Shown in pieces: positions 1-64,000 of a stretch of DNA of 64,000 nucleotides (positions are counted from its first letter, which is position 1; the number at the start of each line of letters is the position of its first letter). The stretch comes from an uncultured Pseudomonadota bacterium (GTDB taxonomy: Bacteria; Pseudomonadota; Gammaproteobacteria; Burkholderiales; Burkholderiaceae_C), in contig CAMFIB010000005.1 of NCBI GenBank assembly GCA_945952465.1, forward strand, positions 20,820 through 84,819, given 5' to 3'. The position numbers and the translations under genes are program-made. Below the pieces are notes generated by a model, which worked only from the letters and a program-made list of their open reading frames with translations, ran no database searches and had not been told where the DNA came from.

Positions 1-1008
1 CGCCCCTTCCAACTCGCGCACGTTGGAGCGCACGTTCTTCGCGACGAAGAAGGCCACCTCTTCCGGCATCTCGGCGCCTTCGCTGCGGCCCTTGCTGATC
101 AGAATGGCCACCCGCATCTCCAGCTCCGGTGGCTCGATCGCCACCGTCAGCCCGGAATCGAAACGCGACACCAGCCGTTCGTGGATGTCGGCCAGCCCCT
201 TGGGGTAGGTGTCGCTGGTCATCACGATGTGCGACTTGCGGGTGAGCAGCGCCTCGAAGGCGTTGAAGAACTCCTCCTGCGTGCGGTCCTTGTTGGCGAA
301 GAACTGCACGTCGTCGATGAGCAGCAGGTCCAGCGAGTGGTAGCGCTGCTTAAACTCGTCGAAGGTCTTGCGCTGGTAGGCCTTAACCACATCGGACACG
401 AACTGCTCGGCGTGGATGTAGAGAACCTTGGCGCCCGGCTTGTCGGCCAGCAGCCGGTTGCCCACCGCGTGCATCAGATGGGTCTTGCCCAGCCCGACGC
501 CGCCGTAGATGAACAGCGGGTTGTACAGATGGCCCGGCGTGCCCGACACGTGCATGGCCGCGGCCCGCGCCATGCGGTTGGCCGTGCCCTCGACCAGCGT
601 GTCGAAGGTCAATGCGGTGTTGAGCCGGCTCTTGAATCCGTTGCCCGACGGGTCTTCGCCCGGCGCCAGGCCAGCCGGCTCGACCAGCGCGGCTTCTTCG
701 GGCTCCGGCATCGCGATGCGAACCGGGGCCTTCTCCTCACGCGGAGCAAGCGCTAACTCGAGGGGAATCGGCTGGCCGGAGAATTTCTCCAGCATGGTGC
801 CGATGCGGCTGGAATACTGGGCCCGCACCCAGTCGAGCTTGAAGCGGTTGCCGACCAGCAGCGTGACGCGCGACAGGTCGTCGGCAACGTCGGCCACCAG
901 CGGGCGGATCCAGGTGTTGAACTGCTGCTCGGGCAGTTCCTGCGCGAGCTGGTCGACGCAGGCCTGCCAGAGCCCTGCGCCTGCGCTGTGGGTTTGTCCC
1001 TCGCTCAT
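1..1008 (-). CDS. dnaA: Chromosomal replication initiator DnaA, N-terminal 336 codons (3' end runs off the window start)
   Basis: The reverse strand from CAT at 1006-1008 reads [37 protein letters not shown] Walker A region [20 protein letters not shown] is encoded around 481-540. The window edge reverse-translates to ...[23 protein letters not shown]. The gene is divergent from rpmH. It is absent from the ORF track because it is open at the window edge. Confidence 0.93.
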
Positions 1009-1024
1009 CGGTGAGAATCGGCTT

Positions 1025-1033
1025 TGTGGATAG
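1025..1033 (-). promoter_or_regulatory. Near-consensus DnaA box (CTATCCACA on the minus strand)
   Basis: tgtggatag at 1025-1033 is the reverse complement of CTATCCACA, one mismatch from TTATCCACA. It lies 17 nt upstream of the dnaA start. Confidence 0.55.
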
Positions 1034-1073
1034 TTGTCATTTTCAGCCGGTCGCATTGTAGGCGGCAAACAAG

Positions 1074-1082
1074 TTATCCACA
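1074..1082 (+). promoter_or_regulatory. Perfect consensus DnaA box TTATCCACA
   Basis: Exact TTATCCACA sits in the dnaA-rpmH intergenic region. Confidence 0.65.
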
Positions 1083-1147
1083 CTCCGGCAATGTCCCGGG
1101 GTGGACGGGCGCCGATTGTGCCCCAGCCCATCCCGACACCCAAAAAC

Positions 1148-1177
1148 TTGCCGACTGTCACCGGTTTTTGCGATAAT
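1148..1177 (+). promoter_or_regulatory. Candidate sigma70 promoter for rpmH-rnpA (TTGCCG-N18-GATAAT)
   Basis: TTGCCG is at 1148-1153 and GATAAT at 1172-1177, about 25 nt upstream of the rpmH ATG. Confidence 0.45.
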
Positions 1178-1201
1178 GCCGGGTTCCCCTAGGACAAGAC
1201 C

Positions 1202-1336
1202 ATGAAACGCACCTATCAACCCTCCAAAGTCCGCCGCGCCCGCACGCACGGTTTCCTGGCCCGCATGAAGACCCGCGGTGGCCGTGCCGTGATCAACGCG
1301 CGCCGTGCCAAGGGCCGCAAGCGCCTGGCGGTCTGA
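1202..1336 (+). CDS. rpmH: 50S ribosomal protein L34
   Basis: My own translation is [44 protein letters not shown]. At 44 aa it is below the ORF-track cutoff. Confidence 0.97.
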
Positions 1337-1360
1337 GCCCGCTTTTCTTTCTCGCACTCG

Positions 1361-1762
1361 GTGCAGCGGCTGACCACCCGCGCGCAATTCCAGGCCGTGA
1401 TGGACGGGCGTTCCGTGGCGCGCACCGCGCACTTCGTGCTGCACCGCCAGCCGCTCACCGCCGAGCTGCGCGCGTCGCTGTTCCGCCTTCCGGCCCCGCC
1501 TGCCGCCCAGCCCGCTGAACCCTGGCTGGGCGCGATGCTGCCCAAACGCTGGGCGCGCCGCGCCGTCACCCGCAACACGCTGCGCCGCCAGATCTACGCG
1601 GCCGCCGGCGAGTTCGAGCCCCGTCTCGCTGACCACGCCCATGTCGTGCGGCTGCGCGCCGGCTTCGACCGCGCGCTGTTTCCCAGCGCCACCTCGACCG
1701 CGCTGAAGCAGGCCGTGCGCGGCGAACTGCACCAGCTCTTCGCCGCCGCCACGCCCCCATGA
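1361..1762 (+). CDS. rnpA: Ribonuclease P protein component
   Basis: 133 aa with a GTG start, immediately downstream of rpmH. The N-terminus LTTRAQFQAV...HFVLH is typical of RnpA, and the rpmH-rnpA-yidD-yidC order is conserved. Confidence 0.85.
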   Translation: MQRLTTRAQFQAVMDGRSVARTAHFVLHRQPLTAELRASLFRLPAPPAAQPAEPWLGAMLPKRWARRAVTRNTLRRQIYAAAGEFEPRLADHAHVVRLRAGFDRALFPSATSTALKQAVRGELHQLFAAATPP

Positions 1763-2037
1763 TCCGCGCCACGCTGATCGGCCTGGTGAAGGCCTACCGC
1801 CTGCTGCTGAGCCCGTCGCTCGGCTCGGCCTGCCGTTTCACGCCGACCTGTTCCGCCTACACGCTCGAAGCGCTGGAGCGCCACGGCGCGCTGGCCGGCA
1901 GCTACCTGGGCGCCGCCCGCATCCTGCGCTGCCAGCCCTGGTGCGACGGCGGCTGCGACCCGGTGCCGGCACAGCCGCCGCGCCTGCTCTCGCGCTTCGC
2001 ATCCCCGAATTCCACTTCCTCCTCCGCCTCGCCATGA
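1759..2037 (+). CDS. yidD: Membrane protein insertion efficiency factor YidD
   Basis: 92 aa with LIGLVKAYRLLLSP...CRFTPTCSAYTLEALERHG and ILRCQPW motifs. The start overlaps the rnpA stop by 4 nt. Confidence 0.9.
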   Translation: MIRATLIGLVKAYRLLLSPSLGSACRFTPTCSAYTLEALERHGALAGSYLGAARILRCQPWCDGGCDPVPAQPPRLLSRFASPNSTSSSASP

Positions 2038-3782
2038 ACGACATTCGCCGCACCATTCTGTGGGTGATCTTCGGCTTCTCGCTGGTCCTGTTGTGGGACC
2101 AGTGGCAGGTCCACAACGGCAACAAGCCGACCTTCTTCCCCACCGCCGCCACCAAGTCCGCCGCCTCGGCGCCGGCCAATGTGCCGGCCAGCGGCGCGGT
2201 GCCGGGCGCACCGGCCTTGGCCGTGGCGTCGTCGGCGCCGGGTGCCGCACCCGCCAGCACCGGCGACCTGCCGGGCAGCGCCGGCGCGCAGGCCGTGCAG
2301 GCCAGCCGCGAGAAGGTGGAACTGACCACCGACGTGCTGAAGCTCACGTTCGACAGCGCCGGCGGCTCGCTGGTGCGCGCCGAGATGCTGAAGCACGAGG
2401 ACTCGCAGAACAAGGGCCACAACGTGGTGCTGCTCGACGAGAGCAAGGACCGCGTCTACCTGGCGCAGTCCGGCCTGGTGCCGGGCGCCGGCACCGGCGC
2501 CTCGGTGCCCAACCAGTTCACCAACATGGCCGTGACGCCGGGTGAGCGCGCGCTGAAGGACGGCGTGAACCAACTGACGCTGCGCTTCGAGTCGCCCGAA
2601 GTCGGCGGCGTGAAGCTGGTCAAGACCTACACGGTGAACCGCGGCGACTACGTCATCGGCGTCAAGCACGAGGTGGTCAACACCGGTGCGGCCGCCGCGT
2701 CGCCCAAGCTCTACCTGCAACTGGTGCGCGACGGCAACAAGCCGCCCGGCGAGTCGTCGTTCTACTTCACCTTCACTGGCCCGGCGGTCTACACCGAGGC
2801 CAAGAAATTCCACAAGGTCGAGTTCAAGGACATCGAGAGCGGCAAGGCCGAGGTCGACGTGAACAGCACCAACGGCTACGTGGCGATGGTGCAGCACTAC
2901 TTCGCCAGCGCCTGGCTGCTGCCCGACGGCACGCAGCGCGAGAACTACGTGAAGAAGGTGGGCACCAACCTGTACGGCGTCGGCATGCTGGCGTCCATCG
3001 GCACGGTGGCGCCGGGCGCCACGCAGACCACCGAGGCGCGGCTGTTCGTCGGCCCGCAGGAAGAAAAGCGCCTCGAGCTTCTGACGCCCGGCCTGGAGCT
3101 GGTGAAAGACTACGGCTGGCTGACCATCCTCAGCAAGCCGCTGTACTGGCTGCTGTACGCGCTGAACAGCTTCATCCACAACTGGGGCTGGTCCATCGTT
3201 GCGCTGGTGGTGCTGATCAAGGCCGCGTTCTTCTGGCTCAACGCCAAGGCGTACGCCAGCATGGCCAAGATGAAGGCGGTGACGCCGCGCATCACCGAGC
3301 TGCGCGAGCGCCTGAAAGACAAGCCGCAGGAAATGCAGCAGGAGATGATGAAGATCTACCGCGAGGAGAAGGTCAACCCGATCGGTGGCTGCCTGCCCAT
3401 CATGATCCAGATCCCGGTGTTCATCGCGCTGTACTGGGTGCTGCTGAGCTCGGTCGAGATGCGCAACGCGCCGTGGGTGCTGTGGATCCACGACCTCGCC
3501 GCGCCCGACCCGTTCTTCATCCTGCCGCTGGTGATGACCACCACCACGCTGCTGCAGACCTGGCTCAACCCCACCCCGCCGGACCCGATGCAGGCCAAGC
3601 TGATGTGGATCATGCCGCTGGCCTTCAGCGTGATGTTCTTCTTCTTCCCGGCTGGCCTGGTGCTGTACTGGATCACCAACAACGTGCTGTCCATCGCCCA
3701 GCAGTACTTCATCAACAAGCGGCTCGGCGTGCTGACCAAGCCGAGCAACCCGTTCGACCTGTTCCGCGGCAAGTCGAACTGA
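2034..3782 (+). CDS. yidC: Membrane protein insertase YidC
   Basis: The track ORF 1941-3782 has an internal ATG at 2034 giving MNDIRRTILWVIFGFSLVLLWDQW, a typical YidC N-terminus. This ATG overlaps the yidD stop as ATGA. The C-terminal part has conserved insertase TM segments (PLYWLL, NPIGGCLP, LYWITNN). Confidence 0.93.
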   Translation: MNDIRRTILWVIFGFSLVLLWDQWQVHNGNKPTFFPTAATKSAASAPANVPASGAVPGAPALAVASSAPGAAPASTGDLPGSAGAQAVQASREKVELTTDVLKLTFDSAGGSLVRAEMLKHEDSQNKGHNVVLLDESKDRVYLAQSGLVPGAGTGASVPNQFTNMAVTPGERALKDGVNQLTLRFESPEVGGVKLVKTYTVNRGDYVIGVKHEVVNTGAAAASPKLYLQLVRDGNKPPGESSFYFTFTGPAVYTEAKKFHKVEFKDIESGKAEVDVNSTNGYVAMVQHYFASAWLLPDGTQRENYVKKVGTNLYGVGMLASIGTVAPGATQTTEARLFVGPQEEKRLELLTPGLELVKDYGWLTILSKPLYWLLYALNSFIHNWGWSIVALVVLIKAAFFWLNAKAYASMAKMKAVTPRITELRERLKDKPQEMQQEMMKIYREEKVNPIGGCLPIMIQIPVFIALYWVLLSSVEMRNAPWVLWIHDLAAPDPFFILPLVMTTTTLLQTWLNPTPPDPMQAKLMWIMPLAFSVMFFFFPAGLVLYWITNNVLSIAQQYFINKRLGVLTKPSNPFDLFRGKSN

Positions 3783-3804
3783 CCGGCTGACGCCACCCGA
3801 CGCA

Positions 3805-3842
3805 AGCCGCCCGCGCCACCGCGCCGGCGGCTTCGGTTTTTG
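3805..3842 (+). terminator. Rho-independent terminator-like hairpin after yidC
   Basis: aagccgcc (3805-3812) pairs with ggcggctt (3827-3834), followed by cggttttt. Confidence 0.5.
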
Positions 3843-3859
3843 ATGCAAGATCAACCGCC

Positions 3860-5284
3860 ATGACCGCCACCGCCCAGCTCGACCCGATCGCCGCGATCGC
3901 CACCGCGCCCGGCCGTGGCGCGGTTGGCATCGTGCGGGTGTCGGGGCCGTCGCTGGGCCCGCTGGTGCGCGCGCTGTGCGGCCGCGAGCTGAAGCCGCGC
4001 GAGGCCACCTACGGCCCGCTGCGCGACGCCGCCGGCGGCGCGATCGACCACGGGCTGGCGCTGTGGTTCCCGGCCCCGCATTCCTACACCGGCGAAGACG
4101 TGCTGGAGCTGCAGGCGCACGGCGGGCCTGTGGTGCTGCAACTGCTGCTGGCGCGCTGCATCGAGGCCGCCGCCGAGCGGGATGCCGCGACCGGCGCCCC
4201 ACGGCTGCCGCGCCTGCGGCTCGCGCAGCCCGGCGAGTTCACGCAGCGCGCCTTTCTGAACGACAAGATCGACCTCGCGCAGGCCGAGGCGGTGGCCGAC
4301 CTGATCGACGCCAGCACCGAGGCGGCCGCCCGCAGTGCGGCCCGCTCGCTGTCGGGCGCGTTCTCGGACGAGGTGCACCGGCTGCGCGACGCGCTGGTCC
4401 ACCTCCGCATGCTGGTCGAGGCCACGCTGGATTTTCCGGAAGAGGAAATCGACTTTCTGCAGAAGGCCGACGCGCAAGGCCAGCTCGACGCGCTGCGCGC
4501 GCAGGTGGCCACGGTGCTGGCCCGCACGCGGCAGGGCGCACTGCTGCGCGAAGGCATCACGGTGGTCATCGCCGGCCAGCCCAACGCCGGCAAGAGCTCG
4601 CTGCTGAACGCGCTGGCGGGGGCCGAGCTGGCCATCGTCACGCCCATCCCCGGCACCACCCGCGACAAGGTCGCGCAGACCATCCAGATCGACGGCGTGC
4701 CGCTGCACGTGATCGACACCGCCGGCCTGCGCGACGACACGGCCGACGCGGTGGAGCGCATCGGCATCGAACGCGCCTGGGCCGAGATCGAGCGGGCCGA
4801 CGCGGTGCTGTTTCTGCGTGACCTCACGCGCATGGATGCTCCTGAATCAATAGCATCCGATCAAGCCATCGCGCTGACTCTGGCCGAAAAACTATCTCAA
4901 ACCGTGCCGGTGATCTCGCTGTGGAACAAGGCCGACGCCACCGCCGCGCGGCCGGTCGGGGCCAACGGTGAGGCGGCGCTCGTGCTGTCCGCCAAGACCG
5001 GCGAAGGCCTGGACGCACTGCGCCGCCGCATGCTGGACATCGCCGGCTGGCAGGCCGCGCCCGAGGGCCTCTACCTGGCCCGCGAACGCCACGTGCAGGC
5101 GCTGCGCGCGGTGGCCGACCACCTGGACCTGGCCAACGCCCACCTCGCCGCGCGTGCCCAATCGCTGGACCTGCTGGCCGAGGAACTGAGGCTGGCCCAG
5201 CAGGCGCTGGCCGCGATCACCGGCGAGTTCACGTCCGACGATTTGCTGGGCGTCATCTTCTCGTCGTTCTGCATCGGCAAATAG
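3860..5284 (+). CDS. mnmE: tRNA modification GTPase MnmE (TrmE)
   Basis: 474 aa with G-domain motifs [20 protein letters not shown] and NKAD, plus the C-terminal FCIGK signature. Confidence 0.95.
4837..4903 (-). repeat. Copy D of the ~65-nt dispersed repeat family, in frame inside mnmE
   Basis: This patch is ~49% GC inside a ~70% GC gene. Its reverse complement ends gctattgattcaggagca, versus gctactgaatcaggagca in copy C, and it shares the cggcc..agtcagcgc core. Confidence 0.6.
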
Positions 5285-5302
5285 CCCCGCCGGCGGCCGG
5301 GC

Positions 5303-5866
5303 TCAGTGTCCGGCGTAATCCACCAGCGTGAACAGCGGCAGGCCCGCCGCCTTCAGTCTTGCCGAGCCGCCCAGCTCGGGCAAATCGACGATGGCCGCGC
5401 CTTCCACCACCACGCCGCCCAGGTTTTCCAGCAGCCGCTTGCCGGCCATCATGGTGCCGCCGGTGGCGATCAAATCATCGATCAACAGCACCCGCTGGCC
5501 CTTGGAAACGGCATCGGTGTGCAGCTCCACCGTGGCGCTGCCGTACTCCAGCTCGTAGGTCTCCTGCACGGTGGTGAAGGGCAGCTTGCCCTTCTTGCGG
5601 ATCGGCACGAAACCCACGCCGAGCTGGTGCGCGACCACCGCGCCGATGATGAAGCCGCGCGCGTCCAGCCCGGCCACCAGGTCGGGCCGGTGATCGCTGC
5701 TCTTGTAGCGCGAGACGAAGGCGTCGATCAGCACACGGAACACCTCGGCGTCCTGCAGCAGCGGCGTGATGTCGCGGAACTGCACGCCGGGCGCCGGCCA
5801 GTCGGGCACGGTGCGGATGTGCTCGCGCAGAAAGGCGGCGATGTCGTCGTGTGTCTGGTGGGCCAT
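5303..5866 (-). CDS. apt: Adenine phosphoribosyltransferase
   Basis: 187 aa with the PRPP-binding motif [13 protein letters not shown]. Confidence 0.93.
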
Positions 5867-5881
5867 GTCGTCGTGTCTCCG

Positions 5882-7867
5882 TCAGCCGCGCACCAGTTTT
5901 TCCTCGGCCAGCGCCAGCGCTTCGGTGCGGCCCGACAGCACCAGCGTGTCGCCGATCTGCAGCACGGTGGCGTCGGTCGGTGTTTCGGTCTTGCCGTTGT
6001 GCGGCAGCCGGCTCAGCACCCGCACGCCCACTGCGTGCAGCGCCAGCGCGGCCAGCGGCTGGCCGACCGCGCGCGCGGTGATCGGCAGCGACACGGTGGA
6101 CAGACGCTCCTGCTCGCGCTCGGCGGCGGTGTCGTCGTCGGCGCCGTGGAAGTAGCCGCGCAGCAGGTTGTAGCGGGCGTCGCGCTGGTCCTGCACGACG
6201 CGGATCACGCGGCGCATCGGCACGCCGACCAGCGCCAGCGCATGGCTGGCCAGCATCAAAGAGCCCTCAATCGCCTCCGGCACCACGCCGGTCGCGCCGG
6301 CGATTTGCAGTTTTTCCAGGTCGCTGTCGTCGACCGTGCGCACGATCACCGGCACCTTGCTCGCGTGTTCCTGGATGTTGGCGATGACCTTGATCGCCGA
6401 CGGCGTGTCGAGGTAGGTCACCACCACCGCGCTGGCCCGCGCCAGACCCGCCGCCATCAGCGCCTGCAGCCGCGCGGCGTCGCCGAACACCACCGAGTCG
6501 CCGGCCGCGGCGGCCTGGCGCACCCGGTCGGGATCGAGGTCGAGCGCCATGTAGGGAATGCCCTCGCGCTCCAGCATGCGCGCCAGGTTCTGGCCGCAGC
6601 GGCCGTAGCCGCAGATGATGACGTGGCGTGTGGTGTTGATCGCCTTGCGCGCGATGTTCGTCATCTGCAGCGACTCCATCATCCAGTCGCTGCTGACCAG
6701 CTTCAGCACGATGCGGTTGCTGTAGTGGATCATGAACGGCGTGGCCAGCATCGACAGCACCATGCTCGCCAGGATGGGGTTCAGCAGCGCCGGCGCCAGC
6801 AGCTTGTTCTGCTGCGCGAGTGTGAGCAGCACGAAGCCGAACTCGCCGGCCTGCGCCAGGTACAGCCCGGTGCGCAGCGACACGCCGGGCGCCGCGCCCA
6901 GCGCCTGCGCCAGCGCCGCCACCACCACCAGCTTGAACAGCACCGGCAGCGCCACCAGCGCCAGCACCAGCTCCCAGTGGCTCAGCACCAGCCGCCAGTC
7001 CAGCATCATGCCGATGGTGATGAAGAACAGGCCCAGCAGCACGTCGTGGAAGGGCCGGATGTCGGTCTCCACCTGGTGCTTGTATTCGGTTTCCGACACC
7101 AGCATGCCGGCAATGAACGCGCCCAGCGCCAGGCTCAGCCCCGCCAGCTCGGTCAGCCAGGCCAGGCCCAGCGTCACCAGCAGCAGGTTCAGCACGAACA
7201 GTTCCTCGCTCTTGCGGCGCGCCACCAGCGTCAGCCACCAGCGCATCACCCGCTGCCCGCCGACCAGCAGGATGCCGATCAGCACGGCCGCCTTCAGGCC
7301 CGCCAGCAGCAGCGCCATCAGCAGGCTTTCGCTTTCCGCGCCCAGCGCTGGGATCAGCACCAGCAGCGGCACCACGGCCAAGTCCTGAAACAGCAGCACG
7401 CCCATCACGCGCTTGCCGTGCTCGCTCTCCAGCTCGGCGCGCTCGGCCATCAGCTTGACGAGGATGGCGGTGCTGCTCATCGCCAGCGCGCCCGACAGCG
7501 CCAGCGCGGTCTGCCAGCGCATGCCCCACAGCGTGGGCGCCAGCGCCGCCAGGAACAGCGAGCCGGCGGTCGCGATGCCCATGGTCAGCAGCACCTGCAG
7601 CAGGCCCAGCCCCAGCACGTGGCGCCGCATCTGCCGCAGCTTGTTCAAATTGAATTCGAGGCCGATGACGAACATCAGGAACACCACGCCGAACTCGGCC
7701 AGGTGCTTGATGCCCTCGGTGTTCTCGGCCAGCGCCATCGCGTGCGGGCCGATCACCACGCCCACCGCCAGATAGCCCAGCATCGGCGGCAGCCGCATCA
7801 TGCGGCAGGCCACCACCCCCAGCACGGCTGCTGCGAGGTACAGGAGCGTGAGTTCGAGGGAGGTCAT
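5882..7867 (-). CDS. CPA2-family monovalent cation:proton antiporter with TrkA-N/TrkA-C (RCK) domains (YbaL/Kef-like)
   Basis: 661 aa: an N-terminal polytopic Na+/H+-exchanger-like domain, then VIICGYGRCGQNLARML (a Rossmann RCK domain) and a C-terminal TrkA-C-like region. Confidence 0.85.
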   Translation of the reverse strand: MTSLELTLLYLAAAVLGVVACRMMRLPPMLGYLAVGVVIGPHAMALAENTEGIKHLAEFGVVFLMFVIGLEFNLNKLRQMRRHVLGLGLLQVLLTMGIATAGSLFLAALAPTLWGMRWQTALALSGALAMSSTAILVKLMAERAELESEHGKRVMGVLLFQDLAVVPLLVLIPALGAESESLLMALLLAGLKAAVLIGILLVGGQRVMRWWLTLVARRKSEELFVLNLLLVTLGLAWLTELAGLSLALGAFIAGMLVSETEYKHQVETDIRPFHDVLLGLFFITIGMMLDWRLVLSHWELVLALVALPVLFKLVVVAALAQALGAAPGVSLRTGLYLAQAGEFGFVLLTLAQQNKLLAPALLNPILASMVLSMLATPFMIHYSNRIVLKLVSSDWMMESLQMTNIARKAINTTRHVIICGYGRCGQNLARMLEREGIPYMALDLDPDRVRQAAAAGDSVVFGDAARLQALMAAGLARASAVVVTYLDTPSAIKVIANIQEHASKVPVIVRTVDDSDLEKLQIAGATGVVPEAIEGSLMLASHALALVGVPMRRVIRVVQDQRDARYNLLRGYFHGADDDTAAEREQERLSTVSLPITARAVGQPLAALALHAVGVRVLSRLPHNGKTETPTDATVLQIGDTLVLSGRTEALALAEEKLVRG

Positions 7868-7948
7868 TGGCCTATCCTATCAAGCCAGCATCGGCTCTCC
7901 GGGAATCAAGCACGATCGGTGCCCGACCGGCCGATAGAATCGGTGCCC

Positions 7949-8953
7949 ATGAACCGGCCCTCCGTCGCCCGCAGCCAGCCGTTCGACGCGGCGCAGGCGC
8001 TGCGCCTCGCGCTGGACACCTTCGACATCGAGGCCGACGCGGTGCGGGGCCTGAAGGCGCGCACCGGCGAAGGCTTCGGCCGCGCGGTGCAACGCATGCT
8101 CGACTGCGCCGGCCGCGTCGTCGTGATGGGCATGGGCAAGAGCGGCCACATCGGCCGCAAGGTGGCGGCCACGCTGGCCTCCACCGGCACCCCCGCGATC
8201 TTCGTGCACCCCGCCGAGGCCAGCCACGGCGACCTCGGCATGATCACGCCCGACGACCTGGTGCTGGCCATTTCCAACAGCGGCGAGAGCGACGAGCTCA
8301 CCGCCATCCTGCCGGTGCTCAAGCGCCTCGGCGTGCCGCTGGTCGCCATCACCGGCGGCGCCGCCTCCACGCTGGCGCGCCACGCCGACGTGGTGCTCGA
8401 CAGCGGCGTCGACAAGGAGGCCTGCCCGCTCAACCTGGCGCCCACCGCCAGCACCACCGCCCAGCTCGCGCTGGGCGACGCGCTGGCCGTGGCGCTGCTC
8501 GACGCGCGCGGTTTCCGGGCGGAGGACTTCGCCCGCTCGCACCCTGGCGGTGCGCTCGGCCGCAAGCTGTTGACCCAGGTCGCCGACGTCATGCGCAGCG
8601 GCGACGCGCTGCCGCGCGTGGCGCCCGCCACCGGCCTGAGCGATGTGATGCGCGAGATGAGCGCCAAGGGCCTCGGCGCCTCCGCCGTCGTGGACGACGC
8701 GGGCCAGCTCCTCGGCATCTTCACCGACGGCGACCTGCGCCGCCTGATCGAAAAAGGCCGCGACCTGCGCGCGCTGACCGCCGCCGACGTGATGCACGCC
8801 TCGCCCCGCACCGTGCGCGCCGACGCGCTGGCGGTGGAGGCGGTGGATTTGATGGAGTCGCACAGCATCACCTGCGTACTGGTCACCGACGCCGCCGGTG
8901 TGCTCACCGGCGCCGTCCACATCGGCGACCTGATGCGCGCGAAAGTCATTTGA
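7949..8953 (+). CDS. kdsD: Arabinose-5-phosphate isomerase (SIS + tandem CBS), KdsD/KpsF family
   Basis: An internal ATG at 7949 in the long artefactual ORF 5306-8953 gives MNRPSVARS... The protein has the SIS motif VMGMGKSGHIGRKVAATLASTG followed by two CBS-like repeats. It precedes kdsC-lptC. Confidence 0.9.
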   Translation: MNRPSVARSQPFDAAQALRLALDTFDIEADAVRGLKARTGEGFGRAVQRMLDCAGRVVVMGMGKSGHIGRKVAATLASTGTPAIFVHPAEASHGDLGMITPDDLVLAISNSGESDELTAILPVLKRLGVPLVAITGGAASTLARHADVVLDSGVDKEACPLNLAPTASTTAQLALGDALAVALLDARGFRAEDFARSHPGGALGRKLLTQVADVMRSGDALPRVAPATGLSDVMREMSAKGLGASAVVDDAGQLLGIFTDGDLRRLIEKGRDLRALTAADVMHASPRTVRADALAVEAVDLMESHSITCVLVTDAAGVLTGAVHIGDLMRAKVI

Positions 8954-8958
8954 ACGCC

Positions 8959-9504
8959 ATGCCACCCGCCCTGCAATTTCCGCCCGAACTGCTGCTGAAA
9001 GCGCAGAACGTGCGCGTCGCCTTCTTCGATGTCGACGGTGTGCTGACCGACGGCGGGCTGTATTTCTCCGAGGCCGGCGAGGCGCTGAAGCGCTTCAACA
9101 CGCTGGACGGCCACGGCCTCAAGCTGCTGGCGCGCGCCGGCATCGTGCCGGCCGTCATCACCGGCCGTGACTCGAAGGCGCTGCGGCGCCGGCTGGAGGC
9201 GCTGGGCATCACCGAGGTGCACTACGGCACCGAGGACAAACGCCCCGCCGCCGAAGCCACGTTGCAGAAGCTGGGCCTGGGCTGGCACGAGGCCGCCGCG
9301 ATCGGCGACGACTGGCCCGACCTGCCGGTGATGCGCCGCTGCGCCTTCAGCGCCGCGCCGCCCGGCGCTCATGCCGAGGCGCTGGCCGTGGCCAGCCACG
9401 TCACCCGCGCCAGCGGCGGCCACGGCGCCGGCCGCGAGTTCTGCGACCTGCTGCTGGTGGCCAGCGGCCGCTACGCCGCGCTGTTCGAGGAGGCCGTGGC
9501 ATGA
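8959..9504 (+). CDS. kdsC: 3-deoxy-D-manno-octulosonate 8-phosphate phosphatase (HAD)
   Basis: MPPALQF... with HAD motif I FFDVDGVLTDG and the later GDDWPDL motif. It lies between kdsD and lptC. Confidence 0.88.
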   Translation: MPPALQFPPELLLKAQNVRVAFFDVDGVLTDGGLYFSEAGEALKRFNTLDGHGLKLLARAGIVPAVITGRDSKALRRRLEALGITEVHYGTEDKRPAAEATLQKLGLGWHEAAAIGDDWPDLPVMRRCAFSAAPPGAHAEALAVASHVTRASGGHGAGREFCDLLLVASGRYAALFEEAVA

Positions 9505-10136
9505 GCGGCGTGCGCACGGCGATGCGGCGGGTGTGGGAGGTGTCGTCCATCTACCTGCCGGTGCTGCTGATGGGCGTGCTGGCGCTGGGCACCTACTGGT
9601 TCGTCAAGAACACGCCGCTGCTCGGCCAGCCCGACGCGCCGCGCCCGGTGCGGCACGACCCCGACTACTTCATGCGCGGCTTCGCGGTGCGCACCTTCGA
9701 CGCCTCGGGCCAGCTCAAGAGCGAGCTGTTCGGCACCGAGGCCCGCCACTACCCCGACACCGACACGCTGGAGATCGACCAGGTCCGCATCCGCTCCTTC
9801 AGCAAGGAAGGCCGGCTCACCACCGCCACTGCCAAGCGCGCGCTCAGCAACGCCGACGGCTCCGAGGTGCAATTGTTCGGCGACGCGCTGGTGGTGCGCG
9901 ACCCGCCGCCCAGCACCAAGCCCGGCCAGCCGGCCGACCCGCGGCTGGAGTTCCGCAGCGAGTTCCTGCACGCCTTCCTGAACGACGAACGGGTGCGCAC
10001 CGACAAGCCGGTGCAGATCAACCGCGGCGGCGACCAGTTCACCGCCGACAACCTGGCCTACGACAACATCGACCGGCTCGCCAACCTGAACGGCCGGGTG
10101 CGCGGCATCTTCCAGCCGCGCGGAACACCGAAATGA
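9501..10136 (+). CDS. lptC: LPS export system protein LptC
   Basis: 211 aa with an N-terminal TM anchor (IYLPVLLMGVLALGTYWFV). The ATGA start overlaps the kdsC stop, and the position after kdsD-kdsC is conserved. Confidence 0.8.
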   Translation: MSGVRTAMRRVWEVSSIYLPVLLMGVLALGTYWFVKNTPLLGQPDAPRPVRHDPDYFMRGFAVRTFDASGQLKSELFGTEARHYPDTDTLEIDQVRIRSFSKEGRLTTATAKRALSNADGSEVQLFGDALVVRDPPPSTKPGQPADPRLEFRSEFLHAFLNDERVRTDKPVQINRGGDQFTADNLAYDNIDRLANLNGRVRGIFQPRGTPK

Positions 10137-10924
10137 GCGCTGGCGCACCGTTGGTCTACATCACCGGTGCGTCGTCCGGCATCGGCCAGGCGCTGGCCGC
10201 GCGCTATGCCGACGCCGGTTGGCGGCTGGCGCTGGTCGCCCGCCGCGTTTCAGAGGTCGAATCGTGGGCAAGCCATCGTGGAATGGCGCCTGGCAGCTAC
10301 CAAATTTATAGCGCCGATGTGGCCGACACCGACGCCATCGTGGCCGCTGGCGCCGCCTGCATCGCGGCCCAGGGCGTGCCCGACGTGGTGATCGCCAACG
10401 CCGGCGTCAGCATCGGCATCGACAGCGCGGTGCGCAGCGACCTCGACGTGCTGGCCCGCACATTGGCCATCAACAACGTCGGCCTCGCCGCCACCTTCCA
10501 CCCCTTCATCGCCGGCATGGTGGCACGCGGCAGCGGCCGGCTGGTCGGCATCGGCAGCGTCGCCGGCATCCGCGGGCTGCCCGGCCACGGCGCCTACTGC
10601 GCCAGCAAGTCGGGCGTCATCGCCTACTGCGAGAGCCTGCGCGGCGAGCTGCGCGCCAGCGGCGTCAAGGTCGTCACCATCTGCCCCGGCTACATCGACA
10701 CGCCGCTGACCCAGGCCAACCGCTACAGCATGCCGTTCCTGATGAAGGCCGACGTGTTCGCCGACCGCGCCTTCCGCACCATCGCCGCCGGCAGCAGCTA
10801 CCGCGTCATTCCGTGGCAGATGGGCGTGGTCGCCAAGCTGTTGCGGCTGCTGCCCAACCCGCTGTACGACAGGCTGCTGGCCGGCCGGCCCCGCAAGCGC
10901 CGCCAGGGTGAATCCGGCGGCTGA
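10133..10924 (+). CDS. Short-chain dehydrogenase/reductase (SDR) family oxidoreductase
   Basis: MSAGAPLVYITGASSGIGQALA carries the TGxxxGxG motif, and YCASKSG is the catalytic YxxxK. The ATGA start overlaps the lptC stop. Confidence 0.88.
   Translation: MSAGAPLVYITGASSGIGQALAARYADAGWRLALVARRVSEVESWASHRGMAPGSYQIYSADVADTDAIVAAGAACIAAQGVPDVVIANAGVSIGIDSAVRSDLDVLARTLAINNVGLAATFHPFIAGMVARGSGRLVGIGSVAGIRGLPGHGAYCASKSGVIAYCESLRGELRASGVKVVTICPGYIDTPLTQANRYSMPFLMKADVFADRAFRTIAAGSSYRVIPWQMGVVAKLLRLLPNPLYDRLLAGRPRKRRQGESGG
10247..10312 (+). repeat. Copy B of the dispersed repeat family, in frame inside the SDR gene
   Basis: gaatggcgcctggcagctaccaaatttatagc compares with aaatggcgctttgcagctattgaatttgtagc in copy A, about 25/31 identical. 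The upstream part gtttcagaggtcgaatcgtgggcaag resembles gttttaggaatcaaatcggccgcaag of copy C (reverse complement). Confidence 0.5.
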
Positions 10925-10942
10925 AAGGGCGGCCGAAAAGAC

Positions 10943-10974
10943 AAAAGCCCTGCGGCGCGAACCACAGGGCTTTT
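10943..10974. terminator. Bidirectional rho-independent terminator between the SDR gene (+) and the RRM gene (-)
   Basis: A perfect 10-bp stem, aaaagccctg (10943-10952) with cagggctttt (10965-10974), has A- and T-tracts on both sides. Confidence 0.75.
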
Positions 10975-11018
10975 GAGAATGTGCCGGTGAGGGCCGCCGT
11001 CAGGCGACCCGGGCGCGA

Positions 11019-11495
11019 TCAGTAACCGCCGCCGCCACCGCCGTAGCCGCCGCCACCGCTGCGGCCACCACCGCCGCCGCCGCGCGGGCCAGCGCCGTAG
11101 GGGCTGCGGAAGCCGCCGTCACCGCCGCTGCGGCCACCGCCGCCGCCACCACCGTAGCCGCCGCCACCGCTGCGGCCACCGCCGCCACCGTAGCCGCCAC
11201 CACCACCGCCGCCGTAGCCGCCGCCACCGCTGCGCGGGGGACGCTCTTCCATCGGACGGGCTTCATTGACGACGACGCTGCGGCCGCCCAACGACTGGCC
11301 ATTCATGCCACCGATGGCAGCTTGCGCTTCAGCGTCGCTGCCCATTTCCACAAAACCGAAGCCCTTGGAGCGACCGGTGTCGCGCTCCATCATGACCTTG
11401 GCGCTCGTGACGGCGCCGAATTGCGAGAACGATTGCTCGAGATCGTTGTCGCGCACAGAGTACGGCAGGTTGCCGACGTACAGTTTCTTGCCCAT
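11019..11495 (-). CDS. RNA-binding protein: RRM domain plus glycine-rich C-terminal tail
   Basis: An internal ATG at 11495 gives MGKKLYVGNLPYSVRDNDLEQSFSQFGAV...KGFGFVEM, which contains the RNP2 and RNP1 motifs. The tail consists of GGGYGGGGGG/RSGGGG repeats. Confidence 0.9.
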   Translation of the reverse strand: MGKKLYVGNLPYSVRDNDLEQSFSQFGAVTSAKVMMERDTGRSKGFGFVEMGSDAEAQAAIGGMNGQSLGGRSVVVNEARPMEERPPRSGGGGYGGGGGGGYGGGGGRSGGGGYGGGGGGGRSGGDGGFRSPYGAGPRGGGGGGRSGGGGYGGGGGGY

Positions 11496-11685
11496 GAACA
11501 GGGACTCCCAATAAACACGTTTTTCTTTAGCGATGGAGTCTCGAAAGCACGACAAAAACCAAATCTGTAGCGCGAGCTTGACCAATCACCGGACCGGCAT
11601 GCCTGTCTCTGTCTCTTGACAGACATACAAAACCATTATGCGCCAGAAGAATGGAAAAGGGGAAGTGTTCCGATGATCGGCGGGC

Positions 11686-11710
11686 GCCTGTCCCCAAAAC
11701 AGGCATTTTT
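11686..11710 (+). terminator. Terminator-like hairpin with a T-tract only on the plus strand (orphan)
   Basis: gcctgt (11686-11691) pairs with acaggc (11699-11704), followed by attttt. It lies 9 nt beyond the anti-sigma stop, but there the U-tract is on the wrong strand. Confidence 0.35.
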
Positions 11711-11718
11711 CCGGGTTT

Positions 11719-11940
11719 TCAACCGGCGGGCGGCCGCCCGTCTGCTTCGTCGGACGCTGCGGCATTTCGCCAATTGCGCATCGCGTGCCGCAATGTGAAA
11801 ACCTGTCGTTCGAACGTGGAGCACGCCCCGCAGGCCAGCAGGTGAAGCCGCAGCGCGACCCGGTCGGTCGTCCGCAGCGCCCGGTCTTCGCGGGCGATCA
11901 TCAGCGTGGCCGCTTCGCGGCAGGTCCGGCGCAACAGCAT
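11719..11940 (-). CDS. Small soluble zinc-finger (zf-HC2/ZAS-type) anti-sigma factor
   Basis: 73 aa with H33-x3-C37-x2-C40 (HLLACGAC) plus Cys7. No hydrophobic segment is visible. It starts 10 nt downstream of the ECF sigma gene. Confidence 0.75.
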   Translation of the reverse strand: MLLRRTCREAATLMIAREDRALRTTDRVALRLHLLACGACSTFERQVFTLRHAMRNWRNAAASDEADGRPPAG

Positions 11941-11950
11941 GTGAGTGGGT

Positions 11951-12520
11951 TCAGGTCCGGCTCGTCGAGGGCGCCTGGAACCAGCTCAGCCCCAGGCATT
12001 CGCGCAGCCTCAGCCGCGCGCGGTGCAGCTGCACATAGAGGTTGGTCGAGGTGATCTGCAGCTCCTTACAGATCTCCTCGCACGACAGCTCCAGCCATTC
12101 GCGCATGAGGAACACGCGGCCCATGGTGGCCGGCAGTTTTTCGGTGCAGGCCTCCAGCACCATGAAGAACTGGCGCGAGCTGAGGTCTTGTTCGGGGTTG
12201 CCCCAGTCGGCCGGCGGCGAGGCGAAATGGCCGTCGGCGGTGAAGACCAGCGCGTCGAATCCGTCGTCATGGCCTTCGTCCAGCGCGTCGACGTTGACTT
12301 CGCGGGCGCGCTGGCGCAGCACGTCCACCACCTTGTGCTTCAGGATGCCCACCAGCCAGGTCTTGAGCTGCGAGCGCTGCTCGAAGGCCTGCGGCCTAGC
12401 GAGCGCGGCGACGATGGTTTCCGAGACCACGTCTTCGGCCCAGGCGTCGTTGCGCAGCTGCAGCCGCGCGAAGCGCAGCAGGTAGCCGCGCTGCTCGGCG
12501 AGGTCATCGGTGAAAGCCAT
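11951..12520 (-). CDS. ECF-family RNA polymerase sigma-70 factor
   Basis: 189 aa. The region 2-like segment is RFARLQLRNDAWAEDVVSETIV...WLVGILKHKVVD. The region 4 HTH is MREWLELSCEEICKELQITSTNLYVQLHRARLRLRE. Confidence 0.9.
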   Translation of the reverse strand: MAFTDDLAEQRGYLLRFARLQLRNDAWAEDVVSETIVAALARPQAFEQRSQLKTWLVGILKHKVVDVLRQRAREVNVDALDEGHDDGFDALVFTADGHFASPPADWGNPEQDLSSRQFFMVLEACTEKLPATMGRVFLMREWLELSCEEICKELQITSTNLYVQLHRARLRLRECLGLSWFQAPSTSRT

Positions 12521-12593
12521 GGGTGGATCGTAGCCGAGCGGCCGTTACGATCGTGTGTTTAGCCCACACCGCTTCACCGCAGGGAACACCGCC

Positions 12594-12878
12594 ATGGGTT
12601 CGTCCGACGTCGTCGCCACTGCGGCGGCCGCCTTGATCGCCGCGCTGGCCGCCGCACCCGCGGCCGCGCAAAGCCAGGAAAAATGCTTCGGCGTGGCCAA
12701 GGCCGGCCAGAACGACTGCTCCAGCCTCACCAACAGCCACGCCTGCTCCGGCCTGGCCACACGCGACCGTGACGCGGCCGAATGGGTGTACGTGGCCAAG
12801 GGCACCTGCGCCAAGCTCAAGGGCCTGACCGAGGCGCAGGCCCGCGCCAAGCTCAAGCTGCCGCCACCCAAGGCCTGA
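12594..12878 (+). CDS. bufA: DUF2282-family secreted Cys-containing peptide (bufferin-type RiPP precursor)
   Basis: 94 aa from ATG 12594 (AGGGA lies 9-13 nt upstream; an alternative GTG is at 12555). An Ala-rich signal peptide ends in AAA|QS. The core [16 protein letters not shown]...HACSG...KGTCAKLKG has four Cys (31, 42, 51, 72). It sits directly upstream of the DUF692 and DUF2063 genes. Confidence 0.8.
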
Positions 12879-12882
12879 GCCC

Positions 12883-13752
12883 GTGCTGCCGGAGCCACCG
12901 CCCGCTGTTGGCATTGGCTGGCGCGCCGAGCACGAGGCGGCGCTGCTGGCCGGGCGGCCGGCCATCGATTTCATCGAGGTCCATTCCGAAAATTTCTTCG
13001 GTGAAGGCGGTGCCGCGCTGGCCACGCTGCTGGCCGCGCGCGCCCATTACCCGGTGAGCCTGCACGGCGTGGGGCTTGGCCTCGGGTCGGCCGCCGGACT
13101 GGACGACGCGCATCTGGCGCGGCTGGCGGCGCTGGTCGAGCGCACGGAGCCGATGCTGGTCAGCGACCACGCGGCGTTCGCCCGTGCGCCGCACGCCGGT
13201 GGCGTCACCCACGCGGCCGACCTGCTGCCGCTGCCCTTCAACCGCGCCGCGCTCGACGTGCTCGGCGCCAACGTCTGCCGCGTGCAGGACCGGCTGAAGC
13301 GGCCCATCCTCGTCGAGAACCTGACTGCCTATCTGGCGTGGCGCTCGAGCGAGATGGACGAGCCCGATTTCCTGGCCACGCTGGCCCGCCGCACCGGCTG
13401 CCGGCTGCTGCTCGACGTCAACAACCTCTACGTGAATGCGCTGAACGCGCGCCGCGCCGGCCGCCGTGGTGACCCGCTGCTGCACGCGATCGACTGGATC
13501 GACCGGCTGCCGCGCGGCGTGGTCGGCGAGGTCCATGTGGCCGGCCATGCGGCCGACGGCGACTGCGTCGTCGACGACCACGGCAGCGCGGTGTGCGACG
13601 ACGTCTGGTCGCTGCACCGCCGCACGCTGCGGCGCTTCGGGCCGGTGCCCACGCTGGTCGAATGGGACCGCGCGCTGCCGCCGCTGGCCGTGCTGGCCGG
13701 TGAAGCGCTGCGGGCGCGCGAGGCGGCGGTGCCGGCAGAGGCGCTGGCGTGA
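12883..13752 (+). CDS. bufB: DUF692 / MNIO (multinuclear non-heme iron-dependent oxidase, MbnB-like)
   Basis: 289 aa with a GTG start 4 nt after the bufA stop. [31 protein letters not shown]...[12 protein letters not shown]...VSDHAAF is typical of UPF0276/DUF692 TIM-barrel proteins. Confidence 0.85.
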
Positions 13753-14555
13753 GCGACACCGCCGCGCTGGCCGCCGAACAGGCCGCGCTGGTCCGCGCGC
13801 TGTGGCTGCCGTCGCTCGACGACGCTGCGCCCGCCATCGCCGGCCTGGTCCATTCGGTGCTGGCTGGCGGGCCGCACCACCTGCACACCGGCCTGTCGGT
13901 GTACCGCGCCAACGGGCTGGGGCTGGCGGCCCGCGTGCTGCCCGCCGCCTACCCGGTGCTGGCGCGGCTGATCGGCGCCGACAGCATGGCCGCGCTGGCA
14001 AAAGACCTGTGGCGGCAGCACCCGCCGACCGACGGCGACATCGGCCGCTGGGGCGGCGCGTTGCCGGCTTTCGTGCGCTCCTCGGCCGCGTTGGCCGACG
14101 TTCCGTATCTGGCCGACGTGGCCGAGGCCGAATGGGCGCTGCACCGCGCGGCCACCGCCGCCGACGCGGTGCGCGACGACGCCTCTTTCGGCCTGCTCGC
14201 CAGCGAGCCGCCCGACACGCTCACGCTGCGGCTCGGCGCCGGCGTGGCGCTGCTGCGCAGCCCGTGGCCGGTCGCCAGCCTGATCGCCGCGCACCAGGCG
14301 AACGACGACGCCGCACTCGCGCGCATCGCCGAAGCGCCACAACCCGAACACACGCTGGTCTGGCGGCACGGCTTTCAGCCCCGTTGCCGCGCGGCAAGCG
14401 ACGCAGAAGCCGCGTTGGTCGAGGCCTTGCTGCACGGCGACAACCTGGATGCCGCGCTCGCGCTCGCGCAGGGGCTGGCGTTCAAGGCCTGGCTGCTGGA
14501 GGCGGTGCGCAGCGGGCTGGTGGTGGCCGCCGACCGCCGACGGGCAGCGGATTAA
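13749..14555 (+). CDS. bufC: DUF2063-family partner protein of MNIO enzymes
   Basis: 268 aa. A GTGA overlap with the DUF692 stop suggests translational coupling. The DUF692-DUF2063 pairing is conserved, and the N-terminus QAALVRALW is typical of the family. Confidence 0.7.
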
Positions 14556-15007
14556 AAGTCCGCTGCTGCGGCCAGCGCCCGCCGCACCGTGTCGGCGTCG
14601 AAACCCCGGCCCAGCAGGAAGCGCATCTGCTTGGCCTTGTCGGCCGGGGTGCCCGGTGGTTGGTCACCGAACTTCTTCAGGCGCACGGCGCGGGCCCGCT
14701 CCAGCTCGCTGCCCCGCAATGCCGCCAGGCTGCGGGCAATGGCATCTGCCGCCAGGCCGCGCTGCTGCAGCTCCTGCTGCAGCCGGCGCTGGCCGAGCTG
14801 GCCGGCGCGCCGGTGCACCACGCTGTCGAGCACCCGCTGCTCGTCGATGAAGCCCTTGGCCTGCAGCGCGTCCAGTGCGGCGGCCAGTTCGCCCGGCTGC
14901 TGTTCGTGGCTGGCGAGCTTGCGCTCCAGCTCGGCGCGCGAATGCTCGCGCCCGGCCAGCAGCCGCAAGGCGCGGGACTTTAGGGACGGGGGCGATGCAG
15001 CCGGCAA
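14552..15007 (-). CDS. recX: Recombination regulator RecX
   Basis: 151 aa with a TTG start. LRLLAGREHSRAELERKL and three helical repeats are present. It lies immediately downstream of recA. Confidence 0.9.
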   Translation of the reverse strand: MPAASPPSLKSRALRLLAGREHSRAELERKLASHEQQPGELAAALDALQAKGFIDEQRVLDSVVHRRAGQLGQRRLQQELQQRGLAADAIARSLAALRGSELERARAVRLKKFGDQPPGTPADKAKQMRFLLGRGFDADTVRRALAAAADF

Positions 15008-15009
15008 GA

Positions 15010-15077
15010 CGCTACCAAAACAGAAGCAAACTATTCAGCAGTGGCGCTGACTACAAGGCCTTTTGGCATTGAAACCC
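15010..15077 (-). repeat. Copy E of the dispersed repeat family (recA-recX spacer)
   Basis: Its reverse complement gggtttcaatgccaaaaggccttgtagtcagcgccactgctgaatagtttgcttc aligns with copies C and F. The tcagcgccactgctga core matches tcagcaccaatgctga in F. Confidence 0.6.
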
Positions 15078-15082
15078 GCCGA

Positions 15083-16141
<1,059 letters not shown>

Positions 16142-16206
16142 GGTGAAAATCCCTTTGTGAATCAATGGTTTGGTAAAACTGGCGGCCATCTGACGATTTC
16201 AACAGG

Positions 16207-16222
16207 CTGGACGCTTGAACAG
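16207..16222 (-). promoter_or_regulatory. Candidate LexA (SOS) box upstream of recA
   Basis: The minus strand reads CTGTTCAAGCGTCCAG, one mismatch from CTGT-N8-ACAG. It lies 66-81 nt upstream of the recA ATG. Confidence 0.4.
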
Positions 16223-16286
16223 TAGTTTAGGGGTTGGTCGAAAAAAGAAAAGCCGATTAATCGTCAGTTTGCCTTACCATTTCCGC

Positions 16287-16805
16287 ATGGCCGATTCACC
16301 CGCAGCCCTGGCGCCCGATTGGCGGCAAAGCCACCTCGGCCGCCTGCTCGGCCACGCGATGCGTCGCTTCGACGAACGGGTCATGCATGTGATGGCGCAC
16401 AGCGTCGAGGTGCCGCTGGCGCTGTCCAACCTCGCGGCGCGCGGGCAGGTCAGCGCCGCGCACATCCACCTCACCCGCCACCTCGCGCTGGAAGGCTCGC
16501 GCCTCACCGACCTGGCCGAAGCCGCCGGCATGAGCAAGCAGGCCATGGGCGACCTCGTCACGCAGTGCGAGGCCTGGGGCCTGGTCACGCGCGAGCCGGG
16601 CCTGGCCGACCGGCGCGCCCGCCTGATCTGTTTCACCGAGGCCGGCCGGCTGTGGCTGCGCGCCTTCGAGCAGGCGGTGGCGCGCGCCGAGGCCGAATTC
16701 CGCGCGGAAGTGGGCGCGGAAGTGGCGACCGTGGTGACGCTGGGTCTGGAGGCCTACGCGGGCGGCTACGGCGCGCCGCGCCAGGGTGCCCGCGACCTAC
16801 AATGA
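16287..16805 (+). CDS. MarR-family transcriptional regulator
   Basis: From the internal ATG at 16287, MADSPAALAPDWRQSHLGRLLGHAMRRFDERV... The winged-helix segment is LTRHLALEGSRLTDLAEAAGMSKQAMGDLVTQCEAWGLVTREP..DRRA. Confidence 0.8.
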   Translation: MADSPAALAPDWRQSHLGRLLGHAMRRFDERVMHVMAHSVEVPLALSNLAARGQVSAAHIHLTRHLALEGSRLTDLAEAAGMSKQAMGDLVTQCEAWGLVTREPGLADRRARLICFTEAGRLWLRAFEQAVARAEAEFRAEVGAEVATVVTLGLEAYAGGYGAPRQGARDLQ

Positions 16806-16829
16806 CCCGAAAGAACGCAGGAGACAACC

Positions 16830-17504
16830 ATGCGGATACTCATTGCCGAGGACGACCAGGTGTTGGCCGACGGCTTGCTGCGCAGCCTGCGGACCGGCGG
16901 CGCGGCGGTGGACCATGTGCCCGACGGGGCGCAGGCCGATGCGGCGTTGATGACCAACACCCAGTTCGACCTGCTCATCCTCGACCTCGGGCTGCCGCGC
17001 CTGCACGGGCTGGAGGTGCTCAAGCGCCTGCGCGCCCGCGGCGCCACGCTGCCGGTGCTCATCCTCACCGCCGCAGACGGCGTGGAGGAACGGGTCAAGG
17101 GCCTCGACTACGGCGCCGACGACTACATGGCCAAGCCCTTCAGCCTGCAGGAGCTAGAAGCCCGCGTGCGGGCCCTCACGCGCCGCGGCATGGGTGGGGC
17201 CACCAGCGCCATCAAGCACGGCCCGCTGGTGTACGACCAGGCCGGCCGCGTGGCCACCATCGACGGCAAGATGGTCGAGCTCTCCGCCCGTGAACTCGGC
17301 CTGCTCGAGGTGCTGCTGCAGCGCGCCGGCCGGCTGGTGAGCAAGGACCAGCTCGTCGAGCGGCTGTGCGAGTGGGGCGAAGAGGTCAGCAACAACGCGA
17401 TCGAGGTCTACATCCACCGCCTGCGCAAGAAGATCGAGAAGGGCCCGATCCGCATCGCCACCGTGCGCGGCCTGGGTTATTGCCTAGAGAAGATCGTGCC
17501 GTAG
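16830..17504 (+). CDS. OmpR/PhoB-family two-component response regulator
   Basis: 224 aa. MRILIAEDD...DLLILDLGLP contains the receiver aspartate. The C-terminal winged helix is VEVYIHRLRKKI...IATVRGLGY. Confidence 0.92.
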   Translation: MRILIAEDDQVLADGLLRSLRTGGAAVDHVPDGAQADAALMTNTQFDLLILDLGLPRLHGLEVLKRLRARGATLPVLILTAADGVEERVKGLDYGADDYMAKPFSLQELEARVRALTRRGMGGATSAIKHGPLVYDQAGRVATIDGKMVELSARELGLLEVLLQRAGRLVSKDQLVERLCEWGEEVSNNAIEVYIHRLRKKIEKGPIRIATVRGLGYCLEKIVP

Positions 17505-17532
17505 CCGGGCGCTTCAGAGGACGGCTGCCGAC

Positions 17533-18960
17533 GTGAAGATCTTCCAGCGCGAGCAGCGCTCGCTGTTCGGCGAAATCCTCGACTGGATGCTGACGCCGCT
17601 GCTGCTGCTGTGGCCGGTCAGCCTGGTGCTGACCTGGCTGGTGGCGCAGGGCATCGCCGGCAAACCTTTCGACCGGGCGCTCGAATACAACGTGCAGGCG
17701 CTGGCGCAGCAGGTCTCGCTGCAGAACCGGCAGGTGCGGCTGAACCTGCCCGCCTCGGCGCGCGACGCGCTGCGCGCCGACGACACCGACATCGTCTACT
17801 ACCAGGTCGTGGGGCCGCGCGGCGAGCTGCTGAGCGGCGAGCGCGACTTTCCCCCGCTGGGCGACGACGACAAGGCCCTGCCCGGCGAGGTGCGGCTGCG
17901 CGACGGCACCATCCGCGGCGACGACGTGCGCATCGCCTCCACCTGGGTCAAGCTCAACACGCCCGACGAGGCCCAGGTCTTGGTACAGGTGGCCGAGACG
18001 CTGGAGAAGCGCTCCACGCTGGCCAGCGAGATCATCAAGGGCGTGATGCTGCCGCAGTTCGCCATCCTGCCGCTGGCGGTGCTGCTGGTCTGGCTGGCGC
18101 TGGTGCGCGGCATCAAGCCGCTCAGCGAGCTGGAGGAGCGCATCCGCGAACGCAAGCCCGACGACCTGAGCCCGCTCGACGACCGCGCCGTGCCGCAGGA
18201 GGTCGCGCCGCTGGTGCTCTCCGTCAACGGCCTGCTCAAGCGTCTGCAGGAGTCCATCGCCACGCAGAAGCGTTTCCTGGCCGACGCCGCCCATCAGCTC
18301 AAGACGCCGCTGGCCGGCCTGCGCATGCAGGCCGACCTCGCGCAGCGCGCCGGCGGCAGCGCGGAGGAGCTGAAGCTGTCGCTCGCGCAGATCGGCCGCT
18401 CCAGCGTGCGCGCCACCCACACCGTCAACCAGTTGCTCGCGCTGGCCCGCGCCGACGGCACCGCGCGCAACCTGAAGGCCGAGCCGCTGAACCTGGTGGA
18501 ACTGGTGACCGACGTGGTGCAGGACTCGGTGCCGCGCGCGCTCGACAAGCGCATCGACCTCGGCTACGAAGGCCCGGCCCGCGGAGACGCCGGCGTGCGC
18601 ATGGCCGGCCACCCCACGCTGCTGAAGGAGGCCGTGCGCAACCTGGTCGACAACGCGATCAACTACACGCCGACCGGCGGCGTCATCACCGTGCGCATCT
18701 ACGCCGACACCTTCGGCCGGGTGCTGCTGCTGCAGGTGGAAGACTCCGGCCCCGGCATTCCGGAAAGCGAGCGCGCGCTGGTGGTGCAGCCCTTCTACCG
18801 GGTGCTGGGCACCAACGTCGACGGCTCCGGCCTGGGCCTGGCCATCGTGAACGAGGTGGCGCAGCAGCACGGCACGCCGCTCACCATCGAAGACGCGCAG
18901 CCGGGCCGCAACCCGCCGGGCGTGCGCTTCACGCTGCGCTTCGAGTCCTTGCGCGCGTAG
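17533..18960 (+). CDS. Sensor histidine kinase (two TM segments, periplasmic sensor, HisKA + HATPase_c)
   Basis: 475 aa with a GTG start. The H-box is FLADAAHQLKTPL, the N-box is RNLVDNAINYT, and the G-boxes are EDSGPGIP and GSGLGLAIV. Confidence 0.92.
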   Translation: MKIFQREQRSLFGEILDWMLTPLLLLWPVSLVLTWLVAQGIAGKPFDRALEYNVQALAQQVSLQNRQVRLNLPASARDALRADDTDIVYYQVVGPRGELLSGERDFPPLGDDDKALPGEVRLRDGTIRGDDVRIASTWVKLNTPDEAQVLVQVAETLEKRSTLASEIIKGVMLPQFAILPLAVLLVWLALVRGIKPLSELEERIRERKPDDLSPLDDRAVPQEVAPLVLSVNGLLKRLQESIATQKRFLADAAHQLKTPLAGLRMQADLAQRAGGSAEELKLSLAQIGRSSVRATHTVNQLLALARADGTARNLKAEPLNLVELVTDVVQDSVPRALDKRIDLGYEGPARGDAGVRMAGHPTLLKEAVRNLVDNAINYTPTGGVITVRIYADTFGRVLLLQVEDSGPGIPESERALVVQPFYRVLGTNVDGSGLGLAIVNEVAQQHGTPLTIEDAQPGRNPPGVRFTLRFESLRA

Positions 18961-19613
18961 GCCTTCTTGAACTGGTTGAGCGGCACCCGCTCGCGCTCGA
19001 TCACCCGCGCCACCGGCGGCAGCTCTGCCACCCGCTGCACGTGCGCCCACAGCGCCGGGTAGCCCTCGGGGTCGATGCCCATCATGCCGCCCCAGCGCAG
19101 CGCCACCAGCGCATAGGCGTCGGCTGGGCCGAAGCGCGCGCCGCTCAGAAAGCCGCCGGCCGGCAGTTGCGCGGCGCGGTCCTCCAGCTCCCTGAGCTGG
19201 CCTGCGTAGCGCTTCTTCGCCTCGGCCTTCAGCGCCTGCTGCGCGGCCTCGTCGTCGCCGACCGAGCCCTGCGGCTTGAACATCTGGCCGAAGGTGGGGT
19301 GCACCGTGTTGTTGATCCAGGCCACCAGGCCCATCACGCGGGCGCGCTCCAGCGGGTCGGCGGGCAGCAGGCCGGCCTCCGGGAATTTGGCGTCGATGTA
19401 GCCGACGATGGCCGCGATCTGCGTGACCACCGCGTCGCCATCCACCAACACTGGCACCTGGCTGCGCGGGTTGATGGCCTTGAATTCGGGGCTGAACTGC
19501 TCGCCCTTGTGCAGCTTCACGAGGCGCGGCTCGAACTCGGCGCCGGCCGCTTCCAGCAGCGTGTGGGGCACGAACGAACAGGCGCCGGGGCCGTAATAGA
19601 GGTGCAGGGCCAT
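18795..19613 (-). CDS. Glutathione S-transferase family protein with an unusually long C-terminal tail
   Basis: From ATG at 19613, MALHLYYGPGACSFVPHTLLEAAGAEFEPRLVKL...NPRSQVPVLV is a thioredoxin-like GST N-domain. The first in-frame stop is not reached until 18795, 166 nt inside the convergent kinase gene. Confidence 0.8.
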   Translation of the reverse strand: MALHLYYGPGACSFVPHTLLEAAGAEFEPRLVKLHKGEQFSPEFKAINPRSQVPVLVDGDAVVTQIAAIVGYIDAKFPEAGLLPADPLERARVMGLVAWINNTVHPTFGQMFKPQGSVGDDEAAQQALKAEAKKRYAGQLRELEDRAAQLPAGGFLSGARFGPADAYALVALRWGGMMGIDPEGYPALWAHVQRVAELPPVARVIERERVPLNQFKKAYARKDSKRSVKRTPGGLRPGCASSMVSGVPCCCATSFTMARPRPEPSTLVPSTR

Positions 19614-19691
19614 GGAATGTGTCTCGGGTTGTGGGTTGTCGAGGCATTCTCCGACAGCATGGTTTTTCGTGCAGCGCCACAATCGAAACCC

Positions 19692-20594
19692 ATGACCGGC
19701 ATCAACAAGCGGCTCAAGATCGGGCTGTCGGCTTGCTTCTCCTATGCGGACCCCACGCGGCCGCTGTTCACGGGCAAAACCCTGCAATACGTCGAGCAGT
19801 CGATCGCGCATTGGCTCATGTCCACCGGCGCGCTGGTCGTCATGGTGCCCTGCCCGACCGGCGAGACCCAGCGCGGCGACGTCAAGCTGGCGCACTACGC
19901 CGAATGGCTCGATGGCGTGGTGATGCACGGCGGCGCGGATGTGTGGCCCGGCAGCTACGGCGAGGAGCCGATGCAGGAGGCGTGGATCGGCGACCGCATC
20001 CGCGACCTTTACGACCTCGCGCTGGTCGAGGCCTTCGAGCAGGCCGGCAAGCCCATCTTCGGCGTGTGCCGCGGCCTGCAGCTCATCAACGTGGCCTTCG
20101 GTGGCTCGCTCTACCAGGACATCGAGACCCAGCACGAGGGCGCGCTGCGCCACCGCGACGCCGCCACCTACGACCGCAACTTCCACGACATCGAGTTCGT
20201 GAAAGGCTCGCGGCTGTCGCAGATGTACCCCGGCCAGGCGCGGGCGCGGGTCAACAGCATCCACCACCAGGGCATCAAGCACCTGGCGCCCGGCTTCGAC
20301 GTCGAGGCCTGGAGTTACCCCGACCGGGTGCCGGAAGCCATCCGCCGCCGCTGGGCGGGCCGCTCGGCCGGCTACATCGCCGCCACGCAATGGCACCCCG
20401 AGTTCCACCAGGCCGACCAGAACACGCTGGACGACGCCGCCATCCTCCACGACTTCCTGCAGGCCTGCACCTTCGGCCGCACTCGGCCGGCCACCGGGCG
20501 CCGCCTGCCGGGGCAGATCCAGGACCGCGCCGCGCGGCTGCTGCGGCAGGCGCTGCTGCAGGCCCAGCGCCTACCCAGCCGCCTGCGCTTCTAG
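19692..20594 (+). CDS. Class I glutamine amidotransferase / peptidase C26 (gamma-glutamyl-GABA hydrolase-like)
   Basis: MTGINKRLKIGLSA... The nucleophile elbow is FGVCRGLQLINVAFGG. HHQ and WHPE motifs lie near the C-terminal part. Confidence 0.8.
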   Translation: MTGINKRLKIGLSACFSYADPTRPLFTGKTLQYVEQSIAHWLMSTGALVVMVPCPTGETQRGDVKLAHYAEWLDGVVMHGGADVWPGSYGEEPMQEAWIGDRIRDLYDLALVEAFEQAGKPIFGVCRGLQLINVAFGGSLYQDIETQHEGALRHRDAATYDRNFHDIEFVKGSRLSQMYPGQARARVNSIHHQGIKHLAPGFDVEAWSYPDRVPEAIRRRWAGRSAGYIAATQWHPEFHQADQNTLDDAAILHDFLQACTFGRTRPATGRRLPGQIQDRAARLLRQALLQAQRLPSRLRF

Positions 20595-20601
20595 GCGCGC
20601 C

Positions 20602-23523
20602 TCAGCCCAGGTGCTTGCCGACGATGCCGGCGAGCTCGAACATCGACACCTGCGGCTTGCCGAACACCGGCAACAGCTTGGCGTCGGCGTTGATGGCGCG
20701 CTTGTCCTTGGCGTCCTGCAGGCCGTTGGCCTTGATGTAGTCCCACAGCTTCTTGATCACCTGCGGCCGTGCCACCGGCTCGGCGCCGATCACCGCCGCC
20801 AGCGCCGCGCTGGGCACCGCGCCGGCCGACGCCGAAGCGGTCTTGCGCGGTGCGGCGGCCTTCTTGGCGGCCGGCGCCTTTTTCGCGGCAGCGGCCTTCT
20901 TTGCCGGCGCGGACTTGGCGGTGGCCTTCTTCGCGGCGGTGGGCGGCGCGTCGCCGCCGTCGGCGGTCTTCGCGGCCGTCTTGCGCGGCGGGAACTTGGA
21001 CGGCGCGAACTCGAAGCCGACCTTGCCCGCTTCGGCGTCGTATTTCAGGTGGGCCTTGAACGCGCGGCGGGTGCGCATGGAGACGAACTTGTCGAGCAGG
21101 TCGGTCTTGCCTTCCGTGAGCAGCTTGTGCATCTGCGCGCGCTCCACCGGCTGTTGCAGGATGATCTGGCCGGTCTTGAAGTCGCAGCTCGGCGTGGGCT
21201 GCTTCATCGTGGGCACCGAGCGCTCGCAGACGTAGTTCTTGCCGTGCTCGTGCACCTCGCCGCTGCACTTCGGGCAAGCGCCGAGCGATTCGTCGGTGAA
21301 GGTGACCAGCTCGCCCGACTCGGCGTCGGCGGCGTCCTCGCCGAAGTCGAACTCCAGCTTCCAGTTCTTGTCTTCGTCGCTGAACTTCAGCACCATCTCG
21401 GCCACGAAGGGCCAGCCCGCCTTGGAGCGGAACCCGTCGAGCGGGCCGATGTGTTTGTCGTGCACGAAAGCCTCGGCTTCGGCGGCGTCGAAGGTGCGGC
21501 CGGCCGGCGTCTTGGTGAACGAGAAGCCGCAGCCCTGGTCCTCGCTGTTGCCGGCCTGGCCGGTGCAGGCGTAGCGGCGGTAGTTCTCCTTCACCACGCC
21601 GCCGCAGTTGGGGCAGGGCGTGCGCAGCGTGGCGTAGTCGCCGGGCACGGTATCGCGGTCATATTCCTTCGCCTTCTTGACGATGTGTTTCGTCATCTCG
21701 GCGATTTCCTGCATGAAGGCGTCGCGGCTCAGCTTGCCCAGCTCCATCTGCGCGAGCTTGTACTCCCATTCGCCGGTCAGCTCGGGCTTGGAGAGTTCCT
21801 CCACGCCCAGGCCGCGCAGCAGCGTCATGAGCTGGAAGGCCTTGGCGGTGGGAATCAGCTCACGGCCTTCGCGCAGCATGTATTTCTCGGCGATGAGCCC
21901 TTCGATGATGGAGGAGCGGGTGGCTGGCGTGCCCAGGCCCTTTTCCTGCATCGCTTCGCGCAGCTCGTCGTCTTCCACGAACTTGCCGGCGCCTTCCATC
22001 GCGCCCAGCAGCGTGGCTTCGGAGTAGCGGGCCGGCGGGCGCGTCTTCAGCGGCTTGACCTCGGCCTGATCGGTCTTCACCGTTTCGCCGGGCGCCACCG
22101 CCACCAGCGTCTTGTCCTTCGAATCCTCGCTGTCGGCGTCGACTTCCTTGCCGTAGATGGCCAGCCAGCCCGGCTTGACCAGCACCTTGCCGTCGCTCTT
22201 GAAAGAATGCCCGGCCGCCACCGTGATGCGGGTGGTGATCTGGTATTCGGCGCTGGGGAAGAACACCGCCATGAAGCGGCGGGCCACCAGGTCGTAGATC
22301 TTCTGCTCGGCTTCGCTGAGGCCGCTGGGCGCTTCCAGCGTGGGGATGATGGCGAAGTGGTCGCTGACCTTGGCGTTGTCGAAAACGCGTTTGGTCGGCT
22401 TGATGTAGCCGCCTGCAAGCGCCGTCTTGGCGTGCGGCGCGAGGTGCTTCAGGCTGCTGGCAGCCAGCATCTCGAAGGTGTTCTTCACCACCGACACGTA
22501 GTCCTCGGGCAGCGCGCGCGAGTCGGTCCGGGGGTAGGTGAGGGCCTTGTGGCGCTCGTACAGGCTCTGCGCGATCGACAGCGTGGTCTTGGCCGAATAA
22601 CCGAAGCGGCCGTTGGCCTCGCGCTGCAGGCTGGTCAGGTCGAACAGCAGCGGGCTGGCCTGGGTGCTGGGCTTGGATTCCTCGGTGACGGTGCCGGGCT
22701 GGCCGCGCACCGCCTTCGCGATGGCCTGGGCGTCGGCGTCGGTCCAGACGCGGTCGGCCTTTTTCTCGGCGTCCTCCGCGTCTTTCTTCCAGGCCGGGTC
22801 GAACCACTTGCCGGCGTATTCACCGGCCTTGGCGCCGAAGGTGGCGTGGATTTCCCAGTAGTCGCGGCTCACGAACTTGCGGATCAGCTCTTCACGCTCC
22901 ACCACCACGCTGAGCGTCGGCGTCTGCACCCGGCCCACGGTGGTCAGGAAGAAGCCCCCGTCGCGCGAATTGAAGGCCGTCATGGCCCGCGTGCCGTTGA
23001 TGCCGACCAGCCAGTCCGCTTCGGAGCGGCAGCGCGCGGCGTCGGCCAGCGGCAGCATCTGGCCGTCGGTGCGCAGGCTGTCGAAGCCGTCGCGGATGGC
23101 CTGCGGCGTCATGGACTGCAGCCACAGCCGCTTGCTCGGCTGCTTGGCGCCGGAATACTGCTGGATGAGCCGGAAGATCAGCTCGCCCTCGCGCCCCGCG
23201 TCGCAGGCGTTCACCAGCGCGCTCACGTCCTTGCGCTTGGCGAGCTTGACGATGGCGTTGAGCCTTGTTTTGGTCTTGTCGATCGGTTTCAGGTCGAAAT
23301 GCGGCGGGATCACCGGGAGGTGGGCGAAGCTCCACTTGCCGCGTTTCACGTCGTACTGTTCGGGCGCCTGTATCTCCACCAGGTGGCCGACCGCACTGGT
23401 CACCACATAGTGTTCGTTTTCAAAATGTTCGGCGGCCTTGTCGAATTTCCCGGCCACCGGCGTCAGCGCACGGACGATGTCCTGTGCAACCGACGGCTTC
23501 TCTGCAATCACCAGCGTCTTCAT
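20602..23523 (-). CDS. topB: DNA topoisomerase III (type IA) with C-terminal zinc ribbons, a lysine/alanine-rich tail and a SWIB/MDM2 domain
   Basis: From ATG at 23523, MKTLVIAEKPSVAQDI is the TOPRIM start. The zinc ribbons are CPNCGG...C..GC and CPKCSG...C. The tail reads AAKKATAKSAPAKKAAAAKKAPAAKKAAAPRK. The SWIB-like end is RPQVIKKLWDYIKANGLQDAKDKRAINADAKLLPVFG. Confidence 0.88.
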   Translation of the reverse strand: MKTLVIAEKPSVAQDIVRALTPVAGKFDKAAEHFENEHYVVTSAVGHLVEIQAPEQYDVKRGKWSFAHLPVIPPHFDLKPIDKTKTRLNAIVKLAKRKDVSALVNACDAGREGELIFRLIQQYSGAKQPSKRLWLQSMTPQAIRDGFDSLRTDGQMLPLADAARCRSEADWLVGINGTRAMTAFNSRDGGFFLTTVGRVQTPTLSVVVEREELIRKFVSRDYWEIHATFGAKAGEYAGKWFDPAWKKDAEDAEKKADRVWTDADAQAIAKAVRGQPGTVTEESKPSTQASPLLFDLTSLQREANGRFGYSAKTTLSIAQSLYERHKALTYPRTDSRALPEDYVSVVKNTFEMLAASSLKHLAPHAKTALAGGYIKPTKRVFDNAKVSDHFAIIPTLEAPSGLSEAEQKIYDLVARRFMAVFFPSAEYQITTRITVAAGHSFKSDGKVLVKPGWLAIYGKEVDADSEDSKDKTLVAVAPGETVKTDQAEVKPLKTRPPARYSEATLLGAMEGAGKFVEDDELREAMQEKGLGTPATRSSIIEGLIAEKYMLREGRELIPTAKAFQLMTLLRGLGVEELSKPELTGEWEYKLAQMELGKLSRDAFMQEIAEMTKHIVKKAKEYDRDTVPGDYATLRTPCPNCGGVVKENYRRYACTGQAGNSEDQGCGFSFTKTPAGRTFDAAEAEAFVHDKHIGPLDGFRSKAGWPFVAEMVLKFSDEDKNWKLEFDFGEDAADAESGELVTFTDESLGACPKCSGEVHEHGKNYVCERSVPTMKQPTPSCDFKTGQIILQQPVERAQMHKLLTEGKTDLLDKFVSMRTRRAFKAHLKYDAEAGKVGFEFAPSKFPPRKTAAKTADGGDAPPTAAKKATAKSAPAKKAAAAKKAPAAKKAAAPRKTASASAGAVPSAALAAVIGAEPVARPQVIKKLWDYIKANGLQDAKDKRAINADAKLLPVFGKPQVSMFELAGIVGKHLG

Positions 23524-23625
23524 CTGTCTCACTACAATGCGGCTCTCGCGTGCGTGCGCACGCGCGCCTGGCGCGGGTCCGCACGCGCGCACCCGCTCAA
23601 ATTCAACATACCAAATTTTCGAGTC

Positions 23626-24102
23626 GTGTCCAAAAACCCCACGTTTGCATCAGGTCGCCGCATCCAGGTCCGCCGCTCCGGTGTGCATGGCAAGGGGGTC
23701 TTTGCGGCACAGGCCATCGCCGAGGGCGAGACGCTGATCGAGTACATCGGCGAGATCATCAGCTGGAAAGAGGCGCAGCGCCGCCACCCGCACGACCCGC
23801 TGGACCCCAACCACACCTTCTATTTCCACGTCGACGAGGACCGCGTCATCGACGCCAAGCACGGCGGCAATTCAGCGCGCTGGATCAACCACAGCTGCGA
23901 CCCGAACTGCGAGGCCGACGAGGAAGACGGCCGCATCTTCATCAAGGCGCTGCGCAACATCCCGGCCGGCGAGGAACTGAACTACGACTACGGCCTGGTC
24001 ATCGACGAGCGCTACACCAAGAAGCTCAAGGCCGAATACCCGTGCTGGTGCGGCGCCAAGGCCTGCCGCGGCACCCTGCTGGCGTCCAAGCGCCGGCGCT
24101 GA
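23626..24102 (+). CDS. SET-domain protein (putative protein-lysine methyltransferase)
   Basis: GTG at 23626 is in frame with the ORF ending at 24102. Motifs include GKGVFA, GETLIEYIGEII, ARWINHSCDPNC, GEELNYDY and a post-SET-like CWCGAKACRG. Confidence 0.85.
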   Translation: MSKNPTFASGRRIQVRRSGVHGKGVFAAQAIAEGETLIEYIGEIISWKEAQRRHPHDPLDPNHTFYFHVDEDRVIDAKHGGNSARWINHSCDPNCEADEEDGRIFIKALRNIPAGEELNYDYGLVIDERYTKKLKAEYPCWCGAKACRGTLLASKRRR

Positions 24103-24118
24103 ACCCCCGGAGGCACCC

Positions 24119-24919
24119 ATGGCAGCCAGCCCCGCCAGCAGCTTCTCCGGCGCCGCCGAGACGGTCTGGGAGGCGGCCAGCGCGCAGCTGCCGGACTTCA
24201 GCGTCGAGGTGCTGCCCGAGGTCGACTCCACCAACAGCGAGCTGATGCGCCGGGCCCGCGCCGGCCAGGCGGCGCCGGTGCTGCTGGTGGCCGAGCACCA
24301 GCGCGCCGGCCGCGGCCGCATGGGCCGCGAGTGGCAGAGCCGGCCGGGCGATTCGCTGACCTTCTCGCTGGGCCTGCCGCTGGCGCCGGAGGACTGGTCG
24401 GGCCTGTCGCTGGCGGTGGGGCTGTCGCTGGCCGACGCGCTGCACGAGCGCATCCTTCTGAAATGGCCGAACGACCTGTGGCTGGACGGCCGCAAGCTGG
24501 GCGGCGTCCTGATCGAGACCGCCTCGGTGGGCGACCGGCGCTACGTGGTGGTCGGCGTGGGCCTCAACCTCGCGCTGCCGCCGGCCGAGGGGCTGGCTAC
24601 CGCGCCGGCCGCGCTCACGGAGCTGCTGCCCGGCATCACCGCGCCCGAGGCGCTGGCCCGCGTGGGCGGGCCGCTGGTGCGGGCGGTGCTGCGTTTCGGC
24701 GATGCCGGCTTCGCGCCTTTCCGCACGGGCTACGAGGCGCGCGACGCGCTGCGCGGCCGGGTGGTGCGGGTGGCGCCGCCGGCCGGCGCGCCGGCCACCG
24801 ACGACGCCGTGGAGGGCACGGCCAGCGGCATTGCCGCCAACGGCGCGCTGCTGGTGCAGACGGCGGTCTGCATCAAGGAAGTGAGCAGCTCCGAGGTTTC
24901 CGTCCGGCCGCAGGCCTGA
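24119..24919 (+). CDS. birA: Biotin--[acetyl-CoA-carboxylase] ligase (no N-terminal HTH evident)
   Basis: 266 aa with the QRAGRGRMGREW (GRGRxGRxW) biotin-binding motif and KWPNDL. Confidence 0.9.
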   Translation: MAASPASSFSGAAETVWEAASAQLPDFSVEVLPEVDSTNSELMRRARAGQAAPVLLVAEHQRAGRGRMGREWQSRPGDSLTFSLGLPLAPEDWSGLSLAVGLSLADALHERILLKWPNDLWLDGRKLGGVLIETASVGDRRYVVVGVGLNLALPPAEGLATAPAALTELLPGITAPEALARVGGPLVRAVLRFGDAGFAPFRTGYEARDALRGRVVRVAPPAGAPATDDAVEGTASGIAANGALLVQTAVCIKEVSSSEVSVRPQA

Positions 24920-24929
24920 CGCACGGCAG

Positions 24930-25649
24930 ATGCTGCGGCTGCTCGTCATTCTGCTGGTGCTGGCCAACGGCGCCTATTTCGTCTGGACGGAGCGCTGGCT
25001 GGATCCGCTGGGCTTTGCCGCGCCGTCGGTGTCGGAGCCGCAGCGCATGGCCGGGCAGATCCGGCCGCAAGACCTGAAGGTCACGCTTGAAAGCGGCGTG
25101 CCGCCGCCGTTGGCGGGCGCGTCGGCGCCGGCCGGGGCGGGCAGTGGCCCGGCATCGGCCCCTGCCCCGTATGCCGCCGCACCGGCGGAGGCGGCGAGCG
25201 CACCCTCGGCCTGCCTGCAGGCCGGCCCGCTGGACGCCGCCACGCTGGCCGCGTTGAAGCCGGTGCTGGCCACGCTGCCGGCGGCCTCCTGGACGCTGGA
25301 GCCGGTGGTGGAACCGGCCCGCTGGACGGTCTACATGGGCAAGTACGACGCCGCCACGCTGGAGCGCAAGAAGGGCGAGCTGGCGCGCAAGAACATCGCG
25401 TTCGACCCCATCGCCGCGCCGGCGCTGCAGCCGGGCCTGTCGCTCGGCCGGTATTCGGCCGAGGGCAACGCCCGCGCCGCGCTCGCGCAGCTCGCGTCGC
25501 GCGGGGTGAGCACCGCCAAGGTGGTGCTCGAACGGCCCGAAGGCCGCGTCCAGCTGCTGAAGCTGCCCGCCGCCGACGCCGCGCTGCAGGGCCGCCTGGC
25601 GCCGCTGCGCAGCGCGCTGGGCGCCAAGCTGCCGCTGAAGGCCTGCTGA
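24930..25649 (+). CDS. SPOR-domain membrane-anchored protein
   Basis: 239 aa: an N-terminal TM (LRLLVILLVLANGAYFVW), an Ala/Pro-rich linker and a C-terminal SPOR-like domain. A gene of this kind after birA is a common betaproteobacterial arrangement. Confidence 0.65.
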   Translation: MLRLLVILLVLANGAYFVWTERWLDPLGFAAPSVSEPQRMAGQIRPQDLKVTLESGVPPPLAGASAPAGAGSGPASAPAPYAAAPAEAASAPSACLQAGPLDAATLAALKPVLATLPAASWTLEPVVEPARWTVYMGKYDAATLERKKGELARKNIAFDPIAAPALQPGLSLGRYSAEGNARAALAQLASRGVSTAKVVLERPEGRVQLLKLPAADAALQGRLAPLRSALGAKLPLKAC

Positions 25650-25660
25650 GCCGGCCCGCG

Positions 25661-25740
25661 TTGCTCCTGATTCAGTAGCTACAAAGCGAGATTCGGCGCT
25701 GACTTGCGGCCGATTTGATTCCTAAAACCCATGAAAAAAC
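25661..25740 (-). repeat. Copy C of the dispersed repeat family
   Basis: Its reverse complement is gggttttaggaatcaaatcggccgcaagtcagcgccgaatctcgctttgtagctactgaatcaggagcaa. The central 30 nt matches copy A at about 25/30. Confidence 0.65.
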
Positions 25741-25755
25741 CGCCCGAAGGCGGTT
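25734..25755 (-). terminator. Rho-independent terminator of gap
   Basis: The minus strand reads aaccgcc-ttcg-ggcggtt followed by ttttt. It lies 25 nt downstream of the gap stop. Confidence 0.75.
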
Positions 25756-25779
25756 GTGCGGCCGGGTTGGGCTGCGGGC

Positions 25780-28886
<3,107 letters not shown>

Positions 28887-29020
28887 GCGGGCGGCTCCGG
28901 CTAAGAGGTGGGAAGGGGCGGGGAACCCAAGATTTTAACCGGCCGGGCGCAGCGGTGATGGGGCCGGGCCAAGCGTGGAAATCGTGCGGCCGCCAAGGGC
29001 AAATGCTCTACAGTCGCGCC

Positions 29021-29398
29021 ATGCATGGCCTGCACCTGACCGCCGACTGCTACCAGTGCCGCTGCGACGCCGCCTGGCTGACCGACGCGGCCCGCCTTGG
29101 CGACTGGTGCGAACAGGCCGTGGCCCGCGCCGGCCTGCAGGTCGTGAACCGGCTGTTCCACACCTTTCCGGCCACCGACAAAGGCCCCGGCGGCGTGACC
29201 GCCACCGTGCTGCTGGCCGAGTCGCACCTGTGTGTGCACACCTGGCCCGAGCAGCGCGCCGTCACGCTCGACGTCTACGTCTGCAACTTCGGCGGCAACC
29301 ATTCGGCCAAGGCCGTCGCGCTGATGGACGCTCTCGTGGAACGCTTCTCACCCGAATGGACCGAGCGCCGCTCGCTCGACCGCGGAGATGCTGCATGA
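29021..29398 (+). CDS. S-adenosylmethionine decarboxylase-like (SpeH/AdoMet_dc family) small protein
   Basis: MHGLHLTADCY...TATVLLAESHLCVHTWPEQRAVTLDVYVCNF carries the ES/H...HTWPE self-processing signature. An alternative ATG is at 29003. Confidence 0.7.
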   Translation: MHGLHLTADCYQCRCDAAWLTDAARLGDWCEQAVARAGLQVVNRLFHTFPATDKGPGGVTATVLLAESHLCVHTWPEQRAVTLDVYVCNFGGNHSAKAVALMDALVERFSPEWTERRSLDRGDAA

Positions 29399-30129
29399 GC
29401 CTCAGTGCATTGATCCTCGCCGCCGGCCGTGGCGAACGCATGCGGCCGCTCACCGACCACACGCCCAAGCCGCTGCTCGAGGTGCGCGGCAAGCCGCTGA
29501 TCGAGTGGCACATCGAGGCGCTGGTGCGCGCCGGCGTGACCGACATCGTCATCAACACCGCCTGGCTCGAAGAACAGTTCGAGGCCCGCCTCGGCGACGG
29601 CCGGCGCTTCGGCGTCGGGGTGCGGCTGATCTATTCGCCCGAGGGCCGCGATTTCGGCGGCGCGCTCGAAACGCTGGGCGGCATCGTGCGCGCGCTGCCC
29701 ATGCTGCCCGACACCTTCTGGCTGGTGGGTGGCGACGTGTTCGTGCCGCACCCGGTCTTCAGCGCCGCAGAGGCGCTGCATTTCAGCGCCTCCACCGCGC
29801 AGGCCCAGTTGTGGCTGGTGCCCAACCCGCCGCACAACCCGAACGGCGATTTCGGCATGACGGCAGACGGCCGGGCCTTGAACGTGGCGCCGCAGCGCTA
29901 CACCTATTCCACCATCGCGCTGCTGCGCAAAAGCCTGTTCGCGCCGCCGCTGTGCGACATCCTGCCCGGCAACCCGCGCGGCGTGAAGGCCCCGCTGGCG
30001 CCATTGCTGCGACAGGCGATCGACAATGGCGTGGTGGCCGCGCGGCCGCTGCGCGGTGGCTGGACCGACGTCGGCACGCCCGAGCGGCTGGCCCAACTGA
30101 ACGCGACGACGACGACACCACCACCATGA
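29395..30129 (+). CDS. murU: Nucleotidyltransferase, N-acetylmuramate-1-phosphate uridylyltransferase-like
   Basis: [30 protein letters not shown] is the sugar-nucleotidyltransferase signature. The start overlaps the preceding stop as ATGA. At 244 aa it has the typical MurU size. Confidence 0.7.
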   Translation: [244 protein letters not shown]

Positions 30130-31517
30130 ACGCCTCCCTCTACGCCGAACGCCGCGCCCGCGTGGCCGCCGAACTCGCCAAGGACGGCCCCTCGGTCGCC
30201 CTCATCCCCACCGCGCTGGAGCGCCCGCGCAACCGCGACAGCGACTTCCTCTTTCGCCACGACAGCTACTTCTACTACCTCACCGGCTTCACCGAGCCGC
30301 ACGCCTGGCTCGCCATCACCAGCGACGGAAAATCCACGCTGTTCTGCCAGCCGCGCGACATCGAACGCGAGATCTGGGACGGCTACCGCCTCGGCCCCGA
30401 AGCCGCGCCCGCCGCGCTGGGCGTGGACGAGGCGTTTTCGGTGGCCGAACTCGACAGCCGCGTGCCCCGTTTGCTGGAGAACCGCGCCACCGTCTGGTAT
30501 CCCTTCGCCACCCACAAGGGGCTGGAATCCACCGTCGACGGCTGGCTGGCCGCCGTGCGCGCCCGCGTGCGCTTCGGCGCGCTGTGCCCCGAGCGCCAGC
30601 GCGACTTGTGCGGCGTGTTGGACGAGATGCGGCTGGTCAAAGACATCCATGAGCAAGACGTCATGCGCCGCGCCGCGCAGATCAGCGCCGCCGCCCACAT
30701 CCGCGCGATGCGCCTCAGCGCGCAACGCCTGCGCGACGGCCAGGACGTGCGCGAATACCACCTCGACGCCGAACTGCTGCACGAATTCCGCCGCCAGGGC
30801 TCGCAGTACCCGGCGTACAGCTCCATCGTCGCCGCCGGCGCCAACGCCTGCGTGCTGCACTACCGCGCCGACGTGGCCCCCGTGCGCGACGGCGAGCTGG
30901 TGCTGATCGACGCCGGCTGCGAGCTCGACGGCTACGCCAGCGACATCACCCGCACCTTCCCCGCCAACGGCACATTCACCGGCCCGCAGCGCACGCTCTA
31001 CGAGCTGGTGCTGGCCAGCCAGGACGCGGCGGTGGCCGCCACCAAACCTGGCGCCCGCTTCACCGACCCGCACGAGGCCACCGTCAAGGTGCTGGCGCAA
31101 GGCATGCTCGACGTCGGCCTGCTCGACGCCAACAAGGTCGGCAACGCCCAGGACGTTATCGAGAAACGCGCCTACTTCCAGTTCTACATGCACCGCACCG
31201 GCCACTGGCTCGGCATGGACGTGCACGACTGCGGCAGCTATGTGGAACCAGGCGAGGTCGGCACCGCCAGCGAACGCAAGGACCCGCTCAGCGGCGAGAC
31301 CATCGTCAACCGCCCCAGCCGCATCCTGCAACCCGGCATGGTGCTCACCATCGAACCCGGCCTCTACGTGCGCCCCGCCGAAGGCGTGCCGGAACACTTC
31401 CACAACATCGGCATCCGCATCGAAGACGACGCCATCGTCAACGCGGGGGGCTGCGAATTGATCAGTCGGGGGGTGCCGGTAAAGGCTGGGGATATTGAGG
31501 AGTTGATGCGGGGGTAA
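30126..31517 (+). CDS. pepP: Xaa-Pro aminopeptidase (M24B)
   Basis: MNASLYAERRARV... Motifs include FRHDSYFYYLTGF, VLIDAGCELDGYASDITRTF, HRTGHWLGMDVHD and IEPG...IRIEDD. Confidence 0.93.
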   Translation: MNASLYAERRARVAAELAKDGPSVALIPTALERPRNRDSDFLFRHDSYFYYLTGFTEPHAWLAITSDGKSTLFCQPRDIEREIWDGYRLGPEAAPAALGVDEAFSVAELDSRVPRLLENRATVWYPFATHKGLESTVDGWLAAVRARVRFGALCPERQRDLCGVLDEMRLVKDIHEQDVMRRAAQISAAAHIRAMRLSAQRLRDGQDVREYHLDAELLHEFRRQGSQYPAYSSIVAAGANACVLHYRADVAPVRDGELVLIDAGCELDGYASDITRTFPANGTFTGPQRTLYELVLASQDAAVAATKPGARFTDPHEATVKVLAQGMLDVGLLDANKVGNAQDVIEKRAYFQFYMHRTGHWLGMDVHDCGSYVEPGEVGTASERKDPLSGETIVNRPSRILQPGMVLTIEPGLYVRPAEGVPEHFHNIGIRIEDDAIVNAGGCELISRGVPVKAGDIEELMRG

Positions 31518-31760
31518 TTGTGAGGGCGTGTAGACGCTGTTGCTTGGTTTAGCCTGTAACTCGCCTCACGGGCGGCGCGCTCCTGGAAATCATTTGGCGT
31601 ACTCGAGCGGTTCACGCATCGGACAGAGTTAGTGGCCAATTGTTTTCTATAGCTGAAGGCGAGTCCATCCAATGGCGCGACCCAACTAGATTGGCTTTTG
31701 GACTGACTTGCCAACAGCATGGGTAATTTTCTAAATTTATTTAGGCAATAAAGGAGAGAT

Positions 31761-32042
31761 ATGGATCAATTTGTTTTCTGCCTGTGGTTTCTTGGCATAC
31801 CGTTCGCCTGCCTTACTCTTATGTATGTGATCCTTGTTTTCGCGAACGGGGAAACAACCGGAGAGATCAAAATGATTCTTCCACCAGAAATACTGTTGAA
31901 GGTTTTCGCGGTATTTATGGTCACAGGAGTTATCTTCGTTTTGGCAGTTCTAAAAATTATCCAAGAGTCCACTGTTAGCGCGTTACTTGGTGCGGTGGCT
32001 ACCGGTGTCCTGGGGTTCTCTGCCAAGAGAAATGATGGGTGA
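31761..32042 (+). CDS. Hypothetical small membrane protein (three predicted TM helices) in an AT-rich islet
   Basis: 93 aa with a strong RBS (aaaggagagatATG). Hydrophobic stretches are FVFCLWFLGIPFACLTLMYVILVF, LLKVFAVFMVTGVIFVLAVL and ALLGAVATGVLGF. Local GC is ~45% against ~69% in the flanks. Confidence 0.45.
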   Translation: MDQFVFCLWFLGIPFACLTLMYVILVFANGETTGEIKMILPPEILLKVFAVFMVTGVIFVLAVLKIIQESTVSALLGAVATGVLGFSAKRNDG

Positions 32043-32328
32043 AATGCCCAAGTGCCTCATCCGACGTATTCGCTTTCGCTGCCGAACTTTTGCGTTAAGC
32101 ATCCCACCGATGTCGGAGAATATGCGCTTAATGAAACGCTTGAATCTCTCGTCACGTGAGGTTGCTATGGACATTCATGTCCAAATGATCACCGCTATTC
32201 GGGTTCAGCATAGGTTGGGTGTGCCCCGGGTTCTCTGAGTGGCTGAACTTAATGCGAGTAACGAGATATGACTTGCTATTGCAGGCGGCGGCCTCTGCCT
32301 AGGCTATGCTCCAACTTTTCGCGCAGCC

Positions 32329-32946
32329 TTACTGCGGAAACACACTCGGAAACACCACCTGCCGCGCCCAATCCGGCAGTGGCTGTACCCGCAGATCAGT
32401 AGCATCCGCCTTGCAGCGGGCCACCAACCGATGCGTACCACGCTCCACCGCATGTGAGTCGTACAGCAGCGCCGCGTCGGCCTGCCGTACCGCGATGGCC
32501 AAGTGCGCGAGGCTGCGTGGGTAGCGCTCCAGGATGCGTTCACGCGGCACGGCATGGCCGCCCTCTTTCACGCGGCGTGACACGCGTTGCACCAGCTGCC
32601 GCGTGTCGTCCAGGCCCACCACCAGCAGCAGCACGTAGAAGCCGGCGGCGCGGGCGTCGGTGACCAGTTGCAGCTTGGAGGCGTGGGAGAACACGGTTTC
32701 GCTGACGAAGGAGCGGAGCTGGGCGATGCATTCGGCGCGGCGGGCGTCGGCCCAGGCGCGGGCTTGCTGGGAGCGTTGCAGCGGGTCGGCCACTTGCTGC
32801 AGGTGGGCGGCCTCGTACAGGTCGGCATTCACGAATTCGAGCGACGCGGGCAGCGTGCCGTTGTCGACGAGCGCGCGGTACAGCGTGGACTTGCCGGCGC
32901 CGTTGGGGCCGGCCAGCAGGTAGAAGACCGGTTGTGTCGCAGCCAA
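32329..32946 (-). CDS. Zeta-toxin-family P-loop kinase (type II toxin candidate)
   Basis: 205 aa with Walker A LLAGPNGAGKSTLY. Its size and its position directly downstream of a ParD-like gene fit a toxin role. Confidence 0.7.
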   Translation of the reverse strand: MAATQPVFYLLAGPNGAGKSTLYRALVDNGTLPASLEFVNADLYEAAHLQQVADPLQRSQQARAWADARRAECIAQLRSFVSETVFSHASKLQLVTDARAAGFYVLLLVVGLDDTRQLVQRVSRRVKEGGHAVPRERILERYPRSLAHLAIAVRQADAALLYDSHAVERGTHRLVARCKADATDLRVQPLPDWARQVVFPSVFPQ

Positions 32947-32956
32947 GGGCGGCGGC

Positions 32957-33301
32957 TTACTGCGCCTTCAGCGCGGCGGCCCGGGCGCGGTTGCCGGCGA
33001 TGACGCGGCGCACGCGGGTGGCGAGGCTGCCGTCGGCCTCGGAGGCCATGAAGCCGTGCAGCACGGCGTCGTCGGCGAAGGGGTCGGCGGGCGTCGCGGC
33101 GGCCGACGGCAGGCGCGTGGCTTCGAAGCCGGCGATGGCCTGTTGCGCTTCCTGCACCGTCAGGCCGGCGTGCTCGACGGCCTGGCCGAGCATGGCCCAG
33201 TACTCGATCTGGCTGGCGACAGACCGGCGCAGCGTTTGCGCCGACTCACGGGCCTGGTCGACCAGATCGGTCGAGAGTTTGACGGAAGCAAAACCGGACA
33301 T
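32957..33301 (-). CDS. ParD-like antitoxin candidate
   Basis: An internal ATG at 33301 gives MSGFASVKLSTDLVDQARESAQTLRRSVASQIEYWAMLGQAVE, 114 aa in total. It ends 10 nt upstream of the zeta-like gene. Confidence 0.6.
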   Translation of the reverse strand: MSGFASVKLSTDLVDQARESAQTLRRSVASQIEYWAMLGQAVEHAGLTVQEAQQAIAGFEATRLPSAAATPADPFADDAVLHGFMASEADGSLATRVRRVIAGNRARAAALKAQ

Positions 33302-33327
33302 GGCGAATCCCGAAATGTGCCAGAGAT

Positions 33328-33352
33328 GCGCCAAATGGTAGCAAAGTGGCGC
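33328..33352. promoter_or_regulatory. Inverted repeat GCGCCA-N13-TGGCGC upstream of the antitoxin gene (candidate operator)
   Basis: gcgcca is at 33328-33333 and tggcgc at 33347-33352, 27-51 nt upstream of the antitoxin ATG. Confidence 0.3.
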
Positions 33353-33371
33353 AATCGGGGCAATGCTGTGG

Positions 33372-36300
33372 TTACTTCCAGCGCCAGGTGTAGACCGCGT
33401 CGACCGCGTTGTCGCTGCCGGTCTGGCCGCGCAGCGTGAAGCGCTGGGCAATGCGGTAGATGAGCTGAAAACTGCCGGTGGTGCCGTTCAGGCCGCGTTC
33501 GTAGCCCACGTACACGCGCTCGTTGATCTGCTTGCCGAGCGTGACGATGGTTTCTTTTACCTCGCCGTCGGTCTGCCGCAGCGAGATGTCGTCGAGCCCG
33601 ATCGCCTTGGTCAGCTGGGTGGTCACGCCCTCTTCCTCGCCCGACAGCAGCGCCACGGCGGCGCGCTGCAGCAGCGCGGTGTCGGTGCGGCCCAGGCCGC
33701 CGCTGGCGCGGCCCAGCACCAGCCACGAGAGCTTGTCGACCTCGGGCAGGTCGGGCTCGGAGAACAGCCGCACGCGCGGGTTGATCGCGTTGCCGGTGAC
33801 CTGCACGCCCACGCGCACGTCGGTCTGTGGCCGGGTGGCCTCGATGTCGAGCCTCGGGTTGCCGGGCGCGCCGCTGAAGGTCAGCAGGCCGCGGTCGATC
33901 GTCATCTTCTGGCCGTAGGCGGCGTAGTTGCCGCCCACCGTGCGCACCTGGCCGTTCACCGCCAGCGCGCCGCCGGGCGCGGTGATCTTCAAATCGCCAG
34001 CCAGCCGGGTGTTGAGGCCGCGGCCCTTCAGCCGCAACTGCTCGCCCAGGCTGAGCGTGAGGTTCAGCGCGAGCTGGCGCGGCGTGGCGACCGGCGCCTG
34101 CGCCGGCGGCGCGTCGGGCTGGGTGGCGCCGCGCGTCACCACGGTGCCGCCGGGGCCGGCGGTGGTGGTGGCGGCCGGCTTGGCACCTGGCGCTGTGGGC
34201 GCGGGTTTGGCGCGGGTCACGACCACGTCGTCCGACAAACTCGGCGCGTCGCCCTTGGTGAAGTCGATCAGCCCTTCGTCAACGGCCAGCTTGCCGTCCA
34301 TCGCGATGCGGTCGGGTGCAACGCGCAACTGCGCCTGGCCGCTGGCGACGATGCGCATGTCGACCCGGCCGAGCAACTGGAACTTGTCGGCCACCAGTTG
34401 CAGCGCCGCGCTGGGCGCGTTGCCCAGCTTTGCACCGCCCGTCACCGTCAGCGTGCCGTTGCCGGCCTTGGCGGTGAAACGCTCGATGCGGGCGCTGTCG
34501 CCGGCCAGTGTCACCGCCACCTCGCCGTCGGTGATGTTCACGCCCTGCAGCACGTTGCGCAGCGCCAGCTTCTGCGCGGCGATGCGGCCGGTGAGTTCCG
34601 GCCCACCGAGCTTGCCGCCCACCGTGGCGCGGCCCTGCAGGCTGCCGCCCACCCGCCAGCCGGTCGGCACCCAGCTCGCCAGCGCTTCCAGGCTGGCCAC
34701 GTTGAGGTCGATTGCGCCCTGCACAGGCGTGGCCGCGTCGGGCAGCAGCGCGCCGGCCGAGGTGCGCGCCACCACCGAGCCGCCCGCCGTGCCGGTGGCC
34801 TTGCCGGCCACGCGCGGCGTGAAGGTCCAGACGCCGTTGGCGGCGGTCAGCGCCACCTTCAGCTCCGTCAGGCCCAGCGCCTGCCGGGTGCCGTCTTCGG
34901 TGGTCAGCACCAGGTCACCCTTCTGCCGCTCGACCACGATGTCGGCGCTGACGGCGGGGCTGCTTTTCATCGCGATGCGGCCGCCGATCACCAGGTCGCC
35001 GTCCCAGCCGAAATCGGGCTGGACATGCGCGAGCAACGGTGCCACCGCCACCGGGTCCAGCGTGGCCTGCACGTCGAACTGCGCGGCCGGCGGCGCTTTG
35101 GCGTCTGGAGCGTTGGCGGCCTGCTGCCAGACCGCACGCGTCCAGCGAATCGCCGACGCGGTGGGGCCGGCCTTGAAGTCGATGCGGCCGGGCTGCAGCT
35201 CCACACCCATCGCCTCGGCCGACCACCGCACCGCCGCCTGAATGCCGCGCGCCTGCAGCCATGGCGCGCCGGGGTTGGCCACGTCGGCCGCCACCAGCTC
35301 CTGCACCGTGCCTTGCCACGCGCTGGTGGTGCCGCTGCCCTTGGCCACGGCCAGCGCGGGCGCGTCGTGGCGCAGGCCACCTTGCAGCTTCAGCGCCAGG
35401 TCAGCGGCTTTGCGGGGTGCTGTGGTTTCGCCGCCGGCGGCGGGCACGCCGGGTTGCGGCGACTCCAGCGCGGCGCGGGCCTTCAGATCGAGCTGGTGCG
35501 CGCGCGCCGTGCCCTTCAGCGCGATGTCGGCCGACTCGACCGGCTGGCCCGCCAGCAGCAGTTGCCGCAGCGTGGCCTCGATCTGCGCGGGTGCGTCGAG
35601 CGTGGTGCCCAGCTTCCAGCGCACGTCGCCGCTCTTCAGCGCGTTGTCGGCGCCGGCCGTGAGGCTGCGAATGGTGAGCTGGCCCTGGCTGCTCACGTCG
35701 GGCCAGCGGCCGCGCAGGCTGGCCTGGCCTTCGACCTCGCCGGCCAGTTTGGGTGCGGCCGGCGCGGCGGTTTGCTTCGCGCCTTTCACCGGTGGGCCGC
35801 TGGCCGGCAGCAGGTCCATCAGTGGCTGCAGCTTGTGCAGCGCCGGTGCGCGGATGTCGAACTCGGCCACGTCGCCCGACGCCGGCTGCACGGCGAGGCG
35901 GGCCTTGGCGTTGAGCTTGTTGTCGGCGAGGTTGAGCACCGCGTCGGCGCGGCCGGCGCCTTTGTCGTCGCTGCCCACGGCCACGTCGGCCTGCAGCGGC
36001 ACGCCGACCAGTTGGCTGTTCGCGAGCTTGAGCTGCGCCTGGCCGGTGAAGGCCGCGAAGACCGCCTGCCAGACCGGCGCGCCGCCCTTGCCCGCAACCT
36101 GGGTGGCGGCCTTGGCGGCTGAGGCGGGGGTTTCGGGTGCTTGCGCGTTGGCCGGCAGGCCCTTCCAGACGAGGTCGACCCCCGCCGTGCCGTTGATGCG
36201 CGTGGCGCCGCGGCGCAGCGCAGATTGACGCGCGCCCGGCCACCACAGCAGGGGATCGAACGCGCGGAAATCACCGCTCAGCTTCACCTGCCACGGCGCG

Positions 36301-37817
36301 GCCAGCGCCTCGCGCGTGACGCGGCCGTTCAGCGCGGCCTGCGAGGCGCCGGCGGCGAGCCGCGTGTGGCGCAGGTCCAGCGCCATGCCGCCGTTGGCCT
36401 GCTGCACGACGCCGGCGTCCAGGTCGACCGTCACGTCGCGCGGTGCGTTGCCGGGCAGGCCGGGGGCCAACAGCTGGCCGTTGAGCTGGCCTTTCACCGC
36501 GAGCGTCTGCGGTTGGTCGGCGTCGGGTGCGCTGCCGCTGGCCGACAGCGGGCCAGAGAGTGTGAGCTGCGGCGCGCGGGCGTCGAGCTGGTCGGGCCGC
36601 ACGTCCTGCAACGTGGCGTCGACGGCCCAGCCCTTGGCGTCGTTCCTGCCGGTCAGCGCGATGCGGCCGGCGGGCTTGGCGGCAGAGCCGAGTTCGGCCA
36701 CCGCGTCGCGGATGGTGATGCTGCTGGCCTGGTCGGGCCGCGCCAGCAGCGTCAGCGCGGCGCGGCGCAGCGGCAACCGGAGATCGCTCCACAGCCCGGC
36801 CGCCGCGTTGTCGATGGCCAGCGTGAGCGTGGCCGGCTGGTCGGCCGCCGGGCTGGCAATGCTGGCGCTGCCGCTCAGCTCGGTCTGCGGCGCGGCGCTG
36901 GTGAAACGCGCGAGGTCGAGCTTGTTGAGCCGCGCTTCGAGGACCGACACCGGCCACGGCGCAAAGGGCTGGACGATGGCGTTGGCGTCGAGCAGGTCAC
37001 CGGGTGCAGCGGCGGCGGTGGCGGTGGTTTCAACGCCGCGCAGCGTGGCCTGCAGCGCGAGCTGGTTCAACGGGCCTTGCAGGCGCAGAGTGCCGGCCAG
37101 CGGCGGCGCGCGCAGGCCAGCCGCGTTCTCGGCCACCGCCGGTTGCGAGAGCGCCAGTTGCGCGTCGACCGGCATGTCGCCGTCGGCGCCGGCCTGCGCA
37201 AAGCCGCTGAGCTTGATCAGGCCCCAGCCGAGCTGTGTGAGTTCGATGCGGTGGCGCGCGCCGTCGTCGGCGCCGATCGAGAGCCGCGCCTCGATGTCCT
37301 TCAGCGGCTGTTCGCCGAGCGAGGCCAGCTTCACCTCGCCCACCTTCACGCTGCCGATCTGCGCGGTCAGCGGCAGCCGCAGGTCGCGCGGCGCGGTGGT
37401 GGGCGTGGACGGTTGCGGCGGCGTGGGTTTGTCGATGACCTCCACCCGGCCGACCTCGACGCTGTCGGCCTGCAGCGCCACCCAGGCGCCGCGCACCGAT
37501 GACCAGCCGACGCTCAGCCCGCGCCAGCGCAGGTCGCGCAGCCGCACGGCGGTGCCAGCCGTGTCGATGTCGAGCGCGGTGGCGTTGAAGTCGCCGAGCA
37601 GCGCGCCCTCGGGCGCGGTCACGGTCACGCCCGGCAGCCGCGCCAGCCACCAGGCCGTGCCAGCCGGCGTGCGCAGGCTGGCCAGCATGGCGGGAATGGC
37701 GCCTGCGGCCAGCACGACCAGCAGCGCGCCGCCGCCGGCGAACCACGGCCACCACCTGCGCCGCGCCGGGGGCGTTGGCGTGGGTGGCGGGGGAGCGGAG
37801 GGGCGTGCCTCGGTCAT
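33372..37817 (-). CDS. tamB: Translocation and assembly module inner-membrane subunit TamB (DUF490)
   Basis: From ATG at 37817, MTEARPSAPPPP...RRRWWPWFAGGGALLVVLAAGAI is an N-terminal anchor. A ~1480-aa beta-rich body ends ...SDNAVDAVYTWRWK. It starts 13 nt after the tamA stop. Confidence 0.9.
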   Translation of the reverse strand: MTEARPSAPPPPTPTPPARRRWWPWFAGGGALLVVLAAGAIPAMLASLRTPAGTAWWLARLPGVTVTAPEGALLGDFNATALDIDTAGTAVRLRDLRWRGLSVGWSSVRGAWVALQADSVEVGRVEVIDKPTPPQPSTPTTAPRDLRLPLTAQIGSVKVGEVKLASLGEQPLKDIEARLSIGADDGARHRIELTQLGWGLIKLSGFAQAGADGDMPVDAQLALSQPAVAENAAGLRAPPLAGTLRLQGPLNQLALQATLRGVETTATAAAAPGDLLDANAIVQPFAPWPVSVLEARLNKLDLARFTSAAPQTELSGSASIASPAADQPATLTLAIDNAAAGLWSDLRLPLRRAALTLLARPDQASSITIRDAVAELGSAAKPAGRIALTGRNDAKGWAVDATLQDVRPDQLDARAPQLTLSGPLSASGSAPDADQPQTLAVKGQLNGQLLAPGLPGNAPRDVTVDLDAGVVQQANGGMALDLRHTRLAAGASQAALNGRVTREALAAPWQVKLSGDFRAFDPLLWWPGARQSALRRGATRINGTAGVDLVWKGLPANAQAPETPASAAKAATQVAGKGGAPVWQAVFAAFTGQAQLKLANSQLVGVPLQADVAVGSDDKGAGRADAVLNLADNKLNAKARLAVQPASGDVAEFDIRAPALHKLQPLMDLLPASGPPVKGAKQTAAPAAPKLAGEVEGQASLRGRWPDVSSQGQLTIRSLTAGADNALKSGDVRWKLGTTLDAPAQIEATLRQLLLAGQPVESADIALKGTARAHQLDLKARAALESPQPGVPAAGGETTAPRKAADLALKLQGGLRHDAPALAVAKGSGTTSAWQGTVQELVAADVANPGAPWLQARGIQAAVRWSAEAMGVELQPGRIDFKAGPTASAIRWTRAVWQQAANAPDAKAPPAAQFDVQATLDPVAVAPLLAHVQPDFGWDGDLVIGGRIAMKSSPAVSADIVVERQKGDLVLTTEDGTRQALGLTELKVALTAANGVWTFTPRVAGKATGTAGGSVVARTSAGALLPDAATPVQGAIDLNVASLEALASWVPTGWRVGGSLQGRATVGGKLGGPELTGRIAAQKLALRNVLQGVNITDGEVAVTLAGDSARIERFTAKAGNGTLTVTGGAKLGNAPSAALQLVADKFQLLGRVDMRIVASGQAQLRVAPDRIAMDGKLAVDEGLIDFTKGDAPSLSDDVVVTRAKPAPTAPGAKPAATTTAGPGGTVVTRGATQPDAPPAQAPVATPRQLALNLTLSLGEQLRLKGRGLNTRLAGDLKITAPGGALAVNGQVRTVGGNYAAYGQKMTIDRGLLTFSGAPGNPRLDIEATRPQTDVRVGVQVTGNAINPRVRLFSEPDLPEVDKLSWLVLGRASGGLGRTDTALLQRAAVALLSGEEEGVTTQLTKAIGLDDISLRQTDGEVKETIVTLGKQINERVYVGYERGLNGTTGSFQLIYRIAQRFTLRGQTGSDNAVDAVYTWRWK

Positions 37818-37830
37818 GGCGCGGCCGCCG

Positions 37831-39702
37831 TCAGAAGGTGATGCCAACGCCGAAGTGCAGCCGGAATTCCCGCACGTCCTGGCCGTAGGCAATGTCGACG
37901 CGCAGCGGGCCCACGGGGCTGCGCATCCGCACACCCACGCCGTAGCCCACCACCGGCCGCAGCTCGTTCCATTCGTTGGCGGCGGCGCCGGCATCGATGA
38001 AGACCGCGCCCAGCAGCGCCGGCACCGGCGGGTAGATGGGCGTGGTGGCCTCCAGGCTGCCGGTCAGCAGCACGCGGCCGCTGCTGACGGTGCCATTGAC
38101 CAGCGGGCCCAGCGAGCGGTACTGGTAGCCGCGCACCGAGTCGTCGCCACCGGCGCGGAAGAGCAGCGTGTCCGGAATGCCGACGTCGCGCTTGGCGAAC
38201 ACCTGCGCCGCCTCGATGCGGGCCTGGCCGAACCATTTGTCGCCCAGCGGCCGGTAGAGCGTGACGCGGCCGAGCGCGCGGCCGAAGGGGCCGCTGGCCG
38301 CCACGTCGGACACGGCGTAGCCGCCGGCCAGTTCGGCGTGCAGCGCGCGGCCGCGGGTGGGCACGATGATGCTGTCGAGGTCGCGCACGGTGAAGTGGTA
38401 GTTGCCGGAGAGCGAGCGGTCGATCCGGTTGCCCGCGGTGCCGCCGCGGGTGGAGGCGGCCAGCCCTTCGAGGAAGACCAGCCGGTCGATGTGCTCGCTC
38501 TCGAAGGTGCGGCCCGCGCGCACGCTGGCCGAGTTGATCTGCGCGCCGGCCACCGTCTCGCGCTGCAGCTTGCCCGACAGCAGGTAGCGGTTGGCGCCGG
38601 GCAGTGCGTGCGTCAGCAGGCTGGACTCCAGCGTCTGCCGGTCGCGGCCCAGCTCCACCTTGCTGCGCGAGATGATGTCGGTGCCGAAAAAGCTGCGGTC
38701 GAGCAGGCGGCGGTTCAGGTGCTCCACCGACACGCGCTGGCCGGTGCTGTCGCTGTAGCCCGCGCCCACCTCGGTCTGGTTCTTCGACAGCTCCGTCACC
38801 CGCACCGTCACGGGGGTGGCGGCGGCCACCGCGGGGTCGGGGTCGATCTCGACCACGCTGCTCTCGAACAGGTTGGCGCGCTGCAGCCTGTCCTGGAAGT
38901 CGAGCAGCGTCTTCTCCGTGTAGGGCGTGCCCTTCTCGAAGGTGCGCAGGTTGGTGATGGCCTGCGGCTGGTAGCGCTTCAGGCCCTCGGTCTTGATCTC
39001 GCCGAAGTGGAACATCGGCCCGCTGTCGAGCTTCAGCTCCAGCCGGGCGGTGTTGCCTGGCGCGTCCACGTTGGCCTGCGTGCTGGCCCAGCTGGCGGCC
39101 GCGTAGCCGCCGCCGCGCGCCTGCGCCAGCGTGGTGTTCTTGGCGTCGCTCCACACGCCCTGCTGAAAGGGTTTGCCGGGCTGCAGCTTGAAGTCCCTGC
39201 GCAGGTTGAGCTGCAATTTCTCGGCCGCCGGGTCGCCGCGCGTCAACGCATCCTGGAATGCGCCGCCGGTGCCGATCTGCAGGTCGGTCACGGTGGTGCG
39301 CGGGCCGGGATCGACCTCGACCACCACCAGCGGCAGGCCGTTCTGTTCGCCGTCGCGGCGGGCCTTGACGGTGGCGTTGAAATAACCCTCGGTTTCCAAC
39401 AGCGAGCGGGCCTGCGCCGGCGTGGCCTGGATCAGCCGGTTCAGGTCGGCGAGGTTGACGCGGTCGTCGCCCTGCAGCGCCTGGAAGCGGGCGAGGTCGA
39501 GGTAATTGACCAGCAGCGTCTTCAGCGGTTTGGGCGCCTGCACGTCGATGGCGTAGGCCACCGGGGCGTCGGTGGCGCCGGGCTTGGCCGCGGTGTCGTC
39601 GTCCTTCTTGCCGGGCATGAGGGACGACAGCGCGCCGCAGCCGCCGAGCAGCAGCAGCGAGGCCATCAACACGAACAGCGGCGTCGCGCGGGGCAAGGGC
39701 AT
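37831..39702 (-). CDS. tamA: Omp85-family outer-membrane protein TamA (POTRA + surface antigen D15 barrel)
   Basis: 623 aa with a lipoprotein-like signal sequence LLLLGGC and a C-terminal beta-barrel ending ...HFGVGITF. Confidence 0.88.
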   Translation of the reverse strand: MPLPRATPLFVLMASLLLLGGCGALSSLMPGKKDDDTAAKPGATDAPVAYAIDVQAPKPLKTLLVNYLDLARFQALQGDDRVNLADLNRLIQATPAQARSLLETEGYFNATVKARRDGEQNGLPLVVVEVDPGPRTTVTDLQIGTGGAFQDALTRGDPAAEKLQLNLRRDFKLQPGKPFQQGVWSDAKNTTLAQARGGGYAAASWASTQANVDAPGNTARLELKLDSGPMFHFGEIKTEGLKRYQPQAITNLRTFEKGTPYTEKTLLDFQDRLQRANLFESSVVEIDPDPAVAAATPVTVRVTELSKNQTEVGAGYSDSTGQRVSVEHLNRRLLDRSFFGTDIISRSKVELGRDRQTLESSLLTHALPGANRYLLSGKLQRETVAGAQINSASVRAGRTFESEHIDRLVFLEGLAASTRGGTAGNRIDRSLSGNYHFTVRDLDSIIVPTRGRALHAELAGGYAVSDVAASGPFGRALGRVTLYRPLGDKWFGQARIEAAQVFAKRDVGIPDTLLFRAGGDDSVRGYQYRSLGPLVNGTVSSGRVLLTGSLEATTPIYPPVPALLGAVFIDAGAAANEWNELRPVVGYGVGVRMRSPVGPLRVDIAYGQDVREFRLHFGVGITF

Positions 39703-39752
39703 GGCGGCATCTTAAGCGGGGGTGAAATCCCCCGCGCCGCGCCGACCGTTGC

Positions 39753-41360
39753 TCACGCGCGGGCCGCCCAGCCGCCCGCTGCGTTGCCGAAGGTGAAGGC
39801 CTCTTCGAAGATGGAATACCCGGCGAGGTCGGCGTGGGCAAAACGCAGCCGCTGCCACGGCGCGGCCTGCGGCTGCCGCAGGGCCGCCAGCGCGGCGCTG
39901 CTGTGTACGCCGGGCACCGGCATGCTCATGGCGTGGCCGTAGCGGGTCAAGGCGATGCGGGTGGCCTTCTTCGCGATGTCGGGGTGCGGCAGCGCCAGTT
40001 CGGCCAGCACTTCGTCGCGCCAGGCGGTCCACGGCCGCTCCAGCAGTTGGCGCCGGCCGCCGGGCTGGTCGCCGAGCGCGCGGTAGCAGGTGAGCACGGT
40101 GGCGCCGGGCATGGGCGACAGGCTCTGGTGCTGCGCGTCCACATAGCCCAGGCCCCGGCTGCCGTAGATGACGTTGTCCCAGCTCGGCGGCGCGCCGGGC
40201 CGGTCGAACAGCGGCTCGGCGATGTGCACGTTGGCCACCAGCCAGGGCGCATAGCGCAGCTTGGCCGCCGCCTCGGCCAGCGCCGGGGGCGGGTTTTCGA
40301 CCACGCGCGCGGCCACGAACAGCGGCAGCGCGACCACGCAGCGCTCGGCCGTCCAGCGCTCGGTGGCGCCGCTGGCGGTGTTGAGCGCGTCAACGGTCAC
40401 GCCGTGTTTGTCGCAGGCGATGCGGGTGACCACGCGGCCCGGCTTCAGGCGCTCGCCGAGGGGCGCGGCCAGCCGTTCGGCCAGCCAGGCGTTGCCCTCC
40501 GGCCAGGTCAGCAGGCCTTCACTGTCAGGCGGCGCCGGGTGGCCGGGCGCGTGGAAGCCGTGGCGGCTGGCGAAGTAGTGCAGGCCGGCCCAGGCCGAGA
40601 CCTGGGCGATGCCGGCGCCGTAGTCGTCGCGGCAGCAGTAGTCGAGGTACCAGCGCAGCCGCGCATCGGTGAGGCCATTGGCGGTCAGCCATGCTTCAAA
40701 AAACATAGCGTCCAATTCAGTGTGGACGCTGACTACCGGGCGTTTTGATGATGGAATCGTGAATGTGGCGGCGCGCTGGGCTTCGTCCACCAGCGTGGCG
40801 AATCGGCGGTACTGCGCCAGCGTCTCGGCGCCCACGCCGGCCAGCGGCAGCAGCCCTTCCTGCCAGTGCCAGCCGTCGCCGCCGTTGTAGAACAGCCGCT
40901 CCTGCGGCGTGTGGCACAGGTGGCGTTCGTCATACGTCCAGCGGCCGGCCACGCGGCGGCGCAGGCCGAATTCTTCCAGCAGGTCCTGCACCTCGGGCGC
41001 GTCGTCGCTGGGCAGCGGCAGGTAGTGCGCGCCGAGCGGGCAGCGCAGGCCGCTCACGCTGCCGCCGCGGCTGTTGCCGCCGGCCGTGTCTTCCAGCTCC
41101 AGCACCACCACGTCGTCAACGCCGGCCAGCCGCAGCGCCCGCGCCGCCGCCAGCCCGGCGACGCCGCCGCCGGCGATCAGCACGCGGGTGCCTTCGGTCT
41201 TGCCCGGGGCTTGCGCTGGTCGCGCTTCGCGCAGTTGGTGGCCGCGCTCGAACGAGATGCCGGTGAAGCCGCCGTCGATGTGGCCGAAGCGGTCGGCAGA
41301 CTCGTCGCAGCCGGCGAGCGCTGCCGCCAGCGGAAGGGAGAACAGGTCGCGCCGCTTCAT
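39753..41360 (-). CDS. Tat-signal lipoprotein, FAD-dependent amine-oxidase-like oxidoreductase
   Basis: 535 aa. MKRRDLFSLPLAAALAGC combines a twin-arginine motif with a lipobox. The dinucleotide-binding motif is VLIAGGGVAGLAAARAL...LELEDTAGGN. Confidence 0.8.
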   Translation of the reverse strand: MKRRDLFSLPLAAALAGCDESADRFGHIDGGFTGISFERGHQLREARPAQAPGKTEGTRVLIAGGGVAGLAAARALRLAGVDDVVVLELEDTAGGNSRGGSVSGLRCPLGAHYLPLPSDDAPEVQDLLEEFGLRRRVAGRWTYDERHLCHTPQERLFYNGGDGWHWQEGLLPLAGVGAETLAQYRRFATLVDEAQRAATFTIPSSKRPVVSVHTELDAMFFEAWLTANGLTDARLRWYLDYCCRDDYGAGIAQVSAWAGLHYFASRHGFHAPGHPAPPDSEGLLTWPEGNAWLAERLAAPLGERLKPGRVVTRIACDKHGVTVDALNTASGATERWTAERCVVALPLFVAARVVENPPPALAEAAAKLRYAPWLVANVHIAEPLFDRPGAPPSWDNVIYGSRGLGYVDAQHQSLSPMPGATVLTCYRALGDQPGGRRQLLERPWTAWRDEVLAELALPHPDIAKKATRIALTRYGHAMSMPVPGVHSSAALAALRQPQAAPWQRLRFAHADLAGYSIFEEAFTFGNAAGGWAARA

Positions 41361-41367
41361 GCCCGCC

Positions 41368-42924
41368 TCAATGCGCGACCTTGCCCCATTCCTGCTCGTA
41401 GGTGGTCACCAGCACCTGGTTCGACAGGCGGTTGATGTCGGTGTCGATGCGCGCCATGTCTTGCGGAAAATCGAACAGCAGCGGCAGGCTTTGCAGGTTG
41501 AGAAAACGCAGGCCGGCCGGCAGCGAGGCCGGTGCATGGAACGGCCGCCGGCTCGCGATGACGAAGCCCCATTCGCCAAAGCTCGGCACGTTGGCGTGGT
41601 ACGGCGCCGTCTGCAAGCCGACCGATTCCACCGTCTTCACCACCGTCCAGTAGCTGCGCCGCGCGACCAGCGGCGAGGTGGTCTGGATCACCGCGTAGCC
41701 ACCCGCCGCCAGCCGCCGTTCCAGCAGCGCGTAGAAGGAGTTGGTGTAGAGCTTGCCGATCGCGAAATTGGTCGGGTCCGGGAAATCGACGATGACCACG
41801 TCGAAGTGTTCCTCGGTTTTCTCCAGCCAGCCGAAGGCGTCGGTGTTGACGATCTTGACCTTGGGCGACTTCAGCGCGCCGCCGTTGAGCTGCACCAGCG
41901 CCGGCTGCTCGGAAAAGAGTTGGGTCATCGCCGGGTCCAGCTCCACCAGCGTCACGCTCTCCACGCTCGGGTACTTCAGTATTTCGCGCACCGCCATGCC
42001 GTCGCCGCCGCCCAGCACCGCCACCCGGCGCGGCCCGCCACCGGCCGACGCGTAGGCCGACATCACCGGATGCACCAGCGCCTCGTGGTAGCGGTACTCG
42101 TCGCGCTCGGCGAACTGCAGGTTGCCGTTCAGAAACAGCCGGTAGCCCGCATGGCCGGCCGCACCGCTGTGCGTGACGACGATGCGCTGGTAGGGCGAGC
42201 TGGCGGCGAACACCACCCGGTCCTGGTAGAACTTGTCCTCGGTCCAGCTGGTGATGGTGGCCGCACCCGCAAAGCCCGCCAGCAGCGTGGCCGTCACGCC
42301 GAAGCAGGCGGCGGCGTGCGCCGCGAAGTGCCGCAGCTCGTGCCGGAACAGCCACAGCGCCCACACCGCCACCAGCGCGTTCATCACGCCGAAGAACAGG
42401 CCGGTGCGCACCAGCCCGAGCTGCGGCACCAGGATGATCGGGAACGCCACCGACACCGCCAGCGCGCCGAGGTAGTCGAAGGTCAGCACCTGCGACACCA
42501 GCTCCTTCAGCGCCACGTCGCGCTTCAGAATGCGCATCACCAGCGGAATCTCCAGCCCCACCAGCATGCCGACCAGCAGCACCAGCCCGTAGAGCAGGAA
42601 CCGGAAGGCGCCGGGCGTGTAGGCGTTGGCGAGGAACAGCAGCGCCGGCATCACGCCGCCGACCAGCGCCACCATCAGCTCCACCCGCAGGAAGTGCGCG
42701 GGCAGTTGCCGGTCGAAGAAACGCGACAGCCAGGAGCCCACACCCATCGCGAACAGATAGGTGCCGATCACGGTGGAGAACTGCAGCACCGAGTCGCCCA
42801 GCACATACGACGCCAGCGCGCCCGCGACGAGTTCGTAGACGAGGCCACAGGCGGCCACGACGAACACGCTGGCCAGCAGCGCGATCTCGATGGGGCGGGG
42901 GGCGGGTGAGGAAGGGGCGGTCAC
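41368..42924 (-). CDS. Polytopic membrane domain fused to a spermidine-synthase-like aminopropyltransferase
   Basis: 518 aa. About 200 aa of TM helices are followed by YHEALVHP, VAVLGGGDGMAVRE and VVIVDFPDPTN, which are SpeE-fold signatures. Confidence 0.85.
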   Translation of the reverse strand: MTAPSSPAPRPIEIALLASVFVVAACGLVYELVAGALASYVLGDSVLQFSTVIGTYLFAMGVGSWLSRFFDRQLPAHFLRVELMVALVGGVMPALLFLANAYTPGAFRFLLYGLVLLVGMLVGLEIPLVMRILKRDVALKELVSQVLTFDYLGALAVSVAFPIILVPQLGLVRTGLFFGVMNALVAVWALWLFRHELRHFAAHAAACFGVTATLLAGFAGAATITSWTEDKFYQDRVVFAASSPYQRIVVTHSGAAGHAGYRLFLNGNLQFAERDEYRYHEALVHPVMSAYASAGGGPRRVAVLGGGDGMAVREILKYPSVESVTLVELDPAMTQLFSEQPALVQLNGGALKSPKVKIVNTDAFGWLEKTEEHFDVVIVDFPDPTNFAIGKLYTNSFYALLERRLAAGGYAVIQTTSPLVARRSYWTVVKTVESVGLQTAPYHANVPSFGEWGFVIASRRPFHAPASLPAGLRFLNLQSLPLLFDFPQDMARIDTDINRLSNQVLVTTYEQEWGKVAH

Positions 42925-42964
42925 GGTGTGGCGGCCGGTCCCGCCCGGTGTTCGGGCGAAGGCT

Positions 42965-43186
42965 TCAACCGTGGATCGCCGCTGCGACGATGATGGAGAT
43001 GCCCAGGCACATCGCCGCGACCACCAGGCCCAGCGCCACGTTGTGTTTCTCGACGATCTCGCCCCACAGGTCGTAGGGCGTGATCTTGTCGATGATGATG
43101 AACGCCACCCAGAAGATGATGACGCCGATCAGCGCGTAGATGATGGAGCCGATGAAGGCGCCGGGTTTCAGCCATTCAAGTCCCAT
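42965..43186 (-). CDS. DUF350 (YjfL-type) small membrane protein
   Basis: 73 aa with two hydrophobic helices separated by DKITPYDLWGEIVEKHNVA. Confidence 0.75.
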   Translation of the reverse strand: MGLEWLKPGAFIGSIIYALIGVIIFWVAFIIIDKITPYDLWGEIVEKHNVALGLVVAAMCLGISIIVAAAIHG

Positions 43187-43229
43187 GGTGTGCTCCCAGT
43201 AGAAACCGTGTGTTGAGAAAGAGGGGGGG

Positions 43230-44795
43230 TCACTTGTGGCCGCCGCCGCCGGAGAAACCGCCGAACGAACCGCCCGAGTTGCGGTAGCTGTTGCCGGAGC
43301 TGCTGCAGTTCTCGGTCTCCGGGTCGCACGAATCGCAGCGCGACAGCGCCACCGCGATGAAGACCAGCACGAAGAAGGTGATGAGCACGCCGCGCAACGT
43401 GATGGACGAGCCCAGGCTGGTCGGGCCGGCGTCGCCGAACGGCGGCGAAGCCTTCAGGTTCTTCAGGCCGAAAGCGGTGGCCACCGTCGAGGCCGGGAGG
43501 TTGTTGCCGTAAGACCAGGTCACCTCGTTGGCCGACTGTTCCATCGACAGCAGCAGGCCGCCGCTGGCGTAGTCGCGGTTGAAGGTCTTCTGGCCGCGCT
43601 GCACCCGCCAGTAGAACTCGCCGGCCACGTAGTTGGTCTCGGCGGCGTAGCTGTATTTGCGCTGGTAGCGTTTGCCGAGGTAGGTGGCGACGTTGCCGTT
43701 GGTGTCCAGCGTGGGCGCGCCGGTGGCCGGCTTCACCATGCTCCAGCCTTCCTCGGAATCCACGAGGAAACTGAAGCCCTTTTTCTGGTTGAACAGCAGG
43801 TACTCGCCCCAGCCGAAGGACTCGTCCGGGTCTTCCGGCGCCTTTCCCATGCGGTGCTGAAACCCCACCACCTGCCACTGCACGCCCTGCAACTGGCCGA
43901 CGCTGCCCAGCGCGATGACCGGGCGCACCGGGTCGTCCTGCTCCGCGTGGGCCAGCGCGGCGCCGGTGCCCTGCGACAGGTCGATGATGCTGTTGCAGGC
44001 GGTGCAGGTGATGCTCTTGCTGGTTGCCAGCTTGACCTCGACAGGCGCGCCGCAATTCGGGCAGTCGAAGCGCTGGCCCTTTTCGTCCTTGGCCGACTCG
44101 TCGCGCAGGCCTTTGAGCGCCAGCGCATCCAGCTCCACCGCCTGGCCGCGCGACAGCGTGGGTTGGCGGCCGGCCGCTTGCGGGCCGTAGTCGATCGACA
44201 GCACCTCGCCGTCGTCGCTGCGCAGCTCCACCACCGCGAAGGGCGCGCCGATCGGCGGCATCTTGGGCAGCTCGCCCTGCGCCGCCGCGAGCGACACCGG
44301 TTCGTTGCTGGAAACCGTGTACTTCTTGCCGGCGATCGTCGTCGTCGCGCCGACCTTGAAGACCTCGGCGGCCGGCACGTCGCGCTGCGCCGCGACCACC
44401 CGCGACATGACGAAGGAGCCGTTGTCCTCGCTCAGCGTGGCGGTGCTTTCGGGGCTGCCGTCGCTGTCGTCGAAATTGGCGATCCACTCGTTCCAGCTGC
44501 CTTCGGCGTAGCGGTACTGCAGCCGGCCGATCAGCGTGAAGCCGCGGTTCTGCCAGCGGCCCGACACGAACAGCTGCAGCGGGCTGTAGTCGTCGAACAC
44601 CTCCGACATCTTGCCGATGCGGGCCAGCGTCTCGCCGTCGCGCACCACCGTGCTCTGGCAGTAGCCGCAGACCGCGTGGGTGGACTGCGCGTTGCGGAAC
44701 AGCACCGGCGCGCCGCAGCCGGGGCAGGCCGCGCGATAGGCGCGCTGGCTCTCACCCCCGCCGGGCGGGTTGCCGGAGTCTCCCTCGGTGGCCAT
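43230..44795 (-). CDS. Double zinc-ribbon / double DUF4178-like protein with a C-terminal TM helix and a Cys/Gly-rich tail
   Basis: 521 aa. CPGCGAPV...CGYCQS and CPNCGAPV...CTACNS are each followed by a ~200-aa module (GRWQNRGFTLIGRLQY... and GSVGQLQGVQWQVVGFQHR...). The end is a TM helix VLITFFVLVFIAVAL followed by RCDSCDPETENCSSSGNSYRNSGGSFGGFSGGGGHK. Confidence 0.7.
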   Translation of the reverse strand: MATEGDSGNPPGGGESQRAYRAACPGCGAPVLFRNAQSTHAVCGYCQSTVVRDGETLARIGKMSEVFDDYSPLQLFVSGRWQNRGFTLIGRLQYRYAEGSWNEWIANFDDSDGSPESTATLSEDNGSFVMSRVVAAQRDVPAAEVFKVGATTTIAGKKYTVSSNEPVSLAAAQGELPKMPPIGAPFAVVELRSDDGEVLSIDYGPQAAGRQPTLSRGQAVELDALALKGLRDESAKDEKGQRFDCPNCGAPVEVKLATSKSITCTACNSIIDLSQGTGAALAHAEQDDPVRPVIALGSVGQLQGVQWQVVGFQHRMGKAPEDPDESFGWGEYLLFNQKKGFSFLVDSEEGWSMVKPATGAPTLDTNGNVATYLGKRYQRKYSYAAETNYVAGEFYWRVQRGQKTFNRDYASGGLLLSMEQSANEVTWSYGNNLPASTVATAFGLKNLKASPPFGDAGPTSLGSSITLRGVLITFFVLVFIAVALSRCDSCDPETENCSSSGNSYRNSGGSFGGFSGGGGHK

Positions 44796-44838
44796 GTTCG
44801 TTTGCGGCGCTTTGTTGTTGTTGTCGCCGAAGGGGGCG

Positions 44839-45873
44839 CTAGCTCAGCTTCTTGAGCAGCTCCGCCTTCTTCGCGTCGAATTCTTCCTGCGTCAGGATGC
44901 CCTTGCTCTTCAGGTCACCCAGCTTTTCCAGCGTGGCCATGATGTCCTCCGGCCGCACCTGCGCGGCGGCCGCGGCATTGGCCTGCTGGTTGCTGCTGTT
45001 CAGGCCCTGGCTCAGGTTCTGCGCCAGCACCTGGCCCAGCGCCACACCGGCACCCAAGCCCATCGCGTCGCCGGCCACGCCGCCGCCGTTGCCCGCGCCC
45101 TCGGCGAATTTGGGAATGGCCTGCGCGGTCTGGTACTGCATGAACTTGCCCATGTCGTTGCCGACCATGCCCATGCCGATCTTCTGGTCCAGAATCTTCT
45201 GCAGCTCTTCCGGCAGCGACACGTTCTGCACCGTCATGCCGTCGAGCTTGATGCCGATCTTCGCGAACTCCGGCGCCAACTGCGTCACCAGCGCGTTGGC
45301 GAACGCCATCTGGTTGGCCGCCAGATCGAGGAAGGGGATCTGGCTGGACGCGATCGCGTTGCTGATGTTCTGCAGCACCAGGCCACGCAGCTGGCCGTCG
45401 AGGTCGGCCACGGTGTAGCGCTCGCGGGTGCCCGAGATTTCGGTGTGGAACAGCTTGGGGTCGGCCACACGGTAGGCGAAGTTGCCGAAGGCGCGCAGCC
45501 GTACGGCGCCGAAGTCCTTGTCGCGCACGGTGATCGGCTGCGGCGTGCCCCACTTCTGGTCGATCTGCTGGCGCGTGCTGAAGAAATAGACGTCGCTCTT
45601 GAACGGGGACTCGAACAGCTTGTCCCAGTTCTTCAGGTAAGTCAGCACTGGCAGCGTCTGGGTGGTGAGCTTGTAGGTGCCCGGCCCGAACACGTCGGCG
45701 ACCTTGCCTTCGTTGACGAAGACCGCCATCTGCGATTCGCGCACCGTGAGCGAGCCGCCGTTCTGGATTTCCATGTCGCGCATCGGGAAGCGCCAGGCCA
45801 GCGTGCCGTCGCCGTCCTCGGTCCACTGGATGATGTCTATGAACTGCTTCTTGATGAAGTCCATCAGCGCCAT
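44839..45873 (-). CDS. SPFH/Band-7-domain protein with a C-terminal SHOCT-like motif
   Basis: An internal ATG at 45873 gives MALMDFIKKQFIDIIQW...SLTVRESQMAVFVNEGK. The C-terminus is LEKLGDLKSKGILTQEEFDAKKAELLKKL. Confidence 0.8.
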   Translation of the reverse strand: MALMDFIKKQFIDIIQWTEDGDGTLAWRFPMRDMEIQNGGSLTVRESQMAVFVNEGKVADVFGPGTYKLTTQTLPVLTYLKNWDKLFESPFKSDVYFFSTRQQIDQKWGTPQPITVRDKDFGAVRLRAFGNFAYRVADPKLFHTEISGTRERYTVADLDGQLRGLVLQNISNAIASSQIPFLDLAANQMAFANALVTQLAPEFAKIGIKLDGMTVQNVSLPEELQKILDQKIGMGMVGNDMGKFMQYQTAQAIPKFAEGAGNGGGVAGDAMGLGAGVALGQVLAQNLSQGLNSSNQQANAAAAAQVRPEDIMATLEKLGDLKSKGILTQEEFDAKKAELLKKLS

Positions 45874-46073
45874 GGCGGCCCCCTTGTGAAAGTGTGCGGG
45901 AATGATACCCCCGGCCGTTTTTCGGGCAACTGCCAACCGCGCGGCTCGATAGCTCCTATCAATGGATTAGCGGAACTCAATTGGCCCAACAAAAGAAATT
46001 GGCTATCATTTCTTCATCGCCGATGCAAATTGACTATCTATCTATCGGCCGATCCAAGAAAAGGAGTTCCCTG

Positions 46074-46577
46074 ATGACCACGTCCCGTACCCCTGAAATC
46101 AAGACCCTGGCCAACCTCGAGGCGGCCTTCGCCGGCGAATCCATGGCCTACATCAAATACCGCTATTTCGCCAAGCTGGCGCGGGAAGCGGGCGACGAGG
46201 CCACGGCCCGCACCTTCGAGGAAACCGCCGACCAGGAGGTGATGCACGCCTTCGGCCACCTCGATCTGCTCTACCCCAAGGCCGACATGACGCCGGCCAA
46301 GGCGCTGCAGATCGCCATTGATGGCGAGACCTACGAATACAGCGAGATGTACCCCGGTTTCCGCAAGACCGCCGAGGTGGAAGGCCAGGCGGCGGCGGTG
46401 GCCGAGATCGACGAGCAGATCGAAGAATCAAAGGAGCATGCCGCCCGCTTCCAGGCCGCCCAGCTCAAGCTGACGCTCGCCACGGCGCAGAAGCGCTTCG
46501 CCGCGCTGGCCCGGGTCGAGGAGCGCCATGCCGCGCACTACCAGTCCCAGCTCGACAAGGTGCGTCTGGCCGCCTGA
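46074..46577 (+). CDS. Rubrerythrin-family diiron protein (no fused rubredoxin domain)
   Basis: The ATG is preceded by aaaggag. LEAAFAGESMAYIKYRYFA, EEVMH-type (DQEVMHA) and EESKEHA metal-ligand motifs are present. Confidence 0.85.
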   Translation: MTTSRTPEIKTLANLEAAFAGESMAYIKYRYFAKLAREAGDEATARTFEETADQEVMHAFGHLDLLYPKADMTPAKALQIAIDGETYEYSEMYPGFRKTAEVEGQAAAVAEIDEQIEESKEHAARFQAAQLKLTLATAQKRFAALARVEERHAAHYQSQLDKVRLAA

Positions 46578-46679
46578 TCGCGACGATTAGGTTGCGTCCA
46601 CCACACCGATCGCGACACTCCCGGGGTGGCCGGTTGCGCCGGCAGCCCCATTCGTACCATTGAACATTTGAGCCCAACC

Positions 46680-46844
46680 ATGAAAACCTACCTCTGCATC
46701 ATCTGCGGCTTCGTCTACGACGAGACCGCCGGCCGCCCCGAAGACGGCATTGCCGCCGGCACCCGTTGGGGCGACGTGCCCGACAGCTGGGCCTGCCCGG
46801 ACTGCGGCGTCGCCAAGTCCGACTTCGAAATCGTCGAGATCTGA
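46680..46844 (+). CDS. Rubredoxin
   Basis: 54 aa: [15 protein letters not shown]...[14 protein letters not shown], with two CxxCG knuckles. Confidence 0.93.
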
Positions 46845-46849
46845 GCGCG

Positions 46850-48010
46850 ATGGTTTCCGCTGACCCGGCCGGCAAGCCGGTGGTCGTGCTGGGCAGCGGC
46901 CTCGCCGGATGGACCACCGTGCGCGAGTTCCGCAAGCTCGACACCGTGACCCCGGTGGTGATGGTCACCGCCGACGACGGCCACTTCTACGCCAAACCCA
47001 CGCTGTCGAACGCCGTCGCGCAGAACCGCCAGCCCGCGCAGCTCGTCACCACGCCTGCCGAGGCCATGGCGGCCAATCTGAACGTGAGCCTGCTGACCCA
47101 GACCCGGGCGGAGGCCATCCGGCCGCACCAGCAGGAAATCGTCTTGCCCACGGGGCCGCTGGCCTACCGGCATCTGGTGCTGGCCACCGGCGCCCGGCCG
47201 ATCCGCGTGCCCATCGCCGGCAACGCCGCGCACCGCGTGCTGTCGGTCAATTCGCTCGACGATTTCGCCGTGTTTCACCCCGAACTGCAGCGCGGCCGCA
47301 CGGTGCTCGTCATGGGCGCCGGCCTGATCGGCTGCGAATTCGCCAACGATTTGATCGCCGGTGGCATCCAGGTCACGCTGGTCGACCCGGCGCCGCACCC
47401 CCTGGCCGCGCTGCTGCCGGCTGAAGCCGGTGCCGCGTTGCAGGCCGCGCTCGAGGCAGCGGGCGTGCGTTTTTGCCTGGGCACGACCGTGCAGGCGCTG
47501 GACGGCACGCCCGACGGCCGCACCCTAGCCACACTCGCCAACGGCGAGACTCTGGTTGCCGACGCGGTGCTCAGCGCGATCGGCCTGCGGGCCGACCTGT
47601 CGCTCGCGCAGGCCGCCGGCATCGCCTGCGACCGCGGCGTGCTGGTCGGCGACCAGCTCCAGACCAGCGCACCCAACATCCACGCACTCGGCGACTGCGC
47701 GCAGTACGCCAGCGCCGGCCACCTGACGCTGCCCTACGTCATGCCCATCATGCATGCCGCCAAGGCGCTGGCGGCCACTCTGGCGGGCCAACCAGCACAA
47801 CTGGCCTTTCCAGTCATGCCGGTGGCGGTCAAGACACCCGCGCTGCCGCTGGTGCTGCTGCCACCGCCCGCCAACACGGTGGGCGGCTGGACACGCGAAT
47901 CCGGCGAGCGCTGGGACTGGCTGGACGAGGCCGGCCGCCTGCGTGGCTTCGTGCTGGCGGGTGCGGCCACCCGGCAGCGGATGGCGATGAGCGCCGCGGT
48001 TCATCGGTAG
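46850..48010 (+). CDS. NAD(P)/FAD-dependent oxidoreductase, rubredoxin-reductase-like
   Basis: It starts 6 nt after the rubredoxin stop. The dinucleotide folds are VVVLGSGLAGW and VLVMGAGLIGCEFA. Confidence 0.82.
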   Translation: MVSADPAGKPVVVLGSGLAGWTTVREFRKLDTVTPVVMVTADDGHFYAKPTLSNAVAQNRQPAQLVTTPAEAMAANLNVSLLTQTRAEAIRPHQQEIVLPTGPLAYRHLVLATGARPIRVPIAGNAAHRVLSVNSLDDFAVFHPELQRGRTVLVMGAGLIGCEFANDLIAGGIQVTLVDPAPHPLAALLPAEAGAALQAALEAAGVRFCLGTTVQALDGTPDGRTLATLANGETLVADAVLSAIGLRADLSLAQAAGIACDRGVLVGDQLQTSAPNIHALGDCAQYASAGHLTLPYVMPIMHAAKALAATLAGQPAQLAFPVMPVAVKTPALPLVLLPPPANTVGGWTRESGERWDWLDEAGRLRGFVLAGAATRQRMAMSAAVHR

Positions 48011-48109
48011 TCCCCACAACGACGCGCCAGAGGGCGAGGTCTACAATTCCGCTCCTTGCGGCGCCTCCACGCGCGCCGTCGCGGCACCTCGGCCGCAGGA
48101 GAAAAACGG

Positions 48110-50434
<2,325 letters not shown>

Positions 50435-50587
50435 GCCTCAAACAACGAGCAAGCGCTAACTTTACCCGCCGCAGACACCCGCACACCCCTGCCTAATCGT
50501 TGGGCAGGGACTTGCTTTTCTGACGCGGATCGGTCACACTTTCGCTTTGAAATTTTCGGGTAAACCCGGAGGTTTGGAAGGGTTGTG

Positions 50588-50998
50588 ATGGCGCGGGTCG
50601 TGGCCGACAAAATCTATAAGTTAGGGCTCGCTTGGCTTTTCTGCGGTGCTGCCATCCTGGCGGCGCCCTCTGCTTCTGCCCGGGGAGAAATCCCCGGTGA
50701 CGTGTCGCAGCAAGCCAGCATCGCGTTGTCGGAACTGCCGCGGCAGGGGCGTGAAACCTATGCGTTGATTCACCAGGGCGGTCCTTTTCCATATGAAAAG
50801 GACGGTGTGGTGTTCGGCAACCGGGAACGCCAACTGCCCGGCAAGGTCAGAGGCTACTACCGCGAATACACGGTGAAGACCCCTGGCGCCCGCACCCGCG
50901 GTGCCCAGCGCATCGTGTGCGGCGGCCAACCCCGGACCCCGGACGTCTGTTACTACACCAACGACCATTACGCGAGCTTTCGCCGGATCGTTCAGTAA
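50588..50998 (+). CDS. Secreted guanyl-specific ribonuclease (N1/T1/Sa-barnase superfamily)
   Basis: A signal-like N-terminus (LAWLFCGAAILAAPSASA) precedes FPYEKDGVVFGNRERQLP, YYREYTV, RGAQRIV and YYTNDHYASF catalytic-type motifs. Confidence 0.8.
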   Translation: MARVVADKIYKLGLAWLFCGAAILAAPSASARGEIPGDVSQQASIALSELPRQGRETYALIHQGGPFPYEKDGVVFGNRERQLPGKVRGYYREYTVKTPGARTRGAQRIVCGGQPRTPDVCYYTNDHYASFRRIVQ

Positions 50999-51064
50999 CC
51001 GGCTCCCGCCAGACGGCCATTCGAAGGCCGCAGATATTTTTTGACTACTGAAAGAGTAACGAAG

Positions 51065-51466
51065 ATGGACATGACACTTCGTGGCATCAGACCCAACATC
51101 GTGCAGTCGATCCGCGCGTTCCGGGTCCAGGACCTGCAGGACGCTGCGAGCCACCTCGGCCAGCACTTCCTGTACGCCAACCTGGCCACCGCCCAATCCA
51201 AGCAGGACGTGCTCGACCTGATCGCTGGCCAGTTCACGCTGCCCGCGCACTTCGGCAAGAACTTCGACGCGCTGTACGACTGCATGACCGACCCGGTCCA
51301 CAAGTCGGGCCCGCAGCCCGGCTTCGTCGTCGTGCTCGAACAGATTCCGGCGAACGCCAAGTTCGACAAGGAAGCCCGCGAGCAGCTGCTCGACATCTTC
51401 CGCGACACCGCCGACTACTGGGGAGACCGGAAGATACCGTTCAGGTGTTTCTATTCTTTTCTGTAG
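51065..51466 (+). CDS. Barstar-family ribonuclease inhibitor
   Basis: It lies downstream of the RNase. NFDALYDCMTD and FVVVLE..P motifs are barstar-like. The start is ambiguous (TTG 51041 or ATG 51065). Confidence 0.75.
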   Translation: MDMTLRGIRPNIVQSIRAFRVQDLQDAASHLGQHFLYANLATAQSKQDVLDLIAGQFTLPAHFGKNFDALYDCMTDPVHKSGPQPGFVVVLEQIPANAKFDKEAREQLLDIFRDTADYWGDRKIPFRCFYSFL

Positions 51467-51499
51467 CCCGTTCTGCACAAGCCAGCCAAGCAGAACGGG
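51467..51499 (+). other. Strong 10-bp stem hairpin immediately after the barstar stop (no U-tract)
   Basis: cccgttctgc (51467-51476) pairs with gcagaacggg (51490-51499) around a 13-nt loop. Confidence 0.5.
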
Positions 51500-51688
51500 C
51501 GAATCAGGCTAACAGCGACGCCGTCACCGGCATCGAACTGACCACTGAAACCGGCGAGAAGATGCCCACCGACAAGCTCGTGGACGTTTCGCCGTTGGCG
51601 CTGCGCATGAGCAGCCCCTTCAACGCCGGGTACTGGCTCGCGGCCGCTTAATCAAGCGCCCACGCTCCCCGCTGCGCGTGCACCGTTC

Positions 51689-51714
51689 AAAAGGCCGGCT
51701 TCAGCCGGCCTTTT
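51689..51714. terminator. Bidirectional terminator; the rsmA stop codon lies in its loop
   Basis: aaaaggccggc-ttca-gccggcctttt forms an 11-bp stem flanked by A- and T-tracts. Confidence 0.7.
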
Positions 51715-52483
51715 GCTTTTCGGCGGCCAGCGCCTGCGCCAGCGCCACGTATTCGGCCACCGGCACTTCTTCGGCCCGGCGTTGCAGGTCGAAGGTGCCG
51801 CCGAAGGCCTTCTCTTCGAGCCAGCGGCCGAGGCTGTGGCGCAGCAGCTTGCGGCGCTGGCTGAACGCCACCTGCACCAGCTCGGTCAACAGCCCGAGAT
51901 CGATGGACGCCGGTGCGGCCAGCGGTTCCATCCGCACGACGGCGCTGTCGACACGCGGCGGCGGATCGAAGGCCTCCGGCGGAACGTGCAGCACGTTCTC
52001 CATCGCATAACGCCATTGCAGCATCACGCTGAGCCGGCCGTAGGCAGCGGTCGCCGGCACGGCCACCATGCGGTCCACCACTTCCTTCTGCAGCATGAAA
52101 TGCTGGTCGAGCACCACATCGACATGGTCGAGCAGGTGAAAAAGAATGGGCGTGGAGATGTTGTACGGCAGGTTGCCGACCACCCGCAGCTTTTTGCCGC
52201 CGTGTGTCGCCGCCAATGCGCTGAAATCGACCCGCAGCACGTCCGACTCGACGACCTGTAATTGCGGATGCTCCCGCAGGCGTTTCGCCAGGTCGCGGTC
52301 GAGTTCGATCACGGTCAACCGCCCGAGCCGCTCGACCAGCGGCTGTGTCAGCGCGGCAAGGCCTGGCCCGATCTCCACCATCGCATCGTCCGGCTTCGGC
52401 GCAATCGCCCGCACGATGCCGTCGATGATGGCGTCGTCGCTGAGGAAATGCTGACCGAAACGTTTGCGGGCTTGGTGCTTCAT
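51701..52483 (-). CDS. rsmA: 16S rRNA (adenine1518/1519-N6)-dimethyltransferase
   Basis: An internal ATG at 52483 gives [17 protein letters not shown]. The SAM motif is [11 protein letters not shown], and NLPYNISTP is present. Confidence 0.93.
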
Positions 52484-52602
52484 GACCTGCTCTCGGCGCC
52501 ATTTCCAGAGCCATGCGTCTTGCCGCCGGGCCGCTCCCAAGGCAAGACAGCCCCCTCGGGGGGCAGCGCGCTACACGCAGTGAGCAAGCGTGGGGGCCTT
52601 GT

Positions 52603-53994
52603 TCACTGTTGCGGCGGCTCGCGGAACTCGACGTAGGCGCGGCCGCGCACTTCCTGCGCCCAGTTCGTGTAGTTCTCGTCGGCGCGCTTCTCACGCACGG
52701 CGTTGCGGGCCAGCTCGCGCTGCTGCGAGGCGGTGAGTTGCTGGTCGCGCCGCTCCAGCACCTGGATCAGGTGCAGGCCGAAGCGCGACAGCAGCGGCTG
52801 CGAGATCTCGCCCGGCTGCAGGCCGTTCATGGTTTCCTCGAACTCGGGCACGAACTGCCCGGGAATCGACCAGCCGAGGTCGCCGCCGGCAGGTGCCGAG
52901 TTGTCCTGCGAGAACTCCTTGGCCAGCGCGGCGAAGTCGGCCTTTTCACTCAGCACGCGCTGGCGGAAGGACGCGAGCCGTTCGCGGCCCTGGGCTTCGG
53001 TCATCTTGGGGCTGATGCGCAGCAGGATGTGGCGTGCATGCGTCTGCCGGATCGAGGTCGGGATGCCGCCGGCCGTCTGGCGCTCGATCAGCTTGATGAC
53101 GTGGAAGCCGGCGCCGCTGCGCACCGGCGGCGCGATGCCGCCGTTGGACAGGTTGCGGGTGGCCTCGATGAACAGCGCGGGGTAGCGGCTGGCGGTGCGC
53201 ACGCCCATCACGCCGCCCTGGCGGCGTTCCGGGCCGGCCGACAGCTCGGCGGCCAGCGCGGCGAAGTCTTCGCCCTTCTGGGCGCGGTCGTAGGCGGCCT
53301 GCGCGCGGGCGCGCAGCGTGGCAACCTGCGCCGCCGTGGCCGACTCCGGCACCGCGATCAGGATCTGCGCGAGGTTCAGCTCGGTGCTGTCGGCGTCTGC
53401 CGCGGTGTTGGCCTGGTCGCGCAGGTATTGTTCGACATCGGCGTCGCTGATGCGGCCGCGGGCGTCGGTCTCGCGTTCGCGCACGCGGGTCAGCAGCAGC
53501 TGGTCGCGCACGTCCTGGCGGAACTGGTTCCAGAGAATGCCTTCGGTGTCCAGCCGCGTCTTGAGCGCTGCCACGCTGAGCTGGTTGTTGGACGCGATCT
53601 GGCCGATCGCCTGGTCGATCTGGGTGTCGTCGACCTTGATGCCGTTCTCGCGCGCCACCTGCAGTTGCGCGCGCTCGTTGATCATCTGCTCCAGCAGGCG
53701 GCGCGCGAGCTGGTCGCGCGGCGGCATCGCGGTGTTCTGCTGCTGCATCTGCTGCTCGGTGCGCAGCAGGCGGGCGCGCAGTTCGTTGTTGGTGATCGGC
53801 TCGGAGTTGACCACGGCGACGATGAAGTCGGCCGGCAGCGGGCCGCTCTGCGTGATGCGCTGGGTGGGCTGAGCGGCGATGCGGCCCGAGGGGCGCAGCG
53901 ACTGCGCCTGCGCGCTGGTGGCGGCGGCGCACAGGGCCACGGCCAGCAGGGCGGCGTGGGCGGCGGGCAGCGGTCGGAGGCGGGCGAGTGGCAT
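52603..53994 (-). CDS. surA: Periplasmic chaperone / peptidyl-prolyl isomerase SurA
   Basis: 463 aa with a signal peptide and two parvulin-like domains (HARHILL..., GGDLGW). It lies downstream of lptD. Confidence 0.9.
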   Translation of the reverse strand: MPLARLRPLPAAHAALLAVALCAAATSAQAQSLRPSGRIAAQPTQRITQSGPLPADFIVAVVNSEPITNNELRARLLRTEQQMQQQNTAMPPRDQLARRLLEQMINERAQLQVARENGIKVDDTQIDQAIGQIASNNQLSVAALKTRLDTEGILWNQFRQDVRDQLLLTRVRERETDARGRISDADVEQYLRDQANTAADADSTELNLAQILIAVPESATAAQVATLRARAQAAYDRAQKGEDFAALAAELSAGPERRQGGVMGVRTASRYPALFIEATRNLSNGGIAPPVRSGAGFHVIKLIERQTAGGIPTSIRQTHARHILLRISPKMTEAQGRERLASFRQRVLSEKADFAALAKEFSQDNSAPAGGDLGWSIPGQFVPEFEETMNGLQPGEISQPLLSRFGLHLIQVLERRDQQLTASQQRELARNAVREKRADENYTNWAQEVRGRAYVEFREPPQQ

Positions 53995-54007
53995 GGCGTT
54001 CGGTCGG

Positions 54008-56413
54008 TCAGTCGTATTGGGTGAAGCGGCTCGGTGACGTGGTCTGCTCGCGCAGGAACTGGTAGCGGGGAATGTTGTCCTTCAGCGTCTTCAGCGGGTT
54101 GGAGCCGAGGCGCGAGAAGCCCACCAGTTCGAGCTGGAACAGGATGCGCTGGTTGGCCGAGGTGCCGCTGCGCTGCAGCCGCTCCGCGACGATGCGGCCG
54201 ATCCAGCAACCGGCATCGTATTCCAGGCCGACGATGGAATCCACCATCTTGTTGTCCTGCAGGCTGTAGTTCAGCCTGCCCACACCATACCACCTTCCGG
54301 GGCCCTGGCCGCGGCCGGGGCCGAGGTTCAGGCCCTTGTCGCCCCAGAGGTCGTTGAGCGGCCACTGGAAGCCGACGTCGATCTGTTCGCTGGCCGGAAA
54401 CTGCGAGCCGTCGGCGCGCTGCAGCCGGTAGGCCGCGCTCAGCACGCGGTAGGGGCTGGGGCTGTAGCGGCCGCCGATGGTGGTGCGCACCGAGCGGCCG
54501 AGCTTCTGGTTGTATTGCACCGTGCCTTCGGCCGACCACTTGGGGTCGAAGCTGAGGCCCACACCGGCCAGCAAATCCGAAATGCGGTCGAGCTGCGGCG
54601 TGCCGCCGGGCAGGGTGACAAGCTGGTCCTTGAAGCGCAGCCGCTGCGCGACGCCGAAGCGCGCGGCCTCCGCGCCGGTCTGCGGGTCGAGCAGGCGCGT
54701 GGTGACGCCCAGCGTCAGCAGGTTGTTGTCCGAGATGCGGTCGTTGCCGCCGAAAGCGTTCTCGGTGTAGACGGTGGCGAAGTTGAAGTCGTTCGGCGCG
54801 GAGTCGTAGTTGGGCAGGAAATTCTGGTCGCGGAACGGCGTGTAGGTGTAGAACGCGCGCGGCTCCAGCGTCTGCACGAAGTCGCGGCCCAGCACCTGGG
54901 TCTTGCGCTCGAGGATGAGGCCGGAGTCCAGGCTGAGCGTGGGCAGCGCGCGGGTCTGCGAGTCGCGGCCGTTGGCCAGCGCGGCGTCGAACTGGTAGTT
55001 GGTGTAATGGAACTGCGCCTTCGGAATCACGAACCAGCCCGGCGCGACCCACGGCCGGCTGAGCTGCGCGATGGCGTAGCTGCGCGTCGCGTTGGGTTGC
55101 AGCGTGAGCGTGGGGTCCGACACGAAGTGCGTGGCGTCGGCCTCGAAGGACACGTCGAAGCCGCCGCCGATGTCGGTGCGGGTGTAGCGCGTGTTGAGCT
55201 GCGGCAACCGGTCGTAGGGCGGCGTGATGGGCGCGGTCACATCCTGCAGCGTCTGGAATTTCTGCACCCGCACCATGCTGGTCAGGTTGCCGTTCGACCA
55301 GTTCACCACCCCGTCATTGGACAGCAGGCGCTGGGTCAGCGACGCGGTGGCGCGCGGGAAGTCGCGCCAGTAGTTGTCGTCGCTCACGCGGTTCAGGTTG
55401 AGCGCATAGGAGAACGGCCCGAAGTCCGCCCAGCCGGTGTTCACCGTGCCGTTGTGCTGCGCGCTGTAGCCCCAGCGCTCGCGGTCGCGCAGCTTGTCGG
55501 TGGGCATGTAGTCGCCGCGCACCGTGCCGTTGTAGTTGGATTCGAGGTAGCGGAACTGCGCGCCGAGGTTGATGCCGCGCCGCGACATCAGCGAGGAGTA
55601 CAGCGTGGCGTCGCGGTTGGGCGCGATGTTCCAGTAGTACGGCAGCGTCAGGTCGAGGCCGCTCAGGTTGTCGATGCCCACCGTGGGCGGCAGGAAGCCG
55701 GACTTGCGCTTTTCCGACAGCGGGAAGTCGAACGACGGGAACGGCAGGATGGGTATGTCGAGGAAGCGCAGCGTCGCGCCTTCCGCCTGGCCCACGTCTT
55801 CTTCCTGGTCGAAGTCGAGCGTGGCGGCCTTCAGGATCCAGGCCGGCATCCAGTCGGGGCCACCGGTCGGCTTGCAGGTGGACAGGCTGGCGTTGCGCAT
55901 GATGCTGCGCTTGTCGTCGATGAAGTCGATGCGGTCGGCCTGGCCGTAGCTGTCGTTGCGCAGGAACTGGTAGCTCGGTTTCTCGAAGCTGCCCTGGAAG
56001 GCCTCGACCTTCAGGTCCAGCTTCTCGCCTTCGTAGACGTTGCCCGCGCGGTTCACGCGGACGTTGCCGTTGGCCTTCACCTGGTCGTCGGGCTGCGAAT
56101 AGTCGAGGTGGTCGGCCTTGATGACGGTGTCGGCGCGGCGCAGTTCGGCCTTGCCGTCGATCGTGGTGTCGAGGTCGGTCCGGCCGCTGATGGCGTCGCC
56201 GCGCACGAAGGTGGGGCGCTCCTTGCCGGCGTCGGGTGTCAGCAGCTCCTGCAGCATGGCCGAGGGCTTGAGCACCAGCGGCGCCTGCTCGGCCTCGTCT
56301 GCCAGCGCGGTGCCGCAGCAGGCGAGCAGCACCACGGCGGCGACGGGTGTGCGTGCCGGACGCAGCCTGCGCGGAGCGGTGGAAACCATCGGTGGTTGGC
56401 TGCGAAGGCGCAC
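54008..56413 (-). CDS. lptD: LPS assembly outer-membrane protein LptD
   Basis: 801 aa with a signal peptide, an OstA-like N-domain and a large beta-barrel. It is followed by surA and rsmA. Confidence 0.92.
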   Translation of the reverse strand: MRLRSQPPMVSTAPRRLRPARTPVAAVVLLACCGTALADEAEQAPLVLKPSAMLQELLTPDAGKERPTFVRGDAISGRTDLDTTIDGKAELRRADTVIKADHLDYSQPDDQVKANGNVRVNRAGNVYEGEKLDLKVEAFQGSFEKPSYQFLRNDSYGQADRIDFIDDKRSIMRNASLSTCKPTGGPDWMPAWILKAATLDFDQEEDVGQAEGATLRFLDIPILPFPSFDFPLSEKRKSGFLPPTVGIDNLSGLDLTLPYYWNIAPNRDATLYSSLMSRRGINLGAQFRYLESNYNGTVRGDYMPTDKLRDRERWGYSAQHNGTVNTGWADFGPFSYALNLNRVSDDNYWRDFPRATASLTQRLLSNDGVVNWSNGNLTSMVRVQKFQTLQDVTAPITPPYDRLPQLNTRYTRTDIGGGFDVSFEADATHFVSDPTLTLQPNATRSYAIAQLSRPWVAPGWFVIPKAQFHYTNYQFDAALANGRDSQTRALPTLSLDSGLILERKTQVLGRDFVQTLEPRAFYTYTPFRDQNFLPNYDSAPNDFNFATVYTENAFGGNDRISDNNLLTLGVTTRLLDPQTGAEAARFGVAQRLRFKDQLVTLPGGTPQLDRISDLLAGVGLSFDPKWSAEGTVQYNQKLGRSVRTTIGGRYSPSPYRVLSAAYRLQRADGSQFPASEQIDVGFQWPLNDLWGDKGLNLGPGRGQGPGRWYGVGRLNYSLQDNKMVDSIVGLEYDAGCWIGRIVAERLQRSGTSANQRILFQLELVGFSRLGSNPLKTLKDNIPRYQFLREQTTSPSRFTQYD

Positions 56414-56482
56414 GCGGCGTAGGTCGTCGGTGGTGGTGAAGGCGGGCGGGCGGTTGGCCCGGATTTGTAGAATGGATTATCC

Positions 56483-57568
56483 ATGAGTCCATCTCCCTCC
56501 ATTGTCTGGGCGGACCCGGCGCGCCAGCAGGCGTTCGAGGGTTGGCTCGCCGCCGTCGCGCCGACGCACCGGCTGCTCCCCGAAACCCTGCGCCTGGCCT
56601 CGGCCGACGCCAGCTTCCGCCGCTACTTCCGCCTGGATGCCGCCGATGGCGACTCCCGCATCGTGATGGACGCGCCGCCCGCCACCGAGAACAGCGAGCC
56701 CTTCGTGCGCATCGCCGGCCTGATGGCCGCCGCCGGCCTGCGGGTGCCGGAGGTGCTGGCCTGGGACCAGGCCAACGGCTTCCTGCTGCTGAGCGACCTG
56801 GGCCCCCAGACGCTGCTCGACGTGCTCGACTTCGACCACCCCGACGCCAACCGCCCGCACTACATGGCGGCGGCCGACGCGCTGGTGGCCTGGCAGAAGG
56901 CCTCGCAGCCCGGCGTGCTGCCGCCGTACGACGAAGCGCTGCTGCGGCGCGAGCTGCAGCTGTTCCCCGACTGGTACGTCGCGCGACACCGCGGCATCAC
57001 GCTCGACGACAAACAGCAGGCCACGCTGAACGCCGCCTTCGACGCCATCGTTCAACAGAACCTCACGGCACCCGCCGTCTACGTGCACCGCGACTTCATG
57101 CCGCGCAACCTGATGATCGCCGCCACGCCCCCCGGGGGGGCTGTCTCCGACGCCGGCCTCGGCGTGCTCGATTTCCAGGACGCGGTGTACGGCCCCATCA
57201 CCTACGACATCGCCAGCCTGATGCGCGACGCCTTCCACACCTGGGAAGAAGACTTCGTGCTCGACATCACGGTGCGCTACTGGCAGAAGGCGCTCAAGGC
57301 CGGCCTGCCGGTGGGGGCCGACTTCGGCGAGTTCTACCGCGGCGTGGAATGGATGGGCCTGCAGCGCCACCTCAAGGTGGCCGGCATCTTCGCGCGGCTC
57401 ACGCTGCGCGACGGCAAGCCCAAGTACCTGGCCGACACGCCGCGCTTCATCCACTACATCCGCGCCACCGCCGCACGCTACCGCGAACTGGCGCCGCTGC
57501 TGCGGCTGATCGACCAGATCGAGAACATCCAGACGCCGGTCGGGTTTGCCTACGGGCGCGTCGGCTAG
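56483..57568 (+). CDS. amgK: Aminoglycoside-phosphotransferase-fold kinase, N-acetylmuramate/N-acetylglucosamine kinase-like
   Basis: 361 aa with SADASFRRYFR and HRDFMPRNLM (kinase catalytic loop) and LDFQDA motifs. Its divergent position next to lptD matches Pseudomonas amgK. Confidence 0.7.
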   Translation: MSPSPSIVWADPARQQAFEGWLAAVAPTHRLLPETLRLASADASFRRYFRLDAADGDSRIVMDAPPATENSEPFVRIAGLMAAAGLRVPEVLAWDQANGFLLLSDLGPQTLLDVLDFDHPDANRPHYMAAADALVAWQKASQPGVLPPYDEALLRRELQLFPDWYVARHRGITLDDKQQATLNAAFDAIVQQNLTAPAVYVHRDFMPRNLMIAATPPGGAVSDAGLGVLDFQDAVYGPITYDIASLMRDAFHTWEEDFVLDITVRYWQKALKAGLPVGADFGEFYRGVEWMGLQRHLKVAGIFARLTLRDGKPKYLADTPRFIHYIRATAARYRELAPLLRLIDQIENIQTPVGFAYGRVG

Positions 57569-57583
57569 GCGCCGCAGCGCCGC

Positions 57584-57648
57584 TTTTGGCCATGAAATGC
57601 CGTTGCAGTCAGCGCCAAATGGCGCTTTGCAGCTATTGAATTTGTAGC
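57584..57648 (+). repeat. Copy A (reference copy) of the ~65-nt dispersed repeat family, abutting the rsmE start codon
   Basis: The sequence is ttttggccatgaaatgccgttgcagtcagcgccaaatggcgctttgcagctattgaatttgtagc. It contains the hairpin agcgcc-aaat-ggcgct. Confidence 0.65.
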
Positions 57649-58401
57649 ATGCCGCGTTTGTTCGTCGATCATCCCCTGTCTGCCGCCACCGGCCTCGAGC
57701 TGCCGCCGGCGGCGGCCCGCCATGTGCAGGTGCTGCGGCTGCAGCCCGGCCGCGAGCTGACGCTGTTCGACGGCCGGGGCGGGGAATGGTCGGCCCGGGT
57801 GGCGCGCATGGGCCGCAGCGACGTGGCGGTCGATGTGCTGGCGCACGACCCGGTGGAGCGCGAGGTGGGCTGCCACGTCACGCTGGCGCTGGGCATGCCG
57901 GCCAATGAGCGCATGGACTGGCTGGTGGAAAAGGCCACCGAGCTGGGCGTGTCGGCCATTCAGCCGCTGCTGAGCGAGCGCGCCGTGCTGCGGCTCGACG
58001 GCGAACGGGCCGAGAAGAAGCGGGCGCACTGGCGCGCCATCGTGGTGGCGGCCAGCGAGCAGTGCGGCCGCAACACGCTGGCCGAGGTGTACCCCGTTCA
58101 GCCGCTGGCCGCGTGGCTGCGCGAGCCGCCGCTGCCGGCCGGCGCCGCGCGGCTCATGCTGTCCTTGCGCGCCGCGTCCGGGGCCGGCGGGCTGTTGCCG
58201 GCCACCGCCGGCGGCTCACCGGCGGTGTTTCTTTCAGGCCCCGAAGGCGGCCTGTCGGACGCCGAGGAAGACGCCGCCATCGCCCAGGGTTTTGCGCCGG
58301 TTTCGCTGGGCAACCGCACGCTGCGTGCGGAGACCGCGCCGCTGGCCGCATTCGTCACATGGCTGGCGCACAATGGCCGCTCACACTCTGACGGAGGTTG
58401 A
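57649..58401 (+). CDS. rsmE: 16S rRNA (uracil1498-N3)-methyltransferase
   Basis: 250 aa: MPRLFVD..., HV.VLRL, and the C-terminal SPOUT knot region LSGPEGGLSDAE...VSLGNRTLRAETA. Confidence 0.9.
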   Translation: MPRLFVDHPLSAATGLELPPAAARHVQVLRLQPGRELTLFDGRGGEWSARVARMGRSDVAVDVLAHDPVEREVGCHVTLALGMPANERMDWLVEKATELGVSAIQPLLSERAVLRLDGERAEKKRAHWRAIVVAASEQCGRNTLAEVYPVQPLAAWLREPPLPAGAARLMLSLRAASGAGGLLPATAGGSPAVFLSGPEGGLSDAEEDAAIAQGFAPVSLGNRTLRAETAPLAAFVTWLAHNGRSHSDGG

Positions 58402-58405
58402 CGAC

Positions 58406-58813
58406 ATGGGCTTGTTCGATTCAATGGTGGGCGCGGCGATGGGCCAACTGCAGCAAGGCGGCCTCGGCCAGGCGCTGGGCGGGCTGCTGTCCAACGACGG
58501 CCCGGTGGGCGGCCTCGACGGCCTGCAGGCGCGTTTCCACGAAGCCGGCCTGGGCGGCGTGATCCAGTCGTGGATTGGCAGCGGCCAGAACCTGCCGATC
58601 TCGGCCGAGCAGCTGCAGAGCGTGCTGGGCAGCGACACGGTGAAGCAGATCGCCGGCCAGCTCGGGCTGGACCCCGAGCACCTGACGGGCCAGCTCGCCT
58701 CGCTGCTGCCGGGCGTGGTGGACGGCCTCACGCCCAACGGCCAGGTGCCCGACGGCGGCGTGGGCGGCCACACCGACCTGCTCGGCATGCTGGGCGGTTT
58801 GCTCCGAAAATAA
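58406..58813 (+). CDS. YidB-family (DUF937) protein
   Basis: MGLFDSMVGAAMGQL...LQARFHEAGLGGVIQSWIGSGQNLPISAEQLQSVLGSD..IAGQLGL, 135 aa. Confidence 0.75.
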   Translation: MGLFDSMVGAAMGQLQQGGLGQALGGLLSNDGPVGGLDGLQARFHEAGLGGVIQSWIGSGQNLPISAEQLQSVLGSDTVKQIAGQLGLDPEHLTGQLASLLPGVVDGLTPNGQVPDGGVGGHTDLLGMLGGLLRK

Positions 58814-58870
58814 GAGCAAACAAGTCAGCATTGGTGCTGACTTTCGGCCAATTTCGTTCTGAAAACGGCC
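58814..58870 (-). repeat. Copy F of the dispersed repeat family (its hairpin may also act as the terminator after the yidB-like gene)
   Basis: Its reverse complement ggccgttttcagaacgaaattggccgaaagtcagcaccaatgctgacttgtttgctc is ~70% identical to copy C over 53 nt. It contains the perfect hairpin agtcagca-ttgg-tgctgact. Confidence 0.6.
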
Positions 58871-58871
58871 G

Positions 58872-59735
58872 CTACGGCGGTGGAAACCGCGGTTCCAGCC
58901 AGCGGCGCAGCTCCTCGAGCACGGCCTCGCGGTCGCGTTCACGCTCGTTGAAGATCTCGTGGAAGAGCTTCTCGAAGCAGCGCGCCTGCACCACCTCGCG
59001 CGGCGCGGCGGCCAGGAAGGCGCGGCTGCCGGCGGGGCTGACCAGCCTGTCGGCGCCGGCGTAGAGCAGCAGCGTGGGCGTCTGCCAGCGCGGCGCGGCG
59101 CTCACCACCGCCGGTCCGGCGTCGGCGATGTACCTGGCCAGCCGCGCGCTGATGCGGTCGTGTACCCGGGCGTCGGCCTTGTAGGCGGCCACCACATGCG
59201 CGTCGTGCGAGAGGTAGACCGGCTTCAGCCCGTTGCCCACCCGCAGGTTGGGCGCGGCGCGCGGCAGCCAGCCCAGCAGCCAGCGCTGGAAGGGGCTCAG
59301 CCCGGCGTCGAACGCGGGTGAGGAAAGCACCAGCGCGTCCACCTCGCGCGGGCGCTGCCGCAGCAGGTCTGCCGCCACCAGCCCGCCCATCGAATGGCCG
59401 AGCAGGATGAGCGGCAGCGGCGTGTCGTGCAGGCGGTAGCGGCGGCGGGTGTCGTCCACCACGTCGCCCAGGTCCACCGTCAGGCGGTCTGCACCCGGCA
59501 GCCCGCCGCGCGGGCCATGCGACTCGCCGTGGCCGAACTGGTCGTACCCGCGCACCACGAAGCCCCAGGCGTTCAGCCGCTCGGCCAGCGCCGCGTAGCG
59601 GCCCATGTGTTCTCCCAGGCCATGCACCAGCAGCACCACGCCGCGCGGCCGCCCGGGGCCGGCGGGCCGCCAGTCGTAGACCGCGAGGTTGGCGCCGTCA
59701 ACGGCGATCAGCGGGGTGAGGGTGGCGGTGTGCAC
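58872..59735 (-). CDS. Alpha/beta hydrolase (lysophospholipase / monoacylglycerol-lipase-like)
   Basis: 287 aa with HGLGEH and the nucleophile elbow LLGHSMGG. Confidence 0.8.
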   Translation of the reverse strand: MHTATLTPLIAVDGANLAVYDWRPAGPGRPRGVVLLVHGLGEHMGRYAALAERLNAWGFVVRGYDQFGHGESHGPRGGLPGADRLTVDLGDVVDDTRRRYRLHDTPLPLILLGHSMGGLVAADLLRQRPREVDALVLSSPAFDAGLSPFQRWLLGWLPRAAPNLRVGNGLKPVYLSHDAHVVAAYKADARVHDRISARLARYIADAGPAVVSAAPRWQTPTLLLYAGADRLVSPAGSRAFLAAAPREVVQARCFEKLFHEIFNERERDREAVLEELRRWLEPRFPPP

Positions 59736-59745
59736 GGCGGGCGCT

Positions 59746-61227
59746 TCAGGGCATGCGCGCGATCACGCCGGCCACTGCGGCGGTGAGCTTCTTCGCGTAG
59801 CCGAGGTGCAGGAATTCGTTGGGGCCGTGGGCGTTGCTCTTGGGGCCGAGCACGCCGCAGACCATCATCTGCGAGGTGGGAAAGCCCTTGCTCAGCAGGT
59901 TCATCAGCGGAATGGTGCCGCCCTGGCCGATGTGGCCGCAGCGCGCGCCGAAATGCGCGGTGGACGCGTCGTCCAGCGCCTGCGCGAACCACGGGGCCAC
60001 GGCCGGCGCATTCCAGCCGGTGGCGCCGCCTTCGCCCTCGAAGGTCACGCGGGCCTGGTAGGGCGCGTTGTCTTCCAGCAGCGCCTTCAGTTTGGCCACC
60101 GCCGGCGCAGCCTCCACCAGCGGCGGCAGCCGCAGCGACAGCTTGAACGCGGTGTAGGGCCGCAGCACGTTGCCGGCGTCTTTCAGTGCCGGAAAACCGT
60201 CGGCGCCGGTGACGCTGAGCGTGGGCCGCCAGGTGCGGTTGAGCAGCGCCTGTACCGGGTCGTCGGTCATCGGCAGCGCAAAGGCGCTGGAGCCGCCGCA
60301 GTCGTGGTGCGCCCACGGGAAACGCTTGTACAGCTCGTCGCCGAGGATGGCGGCGGTGGCGTGCGCCTGCGCCAGCCGCTCCGCCGGCACCTCACAATGG
60401 AAGCTCGCGGGCAGCAGGCGGCCGGTGGCGCTGTCTTCCAGCCGGTCGAGCACCTGCCGCATGATGCGGAAGCTCGACGGCACCACGCCCGACGCGTCGC
60501 CCGAATGCACGCCTTCGGTGAGAATTTCCACCTTCAGCACGCCGCTGGCCATGCCGCGCAGCGAGGTGGTGAGCCAGAGCTGGTCGTAGTTGCCGGCGCC
60601 GGAGTCGAGGCACACCACCAGGCCCACGTCGCCCAGCCGTGGCCGCAGCGCGTCGACATACGGCAGCAGGTCGTAGGAGCCGCTTTCCTCGCAGGTCTCG
60701 ATCAGGCCGACGATGCGCGGGTGCGGCGTGTTCTGCGCCTTGAGCGCCTGAACGGCGGCGATGCTGGCGTAGACCGCGTAGCCGTCGTCGGCGCTGCCAC
60801 GGCCGTAGAGCTTGCCGTCTTCGATCTTCGGCGTCCACGGCCCGAGGTCGCTGCGCCAGCCGGTGAATTCGGGTTGCTTGTCGAGGTGGCCGTACATCAG
60901 CACCGTTTGGCCGGTGTGACCGGCGGCCGCGCGGGTGGCCGCCACCTCGAAAAACAGCACCGGCGTGCGGCCTTCCAGCCGCACGATCTCCAGCGTGAGG
61001 CCGGGCACATTCTGCGCGGTGATCCAGTCGGCCGCATCGCGCACCACGGTGTCGATGTAGCCGTGCGCGGCCCAGTCGGTGTCGAAGCCGGGCGACTTGG
61101 CGGGCACGGTCACGTAGTGGGTGAGCTGGCGCACGATGTCGTCGTCCCACTGGCGCGTCACGTCGTCCAGCAGGCGGGCGGAATCCAGTGTGGCGGCGGG
61201 CATTTCTCGGTGCAGCGGGGCGTTCAT
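59746..61227 (-). CDS. M20-family metallopeptidase / dipeptidase
   Basis: An internal ATG at 61227 gives MNAPLHRE... YGHLDKQP, GRGSADDGY and ETCEESGS are the metal-ligand motifs. Confidence 0.82.
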   Translation of the reverse strand: MNAPLHREMPAATLDSARLLDDVTRQWDDDIVRQLTHYVTVPAKSPGFDTDWAAHGYIDTVVRDAADWITAQNVPGLTLEIVRLEGRTPVLFFEVAATRAAAGHTGQTVLMYGHLDKQPEFTGWRSDLGPWTPKIEDGKLYGRGSADDGYAVYASIAAVQALKAQNTPHPRIVGLIETCEESGSYDLLPYVDALRPRLGDVGLVVCLDSGAGNYDQLWLTTSLRGMASGVLKVEILTEGVHSGDASGVVPSSFRIMRQVLDRLEDSATGRLLPASFHCEVPAERLAQAHATAAILGDELYKRFPWAHHDCGGSSAFALPMTDDPVQALLNRTWRPTLSVTGADGFPALKDAGNVLRPYTAFKLSLRLPPLVEAAPAVAKLKALLEDNAPYQARVTFEGEGGATGWNAPAVAPWFAQALDDASTAHFGARCGHIGQGGTIPLMNLLSKGFPTSQMMVCGVLGPKSNAHGPNEFLHLGYAKKLTAAVAGVIARMP

Positions 61228-61336
61228 GGGTGGCGGGTTCTCCAGGTGCCGGCGCGGGCGGGCGCAGCGGCCACTGTATCGGCTGCCGGGCGGGCCGCGC
61301 AACCGGGGCGCGTCCCGCAGGCGAAATGCCCAGCGG

Positions 61337-63412
61337 CTACTGGGCGGCGGCGGGCGCTTCGGGGGCCGGCGCCTGCTGCGATCGGGGCGGCGTGGGGTGC
61401 AGGTTCTGCCGCAGGAATTCGAATTTCTCGCCGTAGGTTTCCAGCACGTTGTCGAGGCTGCCGAAACCGTGGCCCTCGCCGTATTTGGCCAGCCAGCGCG
61501 GCTCCTGCTTGTTGGCGCGCAGGGCCGCGCGCATCAGGTCCATCTGCTCGATCGGCGTGCGGCCGTCGTCCACGCCGCCGTACAGCATGACCTGGCCCTT
61601 GATGCGGGCGGCCTGCCGCGCCGGCGAGGCGGCGGCCAGCGCCTCGGCGTCGCGCGCCGGGTCACCCACCATCTCGATCCAGTATTGCCGGGCCTCGTCG
61701 TCGCGCGAGATGTCGCTCCAGCCGGAGCTGATCTGCGTCGGCAGGTCCGTCACCGGCATGCCGGCGATGGCGCAGCGGTATTTGTCGGGCGTCTTCACCA
61801 GGCCCATCAGCGCCGCGTAGCCGCCGTAGCTGGCGCCCGAGAGGCAGACCCGCGCGGGGTCGGTGATGCCCTGGGCCACCGCCCAGTCGACCGCGTCTTC
61901 CAGGTCTTCCTGCATGCGCTTGCCCCACTCGCCGCGCGACGACTGGTAGAGCTTGCGGCCCAGCCCGGTGGTGCCGCGGAAGTTGGGCATCAGCACCGCG
62001 TAGCCCTGCGCGGCCAGCATCTGCGCCTCCTGGAAGGACGAGCTGTGGAACGCCCAGCGGGCCGGGTGCGCCCAGGGGCCGCCGTGGATCAGCACCACGG
62101 TGGGCAGCGGCTCGCCGGCCTTGCGCCGCTGCGGCAGGATGTGGAAGGCGGGCACGCCCAGGCCGTCGCGGGTGGTGTAGGTGAACGGGGTCATCGCCGC
62201 GAGCTGGCCGTTGTCGAGCCACGGCATGGCGACGAACAGCGGCTCCATCTGGCCGGTGCTTTCGTTCAGCAGGTGCCAGCGGGGCGAGCGCTGGTCGGCG
62301 TAGGACGCGACCAGCGTCACCGGCGCGTCGGCGGCGCGCTGGAACATGGGGGTGAAGCCGGGCAGCGCGCCGTCGAGCAGCTTCTGCAGCCGGGCGTGGC
62401 GCTCGTCGAGCCAGATCGTTTGCGGCCGCCCGCCGCCGTCCACGCGCAGCCCCACGATTTCTTCCTGCCTCGGGTCGTAGACGAGGTCGCCCATGTATTC
62501 GCCCTCGGCGTCGGCGCCGAGGTCGACCGTGGGGTGCTCGGCCAGCAGCGCCTGCCGCTCGCGCGTGGCGGGGTCGTAGCGGTAGATGGCCATGGTGTCG
62601 CGGCCGGCGTTGCTGGCCACCAGCAGGTGCCGGCCGTCGGACTCGACGTGCAGCGGCACCATCATGTCGCCGCTCACCGAGTTGGCGCGCCACAGCTCGG
62701 TCCAGGGGCTGGTGGGCGTGGCGCGCCACCAGGTGATGGTTTCGGTGCTTTTCTCCACGCTGGACTGCGCCACGCGCGGCACGCCGTTGCGGTCGAGCAG
62801 CCAGGAGGTGGTGCGCGGCGGGCGCTCGCGCGTGAGCAGCTTGCGGTCGCCGTTGTCGATGTTGAAGCGGTACAGGTCCACGCTCTCGCGGTCGCGGTCG
62901 TTCATGGCCACCACCAGCTCCGCGCCCTCGCGCACCTGCGGCCCGGCCGGCGCGGCCGACACGTAGCGCTTGTAGCCGGCCAGCGCCTGGTCCTGGAAGG
63001 TGGGCACCAGCCGCCGCTGCACGGTGCCGTCGCGCGAGACCATGAACAGGCCGCCGGTGTTCCAGCGCCAGGTCATGGCCACGTCGTGGCGCGCCTTGGC
63101 GAACACCAGCCGGTCGTTGCCGACCCACGCGGGCGAGCTGACGTCGGCGGCCGGAATGTTGATGCGGTTCACGACCTTGCGCGCCTGCAGGTCGAAGATC
63201 ACGAGGTGCGTGCGCGCCTCCACCGGCACCAGCACGGCCACATACTGGCCGTTGGGCGAGAGCACCGCGTCGCGGAAATCGGGCGTGCGCAGCATGGTCT
63301 TCAGGCTCAGCGGCTGAGCCTGGGCCCACGCCGCCAGGGCCAGCAGGCCCAGCGCCGCCACCCACGCGCGGAGACCGCCGCGCCGTGCCGTCTTCATCGG
63401 TGTTCTTTCCAT
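61337..63412 (-). CDS. S9-family serine peptidase (prolyl oligopeptidase / dipeptidyl-peptidase-like) with signal peptide
   Basis: 691 aa: an N-terminal signal (LGLLALAAWAQA), a beta-propeller region and the catalytic GASYGGYAA. The start could instead be the ATG at 63397. Confidence 0.85.
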   Translation of the reverse strand: MERTPMKTARRGGLRAWVAALGLLALAAWAQAQPLSLKTMLRTPDFRDAVLSPNGQYVAVLVPVEARTHLVIFDLQARKVVNRINIPAADVSSPAWVGNDRLVFAKARHDVAMTWRWNTGGLFMVSRDGTVQRRLVPTFQDQALAGYKRYVSAAPAGPQVREGAELVVAMNDRDRESVDLYRFNIDNGDRKLLTRERPPRTTSWLLDRNGVPRVAQSSVEKSTETITWWRATPTSPWTELWRANSVSGDMMVPLHVESDGRHLLVASNAGRDTMAIYRYDPATRERQALLAEHPTVDLGADAEGEYMGDLVYDPRQEEIVGLRVDGGGRPQTIWLDERHARLQKLLDGALPGFTPMFQRAADAPVTLVASYADQRSPRWHLLNESTGQMEPLFVAMPWLDNGQLAAMTPFTYTTRDGLGVPAFHILPQRRKAGEPLPTVVLIHGGPWAHPARWAFHSSSFQEAQMLAAQGYAVLMPNFRGTTGLGRKLYQSSRGEWGKRMQEDLEDAVDWAVAQGITDPARVCLSGASYGGYAALMGLVKTPDKYRCAIAGMPVTDLPTQISSGWSDISRDDEARQYWIEMVGDPARDAEALAAASPARQAARIKGQVMLYGGVDDGRTPIEQMDLMRAALRANKQEPRWLAKYGEGHGFGSLDNVLETYGEKFEFLRQNLHPTPPRSQQAPAPEAPAAAQ

Positions 63413-63449
63413 GCGCCAAGGGTAGCGCAGGCGGTGGCCGAACGGCCGG

Positions 63450-64000
63450 TCAACCCTGCGGAAGCACGGGCTGGGGCGTGGCGGGCGCGGGTGGCGCGGG
63501 TTCGCTCCAGGCGCCGTCGTTCAGCACGTCGGTGAGCGCGGCGATCAGGTCGGCCTGCGCCACCATGCCCTGGTAGACGCCGCGCGCGTCGGTGACGGGC
63601 AGGTGGCGGTGGCCGCTGCCGGCGAACAGCGCCACCAGGTCCAGCGCATGGGCGTCGGCATCGGCGCAGACCGGGTGGGCCTCCATCACCTGGCCCACCA
63701 CCTCGGGTTTCTCGCTCTGGCTGTGGCCTGTGACGCGCAGGCGCTCGCGCAGCCGGTCCATCAGGCCTTCGTGCACGTCGAGCTGGGCCAGCCGCAGGAA
63801 GTCGGCCCGCGTGACGATGCCGATGACGCGGTCGAAGCGGTTCACCACCGCCAGCGCCTTGTGGCCGCCCGGCCGCATCAGCGCCCAGGCCTCGGTGAGC
63901 GGGGTGCCGAACTCCACCGTGGGCACGTCGGCGTGGGCCACCTGGCGCACGGTGCGCACGCCCAGCCGGCGCCGGTGCGCCTGCAGCTCGGCCTCGTGCA
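63450..64000 (-). CDS. CBS-domain protein, C-terminal part (reading frame stays open to the window end)
   Basis: Two CBS-like repeats are present (VMRPGGHKALAVVN..GIVTRADF and HRHLPVTDARGVYQGMVAQADLI). There is no stop upstream of the listed GTG, so the N-terminus is outside the window. Confidence 0.7.
   Translation of the reverse strand, partial: HEAELQAHRRRLGVRTVRQVAHADVPTVEFGTPLTEAWALMRPGGHKALAVVNRFDRVIGIVTRADFLRLAQLDVHEGLMDRLRERLRVTGHSQSEKPEVVGQVMEAHPVCADADAHALDLVALFAGSGHRHLPVTDARGVYQGMVAQADLIAALTDVLNDGAWSEPAPPAPATPQPVLPQG

Follow-up and report, generated by a model that had tools for sequence, protein, structure and literature searches.

Which product does the three-gene operon at positions 12594 to 14555 of this DNA make, and does the sigma factor encoded divergently beside it still control its expression? 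The family concerned has been characterized in work on the Caulobacter bufferins (2024), in a paper on the MNIO landscape (2025), and in a paper on "captophorins" (2026). Its chemistry, copper binding, dispensable DoxX protein, and ECF control are documented (PMC11626156, PMC13097082, PMC3511200), and sigma-factor genes in Buf1 clusters have already been described (PMC12452194). The original prediction for this DNA overstated the novelty of the locus: the family has been mined since 2024, and homologues already carry names in public annotation (BufA1; "HvfC/BufC family peptide modification chaperone"). The locus is an ordinary addition to a known bufferin family counted in thousands; it should hold no surprise for a specialist in RiPPs or metal homeostasis, and its value is comparative. 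We compared the window (the whole 64-kb stretch of DNA analyzed) with more than 80 Comamonadaceae loci from Polaromonas, Rhodoferax, Hydrogenophaga, and Ramlibacter (L001–L080, plus L083). The explanation that best fits the whole, to which we assign a probability of roughly 0.8, is a bufferin cluster with an ancestral ECF/ZAS regulator, a series of lineage-specific losses, and a probable uncoupling of the operon from that regulator.

Gene arrangement

All five open reading frames of the original prediction were recovered at the coordinates it gave, as were the tight packing of the operon and the divergent sigma gene 73 nt away. The plus strand carries bufA, encoding a Buf1-type (DUF2282/BufA1) bufferin precursor (12594..12878, 94 aa), bufB, encoding a multinuclear non-haem iron oxidase (MNIO/DUF692; 12883..13752, 289 aa), and bufC, encoding a DUF2063 partner protein (13749..14555, 268 aa). 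Translation of bufA runs from ATG 12594 to the stop at 12876–12878. A gap of 4 nt separates it from bufB, which starts with GTG at 12883, and the GTG start of bufC (13749) overlaps the bufB stop in the shared letters GTGA. The operon ends stop to stop, as predicted: the bufC stop (14553–14555) overlaps that of the convergent gene recX (14552..15007, minus strand), which forms the downstream boundary and whose product has RecX_HTH1/2/3 domains and scores above the NCBIfam RecX cut-off. On the minus strand lie the genes for an ECF-type sigma factor (11951..12520, 189 aa), divergent from bufA, and for a 73-aa soluble anti-sigma factor of the zinc-finger (ZAS) type (11719..11940). Because the sigma start codon ends at 12520, the divergent spacer (12521..12593) measures 73 nt.

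At least 23 independent contigs encode identical proteins, and the same 73-nt spacer length recurs in the loci L081, L082, and L086; the gene arrangement is therefore no assembly artefact. The absence of a DoxX gene held in a tblastn search over the 64 kb (best E = 0.48). Neither a thioredoxin homologue nor paralogues of BufA, BufB, and BufC were found elsewhere in the window.

Bufferin identity and predicted product

The HMM searches suggested for the precursor, enzyme, and partner against DUF2282, DUF692, and DUF2063 gave significant matches for all three. BufA matches PF10048 (DUF2282/BufA1) with E = 9.3e-22 and 77.2 bits (cut-off 22.4). The assignment of the second gene to the DUF692 TIM-barrel proteins of the MbnB/MNIO family was confirmed by PF05114 / MbnB_TglH_ChrH (E = 1.3e-90, 303.6 bits). 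The top NCBIfam family of BufB is MNIO_BufB (306.5 bits, 3.5 short of the equivalog cut-off of 310); scores against the HvfB model (193.7 bits, cut-off 360) and the MbnB model (35.7 bits, cut-off 325) were far lower. BufB retains 101/106 conserved columns, and its closest solved structure is 3BWW (E = 4.8e-30). The third gene is a DUF2063 protein as predicted (PF09836, E = 3.6e-12, 46.8 bits, cut-off 27.2), with 35/35 conserved columns retained. In its AlphaFold2 model (pLDDT 92.1), a helical domain at the N-terminus is followed by an alpha/beta domain at the C-terminus; PF09836 and this two-domain model together show the DUF2063 partner with a C-terminal RRE-like domain by which membership is recognized. 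Searches of the PDB with the BufC sequence and with a 34-sequence BufC profile gave no matches, and fold comparison alone worked: the only significant Foldseek matches of the BufC model in the PDB were TglI (8HI7_A, the top match, E = 9e-5, TM 0.57) and NGO1945 (3DEE, TM 0.50/0.64). The predicted fold of BufC thus matches that of these solved MNIO partners.

The translated precursor has the 94-aa length, the core of about 69 aa, and the four cysteine contexts originally described. Its 25 N-terminal residues (12594–12668, plus strand) form a predicted signal peptide with a hydrophobic core (residues 7–21, Kyte-Doolittle mean 2.2) and an AxA motif. Cleavage is predicted at AAA|Q, leaving a 69-aa core that opens with QSQEKC. 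The cysteines, all on the plus strand, are CysI (C31, 12684–12686, context EKC-F), CysII (C42, 12717–12719, NDC-S), CysIII (C51, 12744–12746, HAC-S), and CysIV (C72, 12807–12809, GTC-A). Their four columns are invariant in alignments of 13 and 40 homologues; the four cysteines, GQNDC, H49, and EW.YVAKGTC are invariant in alignments A1 and A6. BufA retains K30, C31, G33, AGQNDC (37–42), H49, C51, G53, W64, YVA (66–68), G70, C72, and G77. An AlphaFold2 model of BufA was unusably low in confidence (mean pLDDT 55), with solely the order of strands and helices fitting the published Buf1 model, and a sequence search of the PDB returned no matches for BufA.

The start at 12594 is backed by N-terminal alignment and by a Shine-Dalgarno sequence at the homologous position (AGGGA, 8 nt ahead of the ATG). 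A GTG start at 12555, which would give 107 aa and an Arg in the n-region, was rejected: homologues align from ATG 12594, a Shine-Dalgarno sequence, CAGGGA here and CAGGAG in relatives, is conserved at homologous distance, and the 94-aa form is the one that gene callers picked on independent contigs.

HMMs, structure, synteny in the 80+ relatives, and the literature all bear out the reading as a bufferin/gig-type MNIO RiPP operon, and we are highly confident that bufABC constitutes a Buf1-type bufferin ("captophorin") cluster. The Caulobacter Buf1 product carries two central thiooxazoles and a CysI–CysIV disulfide and binds copper in the periplasm (PMC11626156); the same is expected here. By analogy with that system (PMC11626156), BufC would present BufA to BufB in the cytoplasm, and BufB would oxidize the two central cysteines, C42 and C51, to 5-thiooxazoles. 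BufA would then be exported by Sec, its signal peptide cut after AAA, and a C31–C72 disulfide would form; the folded product of ~7 kDa would sequester Cu(I)/Cu(II) in the periplasm.

The precursor has nonetheless diverged. In a search of about 5.8 billion proteins, the next closest BufA was 62–64% identical. Of 28 positions at least 95% conserved among relatives, nine are altered, including neighbours of CysII and CysIII, and Ser directly follows both central cysteines. The peptide might for this reason be recognized differently as a substrate or prefer another metal. The n-region (MGSSD) contains no Lys or Arg and one Asp, whereas relatives (at least 90%) have a near-invariant Arg4. These features, the missing positive charge of the n-region among them, might point to a modified peptide whose chemistry or role is unlike that of Caulobacter Buf1, be it binding of Au, Ag, Zn, or Cd, redox buffering, or retention in the cytoplasm. 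The literature leaves some room for this, given that conservation around the DUF2282 cysteines is low and metal specificity is left open (PMC13097082), and that thiooxazole versus oxazolone-thioamide assignments have been debated. We consider such a departure unlikely, however: every residue invariant across the wider family is retained, the signal peptide still has its hydrophobic core and AxA cleavage motif, and BufB lies nearest the BufB equivalog model and not other MNIO subfamilies. A Buf1-like copper-binding product remains the expectation.

Sigma and anti-sigma factors

HMMs identified both members of the predicted divergent pair. The sigma factor matches Sigma70_r2 and Sigma70_r4_2, scores 287.7 bits against NCBIfam PRK12520 (cut-off 255) and 234 bits against TIGR02943, and finds generic ECF sigma factors in the PDB. 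The anti-sigma factor matches Pfam zf-HC2 (E = 8e-5) and NCBIfam antisigmaE (55.7 bits, cut-off 50). Its motif C7-x25-H33-x3-C37-x2-C40, invariant in 57/57 relatives, fits the class I ZAS pattern C/H-x23-26-H-x3-C-x2-C, and no hydrophobic or transmembrane segment was detected in it (highest 19-aa Kyte-Doolittle mean 0.86). We class this predicted protein as a soluble ZAS anti-sigma factor, not a membrane protein like NrsF and RsqA of Caulobacter and Cupriavidus. With ZAS anti-sigma factors such as RsrA and the N-domain of ChrR it has in common the H-x3-C-x2-C zinc motif, an upstream Cys, and a cytoplasmic location; the shared zinc motif and location imply thiol- or metal-reactive sensing. It matches the RsrA model weakly, at 16.6 bits (cut-off 62.5), and has no cupin or other sensor domain.

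Promoter motif and control of the operon

The relatives share an ECF-type promoter motif, TGTAAGRA-N15-GACYAA. In 68/75 of them it precedes bufA by about 100 nt; 25 loci carry it ahead of a thioredoxin gene, and 56 have it within the sigma gene itself. We infer, from co-occurrence only, that it is the promoter of the adjacent sigma factor. An assignment of this sigma factor to ECF18 found no support in the papers searched, and the ECF18/ECF16 consensuses (PMC13492112) do not fit the motif; the families assigned to it are NCBIfam PRK12520 and TIGR02943. The positions of the motif before bufA, the thioredoxin gene, and the anti-sigma gene imply a switch that senses thiols or metals in the cytoplasm and is subject to negative feedback, and the ECF sigma factor with its soluble ZAS partner was probably the ancestral regulator of the bufferin cluster in Comamonadaceae.

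In the window, the conserved motif occurs once in 64 kb, as an intragenic copy, TGTAAGGA-N15-GACCAA (12042..12070, minus strand), in the 3' part of the sigma gene and ~100 nt ahead of the anti-sigma start. Its two-box PWM score is 26.6 (median of the instances, 27.3), and no other site in the window exceeds 12.2. As a promoter, this copy would transcribe the anti-sigma gene alone. The motif is kept at synonymous sites of the sigma gene across relatives: its Cys codon is TGT in 55/58 genes (for comparison, TGT makes up 21% of Cys codons in bufABC), GAA encodes its Glu in 46/58, and in 56/58 the codon from which GAC takes its G ends in CG.

Upstream of bufA no motif was found; the best plus-strand PWM score between 12200 and 12600 is -7.1, level with the random-window median of -7.6, whereas all 83 real instances score at least 18.4. 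The 73-nt spacer contains neither the sigmaF consensus GTAACC-N16-CGAA nor the leader hairpin of the relatives, and an Rfam search for this hairpin and the rest of the region returned no family. L081 has an identical spacer, and that of L086, a 97% relative, differs by one base. The spacer of the window holds a perfect inverted repeat, GATCGTA (12526–12532)-N13-TACGATC (12546–12552). We did not take this 7-bp repeat for a regulator site, since relatives lack it and it would arise by chance about once per ten such spacers (a rough estimate).

Because the window retains the intragenic copy only, direct sigma control of bufABC here is doubtful. The control that the original prediction implied is questionable for want of the motif so common before bufA in relatives, although sigma-dependent transcription could still occur without the motif. 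The sigma factor might still control bufABC through a diverged promoter in the spacer or the sigma coding sequence, or through another member of its regulon. The pair beside the operon is intact (72/74 columns at least 95% conserved in relatives retained in the sigma factor and 13/13 conserved columns in the anti-sigma factor, both with pN/pS ≤0.08 against the 97% relative), the divergent arrangement is conserved, and the intragenic copy shows that the presumed specificity of the sigma factor is unchanged. Continued control is nevertheless the less probable course, given the background-level score before bufA and given that the sole promoter of L083 precedes a thioredoxin gene that is deleted here. 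On balance, we lean modestly towards an uncoupling of bufABC from the adjacent sigma factor; the operon would still be made, probably without direct drive from its neighbour.

That it is instead a silent, unexpressed remnant heading to decay is very improbable. The locus has lost its promoter, leader hairpin, thioredoxin gene, and doxX, and a scan of 11500–15100 for sigma-70 promoters gave 0 sites, a result that is uninformative in a genome of 69% GC. Against decay, the genes contain no frameshift or premature stop, retain nearly all conserved residues, and keep the Shine-Dalgarno sequence and tight coupling. Relative to L086, synonymous changes exceed nonsynonymous ones in all three genes, on small counts (bufA, 0 nonsynonymous and 2 synonymous differences; bufB, pN/pS = 0.11; bufC, pN/pS = 0.33). 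As judged from sequence comparison, bufA, bufB, and bufC are under purifying selection.

Gene losses relative to Comamonadaceae

Synteny of the type RRM <- anti-sigma <- sigma / bufA bufB bufC occurs in 63/80 relatives. Their sigma (~58–74% identity) and anti-sigma factors (~42–78%) are orthologous to those of the window, the order of bufABC and the flanking RRM-protein gene are the same, and in L001, L014, and L083 recX and recA follow as here. Unlike the window, relatives carry doxX downstream in 61/70 cases, a TlpA-like thioredoxin gene upstream in 38/63, and the motif before bufA, usually with the leader hairpin. Eight Rhodoferax-like loci lack both accessory genes, as here, yet keep the promoter. 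As a natural minimal bufABC, the locus confirms the accessory status of DoxX and the thioredoxin in a second lineage.

L001 carries doxX between bufC and recX; the gene is already missing in L083, the nearest other lineage, which is laid out as sigma / promoter-tlp-bufABC / recX. The L083 layout gives the order of losses, which in this lineage is reconstructed as doxX first, then the thioredoxin gene, promoter(s), and leader.

Taken together, these comparisons provide a candidate cognate promoter for a ZAS-linked Comamonadaceae ECF sigma factor. We tentatively hypothesize, as a possibility well short of even odds, that one or two deletions cut this bufferin operon from its ECF/ZAS circuit, removing the promoter, leader RNA, periplasmic thioredoxin gene, and doxX. 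The precursor would then have diverged, acquiring Ser behind both heterocycle-forming cysteines and losing the signal-peptide Arg, and Comamonadaceae would hold an undescribed bufferin regulatory design. This design would unite a ZAS sensor in the cytoplasm with a covarying hairpin in the 5' leader and a regulon of three promoters, one of them embedded in sigma region-4 codons and driving the anti-sigma gene alone. If so, the metallophore made here would be constitutive or under different regulation, and its metal preference or localization might have changed. Uncoupling, if true, would make the locus a natural experiment: a stress-induced metallophore operon after the loss of its dedicated regulator.

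Comparison with known systems

Among characterized systems, buf1ABCD of Caulobacter vibrioides (bufferin 1; CCNA_03363-03366), which is controlled by SigF/NrsF, has a four-Cys DUF2282 precursor with a Sec-type N-terminus, an MNIO, and a DUF2063 protein in the same order as here, and an ECF sigma gene likewise adjoins it. It differs in carrying bufD/doxX, whose deletion in C. vibrioides gave no phenotype, so that the gene is dispensable (PMC11626156). Its anti-sigma factor, NrsF, is a six-TM DUF1109 protein, in contrast to the 73-aa soluble ZAS protein here, and its sigmaF site (GTAACC-N16-CGAA; PMC3511200) differs from the TGTAAGRA-N15-GACYAA of Comamonadaceae.

The gigPABT operon of Cupriavidus metallidurans, with divergent rpoQ-rsqA, is likewise a betaproteobacterial operon of four-Cys DUF2282, DUF692, and DUF2063 genes. 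It also carries gigT (DoxX), absent here, and RpoQ belongs to ECF16 and has a membrane-bound anti-sigma factor, whereas the sigma factor here is of the PRK12520/TIGR02943 type with a ZAS partner. Dependence of gig on RpoQ could not be demonstrated in Cupriavidus either (PMC13492112). The gig-type analogy originally drawn is sound for the operon, but the likeness of the regulator to those of Cupriavidus gig and Caulobacter buf1 is loose, the anti-sigma factors there being membrane proteins of the DUF1109/NrsF type (PMC3511200, PMC13492112).

In HvfABC/oxazolin, fontiphorin, gonophorin (EGKCG-repeat captophorins), and methanobactin MbnABC, too, an MNIO and its partner protein turn Cys of a ribosomal peptide by oxidation into a copper-binding heterocycle. 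The Hvf, fontiphorin, gonophorin, and methanobactin precursors, unlike BufA, are repeat peptides or the leader-dependent MbnA.

Results

Gene identities, operon architecture, the modelled partner-protein fold, conservation and promoter-motif distribution were established directly, and the locus is a genuine, intact yet reduced Buf1-type bufferin cluster. On the plus strand, the precursor gene bufA (12594-12878, ATG start, 94 aa) is followed after a 4-nt gap by bufB (12883-13752, GTG start, 289 aa), which shares a GTGA overlap containing the GTG start of bufC (13749-14555, 268 aa). Convergent recX (14552-15007, minus strand) overlaps the bufC stop codon with its own, and recA comes next. An ECF sigma gene (11951-12520, minus strand) diverges from bufA across a 73-nt spacer, accompanied by a 73-aa anti-sigma ORF (11719-11940, minus strand) and, directly downstream, a gene for a glycine-rich RRM-domain RNA-binding protein (11019-11495, minus strand). 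Every structural statement of the original prediction on the five-gene layout (gaps, overlap, 73-nt divergence and recX junction) was reproduced from the ORF list and the raw sequence. Proteins identical to those of the window are encoded by 23 or more independent contigs, and three further loci (L081, L082 and L086) share its layout and spacer, which rules out an assembly artefact. Samples ERZ12289979, SRR18030335 and SRR26049927 carry the source organism. For recX, two starts come into question: the longest ORF, from a TTG, spans 14552-15007 (151 aa), and gene callers on identical contigs give 14552-14968 (138 aa). At the bufC junction, the 3' end of recX includes a terminator-like hairpin (14577-14561, minus strand).

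All three operon proteins significantly matched the families anticipated for them: BufA matched DUF2282/BufA1 (Pfam, E = 9.3e-22), BufB the DUF692-type family MbnB_TglH_ChrH (Pfam, E = 1.3e-90), and BufC DUF2063 (Pfam, E = 3.6e-12). The top NCBIfam family of BufB was MNIO_BufB (306.5 bits, slightly below the cut-off of 310), with far lower scores against the HvfB, ApyH, MbnB and ChrH models, and its closest solved structure was the DUF692 protein 3BWW. Sequence searches, profiles included, found no PDB relative of BufC. Its AlphaFold2 model, built from 52 homologues, was confident (pLDDT 92.1), and the only significant PDB fold matches were TglI (8HI7_A, E = 9e-5) and NGO1945 (3DEE), placing the modelled fold among MNIO partner proteins. 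TglI is the partner of the MNIO TglH, and NGO1945 the founding DUF2063 structure. The sigma factor contains regions 2 and 4 and scores above the PRK12520 cut-off. Matches of the 73-aa protein to zf-HC2 and an NCBIfam anti-sigma model, a C7-x25-H33-x3-C37-x2-C40 motif invariant in 57 orthologues, and the absence of any hydrophobic segment in its 73 aa identify it, at the level of sequence, as a soluble, cytoplasmic anti-sigma factor of the zinc-finger (ZAS) type.

Scanning one genome per species yielded 80 related loci, all Comamonadaceae-like (BufB identity 55-68%). The order RRM-protein gene, anti-sigma, sigma and divergent bufA-bufB-bufC recurred in 63 loci. In 38 of 63 loci, a gene for a secreted AhpC/TSA-Redoxin protein (TlpA-like, CxxC; Pfam-confirmed) stood between sigma and bufA (e.g. 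L001:3938-4444, L002:3848-4420 and, in the closest other lineage, L083:1223-1759). Immediately 3' of bufC, 61/70 loci had doxX (Pfam-confirmed). Where both flanks were present (n = 55), both accessory genes occurred in 36 loci, doxX alone in 11 and neither in 8. The window has no thioredoxin or DoxX homologue within its 64 kb and bufC adjoins recX, in agreement with the predicted lack of a DoxX gene. The closest other lineage (L083, BufC identity 57%) is arranged as sigma | thioredoxin-bufA-bufB-bufC | recX without doxX, and in the relative L001 doxX still separates bufC from recX. On this comparison, doxX was likely lost first and the thioredoxin gene afterwards in the window's lineage.

A promoter-like motif of ECF type, TGTAAGRA-N15(16)-GACYAA, preceded bufA in 68/75 relatives, its 3' edge ~70-95 nt before the start codon; one such instance reads TGTAAGAA-N15-GACTAA. 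Examples of the motif in relatives are L031:1106-1134, L069:1315-1343, and L002:3788-3816 and 4478-4506. The TlpA-like gene often has its own copy, and such a second copy was found at 25 loci. A third, on the opposite strand inside the sigma gene and ~100 nt before the anti-sigma start, was found at 56 loci, where it covers the region 4.2 codons C-K-E-L...T-(P/S)-T-N. Within it, the Cys codon is TGT in 55/58 sigma genes (versus 21% TGT in bufABC), the Glu codon is GAA in 46/58, and 56/58 have CG as the last two bases of the codon that contributes the G of GAC; judged by this codon usage, the copy is maintained at synonymous positions. Because the motif marks exactly the genes around the sigma/anti-sigma pair, it is the best candidate for the cognate promoter of the adjacent ECF sigma factor, and its intragenic copy suggests a promoter transcribing the anti-sigma gene alone, which would provide negative feedback. 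The RRM-protein gene keeps this position in most relatives (79-95% identity), and could therefore be co-transcribed with the pair or from the intragenic promoter.

The window retains an intact intragenic copy (12070-12042, minus strand; score 26.6, about the median of real sites) and has no motif upstream of bufA, where the best score was -7.1, against at least 18.4 for all real instances and a random-window median of -7.6. In L083, the sole plus-strand motif precedes the thioredoxin gene, and bufA follows 52 nt after that gene without a promoter of its own; from such an arrangement, deletion of the thioredoxin gene together with its promoter would leave bufA as in the window. We thus favor the reading, at a probability of roughly 55%, that bufABC is no longer under direct sigma control in this genome. 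Retention of that control through an unrecognised promoter, to be weighed between the intact intragenic copy and the background-level score before bufA, is possible and distinctly less probable. No sigma-70-like site was found in 11500-15100, by a scan that is uninformative in a 69% GC genome.

The middle of the sigma-bufA spacer holds a perfect inverted repeat, GATCGTA-N13-TACGATC (12526-12552), absent from L001-L080 and present in the same-lineage loci L081 and L086; it may represent a new regulator site, the scar of a deletion or a chance occurrence. Between motif and bufA, relatives carry a 5'-leader stem, (C/U)AACCAG...CUGGUU(G), with a variable loop of ~20-45 nt (e.g. L042:1131-1225, L043:4560-4646 and L062:4579-4666). 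Across 38 sequences it contains two covarying pairs (AU 21/GC 8/CG 4; GC 27/CG 3/AU 2), and a UCAACC further downstream is a potential alternative pairing partner for GGUUGA. The stem matches no Rfam family and is absent from the window's spacer (12521-12593). The sole Rfam match among nine sources scanned was a manganese (yybP-ykoY) riboswitch (64.6 bits) in a Rhodoferax relative, ~2.3 kb downstream of bufC (L056:8965-9171).

At columns at least 95% conserved in relatives, the window retains 101/106 residues in BufB, 35/35 in BufC, 72/74 in sigma and 13/13 in anti-sigma. Relative to the 97%-identical L086, nonsynonymous/synonymous changes numbered 0/2 in bufA, 2/7 in bufB and 10/12 in bufC (pN/pS 0, 0.11 and 0.33, from small counts), a pattern consistent with purifying selection. 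Set between this pattern and the missing upstream motif, the notion that bufABC is a silent remnant appears very improbable.

BufA stands apart: its next-closest match among ~5.8 billion proteins shares only 62-64% identity. Its 25-residue N-terminus precedes a 69-aa core beginning QSQEKC, with Cys at 31, 42, 51 and 72. Nine of 28 conserved positions are altered (K28Q, I34V, A43S, G47N, S50A, A52S, Q54L, K56T and K65V), so that Ser follows both central Cys, and all residues invariant across the wider family are kept. The n-region of the putative signal peptide, MGSSD (12594-12608), has one Asp and no Lys or Arg, where MNQR, with a near-invariant Arg4, opens at least 90% of homologues; it may reduce or alter export, and the hydrophobic core and AxA site are intact. 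Altered chemistry, metal preference or localisation, weighed between these substitutions and the retained invariant residues, seems unlikely.

Discussion

In Caulobacter, DUF2282 precursors bear Sec signal peptides, BufB and BufC jointly convert the central Cys into 5-thiooxazoles, and the outer Cys pair forms a disulfide, for a net mass change of -10 Da; the resulting peptide complexes Cu(I)/Cu(II) and confers protection from copper, DoxX can be dispensed with, and the SigF/NrsF regulon includes the cluster (Leprevost et al., PMC11626156). By analogy with this characterised family, BufC would bind BufA, BufB would oxidise C42 and C51 to 5-thiooxazoles, BufA would be exported via Sec and cut after A25, a C31-C72 disulfide would form, and the product would chelate periplasmic Cu. 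Across the family, the cytoplasmic ZAS switch would free the sigma factor upon thiol-reactive or metal stress, and the freed factor would turn on the thioredoxin gene, bufABC(D) and the anti-sigma gene. The TlpA-like protein may handle the CysI-CysIV disulfide or the Cu redox state.

The bufferin/gig-type identification was right, as the HMM matches and BufC fold indicate, and the suggested novelty did not stand, since the system kind is established by the Caulobacter work, a survey gathering thousands of Buf1 clusters (core: precursor, MNIO, DUF2063 and DoxX, with sigma and NrsF genes noted in such clusters; PMC12452194), a 2026 paper renaming the class captophorins (PMC13097082), and public annotation of homologues ('BufA1 family periplasmic bufferin-type metallophore', 'HvfC/BufC family peptide modification chaperone'). 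The greater interest is at the family level and largely concerns features beyond the window, namely the candidate ECF promoter and its intragenic counterpart, the gene for the TlpA-like protein and the covarying leader hairpin. Promoter, gene and hairpin are absent from the main text of the survey (PMC12452194), in which thioredoxin and redoxin genes went unmentioned on a term search. The Cupriavidus gig operon likewise lies opposite a sigma/anti-sigma pair, rpoQ-rsqA (ECF16), and RpoQ dependence of gig was not demonstrable (PMC13492112). Its RsqA is a membrane anti-sigma factor, whereas that of the window is of the soluble, 73-aa ZAS type.

Follow-up and report, generated by a model that had tools for sequence, protein, structure and literature searches.

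Related envelope and polyamine operons

The closest described system to the locus analyzed here is a PspA-free variant identified in silico by Ravi et al. [quoted passage not shown] As in the present block, the band-7 protein with its C-terminal SHOCT replaces the CesT/Tir-PspA pair, while related groups in the same study share with this block DUF4178 and a 7TM-fused spermine-synthase-like protein. The supplement of that paper (PMC11237479) places a DUF4178/DUF350/TM-spermine-synthase core in Shewanella and M. tuberculosis: S. oneidensis SO_3763-SO_3766 and M. tuberculosis Rv2597-Rv2601 share this core with the present block, the other partners being CesT/Tir-PspA, a Ctha_1186 lipoprotein and RHH in the former and DUF2617 and a DUF4247 lipoprotein in the latter, and neither listing includes SPFH or an amine oxidase. 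The earlier note on this DNA had presented the combination as a candidate uncharacterised system; in view of the Ravi et al. 2024 variant (PMC11237479), the gene combination is not new and is already present in comparative-genomics papers. That variant is, however, given two sentences, under the ATP-grasp group, and the paper is silent on the His-Lys tail module, on the pairing of a double zinc ribbon with DUF4178, and on the oxidase being a Tat lipoprotein.

The E. coli yjfIJKLMC operon resembles the block in that DUF350 (YjfL) is encoded together with polyamine-type chemistry and a lipoprotein, but it differs in having a PspA-like YjfJ with a CesT-like YjfI, in possessing an ATP-grasp glutathionylspermidine-synthetase-like ligase in place of the aminopropyltransferase, and in lacking SPFH, DUF4178 and the oxidase. 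A class 1b AdoMet decarboxylase linked, as here, to a membrane-domain/SpdSyn-like fusion and DUF350 was reportedly described in 2019, with an acceptor other than putrescine said to have been proposed. For P. aeruginosa PA4773-PA4775 (speD2-speE2), surface spermidine is reportedly a dedicated SpeD/SpeE polyamine that serves envelope protection and not bulk growth; the enzymes are said to be soluble and PmrAB/PhoPQ-regulated, without SPFH, DUF4178, DUF350 or oxidase partners. Finally, B. subtilis pspA-samGHI (ydjGHI), to which the earlier note had likened the block, encodes PspA, which is absent here, and no polyamine enzymes. The likeness holds for the soluble Band_7-type (Band_7_1) SPFH protein dependent on membrane partners, and for the two zinc ribbons and TM helix of one such partner, but not for the remaining domains, NTF2-like in YdjG and TPM in YdjH, which stand in place of DUF4178 (Ravi et al., PMC11237479).

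Organization and conservation of the five-gene block

The window, i.e., the entire 64,000-nucleotide stretch under analysis, carries five minus-strand genes encoding a 344-aa SPFH/SHOCT protein (44839-45873), a 521-aa DUF4178 protein (43230-44795), a 73-aa DUF350 protein (42965-43186), a 518-aa membrane-fused aminopropyltransferase, here TM-SpeE (41368-42924), and a 535-aa flavin amine-oxidase lipoprotein (39753-41360). The ORF coordinates leave intergenic gaps of 43, 43, 40 and 7 nt, and calling genes independently on the source contig returned the same five products (344/521/73/518/535 aa), so that the closely spaced, co-directional genes are all present as originally described. A consensus scan located a sigma-70-like promoter, TTGCCC-16-TATCAT (45902..45929, minus strand), upstream of the SPFH gene, and a -10-like box, G-TATCAT, is conserved ~30 nt 5' of the SPFH start across 71 related loci, while an Rfam search of the leader of this first gene returned no element.

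Gene order and strand are kept in essentially all 80 Comamonadaceae loci with enough flank. The block is also carried by a gammaproteobacterial MAG, related metagenome contigs and one contig whose lineage is unassigned, and part of it is found in Acidobacteriota. Co-occurrence of this kind, which the earlier note had proposed to check, goes beyond chance, because order and strand recur in ~80 Comamonadaceae genomes and again in contigs from elsewhere, gammaproteobacterial and acidobacterial ones among them. The five genes are one conserved unit, and the block is a genuine bacterial operon, conserved widely, that joins a membrane-scaffold module (SPFH/SHOCT, DUF4178 and DUF350) to polyamine-type enzymes. 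As had been stated before, the block lacks a PspA gene, and the main window ORFs scanned did not contain one either.

The two modules might instead be independent systems on one transcript, the first being a SamGHI-like general microdomain/stress scaffold chemically unconnected with the polyamine enzymes. This would fit Accumulibacter-type loci, where DUF350, SPFH/SHOCT, DUF4178 and an HK micro-ORF stand with no SpeE or oxidase nearby, as well as the unrelated 2-8 kb insertions that are tolerated on either side of SpeE, towards DUF350 or towards the oxidase; because some lineages possess the first module without the second nearby, coupling is not obligatory. The modules nevertheless adjoin in Comamonadaceae, in the gammaproteobacterial MAG and in Acidobacteriota, they lie within 6 kb of each other even where they have been rearranged (locus L093), and the same enzymes accompany DUF350 and DUF4178 where PspA, or DUF4247 with DUF2617, replaces SPFH. 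Independence of the two modules is considered unlikely.

Past the oxidase, the ORF coordinates give 50 nt to tamA and a further 13 nt to tamB. An operon running on into tamA-tamB, whose co-transcription the earlier note had raised, and serving outer-membrane protein assembly would be compatible with this 50 nt gap, which contains no U-tract terminator and in which the hairpin falls short of significance (z = -1.7); some read-through may occur in this genome. Among the 80 loci, however, tamA-tamB follow the oxidase solely in the three closest relatives (L001, L004 and L005), whereas pepP and speD, or different genes, come after it elsewhere; the ancestral neighbours are pepP, speD and tkt. Synteny thus contradicts a partnership of tamA-tamB with the block, and such an extension is regarded as highly improbable.

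Proteins of the proposed membrane-scaffold module

The SPFH protein matches Pfam Band_7_1 (7.7e-77) and SHOCT (1.4e-8), in agreement with its first description, the Band_7_1 domain being followed by a Gly/Ala-rich segment and the C-terminal SHOCT. A hydropathy scan revealed no segment at the TM threshold, and the protein, which shows 78-89% identity across Comamonadaceae, is soluble. The DUF350 protein, present in 78 loci, matches positions 6-66 of the 133-position Pfam model (2.6e-14), i.e., it is a half-size (YjfL-type) protein, and its two hydrophobic helices (hydropathy peaks at 14-32 and 50-68) bear out its assignment as a DUF350 membrane protein.

The 521-aa protein matches DUF4178 in two stretches (7e-31, Pfam) and comprises two units of zinc ribbon plus DUF4178 beta domain, predicted to be cytoplasmic, followed by one TM helix (residues 465-483/487) and a Cys/Gly tail. 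The CxxC...CxxC pairs of both zinc ribbons are invariant across the family, and the motifs WNEW/GELP and WxEYLL/GEFYW are present. An AlphaFold2 model (pLDDT 85.1, pTM 0.79) is all-beta with a helix at 467-487, and together with the Pfam and CxxC evidence it upholds the two zinc ribbons, two DUF4178 modules and single TM helix initially proposed. Comparison of the model with PDB folds gave no match at E<=0.001, and against PDB sequences the zinc ribbons matched and nothing beyond.

The TM helix and flexible tail occupy residues 465-521, ending ...GGHK (43233..43403, minus strand), and the tail has a pLDDT <50 in the AlphaFold2 model. Among 81 Comamonadaceae orthologues the C-terminus reads GGHK in 76, GSHK in four and GGGK in one, and 34 of 74 diverse short-form representatives end in HK or GK. 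In long-form DUF4178 homologues the corresponding module stands alone as a 45-54 aa ORF with HK or GGK at its end, found in all long-form loci having downstream sequence (11/11). This conserved TM helix with a flexible His-Lys tail, either fused or separately encoded, is possibly new.

Polyamine-type enzymes

TM-SpeE is indeed the fusion of a membrane domain to a spermidine-synthase fold that the earlier note had recognized, with both GGGDG and DFPDP conserved, and its identity within the Comamonadaceae family is 71-85%. Across phyla, SpeE is always fused to the seven-helix domain and always linked to DUF350 and DUF4178. The catalytic domain (residues 225-518 plus stop codon; 41368..42252, minus strand) matches Pfam Spermine_synth (4e-36) and the NCBIfam equivalog PRK03612 ('polyamine aminopropyltransferase', 686 bits versus a cutoff of 472), its nearest solved relatives being the T. 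thermophilus polyamine aminopropyltransferase 1UIR (3.6e-34) and thermospermine synthase 6BQ2. ERDEYRYHE, GGGDG and DFPDP are kept in distant homologues, and the alignment shows the catalytic Asp residues and dcSAM-binding loop to be intact. The acceptor-side motif is DFPDP(T/N/S)N here versus DLTDP in the Thermus enzyme, and it also differs from the canonical spermidine-synthase motif D-S-S/T-D-P.

The membrane domain (residues 1-224; 42253..42924, minus strand) has seven helices in a low-confidence AF2 model (pLDDT 63.7), within which acidic or polar residues are conserved from Proteobacteria to Acidobacteriota. It matches the NCBIfam 'fused MFS/spermidine synthase' family weakly (42.9 bits versus a cutoff of 40), and a Foldseek search with the model gave weak MFS-type matches, none of which was significant. 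The N-terminus and loops 2, 4 and 6 hold 7-11 Lys plus Arg residues against 2-3 in loops 1, 3 and 5, a distribution that suggests the former to be inside; should helix 7 cross the membrane, the SpeE catalytic domain would then be periplasmic. This charge pattern is possibly a new observation.

The oxidase matches Amino_oxidase (6.9e-20) and NAD_binding_8 (1.4e-12) in Pfam and is an FAD amine-oxidase-superfamily member distant from every solved enzyme; the best solved matches of its profile (8e-11 to 1e-9) include MAO-B, putrescine oxidase and protoporphyrinogen oxidase, the last scoring as well as the amine oxidases. Its N-terminus begins MKRRDLFSLPLAAALAGC, and every one of 22 orthologues, three of them from distant lineages, keeps the RR pair and the lipobox Cys. 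These signals, possibly newly noticed, agree with the initial assignment and mark the oxidase as a predicted exported Tat lipoprotein, so that polyamine-type chemistry on both sides of the membrane, as first suggested, is a reasonable reading.

Reversible protein aminopropylation would extend this topology: the acceptor would be the His-Lys tail (fused or as the 45-54 aa membrane peptide), SpeE would be periplasmic and supplied with decarboxylated SAM by the seven-helix domain, and the oxidase would remove the modification. The tail module is conserved in both forms with a C-terminal Lys, chemically akin to a carboxylated cadaverine, and is flexible in the model; the charge distribution and the periplasmic oxidase would suit this arrangement, as would the lack of Cys in the catalytic domain of 59 of 60 Comamonadaceae orthologues. 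Yet this is a purely inferential proposal, helix 7 is less hydrophobic than any other segment of the membrane domain, and we know of no decarboxylated-SAM exporter. Furthermore, the tail micro-ORF also occurs where SpeE and oxidase are not nearby, and its tails are net positive, which would favour a cytoplasmic location opposite to that of the fused form. Taken together, this scheme appears quite doubtful.

AdoMet decarboxylase and a possible role in ordinary polyamine metabolism

A class 1b S-adenosylmethionine decarboxylase (SpeD; 29021..29398, plus strand), missed by the earlier note, which had asked whether the block occurs with such an enzyme, is encoded in the window 10.4 kb from the block on the opposite strand. 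It matches AdoMet_dc (95.5 bits, Pfam) and the equivalog TIGR03330 (79.8 bits versus a cutoff of 75.65), preserves the motifs LLAESH...HTWPE...VC, and has Aquifex 2III as its closest solved structure (1.3e-13). In this window, tamAB and a toxin-antitoxin pair are what displaced speD by 10 kb. Among 33 Comamonadaceae loci with 5 kb flanks, a speD homologue lies within ~6 kb of the block in 17 and directly adjoins it in six, and speD also adjoins the block in gammaproteobacterial, acidobacterial and other contigs. This synteny argues that the decarboxylase belongs to the system as its aminopropyl-donor enzyme.

Such a set of enzymes could serve ordinary polyamine metabolism: putrescine would be converted by SpeD and SpeE into bulk spermidine (or a hydroxylated analogue), polyamines would be catabolised by the oxidase, and SPFH, DUF4178 and DUF350 would merely be co-operonic. 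While the PRK03612 and TIGR03330 matches and the intact catalytic Asp residues and dcSAM-binding loop speak for this, Comamonadaceae are known for putrescine and 2-hydroxyputrescine and not for spermidine. Functional AdoMet decarboxylases reportedly adjoin SpdSyn-like proteins fused to membrane domains in species that lack spermidine, and such a fusion is said to have failed to complement an E. coli speE mutant. The departure of DFPDP(T/N/S)N from the Thermus DLTDP, the export of the oxidase, and the constancy across phyla of the seven-helix fusion and the DUF350/DUF4178 linkage (also seen in the Ravi et al. supplement) likewise count against it, and bulk polyamine synthesis is judged improbable.

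Proposed role of the system

On balance, we favour, with somewhat better than even confidence, the view that the block is part of a widespread envelope system of two coupled modules, a scaffold and a transmembrane aminopropyl-transfer pathway, operating without PspA. Gene linkage, sequence conservation and intact motifs speak for it; the weak resemblance of the oxidase to solved amine oxidases, the low-confidence membrane-domain model with its non-significant Foldseek matches, the lineages that have the first module without the second nearby, and the distance and opposite strand of speD in this window count against it. The first module would be a membrane scaffold or sensor composed of SPFH/SHOCT, DUF350 and the membrane-anchored DUF4178 protein, which bears the His-Lys tail. 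In B. subtilis, SamG and SamH recruit SamI, a soluble SPFH protein that requires two membrane proteins for its localisation (Scholz et al. 2021; Baur et al. 2026), and by analogy the DUF4178 protein probably anchors the SPFH oligomer at the inner membrane here. In the second module, an aminopropyl-transfer pathway across the membrane, cytoplasmic class 1b SpeD would make decarboxylated SAM, as its equivalog-level match and intact catalytic motifs suggest, and TM-SpeE, given its motif integrity, would aminopropylate, at the membrane, an amine acceptor that is possibly not putrescine. Donor or product may be carried across the membrane by the conserved membrane domain with its acidic lining, and the lipid-anchored oxidase, going by its Tat export signals, would oxidise that product, or an amine related to it, on the periplasmic side. 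The system as a whole would probably adjust or report envelope charge or stability, without PspA.

Organization of the gene block

The five genes of the block lie on the minus strand, separated by gaps of 43, 43, 40 and 7 nt, in keeping with the 7-43 nt given in an earlier note based on the sequence, and the identical five products were obtained from an independent gene call on the source contig, which was assembled from a metagenome and belongs to a member of the Comamonadaceae. The first gene (44839-45873) encodes an SPFH protein with Pfam matches to Band_7_1 (7.7e-77) and SHOCT (1.4e-8), and is followed by a gene (43230-44795) whose product contains two Pfam DUF4178 stretches, and by a gene (42965-43186) for a DUF350 protein (2.6e-14, with half of the model matched). 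The fourth gene (41368-42924) encodes the SpeE fusion, which carries a Spermine_synth domain and is assigned to the NCBIfam equivalog PRK03612, 'polyamine aminopropyltransferase', at 686 bits against a cutoff of 472, while the product of the fifth (39753-41360) matches Pfam Amino_oxidase at 72.2 bits (cutoff 19.8). All of the domains that the earlier note had named were thus recovered with Pfam and NCBIfam.

A consensus scan places a sigma-70-like promoter upstream of the SPFH gene, the -10 box of which (G-TATCAT) is kept across 71 related loci. Terminator-like sites are no commoner than in shuffled sequence and none is conspicuous, intergenic hairpins are not significant, and an Rfam scan of the whole window and of the leader returned zero RNA families. 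PADLOC assigned no defence system to the block: its mad2 hit, at 54 bits, represents a generic methyltransferase-fold match, and its only other match is a weak one to an FAD motif.

Several further features were recorded in the window. An ECF-type sigma factor gene (11951-12520, minus strand) is located beside the gene for a peptide-modifying enzyme of the MbnB/TglH/ChrH family (DUF692; 12883-13752, plus strand; Pfam 1.3e-90) and that of its DUF2063 partner (13749-14555, plus strand), an arrangement reminiscent of modified-peptide clusters of the methanobactin or bufferin kind. An unusual C-terminal fusion to SWIB/MDM2 (Pfam 5.4e-24) is seen in a type I DNA topoisomerase (20602-23592, minus strand), and a barnase-type ribonuclease is paired with a barstar inhibitor at ~50.6-51.5 kb (3330-4208 in L001, a closest-relative locus).

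Conservation and modularity

Relatives of the DUF4178 protein were sought in one genome per species with an alignment of its close relatives as query, and were found in at least 564 genomes; such relatives form 539 clusters at 50% identity (E<=1e-30). The best 80 of these at least 564 were examined, all of which are Comamonadaceae, including members of Polaromonas, Rhodoferax, Variovorax, Ramlibacter, Hydrogenophaga, Acidovorax and Ottowia. Among them, gene order and strand of the block are kept in essentially all sufficiently flanked loci, a degree of conservation far above chance expectation. Across the Comamonadaceae loci, identity to the window protein is 78-89% for SPFH, 71-85% for the SpeE fusion, 60-86% for DUF350 (kept in 78 loci), 58-70% for the oxidase and 56-70% for the DUF4178 protein.

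The oxidase gene is followed after 50 nt by tamA, and tamA after 13 nt by tamB, and the earlier note had counted both as possible members of the same transcript. As tamA and tamB follow the oxidase only in the three closest relatives (3 of 80-odd loci), their position beside the block is of recent origin and they do not count as partners, so that the linkage is rejected on the basis of synteny. Some Rhodoferax genomes harbour insertions of 2-8 kb within the block, which are likewise dismissed as unrelated cargo; between the SpeE and oxidase genes this cargo apparently consists, judging from translations only, of genes of restriction type, one for a GntR-type regulator and one that is proline-racemase-like.

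A metagenome scan with a long-form DUF4178 protein returned 7 loci only. The surroundings of distant long-form DUF4178 genes were also inspected. In a gammaproteobacterial MAG, AdoMet_dc is divergent from a series encoding Band_7_1/SHOCT, DUF4178, a 45 aa ORF, DUF350, the SpeE fusion and the oxidase, while a contig of unassigned lineage encodes Band_7, DUF4178, a small ORF, DUF350, the SpeE fusion and the oxidase. Two Acidobacteriota loci carry AdoMet_dc, DUF4178, a small ORF, DUF350 or a DUF350-sized ORF, and the SpeE fusion; the oxidase is added in one of the two. Accumulibacter-type loci possess a full-length DUF350 together with Band_7_1/SHOCT, DUF4178 and the small ORF, and neither the SpeE fusion nor the oxidase was found near these scaffold genes. 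In L093, one of the long-form DUF4178 loci, unrelated genes and an inversion part the scaffold genes from oxidase-speD, yet the two stay within ~6 kb of each other; inserted between them are six consecutive small ORFs, each of ~135-170 aa and two with SpoIIAA-like domains, and after these a flavin monooxygenase gene (2578-5654).

Judging from the Accumulibacter-type and L093 layouts, the system seems to consist of a scaffold module to which an aminopropyl module is usually, though not always, coupled. It could be argued from the Accumulibacter-type loci that the two are independent modules which share a transcript, a view that we consider unlikely given the order and strand kept among the Comamonadaceae and the short distance retained in L093.

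A linked AdoMet decarboxylase gene

The system includes an AdoMet decarboxylase gene, speD, which the earlier note had overlooked and which was found with AdoMet_dc proteins of the distant loci as queries. It is located at 29021-29398 on the plus strand, 10.4 kb from the block, and its product matches Pfam AdoMet_dc at 95.5 bits, clears the TIGR03330 equivalog with 79.8 bits (cutoff 75.65), keeps the LLAESH...HTWPE...VC motifs and can be aligned to Aquifex SpeD. With flanks of 5 kb, a speD homologue is present at no more than ~6 kb from the block in 17 of 33 Comamonadaceae loci, and in six Comamonadaceae loci it comes immediately after the oxidase gene; more generally, many relatives, as well as distant lineages, have AdoMet_dc next to the block or within 6 kb of it.

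The ancestral Comamonadaceae order is malic enzyme, the five-gene block, convergent pepP-speD and tkt, and in the window the oxidase has been parted from pepP-speD by tamAB together with a ParD/zeta toxin-antitoxin pair. The toxin-antitoxin pair, composed of a ParD-like antitoxin and a zeta-toxin/AAA_33 protein, occupies 32329-33451 (minus strand) between tamB and pepP. In L088, the AdoMet_dc gene that adjoins the acidobacterial operon (6815-7903) is called as a single product with a Y1 transposase domain, perhaps because an element of IS200 type has inserted there or because two genes were merged in the call.

The SpeE fusion and the oxidase

Seven helices are predicted for the membrane domain of the SpeE fusion by AlphaFold2, at low confidence, and Foldseek matches of this domain to MFS-like proteins are not significant. 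Acidic residues inside several of the helices are conserved from Proteobacteria to Acidobacteriota. In five diverse homologues, 7-11 Lys and Arg residues are found in the N-terminus and loops 2, 4 and 6, as against 2-3 in loops 1, 3 and 5, a distribution from which the N-terminus and loop 6 are probably cytoplasmic. Helix 7 is the least hydrophobic of the helices; if it spans the membrane the catalytic domain would be periplasmic, and otherwise cytoplasmic. Cysteine counts in the catalytic domain are suggestive, not decisive, as evidence of its location.

The solved structures most similar in sequence to the catalytic domain are those of the broad-specificity Thermus aminopropyltransferase (PDB 1UIR; 3.6e-34) and of thermospermine synthase. 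The domain exhibits the SpeE fold with the dcSAM-binding glycine loop and catalytic Asp pair that are features of spermidine synthase (EC 2.5.1.16), and it keeps ERDEYRYHE as well as GGGDG. The GGGDG and DFPDP motifs of the earlier note were corroborated by alignment with GGGEG and DLTDP of 1UIR, and both are retained in distant homologues. On the acceptor side, DFPDP(T/N/S)N is conserved family-wide where the Thermus enzyme has DLTDP, and it is unlike the canonical spermidine-synthase motif as well. Li and colleagues are said to have found in 2019 that AdoMet decarboxylases linked to membrane-fused SpeE-like proteins are active, that spermidine is absent from the species carrying them, and that the membrane-SpeE fusion fails to complement an E. 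coli speE mutant. The catalytic features would be compatible with ordinary spermidine metabolism, yet the acceptor-side motif and these reported properties make that explanation improbable.

The N-terminus of the oxidase contains a twin-arginine motif and a lipobox, both of which had been proposed earlier and are supported by an alignment of 22 orthologues, three of them of distant lineages, in which the RR pair and the lipobox Cys are invariant; the residue after this Cys varies and therefore does not settle the final membrane. The Amino_oxidase (PF01593) match covers residues 67-522, and the FAD-binding GxGxxG fold is present. Its resemblance to enzymes of solved structure is remote, the best E-value being 8e-11 with partial alignments, and close relatives among characterised proteins were not found. 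MAO-B, putrescine oxidase and spermine oxidase are retrieved with its profile, protoporphyrinogen oxidase scoring equally.

Divergent from the block is a rubrerythrin-rubredoxin-rubredoxin reductase operon (46074-48000, plus strand; 6786-8722 in L001). Its linkage to the block, as peroxide detoxification for an H2O2-producing oxidase, was considered and rejected, rubrerythrin being present in 5 related loci only.

The DUF4178 protein and its His-Lys tail

The CxxC pairs of both zinc ribbons of the DUF4178 protein are invariant, which argues for a cytoplasmic N-terminal region, and its beta domains display the invariant aromatic/acidic motifs WNEW...GELP and WxEYLL...GEFYW. The AlphaFold2 model (pLDDT 85.1, pTM 0.79) is all-beta, with a single helix at residues 467-487 and a disordered tail. 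A Foldseek search of the PDB with this model gave no match at E<=0.001; the best, to the Cap15 beta-barrel, was set aside as not significant (probability 0.84, TM-score 0.37).

In short-form DUF4178 proteins, including that of the window, the C-terminal part consists of a TM helix followed by a tail rich in Cys, Gly and Ser. The terminus is GGHK in 76 of 81 Comamonadaceae orthologues, and among 74 diverse short-form representatives it is HK or GK in 34. Long-form proteins (~640 aa) are devoid of this tail, and a micro-ORF of 45-54 aa is located directly 3' of their gene in all eleven loci with downstream sequence, in a listing restricted to ORFs with a terminal Lys. Each micro-ORF encodes a single TM helix, and its tail terminates in YHK, FHK, RHK, SHK or GGK. 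These ORFs are found at 9992-10129 in L084, 9907-10053 in L085, 10048-10197 in L086, 9800-9946 in L087, 10014-10163 in L088 and 9928-10077 in L089, and also in L090-L094; in the window, the equivalent tail is fused within the DUF4178 protein (43233-43403, minus strand). The micro-ORFs were also called as genes and match no Pfam family, and their peptides are alike within lineages, with a fixed operon position. No mention of this His-Lys tail module was found in Ravi et al. 2024 (PMC11237479).

One reading of the tail holds that the SpeE fusion is an extracytoplasmic protein-modifying enzyme, whose seven-helix domain would pass dcSAM across the membrane. The aminopropyl group would be placed by its catalytic domain on the invariant His-Lys tail of the DUF4178 protein or, in other lineages, on that of the separate 45-54 aa membrane peptide. 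The Tat-exported flavin oxidase would then erase the aminopropyl mark, the whole forming a writer/eraser switch that controls the SPFH scaffold. Such a switch presupposes that helix 7, the least hydrophobic, spans the membrane, and we hold it to be improbable.

Comparison with known systems

Ravi et al. 2024 (PMC11237479) described a CesT/Tir-PspA operon with a 7TM-fused spermine-synthase-like protein, DUF350, a lipoprotein and DUF4178, as well as a PspA-free variant with DUF4247 and DUF2617. The M. tuberculosis example of this variant comprises TM+DUF4178, DUF2617, DUF4247, YjfL and TM+Spermine_synth, and Shewanella carries a related DUF4178/DUF350/TM-spermine-synthase version (PMC11237479). 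The block shares with both organisms the core in which DUF4178, DUF350 and the 7TM-fused spermine-synthase-like enzyme are encoded together, and the PspA-free band-7/SHOCT description of these authors fits it: band-7 with a C-terminal SHOCT replaces CesT/Tir-PspA, a YjfL/DUF350 membrane protein and a putative polyamine-oxidase-like flavoenzyme are present, and an AdoMet decarboxylase gene is linked, though 10.4 kb away in the window. The combination, which the earlier note put forward as a candidate uncharacterised system, is thus already in the literature (Ravi et al. 2024, PMC11237479). The '2TM' segment of the published variant corresponds here to a Gly/Ala-rich stretch below the TM hydropathy threshold, and by hydropathy the SPFH protein is without a transmembrane segment; no sequence relative of it was found in the PDB.

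In contrast to the classical Psp response, no PspA/IM30 is encoded in the block, in agreement with the earlier note: neither PspA nor CesT families were detected among the called genes within +/-10 kb of it or among the other main window ORFs scanned. Compared by description, the soluble SPFH protein and the two-zinc-ribbon membrane protein may correspond to those of the B. subtilis SamGHI/YdjGHI system; no TPM domain was found in the block, and no PspA in it or within +/-10 kb. In B. subtilis, YdjI/SamI, a soluble SPFH protein, depends on the membrane proteins YdjG and YdjH both for its localisation and for the recruitment of PspA (Scholz et al. 2021; Baur et al. 2026), which offers the closest experimental parallel to the scaffold module.

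Proposed mechanism and significance

The proposal of an envelope-associated polyamine-type system is a reasonable one and is partly supported, whereas tamAB are not members of it, the overlooked speD is one, and the gene combination had been published before. The mechanism that we consider likeliest joins a scaffold module to aminopropyl chemistry across the membrane, in which SpeD would act first, followed by the SpeE fusion and then by the periplasmic oxidase. Specific, testable handles on this mechanism are provided by the export of the oxidase, the topology deduced from charge and the His-Lys tail, and the complete block is present in the culturable Variovorax paradoxus, Polaromonas and Rhodoferax ferrireducens, so that it is open to genetics and mass spectrometry. 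The finding bears on a question raised in 2019, i.e., the role of an AdoMet decarboxylase and a membrane-fused SpdSyn-like enzyme in bacteria that are free of spermidine.
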